Below the pieces are notes generated by a model. The model did not search any database, was not told where the DNA came from, and saw nothing but the letters and a program-made list of their open reading frames with translations. The position numbers and the translations under genes were made by a program. A stretch of DNA of 31,753 nt from IMG/VR virus record IMGVR_UViG_3300032232_000441, positions 1-31,753 of that record, one strand, 5' to 3'. This DNA comes from a virus. Its lineage: Duplodnaviria; Caudoviricetes. The first letter of the stretch is position 1. Each line of letters begins with the position of its first letter. Positions 1 through 31,753 of the stretch are shown here, piece after piece.

Positions 1-142
1 TAAGACCGTATACCCAGCCTGCCCCAAGTCCAAGATATTCGCCGACATAGCAGGCCACAGTACGCTCACCCCTGCAACGCTCGACGGTGTTCGCCGACTG
101 GGTTATCTAATCGAGGTGCAACAGGAGGTAGTAAAGGTATGA
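1..142 (+). CDS. 3' end of a small phage hypothetical protein (truncated by window start)
   Basis: Frame from base 2 reads KTVYPACPKSKIFADIAGHSTLTPATLDGVRRLGYLIEVQQEVVKV*; its stop overlaps the next start as ATGA (139-142). Confidence 0.65.
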   Translation, partial: KTVYPACPKSKIFADIAGHSTLTPATLDGVRRLGYLIEVQQEVVKV

Positions 143-414
143 AAAGGAACCCAGTAGTGCGCGACCTGATTGCCAAGCCTAGGCGTAACGCAGGTAAGCA
201 TAGCGACAAGCGTGCCGTGATGATTGAGGACCTAACAAATGTTAGGGCTGAGTTGGAGCAGGAGGTACGGGACCTGATTGACGACATGCTGCCCAAAGCA
301 GACAAGGACGAAAGGCGAGCGGAGTTACTCGCAGACCTGTACCAACTAAAAGCGTTGATACAGAAAGCCAAGCAAGTGCAATCCGAAATAGAGGAGTGTG
401 ATGATGAGCAGTAA
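139..414 (+). CDS. hypothetical protein, helical/coiled-coil (91 aa)
   Basis: AGGAGG RBS upstream, ATGA coupling, ORF track. Confidence 0.75.
   Translation: MKRNPVVRDLIAKPRRNAGKHSDKRAVMIEDLTNVRAELEQEVRDLIDDMLPKADKDERRAELLADLYQLKALIQKAKQVQSEIEECDDEQ
231..246. repeat. 16-bp palindrome copy 1 (CCTAACAAATGTTAGG), intragenic
   Basis: Read directly; encodes LTNVR. Confidence 0.95.
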
Positions 415-496
415 TACATGGGACACGGTGATTGGGGTTATCTCAGCCGTGGGGCTGGTTGTTTTATTAACTCTTGTTGTGTTGGGGGTGCTATGA
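401..496 (+). CDS. small single-pass membrane protein (31 aa), below ORF-track cutoff
   Basis: GAGGAG at 391-396; MMSSNTWDTVIGVISAVGLVVLLTLVVLGVL*; TGA overlaps next ATG (493-496). Confidence 0.6.
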   Translation: MMSSNTWDTVIGVISAVGLVVLLTLVVLGVL

Positions 497-1569
497 GTTA
501 CGCAAGCTATGCAACGATCAACCCAATCAACAGCTACGAGGATGCAGTTAGGTACATCAACGCAACTGCACCGATAAGGAATAGCAAAAACATAATCCCG
601 CTCGGTGCTAGGCGGTATCACCAAGCGTTCAGTATACGGATGGGTGGTGGGCCATCGGTTGAATGCTTGCTGTACGACAACCCAATTGTGTCTTTCCATT
701 TTTCGGGGACGATCACCATCGCCTCAGGAATAAAGACAAGTCGTTGGGTGTACTCCGACGTGACCGAGGCTTACTTCATCAAGAATCTGCTACGCCACTA
801 CGTAGCCGACGCATCCATGCACAAGCGCACCCTGCGTATGACCTTGGTTGATGGGAGGAAGGTGTCATTGCGTGCGGGTGAGCCGCTAGTGGTTCAGCCA
901 AGTTCAGTTGGGGCGAAGAACCTAACATTTGTTAGTGAGGCGCGACTGCGTGGGTGGAAGCTAAACAGGAAAGTTTGCAATGACGTGCGTAAGCAGTACG
1001 GAGATTTCTACAGGTATGTGAAAGGGATGGTGTCGTTACGCAAGGAGACCGTCAAGGTCGCTCACTACCAGTACAAAGACACTATCGCCATTCATTTATC
1101 CGAGATGGATCTCGGTGTGCCGATGCGCCCAAGCCGACCTGCCCGACCAAGTAAACATTGGCTGACTAGCAAGCCGATGGTGGGGGAGGTGGTGGCGGAG
1201 CGGTGGAACCACGAGGCTAGCCTGTGGGAGAAGAAGATCACACATCTGTACGACGACTGGGTGGAGAACGTAAAGGGGCTCCTAACATTTGTTAGGGACG
1301 AGGGGGAGACTCAGCACGAGAGCTGGCACAAAGCCTTCCTCATGCTTGCGTACTCGGCACAGTTCAGGGAGATGTTCGTTGACGATAGGGACTTGAGCTT
1401 AGGTGGTACGTACCTGTGCAAAGCAGCAGATGTACTCAAGGTACTCGACGAGATCATCTTCAAGTGGCATAGCAAGGAGGTGTTTGAGTTAGTCACACTT
1501 GAGGTAGGGCAGGTGCCTAACCCAGAGTACGAGAGCTGGGTAGACAGGTATCCCAAAGAAAGCAGCTAA
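493..1569 (+). CDS. phage early hypothetical protein (about 358 aa)
   Basis: Long ORF; start moved from 418 to ATG 493 (GGGGGTG upstream, ATGA coupling with the small membrane ORF). Confidence 0.8.
   Translation: MSYASYATINPINSYEDAVRYINATAPIRNSKNIIPLGARRYHQAFSIRMGGGPSVECLLYDNPIVSFHFSGTITIASGIKTSRWVYSDVTEAYFIKNLLRHYVADASMHKRTLRMTLVDGRKVSLRAGEPLVVQPSSVGAKNLTFVSEARLRGWKLNRKVCNDVRKQYGDFYRYVKGMVSLRKETVKVAHYQYKDTIAIHLSEMDLGVPMRPSRPARPSKHWLTSKPMVGEVVAERWNHEASLWEKKITHLYDDWVENVKGLLTFVRDEGETQHESWHKAFLMLAYSAQFREMFVDDRDLSLGGTYLCKAADVLKVLDEIIFKWHSKEVFELVTLEVGQVPNPEYESWVDRYPKESS
921..936. repeat. 16-bp palindrome copy 2 (CCTAACATTTGTTAGT), intragenic
   Basis: Read directly; encodes LTFVS. Confidence 0.95.
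1281..1296. repeat. 16-bp palindrome copy 3 (CCTAACATTTGTTAGG), intragenic
   Basis: Read directly; encodes LTFVR. Confidence 0.95.
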
Positions 1570-1622
1570 ACACCCAACCCCCATACAGCCCACTTACGTG
1601 GTCTGAGTACTCAGCTAAAAAC

Positions 1623-1651
1623 TTGACATTGGGATAACTTTGTGGTATAAT
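1623..1651 (+). promoter_or_regulatory. sigma70-type promoter, perfect consensus with extended -10
   Basis: TTGACA (1623-1628), 17-bp spacer ending TGG, TATAAT (1646-1651), intergenic. Confidence 0.9.
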
Positions 1652-1699
1652 ATATACTCAAGTGGGAATTTGTTCGAAGCAGGTAGGGGTTAGCCCTTA

Positions 1700-1715
1700 C
1701 CTAACAATTGTTAGA
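1700..1715. repeat. 16-bp palindrome copy 4 (CCTAACAATTGTTAGA), in the leader after the consensus promoter
   Basis: Read directly. Confidence 0.95.
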
Positions 1716-1751
1716 TGTTCGTTAGTGTCGTTAGTTAATTAGGAGTTCAGC

Positions 1752-2825
1752 ATGGCTAAGCAAGAAATCAACTTTGGTAAGACCGTAACCCTGTCCGAGG
1801 CCGAGAGCCTCATCGCAAGTATCCGCAACAACCGTTTCCTGCTCGCTGGTGAGCCGGGGATCGGCAAGTCCTCAATGCTAAAGCGCCTCGCCGAGCGGGT
1901 CGGTATGGACTATGCCTACATCGATGTGCCTAACATGGACTTGGGTGACATCGCTATGCCGGTGGTCGATCACGTAACGAAGACCACTAAGTACTACCCC
2001 AACAGTCGGTTCAAGCTGGAGAACGGCAAGCCCGTGTGCATCATGCTCGACGAGTTCAGCAAGGGTGCGACTCCGGTGAAAAACATGCTCCACCCACTGC
2101 TAGAGGTGATGAACCCACGACTCGGTGATGTGTCGGTCCCTGATGGGTCGATCATCTTCTTGACGGGTAACCTTGAATCCGATGGCGTCAACGACTCGCT
2201 CCCTGCCCATACTCGGGCACGTGTTACTCGGGTTGTGGTGCGTAAACCTTCATCAGAAGAATGGCTCGACTGGGCGCAGGGTAAAGGGGGGATCGCCCCC
2301 GAAGTATGTGCGTGGGTGCATCGCTATCCGCAAGTGCTGGCAAGTTACCTCGATGGTGGTGCGGGGGATAACCCGTACATCTTCAACCCTAAGTCCGTCC
2401 AGAGCGCGTACGTATGCCCACGTACCCTTGAGCTGGCTAGCAACATCGTAGTTCAGCGCACCAGCAATTCCGTGGACGCAACGATTGCCGCCCTTACGGG
2501 TACGGTAGGTGAATCAGCGGCGAGGGATCTTCAAGCCTTCATCGCCTACGCCGACCAGCTCCCAGCGTGGGAGTCGATCATTGCCAATCCTAAGGGGGCG
2601 AACGTACCTGATATGCCCGGTGCATGCGCAGTTACTGTGTACGGTGCTATCGCTAAGGTACAGCGAGAGACTATGACTGCGTTCATGGAGTACTTGGGTC
2701 GCTTCAGTCCCGAGTGGCAAGCATCGTTCGCTATCAACATCGCCAAGAACAAAGCCAAGCAGAGCATTGCGTTTGGCAACAAGGCGTTTAGTGATTGGGT
2801 TGCGGCCAACCAAGACCTGCTTTGA
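1752..2825 (+). CDS. MoxR/CbbQ-like AAA+ ATPase
   Basis: Walker A GEPGIGKS, Walker B IMLDE, sensor-like TGN, PRT motif; AGGAG RBS; adjacent to a vWA gene. Confidence 0.85.
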   Translation: MAKQEINFGKTVTLSEAESLIASIRNNRFLLAGEPGIGKSSMLKRLAERVGMDYAYIDVPNMDLGDIAMPVVDHVTKTTKYYPNSRFKLENGKPVCIMLDEFSKGATPVKNMLHPLLEVMNPRLGDVSVPDGSIIFLTGNLESDGVNDSLPAHTRARVTRVVVRKPSSEEWLDWAQGKGGIAPEVCAWVHRYPQVLASYLDGGAGDNPYIFNPKSVQSAYVCPRTLELASNIVVQRTSNSVDATIAALTGTVGESAARDLQAFIAYADQLPAWESIIANPKGANVPDMPGACAVTVYGAIAKVQRETMTAFMEYLGRFSPEWQASFAINIAKNKAKQSIAFGNKAFSDWVAANQDLL

Positions 2826-2844
2826 TCAACACAACCAGAGGAGA

Positions 2845-2860
2845 ACTAACAAATGTTAGG
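2845..2860. repeat. 16-bp palindrome copy 5 (ACTAACAAATGTTAGG), over the ATG of the vWA gene
   Basis: Read directly. Confidence 0.95.
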
Positions 2861-4079
2861 TAACGCCATGACCGAGGAGCGCAAGCTCCAACGAGTGACT
2901 ATCACTCTCATACGTAACCCTAAGTTCGCATTGTTGAGCGGGCTGCTGATGGTCGGTAAGACTTACATCGCCGACAACGTCCCGACTGCCAAGACCAACG
3001 GGCGCGACGAGATGTATGGGCGTGCGTTTGTGAAAGGCTTGGACGAGAAGGAGTTGGCGTTCGTGCGATTGCACGAGGTGGGCCACAAGATGTACCGCCA
3101 CCTCACTACGTGGCGCAAGCTGCACAAGGAGAACCACAAGCTGGCGAACATGGCGTGCGACTACGTCATCAACATCATGCTGCGTGATCTTGACCCTACT
3201 GAAGAACACATCGCTATGCCCAAGTACAAGGATGGCCCTCACAAGGGGGAAATCATGGGGTTGGTCGATGAGCGGTTCCGGGGGATGAACTCCAAGCAGG
3301 TGTTCGACATTCTCAAGCAGGAGGGACGCGGCCAAGGTGAGGGTGGTGATGGTGACCCCAACGAGGAGGGGTTCGATGAGCATGGGTGGGACGAGGCCGA
3401 AGAACTCAGCGAGGACGAGGCTAAAGAACTTGAGCGAGAGATCGATCAAGCCATCCGTCAGGGGATCATCAACGACCGCAAGCTCAACGGTGATGAAGCG
3501 GGTGGACTGGCGCGTGACTTGGGCGAGATGCTCAAGCCTAAGGTGGACTGGCGTGAAGCCCTGCGTGAGTTCGTTCGTTCTGTGTGTGCTGGTAAGGACA
3601 ACTCAAGCTGGCGTAGACCCAACCGTAGGTTCATTGGCTCGGACGTATACCTGCCGACGATGATCTCGGAGCGGGTGGGTCGCATCCTTATCGCAGTAGA
3701 CACAAGCGGGTCTATCGGTGGGCCAGAACTCACCGCCTTCCTAACAGAAGTTAGCTCCATCTGCGATTCGGTTAGCCCCGAAGTCATCGATCTTATTTAC
3801 TGGGACTCACAGGTAGCAGCACATGAAATTTATACCGGCACTGATTCTTCTAATCTTGTTCAATCAACTCGACCGAAAGGTGGAGGAGGTACTTCGCCAT
3901 CTTGCATCACCCAGTATATGGGCAAGCATAAGCTCGACGCTGAATGCGCCGTGGTTCTGACCGATGGATACGTGGGTTCGGATTGGGGTGGTGCATGGCC
4001 GTGTCCGGTTCTGTGGTGCATCGTTGGAGATAACAAAGTGGTTGCCCCTGTTGGTAAAACTGTTCACGTGGAGAACTGA
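2853..4079 (+). CDS. metallopeptidase-like (HExxH) plus vWA domain protein, DUF2201-like
   Basis: LHEVGH, acidic linker, MIDAS DTSGS, GGGGT and LTDG motifs; start may be 2853 or 2868. Confidence 0.85.
   Translation: MLGNAMTEERKLQRVTITLIRNPKFALLSGLLMVGKTYIADNVPTAKTNGRDEMYGRAFVKGLDEKELAFVRLHEVGHKMYRHLTTWRKLHKENHKLANMACDYVINIMLRDLDPTEEHIAMPKYKDGPHKGEIMGLVDERFRGMNSKQVFDILKQEGRGQGEGGDGDPNEEGFDEHGWDEAEELSEDEAKELEREIDQAIRQGIINDRKLNGDEAGGLARDLGEMLKPKVDWREALREFVRSVCAGKDNSSWRRPNRRFIGSDVYLPTMISERVGRILIAVDTSGSIGGPELTAFLTEVSSICDSVSPEVIDLIYWDSQVAAHEIYTGTDSSNLVQSTRPKGGGGTSPSCITQYMGKHKLDAECAVVLTDGYVGSDWGGAWPCPVLWCIVGDNKVVAPVGKTVHVEN
3740..3755. repeat. degenerate palindrome copy 6 (CCTAACAGAAGTTAGC), intragenic
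   Basis: One core mismatch and a GA centre; same reading frame as the others (LTEVS). Confidence 0.55.
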
Positions 4080-4080
4080 A

Positions 4081-4314
4081 ATGTCGAAGATAACTGTTGA
4101 TCTGGGCTACAAGTCCTACATCCTTGACGCTAAAGATGCTCTTGTTCTTGCCGACATTGTCAGTAAGGCAGAGATGTACGAGGAGAAGTATCACGGCAAT
4201 GGCAGAGAGAACACGCACCACGTGTACGCCAATGACGAGCGTTTCATTATGCGCGTCTTGCCTGAGTCTTTGTACAACATGGCAAAGCTGGCGGGTAAGC
4301 CAGAGAAGTCCTAA
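4081..4314 (+). CDS. hypothetical protein (77 aa)
   Basis: ATG just after the vWA stop with GGAG upstream; C-terminal part of ORF 3964..4314. Confidence 0.75.
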   Translation: MSKITVDLGYKSYILDAKDALVLADIVSKAEMYEEKYHGNGRENTHHVYANDERFIMRVLPESLYNMAKLAGKPEKS

Positions 4315-4325
4315 CAATTGTTAGT
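4310..4325. repeat. 16-bp palindrome copy 7 (CCTAACAATTGTTAGT), supplies a TAA stop
   Basis: Read directly. Confidence 0.95.
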
Positions 4326-4355
4326 TGTGTTCGTAATTAAACCTAGGAGTAGAGC

Positions 4356-5219
4356 ATGAGCATTGCATCATCAGCAGTATTGGTAAGCCTCAACATCAGC
4401 GTGTGGCCCGCATCGAAGATCGACCGTGAGGTTACCGACCAAGTCAACAACGACAATTCGGCTACGCACGACGCTTCGCAGACCAAGAAGAACCTGTTTG
4501 CAGGTACGCACTTACGTAAGAACATCGAGAAGTTCGCAGCCAAGTGCCGTGTCACTAACATCAAGTTAACCCTACCGTGGGCAGACAAGGGTGATCGCTT
4601 GCTTGCAACCAAGTTGTTCATGGAGCACAAGGGCTTCATTAACAAAGCCGAGGCTGAGTTCAATGGGTTGTGCAACATGTTCTTTACTGGGTACGACCAG
4701 CTTGTGCTGAGTGCGCCGACTCGGTTGGGCAAGATGTATAAGGCCGAGGACTATCCACCACTCGATGAGGTGCGTGCGAAGTTTGGGTTCCGCTACGTGT
4801 ACTCACCCCTGCCCGAGGCGGGCGACTTCCGACTCGACGTTAACAACGAGGAGTTGGAGTCCATTAAAGCTACGTATGAGCAAGACTTCAATAGCCGCAT
4901 GGTCGATGCGATGCGTGAGCCGTGGGAGCGACTTCACACTACGCTGGTAGGTATTAGCGAGAAGCTCACCGATGAGCCCGTTTCTGATGACGATGGTCCG
5001 AAGCGGCGGTATCACGAGTCGCTGATTACCAATGCCCAAGAACTGTGTGGCCTCTTGACTAAGCTCAACATTACTAATGATCCGAAGCTGGAAGAAGCTC
5101 GCCGACAGCTAGAGGTTACGTTAGTCAATGCAGACATTGAAGTGATCAAAGAATCACCGATGGTGCGTGAGTCGATGAAGGCCAAGGTCGATTCGATCCT
5201 CAGCAAGTTCGACTGGTAA
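4356..5219 (+). CDS. DUF3150-like phage protein
   Basis: 287 aa, AGGAG RBS; motifs TLPWADKGDRLL, DYPPLDEVRAKF, LNITNDPKL resemble proteins found beside phage AAA/vWA pairs (family assignment from memory). Confidence 0.6.
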   Translation: MSIASSAVLVSLNISVWPASKIDREVTDQVNNDNSATHDASQTKKNLFAGTHLRKNIEKFAAKCRVTNIKLTLPWADKGDRLLATKLFMEHKGFINKAEAEFNGLCNMFFTGYDQLVLSAPTRLGKMYKAEDYPPLDEVRAKFGFRYVYSPLPEAGDFRLDVNNEELESIKATYEQDFNSRMVDAMREPWERLHTTLVGISEKLTDEPVSDDDGPKRRYHESLITNAQELCGLLTKLNITNDPKLEEARRQLEVTLVNADIEVIKESPMVRESMKAKVDSILSKFDW

Positions 5220-5230
5220 GTTCACCCAAG

Positions 5231-5246
5231 CCTAACAAATGTAAGG
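5231..5246. repeat. palindrome copy 8 (CCTAACAAATGTAAGG), overlaps an RBS
   Basis: One mismatch, which creates TAAGGAG. Confidence 0.85.
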
Positions 5247-5254
5247 AGTAGAGC

Positions 5255-6136
5255 ATGGCATCAATCAATCAATACGACTACGACATCAACTGCAACTTGG
5301 TTGGCCTACCTAACGTATCCCTAATCCAAGACAAAAAACCACTGGACACCACCAAGTACAATTTCCAAACCAACTTGTGTATCTACAAGGTGCTGCACCC
5401 ACTGATAGGTAAGCCGTGGACGTTCTTACCCCAGCACACGAGAGGGGGTAGGAGCGACAAGATAGATGGCAAAGAGGTTCGGGTCATCACCGACTTTTTC
5501 ATCTACGAAAGTAGCGAGTACTTGGGTAGCGTTGGTATTTCTTACGTTGGTAGTGGGTACAAAGTAGTCGTAGATAACCATCGCATAACCGATGGTCGCA
5601 AGAGCGGTAGGGCTTTCCGTACCGAGAACTTGGAGCGGGCTACGCTAACCATACGCAAGAACTTCTACCGTATGCCTGACGCCGAGCGGGTCGAGAAGGT
5701 CATGACTGAAGTGGGCAACCAGCTCAACTCTGCTCATTGGGATACGCAGAGGGAGCTTACGAATAGGGAGCGGTCGTTGTTTGATAAGGCTAAGGACTTC
5801 GCCGTTTCCAACATGGAGCAGTACATACGTCAGTATCCTGAAAGAGGGACCTATGTTGAATTGTTTGAAAAGGCCAAGCTGGATCACGAGACGACTGGGC
5901 ACATCAGTAAGATGAAAGACTACGACAAACTTATACTTGTGCTACGAGAAAGTGAGCATTACATTGTCAAGGTTGGTGGTACAATAAATTCGATGACTGA
6001 TGACGCGCTATCAGAAGACTTACGAGCCAAGCTCGGCATGCTCAAGCTGGTGGAGAACGGTCAGTGTATCGAGGGTATGGGGTTTCGAGGTGACGAGAAC
6101 ACCTTCCTGATCACACCCGCAGTTATCAATATCTAA
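5255..6136 (+). CDS. phage hypothetical protein (293 aa)
   Basis: Long ORF with AAGGAG RBS. Confidence 0.8.
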   Translation: MASINQYDYDINCNLVGLPNVSLIQDKKPLDTTKYNFQTNLCIYKVLHPLIGKPWTFLPQHTRGGRSDKIDGKEVRVITDFFIYESSEYLGSVGISYVGSGYKVVVDNHRITDGRKSGRAFRTENLERATLTIRKNFYRMPDAERVEKVMTEVGNQLNSAHWDTQRELTNRERSLFDKAKDFAVSNMEQYIRQYPERGTYVELFEKAKLDHETTGHISKMKDYDKLILVLRESEHYIVKVGGTINSMTDDALSEDLRAKLGMLKLVENGQCIEGMGFRGDENTFLITPAVINI

Positions 6137-6137
6137 A

Positions 6138-6153
6138 GCTAACAAATGTTAGG
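6138..6153. repeat. 16-bp palindrome copy 9 (GCTAACAAATGTTAGG), overlaps an RBS
   Basis: Read directly. Confidence 0.95.
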
Positions 6154-6161
6154 AGAGAGTC

Positions 6162-6332
6162 ATGGATGTACGGATGCTAAAGCATGTGCGAGAACTGTTC
6201 GCTGTGGACTACGTGCCTATTCACACACAGCGGCACAACCAAAAACAATGGGTGAGAGCGGTTCGCAGATTGGGTGATCGCTGGATCTTAGCCACTCCAA
6301 TCCCTAAGCGGAAGGAGCCGTATGGAGCTTAG
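6162..6332 (+). CDS. small basic phage protein (56 aa), below ORF-track cutoff
   Basis: AGGAG RBS at 6151; MDVRMLKHVRELFAVDYVPIHTQRHNQKQWVRAVRRLGDRWILATPIPKRKEPYGA*; fills the gap between neighbours. Confidence 0.75.
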   Translation: MDVRMLKHVRELFAVDYVPIHTQRHNQKQWVRAVRRLGDRWILATPIPKRKEPYGA

Positions 6333-6525
6333 TAAACCAAAACGAAAGGGGCGTGGTCTTGGCAAGAAGCCAGCTCTTTTTGGTACGAGCTTGCGTTTGA
6401 GTAAGGAGGTGTTGGATTACTTCAATCTGCACTACCCACACAACAAGCAAGCCAAGATGCGTGAAATTCTTGCCGACTACGTCCGTAATCAAATTAATGG
6501 AGTCCGTAATGGAACCGAATGTTAA
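6322..6525 (+). CDS. BrnA-antitoxin-like ribbon-helix-helix DNA-binding protein
   Basis: Basic KGRG..KK arm followed by TSLRLSKEVLDYF...QAKMREIL, the strand-helix-helix pattern of BrnA/CopG-type proteins; AAGGAG RBS. Confidence 0.6.
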   Translation: MELSKPKRKGRGLGKKPALFGTSLRLSKEVLDYFNLHYPHNKQAKMREILADYVRNQINGVRNGTEC

Positions 6526-7009
6526 GCCTAAGAAGCTCACCATGAGCGCGAAGATCCGTGAATACCTCCGTACTAACCCTGATGAGGAACCCAAGAAAGC
6601 AGCCGAGGCGCTGGGGGTAAAGGTTTCTTTGGTATATGGAGTCAAGAAGTACGACAAGGATCGTGCGGCTAGGCTCAAGGTCAGGAAGAAAGCGGCAATA
6701 AGTAAACACTTGCCCGTATACGACAAGCTCACCGAGCTGCTCAAGCGTCCTGATTCGTTGATCAAACTTCCAGTCGTTAAGCCTGTCGTTGATATGGTTA
6801 ACCATCCCCCTCACTACACGCTGGGTGGGATCGAGACCATTGATTTTATTCAGGCTAAGCTGACCAAGGAGGAGTTCTTGGGCTATCTCAAGGGTAACGT
6901 ACTCAAGTACGGCTCACGTATTGGCAACAAGGGCGCGGCGATCCTCGACGCTGGCAAGCTGGCGTGGTACGCCAAGAAACTACAGGATGTGCTGAGCACC
7001 TCTTCCTAA
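6509..7009 (+). CDS. HTH-like N-terminus fused to a DUF3310 (T7 gp1.7-like nucleotide kinase) domain
   Basis: N-term KIREYL...KKAAEALGVKVSLVYGVK; C-term DMVNHPPHY..GGIETIDFI...GYLKGNVLKY..R...KG; GGAG before ATG 6509. Confidence 0.75.
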   Translation: MEPNVKPKKLTMSAKIREYLRTNPDEEPKKAAEALGVKVSLVYGVKKYDKDRAARLKVRKKAAISKHLPVYDKLTELLKRPDSLIKLPVVKPVVDMVNHPPHYTLGGIETIDFIQAKLTKEEFLGYLKGNVLKYGSRIGNKGAAILDAGKLAWYAKKLQDVLSTSS

Positions 7010-7020
7010 CATTTGTTAGG
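7005..7020. repeat. 16-bp palindrome copy 10 (CCTAACATTTGTTAGG), supplies a TAA stop, before the terminator
   Basis: Read directly. Confidence 0.95.
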
Positions 7021-7030
7021 TCTCCCTTGA

Positions 7031-7059
7031 AGGCCGAGCCAAGTGCTCGGTCTTTTTTT
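7031..7059 (+). terminator. intrinsic terminator closing the early block
   Basis: AGGCCGAGC-caagt-GCTCGGTCT stem followed by a T run. Confidence 0.85.
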
Positions 7060-7117
7060 GTCCGCGCTTTCGCGGCTAAACCAGTTCCCGCCCCCTCACG
7101 TTCTCCCATGTTCCCCC

Positions 7118-7145
7118 TTTACATTGTCCAGTTATGTGGTATAGT
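7118..7145 (+). promoter_or_regulatory. sigma70-type promoter for the replication block
   Basis: TTTACA, 16 bp, TG-extended TATAGT; lies after the terminator and before RBS GAGGAG/ATG 7171. Confidence 0.7.
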
Positions 7146-7170
7146 AAGGGGACTCAAAGAGGAGTTTACT

Positions 7171-7503
7171 ATGCACTCGGATCAGTCAGCGGAAGTAGAT
7201 GAAGACGGTAGGCTAGGGTGTCCTAAGTGCGGTGATATCTACCTACACCAAGGCAGCACCACGATATTTGAGCGACGTGAGGATGACGACTACGTCACGG
7301 TGATTGCACAAAACAACGCAGAAGTTACTGCTTCTAAGTTCCTCAACGCCGACACATGCAACCCAAGTTCTCGCCGACATGGGATGCTGATTGAGTTCAC
7401 CTGCGAGGAATGCCACTCAGTACCCCCCGAGCAAGAAGCACCCGCACCGTTTCGCTTGGCTATCTATCAGCACAAGGGGACTACGTTCGTGGAGTGGTGG
7501 TGA
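7171..7503 (+). CDS. putative Zn-binding hypothetical protein (110 aa)
   Basis: GAGGAG RBS; CPKC and CEECH pairs; start reassigned from 6964. Confidence 0.75.
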   Translation: MHSDQSAEVDEDGRLGCPKCGDIYLHQGSTTIFERREDDDYVTVIAQNNAEVTASKFLNADTCNPSSRRHGMLIEFTCEECHSVPPEQEAPAPFRLAIYQHKGTTFVEWW

Positions 7504-7790
7504 TGGCAGCAACCCCCGAAGCCAAGGTCAAGGCTAAGATCAAAGCCCTCCTTGAGAAGCACAGTGTGTACTACGCTATGCCTATTGGAACTATGTACGG
7601 CAACAGTGGCGTACCTGACTTCCTCTGCTGTATGCGGGGTCAGTTCCTAGCCATCGAAGCCAAGGCAGGTAAAGGTACGACGACAGCCCTGCAAGACAAA
7701 CACCTACGCACAATCCGCGAATGCGGGGGCATGGCGCTGGTGATCAACGAGAGCAACTTAAACGACCTAGCCCAAATACTGGAGCCGTAA
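7503..7790 (+). CDS. VRR-NUC family nuclease / Holliday junction resolvase-like
   Basis: TPEAKVK, GVPDFL, FLAIEAK, T.LQ motifs; TGATG coupling. Confidence 0.85.
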   Translation: MAATPEAKVKAKIKALLEKHSVYYAMPIGTMYGNSGVPDFLCCMRGQFLAIEAKAGKGTTTALQDKHLRTIRECGGMALVINESNLNDLAQILEP

Positions 7791-8095
7791 TGAGCATTTC
7801 GAGCGGAGTTCAAGCAATCATCAACCGTATGGCGTCACACCCGGAGGAGTTCTTTGGGGACAATAGCCCTCAAGCCTCGCGGTGGAACTTTATCTACAAG
7901 GACAACTTCAAGGACATCATGACCGAGCCTGAGAAGGCGGCTATCTACGACGCGCTGAAGGTGGTGCGGCGTCAGCAGTTTGAGACGCTGGTTATGACTA
8001 CGTTGCTACTGCAAGACCAAGATGAAGAAGCGCAAGAAAGCCCCCTGCAAGATCTTAGATTGCCAAATTTTGGCAAGAAGCCAAAAACCAAATGA
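7790..8095 (+). CDS. hypothetical protein (101 aa)
   Basis: TAATG coupling upstream and ATGA coupling to the polymerase. Confidence 0.7.
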   Translation: MSISSGVQAIINRMASHPEEFFGDNSPQASRWNFIYKDNFKDIMTEPEKAAIYDALKVVRRQQFETLVMTTLLLQDQDEEAQESPLQDLRLPNFGKKPKTK

Positions 8096-9924
8096 AAGTT
8101 CTCACCATAGATTTTGAAACCTATTACGACAACAAGTTTTCACTGAGCAAACTGACTACGGAAGAATACGTAAGGGACGAGCAGTTTGAGGTGATTGGTG
8201 TGTCGGTGCAGGTGGACACCGATGAGCCGCAGTGGTTTTCAGGTACGCACGCGCAGACAAAGGCTTTCCTTGAGCAATACAACTTTGAAGAGAACTTGGC
8301 GCTCGCCCACAACGCTATGTTCGATGCTGCTATCTTGGGCTGGAGCTTTGGTGTTAACCCTAGGGGTTGGCTCGATACTCTTAGCATGGCTCGCGCTATA
8401 CACGGTACTGAGGTGGGTGGGAGTCTTAAAACCCTAGCCGAGTACTACGATATCGGTGTGAAGGGTGATGAGGTTATTGCTGCTCAGGGTAAACGCAAGG
8501 CCGACTTCACCGACGTTGAACTGGCTCGGTACGGTGAGTACTGCAAGAACGACACCGCGCTCACCTACAAGCTCTTCCAGTGCATGTCCGATGGGTTCCC
8601 GAAGGTTGAGCTTCGCTTGATTGACCTGACGATCAAGATGTTCTCCGAGCCTGTGTTGCAGCTCAACTCCAATCTACTTGAGGGACACCTAACAAATGTT
8701 AGGGCGATGAAAGATGTATTGATGCAGACCCTAGAAGAGCAAGGGTATACGCGAGAAGATCTAATGAGCAACCCCAAGCTCGCTGAGATTTTGACCCTAC
8801 GAAATGTAGTACCGCCGACTAAGATTAGCGCTGCTACTGACAAGAAGACTTGGGCGTTCTCCAAGACCGACGAAGGATTTAAAGCTCTGCTTGAGCACGA
8901 AGATCCAGTTGTCCAATCCGTAGTAGCCGCAAGACTTGGTGTGAAATCCACGCTTGAAGAAACCCGGACCGAGCGGTTCATCGCCATCGCTCAACGTGGG
9001 CCTATGCCAGTTCCCCTCCGATACTACGCCGCCCATACCGGACGGTGGGGTGGTGACGACAAGCTCAACCTTCAGAACCTTCCCCGCAACAGCCCGTTAA
9101 AGCACGCAATCGTTGCCCCAGTCGGCTATGTCATATTGGACGCGGACTCAGCCCAGATCGAGGCGCGGATCGTTGCGTGGCTGGCTGGTCAGGAGGATCT
9201 GTTAACTGCGTTTACTAATGGCGAGGACGTGTACAAAATCATGGCCTCTTCTATATACGACAAGCCAATCGTAGACATCACCAAGCAAGAGCGGTTCGTA
9301 GGCAAGACCACAATTCTCGGCGCGGGGTACGGAATGGGGGCTACGAAGTTCCAAACCCAACTTAAAAACTTTGGTGTTGATACGCCCATTGAGGAATGTA
9401 AACGCATTATTGACGTATACCGTAAGACCTACCCCAAGATCCCTGAGCTATGGGGTGACGCTCACGACGCGCTGACGGACATGATGGGTAATAAAGTTTC
9501 GGCCCTAGGCCGCGACGGGCTACTTAAAATTGAGGGCAAAAACGGAATCAGGTTGCCCAACGATCTTCTTATTAAGTACCCCAACATTCGCAAAGTACAG
9601 CAGGAAGACGGCAAAAGCGAACTGCTCTATGACACCAAGAAGGGTCGGTCGTTTATACCCACACGGATATACGGCGGGAAGGTGGTGGAGAACCTATGCC
9701 AAGCACTCGCTCGCATAGTAATTGGTGGGCAGATGCTAATGATTGCCAAGAAGTACCGCGTGGTCATGACTGTGCATGATGCCGTGGCGTGCATTGTTCC
9801 AGAAGGAGAGGCAGAACTAGCTAAGGAATACGTTGAATTATGTATGCGCTTACGTCCGGAGTGGGCGCAAGATCTACCGCTTAATTGTGAATCGGGCTAC
9901 GGCCATAGTTATGGAGATTGTTAA
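8092..9924 (+). CDS. polA: phage DNA polymerase, family A, with 3'-5' exonuclease
   Basis: Exo I DFET, Exo II HNAMFD, Exo III YCKND; HTGRW, NLQNLP, motif A DSAQIEAR, motif B KTTILGAGYG, motif C VHDA. Confidence 0.95.
   Translation: MKVLTIDFETYYDNKFSLSKLTTEEYVRDEQFEVIGVSVQVDTDEPQWFSGTHAQTKAFLEQYNFEENLALAHNAMFDAAILGWSFGVNPRGWLDTLSMARAIHGTEVGGSLKTLAEYYDIGVKGDEVIAAQGKRKADFTDVELARYGEYCKNDTALTYKLFQCMSDGFPKVELRLIDLTIKMFSEPVLQLNSNLLEGHLTNVRAMKDVLMQTLEEQGYTREDLMSNPKLAEILTLRNVVPPTKISAATDKKTWAFSKTDEGFKALLEHEDPVVQSVVAARLGVKSTLEETRTERFIAIAQRGPMPVPLRYYAAHTGRWGGDDKLNLQNLPRNSPLKHAIVAPVGYVILDADSAQIEARIVAWLAGQEDLLTAFTNGEDVYKIMASSIYDKPIVDITKQERFVGKTTILGAGYGMGATKFQTQLKNFGVDTPIEECKRIIDVYRKTYPKIPELWGDAHDALTDMMGNKVSALGRDGLLKIEGKNGIRLPNDLLIKYPNIRKVQQEDGKSELLYDTKKGRSFIPTRIYGGKVVENLCQALARIVIGGQMLMIAKKYRVVMTVHDAVACIVPEGEAELAKEYVELCMRLRPEWAQDLPLNCESGYGHSYGDC
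8688..8703. repeat. 16-bp palindrome copy 11 (CCTAACAAATGTTAGG), inside the DNA polymerase gene
   Basis: Read directly; encodes LTNVR. Confidence 0.95.
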
Positions 9925-10119
9925 TTGAAATGTCCTGAGTGTTTATGGCCGATGAAGACCAAAGATACGAGGCAATGGAAAGACACTGCCAGAGATTTTA
10001 ATTGGGTCGAACGGCGCAGAGTATGTTCTTTATGCAATTATCGAGTAATGACAATTGAATTACCCAAAGAAGTTTGGGTTAAATACACGGAAGGTACAAA
10101 TGAAGAACAAAATGTCTGA
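9925..10119 (+). CDS. Zn-ribbon protein resembling the NrdR N-terminal domain
   Basis: MKCPEC...DTR...RRRVCSLC..R..TIE; TTG start with GGAG upstream. Confidence 0.7.
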   Translation: MKCPECLWPMKTKDTRQWKDTARDFNWVERRRVCSLCNYRVMTIELPKEVWVKYTEGTNEEQNV

Positions 10120-10399
10120 AGCTTGGCGTGAATGGTGGTCAATTACTCACGGCAAAAACACCCCGGCGGGTAGCTACAACCCGCTAGAGGCACACATGTA
10201 CGAGGCATGGGTGGCGGCGTGGGATTCGGCAAACGAACACGCTCAGTTTGAGATTACCCATCTTAAAGAACAACTTCTGCGCGTTGGCAACCAACAGGAG
10301 GTCCTTAAAGCCGCATATCTTGCTGGCCAGATGTCTAGGCCAGTCAAAACTTTTTCTGGCAACCAGCCAAATTACGTTATCCCACCGGAAACAGAATGA
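10100..10399 (+). CDS. hypothetical protein (about 99 aa)
   Basis: ORF in coupled gene run; ATG 10100 after GAAGG. Confidence 0.65.
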   Translation: MKNKMSEAWREWWSITHGKNTPAGSYNPLEAHMYEAWVAAWDSANEHAQFEITHLKEQLLRVGNQQEVLKAAYLAGQMSRPVKTFSGNQPNYVIPPETE

Positions 10400-10536
10400 T
10401 CCACAACTGCCAGCAGTGCAGAGTGAACCCTGCGACACATAAAGTGCCGGTATCAAAAGGCAAAGGCTTTCGCTGGAAGTGTGAGGCGTGTTTCAAAAAG
10501 ATAGGCACAAGCGGATTTAAGGACAAAGTGGCGTGA
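10396..10536 (+). CDS. small Zn-finger protein (46 aa)
   Basis: MIHNCQQC...WKCEACFKK...; ATGA overlap at start and GTGA overlap at end. Confidence 0.6.
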   Translation: MIHNCQQCRVNPATHKVPVSKGKGFRWKCEACFKKIGTSGFKDKVA

Positions 10537-10805
10537 TGGGACGCAAACGGGGTAAATCAAATGGATGGCAATGGGCAAATGCTATTGCTTATGCGGGGGA
10601 TGTTATGTCCATCCCATTTGAGCCTCCGGACAGACGCACCTTTGATGATGTAAAGCTCATCACCCGCCCTGACTGGACGCATTACGCCGAGTGCATCCCT
10701 TCAACGGATGACCACTTCGACAGACTGTTGCGTTCCGGGGTTGTGTTGGTCAAAGAGAAAATAACTTGGGATGTAAATTGGACAGGAAATACTTATGAGG
10801 TTTAA
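10533..10805 (+). CDS. hypothetical protein
   Basis: ORF track; start uncertain (10533, 10536 or an internal ATG). Confidence 0.5.
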   Translation: MMGRKRGKSNGWQWANAIAYAGDVMSIPFEPPDRRTFDDVKLITRPDWTHYAECIPSTDDHFDRLLRSGVVLVKEKITWDVNWTGNTYEV

Positions 10806-10831
10806 AGAAGCAACAAGGAGAGAGAAATCAC

Positions 10832-11035
10832 ATGAAGCACTGCTGGTCTAAGAAACTGTACTACGTATGTTGTCGTTGGATTGATTACCCCCAAGGCGGC
10901 GGTCGAAACTTTATTGCAACTAAACATCTAGGCAGAGCGCGGTATTACGCCAAGCGTTTAAGGCTTAAAGAACGGCAAATTGATGTATGGGAAAAGGGTA
11001 AGAAAAAATATGTTTTGAAAGGGAGTTGGCTATGA
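10832..11035 (+). CDS. small basic hypothetical protein (67 aa)
   Basis: AAGGAG RBS; ATGA coupling to next gene. Confidence 0.65.
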   Translation: MKHCWSKKLYYVCCRWIDYPQGGGRNFIATKHLGRARYYAKRLRLKERQIDVWEKGKKKYVLKGSWL

Positions 11036-11277
11036 CTGATCGAGAACTTATGGAAAAAGCGTGTGAGTTCTTATTAAGTTTTAGCGTTGGAGAACGCTTA
11101 GACGCTTCAAAAGTTAACGACTTAATCTACGCCCTGCGCAACAGACTGGCGCAACCAGAGCGTCAGTGGGTTGGTTTGACTAAAGAAGAGGCAAAAGAAA
11201 TTTCGCTGGCGAACCGTCCGTATGTCATAGACATGATAGCCGCGCTTGAAGCGAGGCTGAAGGAGAAGAACACATGA
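11032..11277 (+). CDS. phage hypothetical protein
   Basis: MTDRELM...WVGLT.EE...EARLKEKNT pattern typical of small phage accessory proteins; coupled at both ends. Confidence 0.7.
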   Translation: MTDRELMEKACEFLLSFSVGERLDASKVNDLIYALRNRLAQPERQWVGLTKEEAKEISLANRPYVIDMIAALEARLKEKNT

Positions 11278-11447
11278 AAACCAAAGAAGAAATCAAAGAC
11301 GAAATTAAAGAACTGTGCGGGGCGAACGAAGCCTTGAGTGAAATAATGGACATGCTTCACGCGCAAAGTATGGAGAAGATGAAGAAGATGTTTGCGCTGA
11401 ATCAAATGCTCAAAAACATGGATGACGAGGAACAAAGTGGTGGCTAA
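11274..11447 (+). CDS. small helical protein (57 aa)
   Basis: AAGGAG RBS, ATGA overlap; MKTKEEIKDEIKELCGANEALSEIMDMLHAQ... Confidence 0.65.
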   Translation: MKTKEEIKDEIKELCGANEALSEIMDMLHAQSMEKMKKMFALNQMLKNMDDEEQSGG

Positions 11448-11580
11448 GTTTATGTGTTGGCTATTCGGCCACAGAAAAACAATCAGTTGCATAGACGCAC
11501 ATTACCGTCACACACATGACAGGTGCGAGCGGTGCGGCGTTGTTCTGCCAATTGTAAAATTTTATGAGGATTGGTCATGA
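11437..11580 (+). CDS. DUF1660-like small Cys/His protein (47 aa)
   Basis: GAGG RBS, GTG start; CWLFGH...RCERCG. Confidence 0.6.
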   Translation: MVAKFMCWLFGHRKTISCIDAHYRHTHDRCERCGVVLPIVKFYEDWS

Positions 11581-11852
11581 AAGAACCCTACCCACGCTGC
11601 TTTGACACCGCTCAGCAGTATGGTGCATGGAAGCAAGCAGCACGGGGATGCTACCCGTCGCCCGGACACAGCTACTGCGAAGACTGTACGCCAGATTTTC
11701 AAGCTAAAATGATCTTAGAGAGCCGATGCGCCTTCCCCGGTACTACGTTTTCCACTGGGCCTGACGGGGGCCTACAAGGTAAACGATCCCTATACGAAGT
11801 AAGGCTAATTAAGTCCGGGGTTGAAATTACTATACCGACAATAAAGTACTAA
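11577..11852 (+). CDS. Cys-containing hypothetical protein (91 aa)
   Basis: GAGG RBS, ATGA overlap; PRCF...YCEDC...RC. Confidence 0.7.
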   Translation: MKEPYPRCFDTAQQYGAWKQAARGCYPSPGHSYCEDCTPDFQAKMILESRCAFPGTTFSTGPDGGLQGKRSLYEVRLIKSGVEITIPTIKY

Positions 11853-12016
11853 TGAAGTTGACTATGAAGATAACCATTTCCTTTGAGGCTGATATCGACG
11901 AAGTTAATGTACCCGCATTACAGGAGTTTGTAGATAGCCTTGATATTAGCTCTATGAAGATCCATTCCGAAGTATATGACCGTGAAGAATTTGCAACCAA
12001 CGAGGCGGAACAATGA
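11852..12016 (+). CDS. small acidic hypothetical protein (54 aa)
   Basis: TAATG and ATGA couplings on both sides; MKLTMKITISFEADIDEVNVPALQEF... Confidence 0.55.
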   Translation: MKLTMKITISFEADIDEVNVPALQEFVDSLDISSMKIHSEVYDREEFATNEAEQ

Positions 12017-12213
12017 TCGATTACACCTACCCACTGCTAATGGCTCAGCAAGAACTGAAGTCAATGTATGACGCCATGCAGGAAAACGAACATGAGCTAG
12101 CACTCAAACATGCGTACGGTGCTTTAGCGGAAACTAAGCTACTTTGTGCGATGGTCAAAGAACTAATGGACAAACACAAATATTATGCGCAACAACGAAA
12201 GACACAGAGCTGA
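12013..12213 (+). CDS. hypothetical protein (66 aa)
   Basis: GAGG RBS, ORF track. Confidence 0.7.
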   Translation: MIDYTYPLLMAQQELKSMYDAMQENEHELALKHAYGALAETKLLCAMVKELMDKHKYYAQQRKTQS

Positions 12214-12340
12214 AGAGAAGTATGAACCGGAAGAAAAGAAAGGGCTGTTTGACCCCCCTATCTTCTGGTCGGACGTTCACAAGTACTGGAAAGAGCTGTT
12301 TAAAATAGCCGCAGCGAAGAAGTACCCAACTGACGACTAG
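12185..12340 (+). CDS. possible small protein (51 aa)
   Basis: Open frame fills the gap before the nuclease (...LFDPPIFWSDVHKYWKELFK...); no clear RBS. Confidence 0.35.
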   Translation: MRNNERHRAEEKYEPEEKKGLFDPPIFWSDVHKYWKELFKIAAAKKYPTDD

Positions 12341-12348
12341 GAATTAGC

Positions 12349-13011
12349 ATGGATTTCGTCTGGTCGCACAGCAGTCTGAAGACGTTTCAACAATGCCCCA
12401 AAAAGTACTACCACTTAAAGGTAGCTAAAGACATTGTTGACACTCCGCATGAGTCGGCGTTATACGGCTCTGCCGTACACCTAGCAGCGGAGGAGCACGT
12501 TCGAGATGGCAAGCCTGTGCCAAACAAGTACAGCTACATGAACCCCATTCTTGACTCGCTTAACAAGATTGAGGGTGAGAAGTACTGCGAAATAAAGCTT
12601 GGGCTGACCCGAGACTTGGAGTACTGCGATTTTGATGCGAGTAACGTTTGGTGGCACGGTATCGTTGACCTGCTGATTGTAGATTCTTCTACAGGCTTAG
12701 CGCATATGGTTGACTACAAGACCAGCAAAAACGCTAGGTACGCCGACACTCAACAGCTAGACTTGATGGCTGTGGCTGTATTTGCTAGGTTCCCGGAAGT
12801 ACAGAAGATCAAATCAGCCCTGCTGTTTGTAGTTAGCAACGAGTTTGTAAGCAAAGAGCACTACGTTGAGAACCGTAGTCAATACATGGATGGGGCTATG
12901 CCCGACCTACGCCGACTGAGTTCTGCGTTTGAGAGTGGTGTGTGGAACCCAATCAGTGGCCCTTTGTGCCGATTCTGTCCCGTCAAAACCTGTGAGCACA
13001 ATAGGAGTTAA
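12349..13011 (+). CDS. PD-(D/E)XK (RecB/Cas4-like) exonuclease
   Basis: WSHSSL..F.QCP, G...H, GIVD...VDYKT, QL..., C-terminal LCRFCP...C (possible Fe-S staple). Confidence 0.85.
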   Translation: MDFVWSHSSLKTFQQCPKKYYHLKVAKDIVDTPHESALYGSAVHLAAEEHVRDGKPVPNKYSYMNPILDSLNKIEGEKYCEIKLGLTRDLEYCDFDASNVWWHGIVDLLIVDSSTGLAHMVDYKTSKNARYADTQQLDLMAVAVFARFPEVQKIKSALLFVVSNEFVSKEHYVENRSQYMDGAMPDLRRLSSAFESGVWNPISGPLCRFCPVKTCEHNRS

Positions 13012-13013
13012 TC

Positions 13014-13268
13014 GTGCCCTATACCAAAACCCCCCGACCATATAAGCATGAGTACCAGAAGGAACTTGCGCGTGGTGAACATGAAGCCCGTATGGAACGT
13101 CAACGCGCTCGCAACAAGCTCGATCAAAAGGGCGTAGACCGTACGGGCAAAGATGTGTCCCATACAAAAGCACTAGCCAAGGGCGGCACTAACGCTGATG
13201 GGTATAAGTTAGAAAGCCCAAGCAAGAACCGCAGTCGCAACCTGCACCACAAAGGCGAGAAGAAGTAA
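13014..13268 (+). CDS. short HNH-like protein
   Basis: GKDVSH.K.L.KGG.N...SPSKNRSRN; AGGAG RBS, GTG start. Confidence 0.65.
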   Translation: MPYTKTPRPYKHEYQKELARGEHEARMERQRARNKLDQKGVDRTGKDVSHTKALAKGGTNADGYKLESPSKNRSRNLHHKGEKK

Positions 13269-14669
13269 TTGGAAATGCAAGATTACTTGTTGGGCTACAA
13301 CTGGCCCTGCCCACCCGGACTACTACCATTTAACCACCAGAAAGAAACCGCAGCGTTTCTGGCAAGTCACAGGAAAGCATTCTGCTTTAACGAGCAGGGT
13401 ACTGGGAAGACCGCCTCGGTCATATGGGCTACCGACTACTTAATGAAGAAGCAGTTGATCAAGCGCGTGCTGGTGATATGCCCTTTGTCCATCATGCACT
13501 CGGCTTGGCAGCAAGATCTGTTTAAGTTCGCTGTACATCGTAAAGTAGATGTAGCTCACGGAAACCCAAGTAAACGCAAAGAAATAATTAAAGGTCTCGC
13601 CGACTACGTCATCATCAACTTTGATGGGGTTGAGATCGTCAAGCAGGAGATCATCAACGGTGGGTTTGACTTGGTTGTGGTGGACGAAGCGTCAGCCTAC
13701 AAGACTGCGACCACTACGAGATGGAAAGTCCTGCGCGACATTATGAAGACGGTTAAAGGACTGTGGATGCTGACGGGTACTCCTGCTGCACAGTCACCTG
13801 TGGATGCGTACGGACTGGCTAAGTTGGTAAACCCTACTGGGATACCAATGTTCTTCTCCGAGTTCATGAACCAAGTAATGTTTCCGGTGAGTCAATACCG
13901 TTGGCTACCCAAACCGGAAGCCACAACCATAGTCCACAAGGTGTTGCAGCCAGCAATTAGGTTTGAGAAAGCCGACTGCTTAGATCTACCGGAAGTTGTG
14001 TACGTGGATCGGGACGCACCTATGACACCGCAACAGGCCAAGTACTACAAAGAACTAAAGCAGGAGATGCTGATAGAAGCAGCGGGCGAAGAGATTACAG
14101 CGGTTAACGCAGCAGTTAAGCTCAACAAGCTACTTCAGATAGCGTGCGGTGCGGTGTACACCGACAACCGTGAAGTGGTGGACTTTGATGCCAAGAGCCG
14201 ACTGCAAGCAGTCAAGGAAGTAATAGAGGAAGCGTCACACAAGGTGTTGGTGTTTGTTCCGTTCACGCACACCATCCACATCATCAATCAGTACCTGACC
14301 AAGCATGGGATCAAGTGCGCAATCATCAACGGCGAAGTGCCGGTGGCTAAGCGCAGTAAGATCATCAAGGACTTCCAAGAGAAGACCGACCCCCATGTGT
14401 TAATTATTCAACCGCAGGCGGCTTCTCACGGATTAACACTTACCGCAGCAGACACAATAGTTTGGTATGCGCCCGTGACCAGCGTAGAAACGTACCTTCA
14501 AGCAAACGCCCGCATCAACCGCCCCGGTCAGAAGAACGCCATGACCGTAGTGCATATCAACGGGTCACCCATCGAAAGCAGGTTGTACAGCATGTTGCGC
14601 AGCAACATAGGCAACCACGAAAAAATTATAGAGCTGTACCGTCAAGAGCTTGACATTGTTCAGAGTTAG
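13269..14669 (+). CDS. SNF2-like superfamily 2 helicase
   Basis: PFNHQ, QGTGKT, ICPLS, VVDEAS, LTGTP, GLTLTAA, QANARINRPGQ; start 13269 or 13275. Confidence 0.9.
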   Translation: MEMQDYLLGYNWPCPPGLLPFNHQKETAAFLASHRKAFCFNEQGTGKTASVIWATDYLMKKQLIKRVLVICPLSIMHSAWQQDLFKFAVHRKVDVAHGNPSKRKEIIKGLADYVIINFDGVEIVKQEIINGGFDLVVVDEASAYKTATTTRWKVLRDIMKTVKGLWMLTGTPAAQSPVDAYGLAKLVNPTGIPMFFSEFMNQVMFPVSQYRWLPKPEATTIVHKVLQPAIRFEKADCLDLPEVVYVDRDAPMTPQQAKYYKELKQEMLIEAAGEEITAVNAAVKLNKLLQIACGAVYTDNREVVDFDAKSRLQAVKEVIEEASHKVLVFVPFTHTIHIINQYLTKHGIKCAIINGEVPVAKRSKIIKDFQEKTDPHVLIIQPQAASHGLTLTAADTIVWYAPVTSVETYLQANARINRPGQKNAMTVVHINGSPIESRLYSMLRSNIGNHEKIIELYRQELDIVQS

Positions 14670-14677
14670 TGTATAGT
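14650..14677 (+). promoter_or_regulatory. sigma70-type promoter overlapping the helicase 3' end
   Basis: TTGACA (14650-14655), 16 bp, TATAGT (14672-14677), upstream of GGAGG RBS. Confidence 0.65.
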
Positions 14678-14718
14678 AGAGGTTGTGGGGGTTACCCACT
14701 TAGCAATTGGAGGGTTAG

Positions 14719-15153
14719 ATGGAAATTGAGGCTAGTGAAGTTGCCGTAGAAGACGGCGCACCAACCTTGGAGCAGTTGACCAAGGTGTACATCAAGATCC
14801 GTGACAATCGTAGGGTGCTTGAACAGGCGTTCAAGGTCGAGGACGAGAAGTTGCAGGAGCAAATACGAGCGATTGAAGAGCAGATGTTAGACATTTGCAA
14901 GAAGTTCAACGCAAGTAGCATCAAGACAGAAGCAGGGACAATCATCCGTTCAGTCAAATCGCGGTACTGGACGAACGATTGGGATTCTATGTACCAATTC
15001 ATCCGTGAAAACAGTGCATTCGCTCTGCTAGAGAGACGGCTTCATCAGTCACATATGAAGCAGTTCCTTGAAGAGAATCCAGACCTTACCCCCGCTGGAC
15101 TCAACGTGGATAAGGAATACACCGTGGTTGTTAGACGTTCTAAAGAAGGTTAG
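14719..15153 (+). CDS. phage replication-module hypothetical protein (coiled-coil N-terminus)
   Basis: GGAGG RBS; 144 aa; SIKTEAGT..., DWDSMYQFI..., LLERR. Confidence 0.8.
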   Translation: MEIEASEVAVEDGAPTLEQLTKVYIKIRDNRRVLEQAFKVEDEKLQEQIRAIEEQMLDICKKFNASSIKTEAGTIIRSVKSRYWTNDWDSMYQFIRENSAFALLERRLHQSHMKQFLEENPDLTPAGLNVDKEYTVVVRRSKEG

Positions 15154-15156
15154 AAA

Positions 15157-16014
15157 ATGGCTAATTTGCAATTGATGGATCAAGCACTCCCCGACTTCCT
15201 TCAGAATTCGGGTGTCAGCGAACTCACCAAGACCCTTGCCGGTCGCTCTGGCGTCAAACGGATCGTGCCCAAGAACGGGATCTTCCGCTTGGTAGTCGGT
15301 GGTGAGGAGATGGGCAAGGTAAAGGGTGACCTTAACGTGGTCATCGTTAACGCTGCACCGAAGGTAGGACGCATCTTCTACGCTAAGTCATGGAGCCCAG
15401 ATGCCGAACCAACCGCGCCCGACTGCTTCTCAAACGACGGTAAAACACCTGATGCTAAGGCGTCTAATCCACAGGCATCAAACTGTGATGACTGCCCCAA
15501 CAACATCAAGGGTTCAGGCCAAGGTAACTCCAAAGCTTGCCGTTACTCACGTAGGTTGGCGGTGTTGCTGGAACAGGATTTTGGGACTAATCTTGAAGGT
15601 GAGGTGTATCAACTGAACCTAGCTTCCAAGTCGTTGTTCGGTGATGGTGGCGACGGTACGTACACCTTTGAGAACTACACCAAGTACCTTAGCAGCAACG
15701 GCAAGAGCATTGATTTTGTTGTGAGCCAAGTATCTTTCAACGAAAACAATGACAACCAGTCGGTGTTGTTTAGTCCAGCTCGGTACATCAACCGCCCTGA
15801 ATACGACGTTGTTCAGAAGGTTGCCGGTACAGACAAGACGAAGGCACTTGTTGTAATGACACCGTCCCAAGCGGATGGTGTTACCAAGCAACCCGCTACG
15901 TTAGCTGCACCCGTGGATGAGCCGGTCAAGCGAGCTTCTAAGAAGGCTGAGGAACCCCCAGCCGAGAAAAAGAAGTTAGCCGACGTCATCAGCGCGTGGA
16001 GCGATGAGGACTAA
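15157..16014 (+). CDS. putative single-stranded DNA-binding / annealing protein
   Basis: Beta-rich core with PDCFS..CDDCP..KAC, flexible tail ending in acidic WSDED; position in the replication module; function inferred. Confidence 0.55.
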   Translation: MANLQLMDQALPDFLQNSGVSELTKTLAGRSGVKRIVPKNGIFRLVVGGEEMGKVKGDLNVVIVNAAPKVGRIFYAKSWSPDAEPTAPDCFSNDGKTPDAKASNPQASNCDDCPNNIKGSGQGNSKACRYSRRLAVLLEQDFGTNLEGEVYQLNLASKSLFGDGGDGTYTFENYTKYLSSNGKSIDFVVSQVSFNENNDNQSVLFSPARYINRPEYDVVQKVAGTDKTKALVVMTPSQADGVTKQPATLAAPVDEPVKRASKKAEEPPAEKKKLADVISAWSDED

Positions 16015-16016
16015 GT

Positions 16017-16253
16017 ATGAGTTACGGATACAGCCAACGATTAGCCGAAGCTTGTAGTAAAGCGCAATCTGATTCAGTTGGCATGATGCTTGGACGTTTG
16101 TGCATTGAGCGAAGTATTCCTGTTAATAACATAGCCGAAAGGTTTGGTGTATCCCGCACCACAGTTTACAACTGGTTCTGGGGTGTGCATCAGCCTAAGT
16201 CTTCGTTGAAGCAGCAGATACTTCCGTTCATTGAGAAGCTAACCAAGCAGTAA
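16017..16253 (+). CDS. Cro/XRE-like helix-turn-helix protein
   Basis: VNNIAERFGVSRTTVYNWFWG..QP; GAGGA RBS. Confidence 0.85.
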   Translation: MSYGYSQRLAEACSKAQSDSVGMMLGRLCIERSIPVNNIAERFGVSRTTVYNWFWGVHQPKSSLKQQILPFIEKLTKQ

Positions 16254-16260
16254 TCCGGGT

Positions 16261-16294
16261 GGCGGGGCTTCGGCCCCGCTTCTGTCCTTCTTTT
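16261..16294 (+). terminator. C(UUCG)G hairpin, probable leaky terminator
   Basis: GCGGGGC-TTCG-GCCCCGC followed by an interrupted pyrimidine tract. Confidence 0.6.
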
Positions 16295-16306
16295 CCCCCC
16301 AGAGAT

Positions 16307-19153
16307 ATGACAAGTTTTGACTTGCTCAATGCCGTACTGCCACCCGAAGGTCGGTACTGCGCTTGGGGAAACGGACGCTACATCAGTCAGAAGTTCTTCA
16401 CATCTCGCACAGAGTTTGACGAGAACATCAAGTGGCTAGTTGATAACAACTTTGATGCCTACTTTGGCTGCGCCAAGTATGGCGAGGCCGAGAACCGCAA
16501 GCAATCCAACGCGCACTTTTTTAAGTCGATATGGATGGATATTGATTGCGGCGAAGAAAAGGCTAAGCCCGACAAGGATGGCAAGATCAAGGGGTATATC
16601 GATCAGTCTACTGGGTTTAAAGCAGTCAAGGCATTTATTAAGAAGCACTCCTTGCCCCGACCAATCGTGGTCAATTCTGGGTACGGGCTGCATTTTTATT
16701 GGCCCTTGGATACGGTTGTGCGACGCAACGAGTGGGAAGCTCTAGCCCATAGGCTACGTGACCTTGCACTTGAAGATAATCTGATTGTAGATACTTCAGT
16801 ATTTGAAGCATCCCGCGTGCTCCGCGTCCCCGGAACGTATAACTTCAAAAACAACCAACGAGCACCCGTTGCGGTGCTAAGTGAGGAGCATGATGTAACG
16901 GCATACGACACATGGAAAACCCTAATCAATGCACCCGAACCCGCCGAAGAACGCGCATACATACCCCGCAGGTTAAGCCCTTTGATGGAGTCGATGATGG
17001 AGAACCGTATCAAGCGGTTCAAAACCATCATGATCAAGTCGGCGAGCGGAGAGGGTTGCAACCAACTGATCTATTGCTACGAGAATCAAGACAGTATCGG
17101 CTACAACTTGTGGCGCTCGGCTTTGTCGGTTGCTACGCACTGCGTGGATCGGGAATCAGCCATCCACAAAATGTCCTCCAAGCACCCTAGTTACCATCCG
17201 GGGGAGACAGAGGAGAAGGCACAAGATATAGGTGGGCCGCACCACTGCACAACATTTGAAAACGAGAACCCCGGTGGTTGTGACGGTTGCCAGCATAGGG
17301 GTAAGTTCAAATCCCCCATCATGCTCGGTGCTGAAGTAGCCAAAGCCGAGGAGTTTGACGACGGGGATGCTGCTGAGGAAGCTGACGGAGCTGACGAAAG
17401 TGTCGGTATTTATCCGAAAAGTTTGCCAGAACCGTATTTCCGAGCCAAGACCGGTGCGCTCTACTACAACGTCCCCTCTGACGATGAGGAAGGACCGAGG
17501 TTGGTCTACGAGAACTTCCTCTACGTAGTCAAGCGCATGGTTGATCCCAATTTGGGAGAAGTAGCACTAGTCCGATTGCACTTGCCACGCGATGGAGTTA
17601 AGGAGTTCCCCATTCCTTTAGCAGCCATAGTAGTAAAAGAGCGGTTGCGGGAAGAGCTAGCCAAGCAAGGGGTGGCAGCGGGTGACGCGCAGATGAAAGC
17701 ACTGATGGCGTACTTAATTACGTACGTCAAGAACCTACAAGTAACTGATAAGGCGGAAACGATGAGAACACAATTTGGTTGGGCCGAAAACGATTCAAAG
17801 ATAATTATTGGTGACCGTGAGATCACCGTAGAAGGTACGTTCTACAGCCCCCCTTCGACCATCACTAAAGATGTTTGCGACATGATGGTGCCGACTGGGA
17901 CGTTGGACAAGTGGAAAGAAGCCTTCAACATGTACAGCAGACCGGGGCTTGAGGCGCAAGCATTCGGTGCGTTGACTGCGTTTGGATCACCGTTGCTCAA
18001 GTTTACTGGGATGAGTGGGGCGATCATTAACTTGATCCACCCTGTGTCCGGTACGGGGAAGACCACCGTACTTTACGTATGCAACAGCGTAATCGGGCAC
18101 CCCAAGAACCTGACTAGTATCTTCAAGGATACATTTAACGCCAAGATCCACCGGCTTGGCGTGCTGAACAACTTTGCCAATACCCTTGACGAGATTACAA
18201 ATACGTCGGCAATGGAGTTCTCCGATCTGGCTTACAGCATCAGCCAAGGTCGCGGCAAGAACAAGATGAAGTCCCAAGTCAACGAGCAACGGGTCAACTT
18301 GACCAGTTGGCAGGGCATCACTTTGTGTTCGTCAAACGCTAGCTTCTACGAGAAGTTGGGGATCGCCAAGGACTCCCCCGACGGTGAGTCAATGCGCTTA
18401 CTTGAATACCACATTAAACCCAGTAGCATCATCAGCACCAGTGAAGGTAAGGAGATGTTCGACCACCAACTGCTTGAGAACTATGGGCACGCTGGTGATA
18501 TTTACGCTACTTGGTTGGTCAATAACCGAGATGAAGCCATCAGAACTCTTCGGCAAATCCAAGCTCGGATCGATCACGATGTACAGTTCACCAGCCGTGA
18601 GCGGTTCTGGTCAGCTACAGCAGCGGCTAACATCACCGGTGGTTTGATCTCCAAGGCGCTCGGCTTACATAACTACGACATGAAGGCCATATACAAGTGG
18701 ATGATTGAGATGCTCAAGGTCATGCGTGAGAACGTAGCGATCCCAGCACCAGATATGTCCAACGTACTCGGCGAGTTTGTTAACGCCCATATCAACAACG
18801 TGGTTGTGGTCAACGGTAATATTGATTCACGTACCAGTATGGAAGCAGCACCAATCCTTGAACCTAAGGGGGAGCTACATATCCGCTACGAGCCCGACAC
18901 GAAGAAGATGTACGTTAGCGTGCAGTCGTTCCGTAAATATTGCGCCGAGCGGCAAGTCAACTACCGTAACTTTGTAGAGCAACTTACGGGCAAAGGCATC
19001 CTGACGGTTATCGCCAACAAGCGCCTATCAAAAGGGATGCGAATCGTAGCCCCAGCGGTTCGGGCGATTGAGCTGGATACGACCAAGGATGAGTTCCTCC
19101 ACATGGATGAGTTTGTGAAGGTTGAAGATGGAGATAGAAACCGTTCAGTATAG
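16307..19153 (+). CDS. primase-helicase fusion (AEP/RepB-like primase, Cys cluster, DUF927-type helicase)
   Basis: WMDID, NSGYGLHFYW, SRVLRVPGT; C..F...CDGC.H; QFGW, SGTGKT, LDEITN, QGRGK; start reassigned to ATG 16307 because 16259 lies at the hairpin. Confidence 0.85.
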   Translation: MTSFDLLNAVLPPEGRYCAWGNGRYISQKFFTSRTEFDENIKWLVDNNFDAYFGCAKYGEAENRKQSNAHFFKSIWMDIDCGEEKAKPDKDGKIKGYIDQSTGFKAVKAFIKKHSLPRPIVVNSGYGLHFYWPLDTVVRRNEWEALAHRLRDLALEDNLIVDTSVFEASRVLRVPGTYNFKNNQRAPVAVLSEEHDVTAYDTWKTLINAPEPAEERAYIPRRLSPLMESMMENRIKRFKTIMIKSASGEGCNQLIYCYENQDSIGYNLWRSALSVATHCVDRESAIHKMSSKHPSYHPGETEEKAQDIGGPHHCTTFENENPGGCDGCQHRGKFKSPIMLGAEVAKAEEFDDGDAAEEADGADESVGIYPKSLPEPYFRAKTGALYYNVPSDDEEGPRLVYENFLYVVKRMVDPNLGEVALVRLHLPRDGVKEFPIPLAAIVVKERLREELAKQGVAAGDAQMKALMAYLITYVKNLQVTDKAETMRTQFGWAENDSKIIIGDREITVEGTFYSPPSTITKDVCDMMVPTGTLDKWKEAFNMYSRPGLEAQAFGALTAFGSPLLKFTGMSGAIINLIHPVSGTGKTTVLYVCNSVIGHPKNLTSIFKDTFNAKIHRLGVLNNFANTLDEITNTSAMEFSDLAYSISQGRGKNKMKSQVNEQRVNLTSWQGITLCSSNASFYEKLGIAKDSPDGESMRLLEYHIKPSSIISTSEGKEMFDHQLLENYGHAGDIYATWLVNNRDEAIRTLRQIQARIDHDVQFTSRERFWSATAAANITGGLISKALGLHNYDMKAIYKWMIEMLKVMRENVAIPAPDMSNVLGEFVNAHINNVVVVNGNIDSRTSMEAAPILEPKGELHIRYEPDTKKMYVSVQSFRKYCAERQVNYRNFVEQLTGKGILTVIANKRLSKGMRIVAPAVRAIELDTTKDEFLHMDEFVKVEDGDRNRSV

Positions 19154-19322
19154 GATTGACTGGACCAAGTTTCGGTTTGGGTCATCCTTCTTCGTACCCT
19201 GTATCAACCACTACGTTGCCCGTAACACAATTGAAGCGTTTTTTAGGCGCTACAAAATAAAGGTGGTGACCAAGTTGATCATCAACGAAGGCATAAAGGG
19301 CCTTCGGGTCTGGCGGGTGTAG
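19128..19322 (+). CDS. hypothetical protein (about 64 aa)
   Basis: IDW.KF..GSSFFVPC...GLRVWR; overlaps the primase end; last gene of the + arm. Confidence 0.7.
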   Translation: MEIETVQYRIDWTKFRFGSSFFVPCINHYVARNTIEAFFRRYKIKVVTKLIINEGIKGLRVWRV

Positions 19323-19379
19323 TGGTATAATTGGTTTTTCGGTGCTTGTGTACTCTCCTCGGTGGGGCGTGCCACCTTC

Positions 19380-19407
19380 AACTCCCGGCTGGACCGGGAG
19401 TTTTTTT
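19380..19407 (+). terminator. intrinsic terminator where the two arms converge
   Basis: AACTCCCGG-ctgga-CCGGGAGTT followed by a T run; abuts the stop codon of the minus-strand giant gene. Confidence 0.85.
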
Positions 19408-22400
19408 ATTCCCCGCGCTTGAGTGTTTTCTCTAGGTTGTCGAGTGCATCGCGCATCACCCTAGCGTTCTTCTCAGTAAGCGCAACACCGGCACGCTCAG
19501 ACCCCCGCAGCTCAGCCCGTTTGAGGATTGAGTTGTAAATATCCTCCTCATCAATAGCGTTCTCGGGGTTCTTACCGTTGAACTTGGGGAGTTCGTTGGC
19601 AATCAACGCATCAAACCGGTCGTAGTTGTCGGTCTTTTGCGCATTTTTGTGCTCAATATTTAAGCGCTTGAGCAAGGTAGCCCGCTCATTCATGACCCGC
19701 TGCTCTACACCACTTAGCTTAAATGCACTTGCTTGAGCAGCAGCAACACGGTCGGGGCGGAAACCAAAAAACTGACCAAACAGTTCGCCATTAGTTAATG
19801 CCTCTTTGGGGATAAGTTCAGATCCACGTGAACTTTCAACTCCCTCTTTACGATATTTATCCCACACCGCTATGTTACGTAGAGCTGAGGGGCTAGCTTT
19901 CTCAATTGCTTTTTGGTAGTCACCCAAGGCGTATGCTTCATAAGCATCAATCATTGAGAGCCCTAAGCTGGCTGTTGGGCCACCAAATTTATCAATTACA
20001 AAAGCGATGAAGCTCTCCCGCGCTGTCTTCATATCTTTGGTATCACGACCCCACAAGTCATTTAATCCAATACGTGAGGCAATGTCCCAACCAGAAATAG
20101 CGTTAATCGGACCTCGATCAATGATGTCAGCTAAGGTGACGTTGCCAATACTTATGTGCCCAAACGTTTCGGGCAGGAACACGGTACGGAACCAAGTTTC
20201 AAAGTCTTTATCTTTTAGTTCATCAGGCAAGTCATCGTCATCAGCCATCTGCTTCCACGCCCAGCCAAGTAGTCCCATGATAGGACTAAAGAAGAGCATG
20301 TTGGATGCACCGGCCAACATTAGCGATGCGCCCATAATCCCAAAGAATTTGGTTGCAGCTTCCTTTTTACCTTCCGCATTCAAGAAAGGCATCATTCTCT
20401 TGAGGCTAGTAAGCGCAAGCAAAGTCATTTGCAACGGGTACATCTTGAACTGGAAGGCAATTCTTCCGAGCCCCTTCTGCATCCAGCGTGGGCGGTTCTC
20501 AATGTTGTAGTCACCAAGCGATTCGTTTACGTCCGATACTGCTTGATCAATTGCTTCATCATTAGTAAGCCCACGCTGCTTACCCAGTCGGTAAGAGGCA
20601 AGATACAGAGCCTCACGCGAGAGCCGCTCGGTATGGTGCATCAACCCACCAATAGCTAAATTAGCTAGGTTTTTACCTGTGCCGACTATGCCTTCTAAAT
20701 TAACATTAGGTGCGCGGGCGTAGCCCCAGACTAAAGAGGAGTACGTGGAATCCTGCACCCCACGTTCAGTCATCTGACGAACTGCTTCGCGTTCGTCGTC
20801 TGGGAGCTTTTCGTTGTTCGCTAGGCTTGGCGCTTTGATGGAAGTAGTACCATCAAGGTTACGTCGCATAATTCCATATTGGTTGACAAACGTCATCATG
20901 CGACCAATTTCCAGCGCGGCACCGGACACATTTCCGTGATTAGCACCAAGCACCCATATGCCGGAAATCAAAGGGCTAAATGGCTGTATCAACGCCGACG
21001 ATGCACTAGACAGATACCAGAGATACGAGAGCTTGTTAGCTGCGCCAGCTACAGCATCAGCAATTCCAGCTTCACGCCCGGACAACGCCGACTCAACTCT
21101 ACGCTGGGCTTCACGCACAATAGGAGTTAGTTCTGGGCGGTCTGACAGTAACGACCTAGCCGCAGTAAGATTGTTGCGTAGGATCGGAGCGTATTTAAGG
21201 CGAGACAGTTGAGTCGCCATCTTCGATGCAGTAGTAGCCGTGTTCCTGACCAAGTCGGTACTGAAACCAGCAATCCCTTTACGATGCACAAACATCTTGC
21301 GGAACGTCTGCTCGGGCATCGTCTGCAAATAGATCTGATAAACCGCGTCCTTCAACCCTTCCTTAACGTCGGACTCGGTCAGGTCTTGGCTATCAATCGC
21401 ATCAAAAAACTCTTTGAGCATGTTGCTCGCATCACGCGAAGCAGTACGCAATGAATTTATATCGTCGCCGACTCTGACTTCACGGTTTGCGTTTACTGAA
21501 CGTAACTGTTTGGCAAACTTATTGCGCTCCCGGCGAGACTCAAACATAAAGAACTGTCGGCTCGGCCCAGCACCAGTAGCCACCCAGAAAGTTCCACGGC
21601 GAACTAACGGGAAGAAAGGTCTAATTGATCCTTCACCTTCGTAAGCGAGTCGGATGGTAGCCATCAGTTTGGCCTTTGCTTCGTCGCTTATACCTTCTAG
21701 ATTGCTGATCTGGTCATCGAGCAGCAGACGATACAGGTCATGCACCCGTTCGTAGTACTCACGTAGCAGTTTGTACGCTTCTTTACCAGCGGGGCTTAGT
21801 GCCCTATAAGCTGCATCAAGTGTGGGTGAGCGTTCTTGCGCTGCAACAATCGACGGGTCAATGCGAGCAAGCGTAGTTTGCAGAACTAGATCTTCAACCT
21901 TTTTTCTTTGGTCTGGCTCAGCGTTGAATGTTTTCTGTAGCGCGGAGATTATCTGCTCTGCCCCCTCCAAGAACTTGGTAGACATACCAGTCATGTTCTG
22001 GAGATTCTTGTGCATATCGTTGAGCATGGGTACTTCTTTACCCATCCACTTAGCCAAGAAGTCAAACGTAGGTAGGCGAACCATCACCTCGCGCTGAGCG
22101 TTCTTCGCCCCTTCCCACATTGCCGGGAATATCTCTAGCATTTGTTTGGGGTCACGGGCAAGCTGCATAAGCTTCACCCCACGAGCTTCTTCCCCAGCAC
22201 GTGATTGCTCTACTGTGATCTGCGCTTTCCTAACCGCGTCATCGATCTCTTCAGCACTTCGTTTGGCTTGGGCGGATACTTGCGTACTTGTACTTTCCAG
22301 CGGGGTGGCTTCCTCTGGTGCTTCCATAAGGTTATGGACTGCAAGGATGAGGTCGGATAGAGCGTTTACTTCACTCTCTTTAATCCCAAAGAAGCTGCGG

Positions 22401-25400
22401 ATATTTTGCACAAACGTAGGGAACAGGTACGTATCTTCATCAAACCCTTCGGTTGATTTCAGGAACTCCTGCATCCGGTCGTCGGTCATGCCGTAGGCAA
22501 CGAACTCCCGAGGATCATCAAAGATATCTCCGTAGTTAGCCAGAGCGGATATTTCTTTGGGTAATTCATCGACCGTCTCTAACTCATTGAACTTGTACCC
22601 AGTAAAGTTCATGATCTCAATCAAGCGCTCAAACGACTTGACTAGCTTAGATTCGAGGTGGATACCTTTATCAATATATTCTTTGGCTAGAGCAATCTTG
22701 TAGTTGGTAGCCCCGTGCAGTAGCTCATGCAGCACCGTAGTGTTATTAGCACCTTGGGACTCACCAAAGGAAGCACCGCGAACGAAGATGGAGCGAATTT
22801 TTGTTTTGTAGTTCTCAATGTACAGCGCACGGGAACGCGCCCATTGCAGTGCATTTTTTGGGCTACGTAATTGGTCAGGTACCGTATCCCCTTCCTCAAC
22901 TACAGTAAATCTTATGTTACCAATTGAACTACGCAGTCGGTTAGCAATAGCTTTTTGCGCCGCAGTGCCAGTCCTAATAATATGGAACAACGCTTTTAAC
23001 CCACTAGTGATACCACTGTATGCTGGGTCTACTGGCTCGGATATAGCTTTACCAGCCGCAGGTAGCGTTTCTTCCCTTAGGTTTACTCTGCTGACAAGCT
23101 CCATCCCCTTTTTAATGTCAGCCTTCTCCTGCTCAGTAATGCCGGGGCTGTTGAGCAGGTCTTTAATACGTTTGTGAATCGGTCGGCCACGGACGATTGG
23201 GTTGGCATCGAGCTTTAGCAGCTCACGTATAGCGGCCTTTCTTGCTGCCCGCTTATCGTCCTCAGCTTCAGCAACTGCTTCGTCGGTCTCAAACGCATCT
23301 TCATTTACGGGAGTAAGCGCATCCTTTAGGTCGGTGGTCAGTTTCTGAACAGCGCGAACTATCTGAGCAAGCGTAGCCCGTTCAGGGGCGTTTTGTTTTT
23401 TCTTTTCCGCTTTTTGTTCTTCAGTCAGCGGCTTGCGCCCACGTTTACCCGCAGGTTGTTGGCTCGCAGCTTTAGCCGCTTTCTGTTCTTCAGTTAGCGG
23501 TGGCCGACCCCGTTTTTTGGGAGCTTCGGCTGCGGCTGGAGCGGGAGGAACAGCAGTTTGAGTTGCGTTGTCCCAAGTATATACACCGTCAGCAACGTGT
23601 TCGCCCGCAAATCTTTTATCGGCAATATCACGAGCTTCTTCTTCCGTCTCAAAAACCCGTTCAACAGCGGGAATACCACGGTCTAACCAATCAAGTCCAA
23701 AGCCACCATCCTCGTACTTAGTTATCCGCAGTGTTGGAGGGGTGGTCTTGGATTGTTTTTTAACTGCTTCGTCAAACGCTTTTAAAGCTACGTCGGTGTA
23801 ATCTCTTTTGCCTTGCTCAACAAGAGCATCTGCAAGGTTTTGACGGTACTCGTCAATAGCTTCTTGTAACGACTCATGAGCATTTCGTTGGTCAAAAGCC
23901 GTACTTACGTATTGACTTGCCATATCGCGTGCGTCGGTTACACGCGCTTCTTCAGCGGCTTGCGCTGCTGCTTGTAATTTATCCGCACCCTTTTGGAATA
24001 AAGCTTCAGCTCTTAAAATTACATTTGGGTTTGTGATACCTCTTTCCCGCATCGTGTCCCGAAGGTTTTCAAAATGCGTGTCAATTGAGTTTTGTAACCC
24101 ACCCCAAAACTCTTGCTGGTCTTCAGCGTCAACGAGCAAATTCTTTGCAAACTTGATGGGGTCAAACTTTTCTTCTACTGGAGTGGGTCGTTCTCCACGA
24201 ATTAAAGCAATTGTCTCTTCTGGGTTAGTTGCAATCCCTGCTTTAAGCCCAGCAAATGCAATCGTATCAACGGCGTTGTTTAGCTCTTGTGGGATGTCCT
24301 GCCAAGTTAACTTTCCTTTTTTGGCGAGTTTGGCTTCTAAAGCACCAGCCCAAAGATCACGATCTTCCGGATCAAGTGACGCTACGCCACTTTGAATTTG
24401 CGACTTTGTTTCTTGGTTTAGTGGAGCGGGCTTTGTTGCTTCTCCAGCAGGAGGCTGTCCAGCATCTTCTGAAGTAGGTACCACTCCGCTTGGCTCAGCT
24501 CCACTAGGTCCTCCGGGGGGGACTCCTGTATCGGAGACGCCAGCCACGCCAGCGCCTTCTCCACTTGGGGTAACGACAGTTCCTGTATCACGTTGTTCTC
24601 CTGCTCCAACTAAAGAATGCCCTCTATACCCAAGCGGCTCAAAAGAATACGCCAACAACTCTGCGTCAGATTTGTCTTTTGCAAACGCAGGTTTGAATTC
24701 TCTAGGAGCTTCATCGGGGGCAATAATGAGTGCGCCTCCGTCAGGAAGCCGTGCAACTCTTACCGAGAAAGTCCCGTTGTCTTCCGTATCAACTTGGTAA
24801 TCTTCTGATGATTTAAATGGGCTACGTCTTTTTGGAGGTTTAGTTGCTGGCGTTTCAACTTTAGGAGCTTCCGCTTCAGCAAGCGCGTCGGCTTCGTCTT
24901 GCTCTTTTATCTGCGCTTCTGCCCGTTGGCGAGCTTCTAGTGGTGGCACACCGGCAGCAATAAATTCATCAGCAACGTCAGCAACCCGCTTCTGGGCTTC
25001 AGAGACTGGGCCCCGCTTGGTGACTTCTGCTTGCAGTAGGTTGACCAGCTCTTCGTTGCGCTCTTCTTCCGGTTTATTTAGTTGAAACTCCAACGTAGCA
25101 CGCACCGCAGCATCGGGCCATGTATCTACCGGAGGCAGTGCATTCTCAGGAGTTCTACCAACCAACTCGGCAATGCGACGAGCTTCCGACATTGGAAAGC
25201 CCATTTTGTTTAGCCGAGCGACTTCCGCTTCAATGTCCCTCTTAGGTGCTGGTGGCGGAGGGGGCGGTGGCGCACCCTCTTCCCTAAATACAGGTTCTTT
25301 ACGCCCAGCGGGGACAATTGTTTCCCATCCTTCACCGATTGTGGGTTCAGTAGGTTTGGTAGGGGCAGCAGGTGGTGTAATCCCCGGCACTCGCCCAGCT

Positions 25401-26593
25401 TGAAGTTCTTTAGCTTCGCGCAATGCAGCCCTAACTTCTAGTGGAGAGCTTATCCCTTCAGCAAGCCCTTCCAGCAAAACATCCGCTGGTTTATTAATTT
25501 CTCCTTTTGCGGCCTTTTGAGCCGCAGCTTCACCACCAGTACCGCCAGCTATTTGTACGGCCAACTCTTTAGCCCAAGCCGACACCGTCGCATTACGAGC
25601 AGCAGAGCCAGTTAATTGCCCAGCCCTAATTAATTCTCTTGCGGGGCGCATAAAACGCCCAGCCAGTCCAGCCGTAAGTGCATCAAACCCACCAATAATC
25701 AACCCACGTTTGGCCCCTACTTCCTTTATCTCGGCCATTATTTTGGGGTCGCGTAGTGCCTTCTCTATAGCAACAGGGTCTAGTAAGTTCACCTTTTTTT
25801 CTTGGAGCACGTCGGCCATAGCCGAGCCATACTCAAGACCGCCAGAACCTATACCAGCAGTAGCACCTCTAGCTACGGCACCAGCAGGGCCGAGTGCCAA
25901 GGCGGGGCCCATCATTGGTATTGAGACTGCTAACGAATCCACAAGCATCGTAAAAGTAGCTCGGGGGTTTGCAGCTAGCTGGTATGCAGCATCGCCAAAA
26001 GTCTTGGCGTTACCAATATTTATCATGCCTTCTTGGATGTCATCCGAAGGCGCAGCCGCAGCGCGGTTTCTTGCAGATTGAGCTAGTAGATTAGCGGTCT
26101 GACTGGGTGTGAATGCCCCAGCCTGAAATAAAGAAGCGGTGATAGCGTCCTTCAAGCCAGCTTTGGCGCGTTTACCTACGTTAACTACACCTTCGGTGTA
26201 CGTTTTTCTAGCCGGTGTAATTTCACCGGTTATGGGCTGAGCAGGGGGTTTGATACCCGCAGGAACAGCTTGCTGTTTGAAGTATTCACTACCACGAGAC
26301 TGGCCGTGCTTAATGATATCGGGCCACGATATGCCTATTTTGGCAAACGCATCTCGGACTCCCTGCTGAGGAGCATTCTCCTCCAGCATATTTACTGCGT
26401 CGTCTAACGCCTGAAGTCTGTTTGCATACGGAACTTGTTCCGTTGCTTGAGGGGCAGGGGCAGCTACGGGTTTAGGCGCAGGGGTAGGGGCGGCGGCTTT
26501 TTTGGGGACGATTGTTTCCCAGCCGCCTGTATCTTCAACAGGCGCAACTTTACTACTAGGGACTATCGTTTCCCATTCGGAGTCTAGCGCCAT
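19406..26593 (-). CDS. giant virion/ejection (large polyvalent) protein, 2395 aa, with zincin-like peptidase motif and PLxRFG-like region
   Basis: HELLH...EFVAY, FFPLVRRGTFWV, helical hydrophobic C-terminus with FQFKMYP; last gene of the structural arm. Confidence 0.8.
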   Translation of the reverse strand: MALDSEWETIVPSSKVAPVEDTGGWETIVPKKAAAPTPAPKPVAAPAPQATEQVPYANRLQALDDAVNMLEENAPQQGVRDAFAKIGISWPDIIKHGQSRGSEYFKQQAVPAGIKPPAQPITGEITPARKTYTEGVVNVGKRAKAGLKDAITASLFQAGAFTPSQTANLLAQSARNRAAAAPSDDIQEGMINIGNAKTFGDAAYQLAANPRATFTMLVDSLAVSIPMMGPALALGPAGAVARGATAGIGSGGLEYGSAMADVLQEKKVNLLDPVAIEKALRDPKIMAEIKEVGAKRGLIIGGFDALTAGLAGRFMRPARELIRAGQLTGSAARNATVSAWAKELAVQIAGGTGGEAAAQKAAKGEINKPADVLLEGLAEGISSPLEVRAALREAKELQAGRVPGITPPAAPTKPTEPTIGEGWETIVPAGRKEPVFREEGAPPPPPPPAPKRDIEAEVARLNKMGFPMSEARRIAELVGRTPENALPPVDTWPDAAVRATLEFQLNKPEEERNEELVNLLQAEVTKRGPVSEAQKRVADVADEFIAAGVPPLEARQRAEAQIKEQDEADALAEAEAPKVETPATKPPKRRSPFKSSEDYQVDTEDNGTFSVRVARLPDGGALIIAPDEAPREFKPAFAKDKSDAELLAYSFEPLGYRGHSLVGAGEQRDTGTVVTPSGEGAGVAGVSDTGVPPGGPSGAEPSGVVPTSEDAGQPPAGEATKPAPLNQETKSQIQSGVASLDPEDRDLWAGALEAKLAKKGKLTWQDIPQELNNAVDTIAFAGLKAGIATNPEETIALIRGERPTPVEEKFDPIKFAKNLLVDAEDQQEFWGGLQNSIDTHFENLRDTMRERGITNPNVILRAEALFQKGADKLQAAAQAAEEARVTDARDMASQYVSTAFDQRNAHESLQEAIDEYRQNLADALVEQGKRDYTDVALKAFDEAVKKQSKTTPPTLRITKYEDGGFGLDWLDRGIPAVERVFETEEEARDIADKRFAGEHVADGVYTWDNATQTAVPPAPAAAEAPKKRGRPPLTEEQKAAKAASQQPAGKRGRKPLTEEQKAEKKKQNAPERATLAQIVRAVQKLTTDLKDALTPVNEDAFETDEAVAEAEDDKRAARKAAIRELLKLDANPIVRGRPIHKRIKDLLNSPGITEQEKADIKKGMELVSRVNLREETLPAAGKAISEPVDPAYSGITSGLKALFHIIRTGTAAQKAIANRLRSSIGNIRFTVVEEGDTVPDQLRSPKNALQWARSRALYIENYKTKIRSIFVRGASFGESQGANNTTVLHELLHGATNYKIALAKEYIDKGIHLESKLVKSFERLIEIMNFTGYKFNELETVDELPKEISALANYGDIFDDPREFVAYGMTDDRMQEFLKSTEGFDEDTYLFPTFVQNIRSFFGIKESEVNALSDLILAVHNLMEAPEEATPLESTSTQVSAQAKRSAEEIDDAVRKAQITVEQSRAGEEARGVKLMQLARDPKQMLEIFPAMWEGAKNAQREVMVRLPTFDFLAKWMGKEVPMLNDMHKNLQNMTGMSTKFLEGAEQIISALQKTFNAEPDQRKKVEDLVLQTTLARIDPSIVAAQERSPTLDAAYRALSPAGKEAYKLLREYYERVHDLYRLLLDDQISNLEGISDEAKAKLMATIRLAYEGEGSIRPFFPLVRRGTFWVATGAGPSRQFFMFESRRERNKFAKQLRSVNANREVRVGDDINSLRTASRDASNMLKEFFDAIDSQDLTESDVKEGLKDAVYQIYLQTMPEQTFRKMFVHRKGIAGFSTDLVRNTATTASKMATQLSRLKYAPILRNNLTAARSLLSDRPELTPIVREAQRRVESALSGREAGIADAVAGAANKLSYLWYLSSASSALIQPFSPLISGIWVLGANHGNVSGAALEIGRMMTFVNQYGIMRRNLDGTTSIKAPSLANNEKLPDDEREAVRQMTERGVQDSTYSSLVWGYARAPNVNLEGIVGTGKNLANLAIGGLMHHTERLSREALYLASYRLGKQRGLTNDEAIDQAVSDVNESLGDYNIENRPRWMQKGLGRIAFQFKMYPLQMTLLALTSLKRMMPFLNAEGKKEAATKFFGIMGASLMLAGASNMLFFSPIMGLLGWAWKQMADDDDLPDELKDKDFETWFRTVFLPETFGHISIGNVTLADIIDRGPINAISGWDIASRIGLNDLWGRDTKDMKTARESFIAFVIDKFGGPTASLGLSMIDAYEAYALGDYQKAIEKASPSALRNIAVWDKYRKEGVESSRGSELIPKEALTNGELFGQFFGFRPDRVAAAQASAFKLSGVEQRVMNERATLLKRLNIEHKNAQKTDNYDRFDALIANELPKFNGKNPENAIDEEDIYNSILKRAELRGSERAGVALTEKNARVMRDALDNLEKTLKRGE
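24418..24591 (-). CDS. putative overprinted 57-aa protein in the +1 frame of the giant gene
   Basis: AGGAG 6 nt before GTG; MIQELSLPQVEKALAWLASPIQESPPEDLVELSQAEWYLLQKMLDSLLLEKQQSPLH*. Confidence 0.55.
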   Translation of the reverse strand: MIQELSLPQVEKALAWLASPIQESPPEDLVELSQAEWYLLQKMLDSLLLEKQQSPLH

Positions 26594-26595
26594 AG

Positions 26596-28212
26596 TTATT
26601 TAACTTTAATCTTTTGTTGAACGGAGCCATCAGGCAATATTCTATAGTCGTATTTGCTTGGGTCGTAGGTTTGACCAGCGGCTTCTAGTCTAGCCTTAAT
26701 ATCACCAGCAGCGGCAGGTTTAGGAGCAGCAGGAGCGGCAGGAGCGGCGGCAGGGGCAGCGGGAGCAGTAGGTCTACTGGGGAACGTAGAAGGAAGTAGT
26801 TCTGGAGGTAACGCATCGCGTTTGTAGTCGGCGATGTAAGCTTTCTTGGCTTCATCTTCGTTTGCAAACTTAGCCGAATACTCTTTCCATTTCTTCTGGT
26901 TAAGAAGGGCAAACTTACCAAGCGCTTCAACTGCATCGCTAGTTGCTTTAACCCCAGCGCTAATACCCGAAGAGGCCAGCCCAATTTTAAGTTGACGGAT
27001 AGCCTCGGCTTTGGCTTCAACGTCAGACATATTGGGGTTCTTTGCTTTGATGTCAGCCATCAACGCTGCGACTTGATCTTGTGCGTCAGTTGTACGTGGG
27101 ATTTTACTTGCAGTAATCCTAGCCGCTGCAAGCTTAGCCCTAGCCATAGTATCTGCTGCGCCTTCTCTACCAGCAACACTAGCAGCGGCGGCAATCGATT
27201 TGCCGAGGAGGTTAGCAACGGTCGTGTTGTGAGTGTTGGCAATCTTGGCGGCTTCGACGTGGTACTTCTGCTCATCGTCAAAGCGACCTTCAGCGTGAGC
27301 GCGTCGGGCTTCGTCCAGTTTGTTGAGCACATCAGACTTAGCTTGCTGTAGCTCAAGCTCTTTCATGCGCAACCCTTGCTCTTTCTCAAGCATTTGTTGC
27401 TCTTGCTTGTTAGCTATGCTTGAGTAGCCCCCAAGGATACTGGCTAACGCACTACGTCCATACTGCCCACGACTACCAATCGCGGCCTCACCCAACTGTT
27501 GGAACAAACTAGGTTTGGACTTTTGGGCTTCTTCGCGTTGTTTAGCGTACTCGGCTGCTTGCGCTCGCTGTAGTTCAGTTAGCCTAGATTCAACATCTCC
27601 GCCGATTGGTTTAACCAACGACCCAAACAAAGCGGGGTTTTCTTTTGCCAAACGCTTACGGGCTACTTCCGGACTTTCACCCGGACTAGGCGCTTCTTTC
27701 CTTCTAAGGTTCTCCGCTTGCGCTTCTAGTTTTGCAAGTACTTCTCTGGATGGTTTTAAGTATTCGCCAGTGGTGGCTTCATCATCGTCGTCATCGTCAG
27801 TTTCTTTGGCAGCAGCCTTAACAGCGGCATCTACTCCACCAGCTTCGTTAAAGGCAATAATCCCACCCGAGCCAAACTTAGCCACGTTATCTTGGACAGG
27901 AAGGCCAGCTATACCAGCCTGCTGCGGAGGTTGTTGTGGCATCCCCTGCATTTGTTGTGGGGCTTGTTGGGGCGCAGCCATAGTCATTGCTTGCTGCTGA
28001 ACTTGCTCACTAACCGTGCCTTGGGGTTGTTGACCAGCTTGCTGTTGTTGCGCTAGCTGCTGCATCCGCTTGTTGCGGGCTTGCAGTTCCCCTAGTGCCA
28101 CGTAGGGTGGCACAGTTGGATTCATACCGTTGGCATACTGCGCCAACAGTTGAAGGGTCTGAGGAGTATTAGGTAGCTGACGAAGATCGTCTTGAATTTG
28201 AATTAAATTCAT
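26596..28212 (-). CDS. putative internal virion / DNA ejection protein (538 aa)
   Basis: Q/A-rich helical protein with P/A linker; lies directly before the giant gene. Confidence 0.7.
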   Translation of the reverse strand: MNLIQIQDDLRQLPNTPQTLQLLAQYANGMNPTVPPYVALGELQARNKRMQQLAQQQQAGQQPQGTVSEQVQQQAMTMAAPQQAPQQMQGMPQQPPQQAGIAGLPVQDNVAKFGSGGIIAFNEAGGVDAAVKAAAKETDDDDDDEATTGEYLKPSREVLAKLEAQAENLRRKEAPSPGESPEVARKRLAKENPALFGSLVKPIGGDVESRLTELQRAQAAEYAKQREEAQKSKPSLFQQLGEAAIGSRGQYGRSALASILGGYSSIANKQEQQMLEKEQGLRMKELELQQAKSDVLNKLDEARRAHAEGRFDDEQKYHVEAAKIANTHNTTVANLLGKSIAAAASVAGREGAADTMARAKLAAARITASKIPRTTDAQDQVAALMADIKAKNPNMSDVEAKAEAIRQLKIGLASSGISAGVKATSDAVEALGKFALLNQKKWKEYSAKFANEDEAKKAYIADYKRDALPPELLPSTFPSRPTAPAAPAAAPAAPAAPKPAAAGDIKARLEAAGQTYDPSKYDYRILPDGSVQQKIKVK

Positions 28213-29237
28213 TTAATACCCCCAGTCCCAGTCCCAGCCCCGGTGCCAGTAACTGTAGCCGCAGTATTGCTAGTATTGAACAGACCTTTAAACAGATCCC
28301 CAATCCCTGACGACTTAAAGATATCCGCCAAACTACCTTGCCCAGTCACACCTAGCAGCTTATCAATACCACCCAAGGAGGCGAGCAGTTGAGCAATCCC
28401 ACTCAGTTCAGATGGAGTATTAGTTACTGAAGACGTCGGCAAGCCCGTCAGCGCATCGCGTTGGAACTGCAACTGCTTGTACGGATACTCACGTTGCTTC
28501 TCAAACTCACCCTTATCCGCAGCAATCCCTTCAGCCGTAATGCCTCGCTGGGTCTCACCCATATTTGCCATCTGTTGCAACAAATCTCGATTAGCTGCAA
28601 GTCCTTTTAACCCAAAGTCAGCGCCAAACTGGGCTTCTTGAATCTTGCGCTGCTGCTCAGTATTAAACTGTTGCTGCGCTGCATCAAAGGCATTTGCGTA
28701 CCCCTGACCAACTGTCTGGTTGAGACTCCTAGCCAATTCCGCATTGGACTGAGCCTGACCAATTGCTTGCCGACCGCCACCAAAAGCACCTGAGCCAGCG
28801 AACTTAGCCCCAATTGCATTTTGAGCAATTTGATTCTGTCGGCGAAGCGCATCTAACTGTGGATTAAGGACAGCCTCTAAGTATGGGTTCATGTACTGCT
28901 GAACCTGACTTGACCCTTGCCCCCCTGCTCCGGAGCCAGCACCACCAACCGTTATATCTCCGGGCGAAGCAAACGTACCACCAACAGGTGTGTACATCCC
29001 TTGATTAGGAACACTTAGGTTACCAATACCTTGGAACGCTTTAGTTTGTAGGTCTGACGCACCAGCCGTTAGTGGGCCTTTGTACGTCTGGTATGGTGTG
29101 TTGGCTAGAGCTTGCGCTTTACCAAGGTAGTCGGTTATGTACCCCGCAGCCCAAGGAGCCAACCCTTGCGTAGAAGTTCCTCCCGCTGCTGGGAGTGATG
29201 AACCCGCCGTACCGCCAGTAGCTGCAATTGTGGTCAT
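28209..29237 (-). CDS. putative DNA transfer / ejection protein (342 aa)
   Basis: G/A/Q-rich; YMNPY, GAFGGGRQ, EYPYKQL motifs typical of podovirus pilot proteins; ATGA coupling. Confidence 0.7.
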   Translation of the reverse strand: MTTIAATGGTAGSSLPAAGGTSTQGLAPWAAGYITDYLGKAQALANTPYQTYKGPLTAGASDLQTKAFQGIGNLSVPNQGMYTPVGGTFASPGDITVGGAGSGAGGQGSSQVQQYMNPYLEAVLNPQLDALRRQNQIAQNAIGAKFAGSGAFGGGRQAIGQAQSNAELARSLNQTVGQGYANAFDAAQQQFNTEQQRKIQEAQFGADFGLKGLAANRDLLQQMANMGETQRGITAEGIAADKGEFEKQREYPYKQLQFQRDALTGLPTSSVTNTPSELSGIAQLLASLGGIDKLLGVTGQGSLADIFKSSGIGDLFKGLFNTSNTAATVTGTGAGTGTGGIK

Positions 29238-29246
29238 TATTAGTCC

Positions 29247-31364
29247 TTACGCTGGCATGTGCCGGTCGGCGTGGGAATCTTTGCCTCGACCTGCTTTTTT
29301 ACGGGCTTGGTGTACGCGCTCCATCATTTTGAGCAGCTTATCTGCACCCGCTTCGCTAGATCCATTACCTAACTCCGATACAGTTCGAGCGTCTACGACA
29401 AACTCCCCACGAGCTAGCCTAGCTGGTTGATTAGATCCAATTGTAGCTGGGATAGAGTCAGATACACCATCCCCCGCGCCCTTTAAAAACCGTCCACTTG
29501 CTGCACCAAGTCCAGCAATACCACCAGCAGCCATCCTAGGTGCGTACTGTACAGGATTGAAGTATGTAATTCCACCCTGACCCGGACGATATGTAGGGGC
29601 TTGAGTTTGCGTTGTGTATGGAGTCTGCGTTTGCGTAGCCGTCAATGCTGGAATAGTTGCCGCAGGACCCCCCGAACCACCTTTACTACTTTGGTTAGCT
29701 GCGTACAGCATTAACAACAACGGAAGAAGCGACCCTAAACCAGTTCCCTGTGGTTGATTAGACGGAGCACCCGTACCGGTTTTGGCAGGAGTAGTCGCCG
29801 CTGCTTTGGCTGGGGTTGTAGCAGTAGTTAGTTTTTGGGGAGTTCCCGCAATTGGTTTTCCGCTAGCATCAAACCCCGGACCAGTCCCTCGGTCAGTGAG
29901 CAAAGTACCGCTTCGGGTGTATTTAAGGACGTTACCAGCATCATCCCTTTCTTCCCACATTCCAGTTGTGGGGCTCCAAACAGCAAGTGGCCCAACCCCC
30001 GTAGGTCTTTCAGGCGTATCTCCATACGAAGAATCAAATCCGGAATAAAGGCCAGTATTAAAATTAGGGAGGTTAGCTACCGAGCTTGTTTCTGCTGGTA
30101 AAGTTTCCTGTTCAGCCGCACGCCGTTCAGCGTGTTGTTCAGGATCAATATCTCGGTTTGCTAGCTCTTGGTGATTAGCTGTAAAATTACTGCTATCAAA
30201 GTCTAAACTACTGATGTAGTTGCTCAGATCTGAGCTATCAAAATTATACCCGCCGAGGCCAATGTCGGAATATCCGCTGGGCAGGCTCTGTAGGTACTGT
30301 TCTACTTCGTAAAAATCATCATCCATGTTGTTTCCCCCTGCCGCGTTTGTTGCGGTTAAATCCGTGTTAGTTCCTGCCGTGTTTATGGCGCTTAAACCAG
30401 CGTCAACCGGTTGTTGCAAAGCCGAATTTGTAAAAGCACTAGTATCAAACTGAGTCGGTGCAGCACTTGTACCAGTACTGCCCAACTTACCCAAGCCGAT
30501 CATTGAGTTAAACGCACTCATTGGGTTGCCAGACATAATACCTTGACCTAAGGAGACGGCTTTACCCGCTGTACTTAGATCTTGGTTACCAGTTAGAGAA
30601 CCTACGGAGCCAAGCGCAGCCCCAATGTTGGGGTTTCCAGAAGCTAAGTTTGATGCTAACGATGCAGCATTCCCAACATCACCAAGATTAAACCCAGTAC
30701 CAGCAATAGGAGTACTACCCAAGCCACCAGCAAGATTAGAGTTGGAAGTGAGAGCATTTACCGCTCCAAGTAAGTTTCCTTGATCAACCGCGTTGTATAC
30801 GTTTAGCCCAGTGGCAGCATTCTTAAATGCATCACCCATACCACCTAAATTAGTAACACCCGCAGCACCAGCTAACGCAGTCAAACCACCTAAAACGTTT
30901 CCATGTGCAAGTGCGTCGGCACCTCTGGCGGCAAGAAAAAACGGAGAGGTAGCAGGGATGATTGACCCAATAGACATAATCGCTTGGCCGACTGGGTTGT
31001 CACGCAGAAAACCATGCGACCGAGGGCTCCACTGAGGACGGAAACTAACGTTGCCTTGGTCGTCAGCGTTTAAGTGAAAGAAAATGTTGCCTTGAGTTTT
31101 GCCGCCGTCTTTTACGTCATAGATACCCAAACGGGTAGGGTTGATTTCCTCGCCAGTAGCTTTATTAAAGTAAGCGTTTTCGGTGGTTTCTGGGACGTAA
31201 TGCGCGGCTTCGTCCGTCCCTTCAAAGTGACCTGCAACAGGAACCTGCTTTACACCAATATCCTTAATACTGGTGATCCCTTGTTTCTGAAGACCTTCAG
31301 CAATAGCTCGGTTCTGAGGCTTGTCCCCACCCAACTCAGCAAGAAGAGATTTAAGATCAGCCAT
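29247..31364 (-). CDS. putative internal virion protein (705 aa)
   Basis: G/A/L-rich segments; C-terminal GAGDGVSDSIPA...GEFVV domain. Confidence 0.7.
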   Translation of the reverse strand: MADLKSLLAELGGDKPQNRAIAEGLQKQGITSIKDIGVKQVPVAGHFEGTDEAAHYVPETTENAYFNKATGEEINPTRLGIYDVKDGGKTQGNIFFHLNADDQGNVSFRPQWSPRSHGFLRDNPVGQAIMSIGSIIPATSPFFLAARGADALAHGNVLGGLTALAGAAGVTNLGGMGDAFKNAATGLNVYNAVDQGNLLGAVNALTSNSNLAGGLGSTPIAGTGFNLGDVGNAASLASNLASGNPNIGAALGSVGSLTGNQDLSTAGKAVSLGQGIMSGNPMSAFNSMIGLGKLGSTGTSAAPTQFDTSAFTNSALQQPVDAGLSAINTAGTNTDLTATNAAGGNNMDDDFYEVEQYLQSLPSGYSDIGLGGYNFDSSDLSNYISSLDFDSSNFTANHQELANRDIDPEQHAERRAAEQETLPAETSSVANLPNFNTGLYSGFDSSYGDTPERPTGVGPLAVWSPTTGMWEERDDAGNVLKYTRSGTLLTDRGTGPGFDASGKPIAGTPQKLTTATTPAKAAATTPAKTGTGAPSNQPQGTGLGSLLPLLLMLYAANQSSKGGSGGPAATIPALTATQTQTPYTTQTQAPTYRPGQGGITYFNPVQYAPRMAAGGIAGLGAASGRFLKGAGDGVSDSIPATIGSNQPARLARGEFVVDARTVSELGNGSSEAGADKLLKMMERVHQARKKAGRGKDSHADRHMPA

Positions 31365-31367
31365 GAT

Positions 31368-31753
31368 TTATAGTGCCGATACAAATGTTAGTGTTGCCAC
31401 GTTGGACGCAGTGGATGGACGGGTTGGGCTTACTCCCGCTGCGTATGCCTGTATAGTAACTGCCGCGTTGGTTGTGGACCAGTAAAGCTGAATATAGTCG
31501 TTAGCGGCAAGAGAAACGTAAAAGTTCCACCCCACAACTGCGTGTCCGTTTACCCCGCCGTGTTTATTAATTACAGACACAAACCCAGCAGAACCAGCAA
31601 TATCCGTTCCATTCTTACGCAACCAAATGTTTAAATCGTGTTCCTGAGTGTCAGTGTTTTGGAACTGCGTACTAAACTGTAAGTTGTAAATCCCAGCATA
31701 AGTAACTTTTAGCTGACTACTTGAAACCAAAGAACAACTATTAGAGTAGTCCA
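31368..31753 (-). CDS. structural/tail-associated beta-rich protein, 5' truncated by window end
   Basis: Frame stays open to the window edge (DYSNSCSLVSS...); GIYNLQFS.Q, IWLRKNG.DI, WNFYV.L..NDYIQLYW. Confidence 0.7.
   Translation of the reverse strand, partial: DYSNSCSLVSSSQLKVTYAGIYNLQFSTQFQNTDTQEHDLNIWLRKNGTDIAGSAGFVSVINKHGGVNGHAVVGWNFYVSLAANDYIQLYWSTTNAAVTIQAYAAGVSPTRPSTASNVATLTFVSAL

Follow-up and report, generated by a model that had tools for sequence, protein, structure and literature searches.

Short palindromes that are dispersed along DNA, are bound by a dimeric protein and mark one region are typified by the MatP/matS and ParB/parS systems. In the temperate Streptomyces phage phiC31, which possesses an integrase, the repressor c recognizes conserved inverted repeats, and these symmetric operators are dispersed over the early region. 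Cluster A mycobacteriophages are temperate, with an integrase or parA in the genome, and their repressor, when bound, halts elongation and provides immunity. For members such as L5 and Bxb1, the available part of PMC6550527 reports 20-30 sites per genome, most of them away from promoters, with repressor and motif co-varying and diverging together between relatives. The SAS/ESAS repeats of Cluster K number 11-19 per genome, are asymmetric, contain a ribosome-binding site and, in part of the genome, are tied to gene starts; the available part of PMC3203893 gives their function as unknown and, in contrast to the arrays considered here, describes no co-varying protein.

The window, i.e. the whole 31,753-nucleotide stretch of viral DNA analyzed here, carries palindromes that form a conserved array, which in a family of ~63-kb freshwater phages extends over the early arm. 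As in Cluster A, many dispersed sites lie mostly off promoters and the motif co-varies with a phage-encoded protein, in this case gp1, the helical, ~165-aa product of the first early gene. Unlike in Cluster A, the sites are palindromes of 13-17 bp whose spacer varies and which are not oriented with transcription (and give it no polarity, unlike the L5 stoperators), the array keeps to the early arm, the candidate protein is a first early gene product with no family hit, and its gene slot is filled by several protein families. Further, neither integrase nor ParA was detected here, nor ParB, there being no Pfam hit to any of them in the 141 ORFs of the complete genomes G019 and G014, though a diverged gene could escape such a search. 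The phiC31 system is similar in its symmetric sites dispersed over the early region, but Pfam/PHROG scans detect no homology of gp1 to repressor c and phiC31 differs in its integrase. From MatP/matS and ParB/parS the arrays are distinguished by the lack of a MatP/ParB family hit for gp1, by their phage-specific variants and by the ties of the sites to gene boundaries. The initial annotation had not recognized the motif from any described system, and the literature, with most subscription papers outside the scope of the search, likewise yielded no description of it or of the arrays in the cultured phages MinM2 and RHph_TM27A; the available part of PMC11302927 had nothing pertinent.

Palindrome sites in the window

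Rescanning of the window recovered nine exact CTAACA-NN-TGTTAG cores (16-mers starting at 231, 921, 1281, 1700, 2845, 4310, 6138, 7005 and 8688) and two cores with one mismatch (3740 and 5231), all 11 at the coordinates of the initial annotation and every one within 231-8703. The rest of the window has no further 16-mer match with two or fewer mismatches, the next best being at 22134 with three, which agrees with the earlier impression that the remaining ~23 kb lack copies. The claimed excess over chance is likewise borne out, 100 dinucleotide shuffles yielding 0.08 sites on average and never more than one. The site centers are AA in five cases, TT in three, AT in two and GA in one. The features of the window are as follows:

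231..246, unstranded, palindrome site inside a 91-aa ORF (139-414)
921..936, unstranded, palindrome site within a conserved ~350-aa early gene
1281..1296, unstranded, palindrome site within the same ~350-aa early gene
1623..1651, + strand, sigma-70-type promoter match (12/12, extended -10; consensus match only) upstream of the AAA gene
1700..1715, unstranded, palindrome site between this promoter and the AAA start, beginning 49 nt past the -10
1752..2825, + strand, MoxR-like AAA ATPase, a family core gene
2845..2860, unstranded, palindrome site covering the first ATG of the DUF2201 gene
2853..4079, + strand, DUF2201 metallopeptidase-VWA protein
3740..3755, unstranded, one-mismatch site within the DUF2201 gene, identical in G001 and L167
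4310..4325, unstranded, palindrome site on the stop codon of ORF 4081-4314
4356..5219, + strand, DUF3150-like protein (28% identity to the MinM2 gene bearing this annotation)
5231..5246, unstranded, one-mismatch site overlapping the ribosome-binding site of ORF 5255-6136
6138..6153, unstranded, palindrome site past the stop at 6136, overlapping the ribosome-binding site of ORF 6162
6322..6525, + strand, 67-aa protein, ribbon-helix-helix-like (RHH-like) by eye, with no Pfam hit
7005..7020, unstranded, palindrome site on the DUF3310 stop codon, the usual last array site in relatives
7029..7055, + strand, intrinsic terminator-like hairpin right after the preceding site
7118..7145, + strand, next sigma-70-type promoter match (replication genes)
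8092..9924, + strand, family A DNA polymerase
8688..8703, unstranded, palindrome site within the polymerase gene, present in 2/31 homologs
16017-16253, 79-aa HTH gene

The initial assignment of the motif to the early end of the genome stands as far as the early arm is concerned, which holds 167 of the 170 sites in 10 complete genomes, but position 231 is not a genome end, since the window, a phage contig, is truncated. A relative (G001/L166) possesses seven additional sites upstream together with the first early gene, both of which are missing from the window. As initially described, no site falls on a -35 or -10 and about half (5/11) are inside ORFs; the description needs amendment in that the other six (1700, 2845, 4310, 5231, 6138, 7005) are at gene junctions. 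At the five sites inside ORFs the palindrome, which has stops in two of the three frames, is readable only as LT(N/F/E)V(R/S).

The location at gene junctions, together with a variable loop length and a bias in the sense-strand centers across arrays (AA 201 versus TT 72), might suggest that the sites are RNA hairpins serving as processing or translation signals, or short recombination joints that shuffle small early genes. However, the AA bias is explainable because A+TG makes start codons, wobble-compatible arm changes are rare (4/357), the pair-breaking C-to-A change is common on both arms (62/357 and 49/357), and sites inside conserved genes arise by clustered substitutions without a breakpoint, making such a role very unlikely. 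Across array sites the arms vary symmetrically, as in a palindrome and not in the manner that defines Cluster A stoperators, and the lack of a G.U signature further supports the initial suggestion of a double-stranded DNA site of the type bound by a dimer.

That the sites are host transcription-factor boxes, a host repeat or a product of chance appears barely credible. A scan of GTDB genomes with one 16-mer variant gave an estimate, from 35 of 64 parts, of ~230 stretches in 596 Gb versus 277 expected by chance, so that the host box considered in the initial annotation finds no counterpart in a motif excess, albeit in a scan of bacterial genomes at large. Moreover, near-identical phages differ in variant, in step with a phage gene, and the shuffle mean given above also speaks against chance.

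Arrays across the phage family

Arrays are present in 71 of 80 related loci, in phage-specific variants (TAACA-N1-TGTTA, TAACA-N2-TGTTA, TAACA-N3-TGTTA and TGACA-N2, the last of which resembles the matS consensus). Judged from these sequences, the window motif represents one version of a swappable code shared across the family, which goes beyond the view of the initial annotation. Phages of the family have 10-20 palindrome copies over their early genes, and complete genomes possess 9-23 exact-pattern sites, slightly fewer than those of Cluster A, with few near promoters. In the 10 complete genomes the array spans from just upstream of the gp1 promoter roughly to the terminator after DUF3310, where its end coincides with a terminator/promoter boundary. 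The first site of the array is 25-60 bp upstream of the gp1 -35 and not on it. Gene starts hold 35% of the sites versus a background of 8%, gene stops 17% versus 6%, and gene interiors 25% versus 74%; unlike the Cluster K SAS, the sites are palindromic, with only 35% at starts and a quarter inside genes. The median inter-site gap is 609 bp, and 10.5-bp phasing of the gaps is absent in these genomes (mean cosine 0.04).

All 11 window cores are identical in a relative differing at 14% of bases, and the comparison of G001 with the window shows 0/132 core differences versus 122/660 flank differences. The site in the VWA gene tracks phage type (18/20 versus 1/31), as does that in the AAA gene (14/16 versus 8/24), nine non-carriers of which encode the same peptide. 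Conservation at synonymous positions, on which the initial annotation had made its case depend, is therefore supported.

The terminase of these phages is 49-58% identical to those of the HTVC023P-type podoviruses and the MinM2/Pag-Yong1/Pra-JY27 group. The cultured, distant MinM2 and RHph_TM27A share the AAA-VWA module, and each has its own array of a different sequence; no array was found in the examined parts of HTVC027P, 023Pt_psg01 and DSL-LC04, or in 33.7 of the 58.7 kb of the N4-like Halo_KS_7, which has AAA-VWA.

These distributions bear on whether gp1 might act structurally on the array, in the manner of MatP/matS or ParB/parS, to bridge, compact, shield or tether the genome's early part while hardly affecting transcription. 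The fairly regular coverage (median gap as above), a predicted linker and C-terminal helix pair that could bridge DNA, the genome-wide arrays of MinM2 (37 sites with two or fewer mismatches) and RHph_TM27A (28 in 35 kb), and a Borrelia plasmid partition protein among the Atlas leads below 0.9 are all compatible with this. On the other hand, sites are enriched four-fold at gene starts and three-fold at stops, the two complete genomes gave no ParA/ParB Pfam hit, gp1 would necessarily be expressed after entry, and rapid swapping of specificity would be without clear reason. The preference for the starts and stops of genes, the termination of the array where a terminator meets a promoter, and a co-varying gene that is early and outside the virion module make a parS/matS-like entry or protection model less favored, and a structural role is considered unlikely. 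We regard as more doubtful still the proposal that gp1 loads at the sites as an activator or anti-terminator and thereby drives the long early operon. The first site is indeed at an activator position relative to the gp1 -35, and early-arm sites of MinM2 are located after a stop and ahead of the following ribosome-binding site, but many sites are on ATGs, ribosome-binding sites or coding sequence with no adjoining promoter match, and the promoters are already near consensus.

Co-variation with the first early gene and the gp1 family

The initial annotation had called for a gene that co-varies with the motif, and gp1 is such a gene by its tree, by swap pairs and by terL-selected loci; by sequence comparison, the motif variant follows gp1. 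The gp1 tree, for 39 dereplicated units, has six motif-label changes versus a shuffle mean of 15.7, and gp1 does better than the comparison gene in 12/12 same-row comparisons, including the adjacent terS (6 versus 9 changes), though its margin over RHH, w5255 and PolA is just one change; all trees were from FastTree, and the 79-aa HTH gene lay outside the comparison. The 67-aa RHH-like protein is an alternative candidate binder that appears to follow the motif less well than gp1. Between G004 and G026, AAA is 97%, terS 83% and gp1 26% identical, and between G004 and L186 the values are 99%, 89% and 21%; in both pairs the arrays differ. Conversely, G001 and G019 share the motif despite identities of 64% in AAA and 52% in gp1.

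In the independent terL-selected set, arrays occur in 20/20 loci with gp1, 5/5 with a second first-gene family and 1/9 with other first genes. The gp1 subfamily predicted the spacer correctly in 15 of 20 new gp1 loci and wrongly in two (L466, L480), with one mixed and two having divergent gp1s with other half-sites; G021 is another exception. The divergent gp1 of L537 pairs with TCACA-N1, and the second family with TTCATAC/TTCGTAC-N1. Linkage between gp1 and the sites may account for part of the co-variation, and a TAACA half-site common to two quite different gp1 subfamilies also counts against the gp1 reading. Nevertheless, as replacement of the first early gene is accompanied by a change of palindrome, gp1 is likely to be a DNA-binding protein.

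Sequence searches place gp1 in no known family, with no consistent Pfam or PHROG match, no match in any cultured phage and none to PDB sequences below E 0.029. Foldseek gave no match at E<=0.001, and the best VIA Z-scores (6.8 and 5.6, for whole models only) are to generic helical proteins. There is thus no consistent match that would mark gp1 as an L5-type repressor, and its lack of a recognizable DNA-binding fold weighs against the operator reading. Derivation from the core-binding domain of tyrosine recombinases was considered and is unsupported by the family and fold searches, and the Atlas leads to DUF3102 (0.81, 0.84) and, in the comparison with phiC31 repressor c, to PF25746 (0.79) are under the 0.9 mark. 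Pfam scans of the array phages gave no ParB or MatP homolog, a matter on which the gp1 fold searches are uninformative. Predicted structures of both first-gene families comprise a helical N-domain, a flexible linker and a C-terminal helix pair; their homology is unproven because the pairwise alignments (E 0.001-0.004) have a probability of only 8-19%. In MinM2 and RHph_TM27A the first gene cannot be aligned to gp1 and is not detectably a homolog. In a check for prophages, AAA was not found in 401 genomes, nor gp1 in 401 genomes around the MAG holding L327; run without a positive control, these searches carry no evidential weight.

Proposed early-gene silencing and its implications

Among the readings considered, a symmetric version of the stoperator model appears to fit best, and on balance the palindromes are likely operators at which a predicted gp1 dimer would silence early genes in stoperator fashion. 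The system is best read, from sequence, as a repressor/operator pair whose specificity can be swapped, in phages in which no integrase was detected, the first early gene likely encoding a new putative DNA-binding protein that would act as an early-gene off-switch and tell kin from rivals. In such a scheme, gp1 would be made first from a host sigma-70 promoter, accumulate and bind the sites, those just past promoters blocking initiation or escape and those at junctions and within genes forming roadblocks to elongation. Either the early phase would be closed in this way or a quiet, non-integrated state maintained, and co-infecting kin with the same sites would be silenced too. The resulting pressure might favor a gp1 swap to another specificity, after which the array would be remade through point changes and 1-bp indels, so that mixed arrays persist. 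The extension of the MinM2 and RHph_TM27A arrays into late genes counts against this gp1 model, as do the first genes of these two phages, a first site that is off the gp1 -35 and a palindrome that confers no polarity on transcription.

A more speculative extension, offered tentatively, is that these non-integrating phages possess a self-identity system, in which the first gene is interchangeable, belongs to a new DNA-binding superfamily, is matched to a barcode written 10-35 times into the phage's own DNA and silences or sequesters co-infecting kin. A swap would then force rewriting of the barcode, even via amino-acid changes in core enzymes, and the arrays of the gp1 phages, the second-family phages, MinM2 and RHph_TM27A would each represent a distinct code within a single phage-versus-phage mechanism of wide occurrence.

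The phage family is common in IMG/VR, where ~870 stored stretches, many of them chance singletons, were estimated for one 14-mer, and the cultured RHph_TM27A and MinM2 make analogous arrays open to experiment. The variants constitute a natural library of protein-site pairs from an unannotated family, whose spacers span 0-3 bp and whose half-sites number at least five, and as each is tied to a protein variant the recognition code is directly testable. They suggest that dispersed-operator control and immunity-like diversification extend beyond integrase-bearing temperate phages, and point to the rebuilding of whole cis-regulatory arrays inside coding genes following a regulator swap.

A palindrome array confined to the early arm

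A scan of the contig, which makes up its entire record, for CTAACA-NN-TGTTAG with at most one mismatch recovered 11 sites, agreeing exactly with the coordinates in the initial annotation, and no match past 8703, in keeping with its claim that the remainder lacks copies. Its exclusion of chance also holds, as 100 shuffles of the contig gave a mean of 0.08 matches. Gene junctions hold 6 of the 11 sites and ORF interiors the other 5. The genes of this arm are:

Plus strand: AAA ATPase (AAA), DUF2201 VWA-peptidase (VWA), DUF3150-like, DUF3310, VRR-NUC-like nuclease, polymerase A, helicase, HTH, primase

This arm is convergent with a minus-strand virion arm; positions 19406-26593 encode a probable ejected protein (2395 aa) with LPD39 and DarB-like antirestriction matches.

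The initial annotation had proposed conservation in relatives as a check. In G001, a close relative that extends upstream of the contig (AAA 97% identical), all 11 cores are identical (0/132 bases differ), as against differences at 122/660 flanking positions and 1236/8957 overall, and the sites are under purifying selection; seven further sites lie upstream of the shared part. A de novo palindrome search of 80 loci chosen by AAA, not dereplicated, found at least four copies of one palindrome in 71, the variants being TAACA-N1, -N2 and -N3-TGTTA (N denoting spacer length), TGACA-N2-TGTCA and flank variants.

One layout, with terS and the early arm oppositely oriented, is common to ten genomes of 96% completeness or more, six of which have terminal repeats. 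The array spans from ~230-460 nt from terS to the polymerase gene, with the DUF3310 stop as its usual end, and includes 167 of the 170 exact-pattern sites, with a median gap of 609 bp. Classed by ORFs called here, 35% of sites lie at gene starts (background 8%), 17% at stops (6%), 23% in other intergenic DNA (12%) and 25% within genes (74%). The array is a real, family-wide feature under selection, and a strong candidate for its partner gene lies outside the contig.

Five loci (L169, L170, L201, L241, L511) carry weak or unusual variants, including GGAACA-N1 (2-3 copies), an asymmetric TAACAATATTA (x7), CTTATA-N2 (x3) and CCGACA-N3 (x4, with a 221-aa first gene). Direct repeats occur in the early arms of L199 (CTTACAATACA, x13), L510 (AAGTTCTTACAA, x3) and L492 (GTAGTACAAACA, x3), the latter two having first genes of other kinds and no palindrome array. 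In 17 related records, G-rich blocks GGGGGTGGGG, GGGACTCC and CCGGGGGGTG recur 60-350 nt from terS in the terS-gp1 intergenic DNA, and are possible packaging or terminus signals.

Symmetry of the site

The TAAC core hardly varies across 357 N2 and 261 N1 sites, and deviations are alike in both arms, a dimer-type symmetry that accords with the double-stranded site proposed initially. As wobble-compatible changes are rare (4/357) and pair-breaking ones frequent (62/357 and 49/357), the site appears to act as DNA rather than RNA. RNA or recombination signals are very unlikely. A scan of bacterial genomes (GTDB, 35 of 64 parts) gave an estimated ~230 occurrences of one 16-mer variant versus 277 by chance; hence the palindrome does not appear to be a host repeat, and with the shuffles this leaves a host box or chance occurrence scarcely credible. 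One Bacilli MAG (L330) has a longer repeat including the identical 16-mer, in three copies ~1 kb apart, with no phage-family gene nearby.

Co-variation with the first early gene

The initial annotation suggested looking for a gene co-varying with the motif, and gp1, the first early gene (155-195 aa; 47 copies found), fits by tree, close pairs and terL loci. In G001 it lies 4 kb past the contig's left end, with sites on both sides. On FastTree trees of 39 dereplicated units the motif label changes 6 times for gp1 (shuffle mean 15.7, minimum 11), fewer than for any of the 12 further genes scored on those rows, by one change only for the ribbon-helix-helix-like protein (RHH), ORF 5255-6136 and PolA; the 79-aa HTH gene was outside these 12. 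At the sequence level, close pairs are more telling:

Identities between phage pairs
G004 (N1) and G026 (mixed; TGACA beside gp1): AAA 97%, terS 83%, gp1 26%
G004 (N1) and L186 (TGACA-N2): AAA 99%, terS 89%, gp1 21%
G003 (N3) and G007 (N2): AAA 87%, RHH 84%, terS 86%, gp1 27%
G001 and G019 (both N2): AAA 64%, gp1 52%

The G026 array interleaves 10 TAACA-N1, 8 TGACA-N2 and 2 hybrid sites, and its gp1 is bordered by TGACA-type sites, in agreement with its gp1 clade. Three genomes (G021, L462, L489) have two first-gene paralogs each.

An independent set comprised 79 new loci chosen by terL. In the 20 whose gp1 is <90% identical to the training set, gp1 subfamily foretold the spacer in 15 (two of these on 1-2 sites only), with 2 wrong, 1 mixed and 2 divergent gp1s with other sites. 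In 34 of the 79, not dereplicated, the upstream sequence extends for 2.5 kb or more; here arrays (at least 4 copies) accompany gp1 in 20/20, a second first-gene family in 5/5 (TTCATAC- or TTCGTAC-N1 palindromes) and other first genes in 1/9.

AlphaFold models of gp1 (pLDDT 86, pTM 0.57) and the second family (pLDDT 84, pTM 0.52) agree in showing a helical N-domain that a linker of low confidence joins to a pair of C-terminal helices. Residues differing between motif groups precede the gp1 helix with conserved W91/R93, which may therefore be the recognition helix. No Pfam domain occurred among the 120 matches listed of 334 gp1 homologs, and no family or fold was assigned.

Possible mode of action, turnover and relatives

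We infer that gp1 very probably binds the palindromes; given binding, silencing of early transcription would be the likely consequence, and the two steps together stand a shade better than even. A structural or protective role for the array is a lesser possibility, and activation is unlikely. Comparison may also be drawn with the inverted repeats of phiC31 and with matS and parS. According to PMC6550527, Cluster A stoperators number 20-30, are mostly non-promoter, block elongation and diverge in motif together with their repressors. The proposed mode of working resembles this, but the array is not a Cluster A member, since its sites are palindromic, its candidate protein is unassigned to a known family and neither integrase nor ParA was detected. 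Palindromy likewise separates it from the Cluster K SAS/ESAS, which are asymmetric and tied to starts (PMC3203893). Integrase, ParA and ParB had no Pfam match in 141 of the 160 listed ORFs of G019 and G014 (the other 19 being already identified core genes; ORFs <55 aa, >1500 aa or spanning segment borders excluded). Literature searches, limited to open-access listings, gave no description of the motif.

Intergenic sites are converted in place through 1-bp indels, while intragenic ones arise via clustered substitutions within otherwise conserved sequence, recur at few positions tolerating the forced peptide and track phage type. The AAA site occurs in 14/16 N1 versus 8/24 N2 phages and the VWA site in 18/20 versus 1/31 by type, Fisher tests on sites ignoring kinship. 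Nine phages without the AAA site encode the identical peptide ASNIVR through other codons, and at the VWA position three TGACA sites alter the peptide to VSDICQ. Mixed arrays interleave their site types, as would be expected if old and new ones coexist for a time.

The closest cultured phages by terminase (49-58%) are 023Pt_psg01, DSL-LC04, HTVC027P/HTVC023P and MinM2. No array was seen in the parts covered of HTVC027P (30/58 kb), 023Pt_psg01 (30/60 kb), DSL-LC04 (50/62 kb) and Halo_KS_7 (34/59 kb). The AAA-VWA module is also present in MinM2 and RHph_TM27A, whose dispersed palindromes differ in sequence and extend into late genes; neither phage has a first gene that aligns to gp1. MinM2 (OQ594354.1) has GGTTCAG-N-CTGAACC x37 (raw count; 17 exact), densest between early genes directly before ribosome-binding sites, and a 39%-identical paralog of its first early gene. 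RHph_TM27A (35/61 kb) has GTTACC-N6-GGTAAC x28 with at most one mismatch (shuffles 0-1), its record annotating a 1027-aa 'putative integrase' and a putative attL. OQ594354.1, OL906435.1 and PP438419.1 are a single 65,014-bp phage of 68-70% GC deposited from three cyanobacterial hosts, an assignment that looks doubtful. A 6.5-kb family fragment (L327) binned in a beta-proteobacterial MAG weakly hints at such a host, and distant homologs of the DUF3150-like protein (27-29%) are found mainly on plasmids of Burkholderiales.
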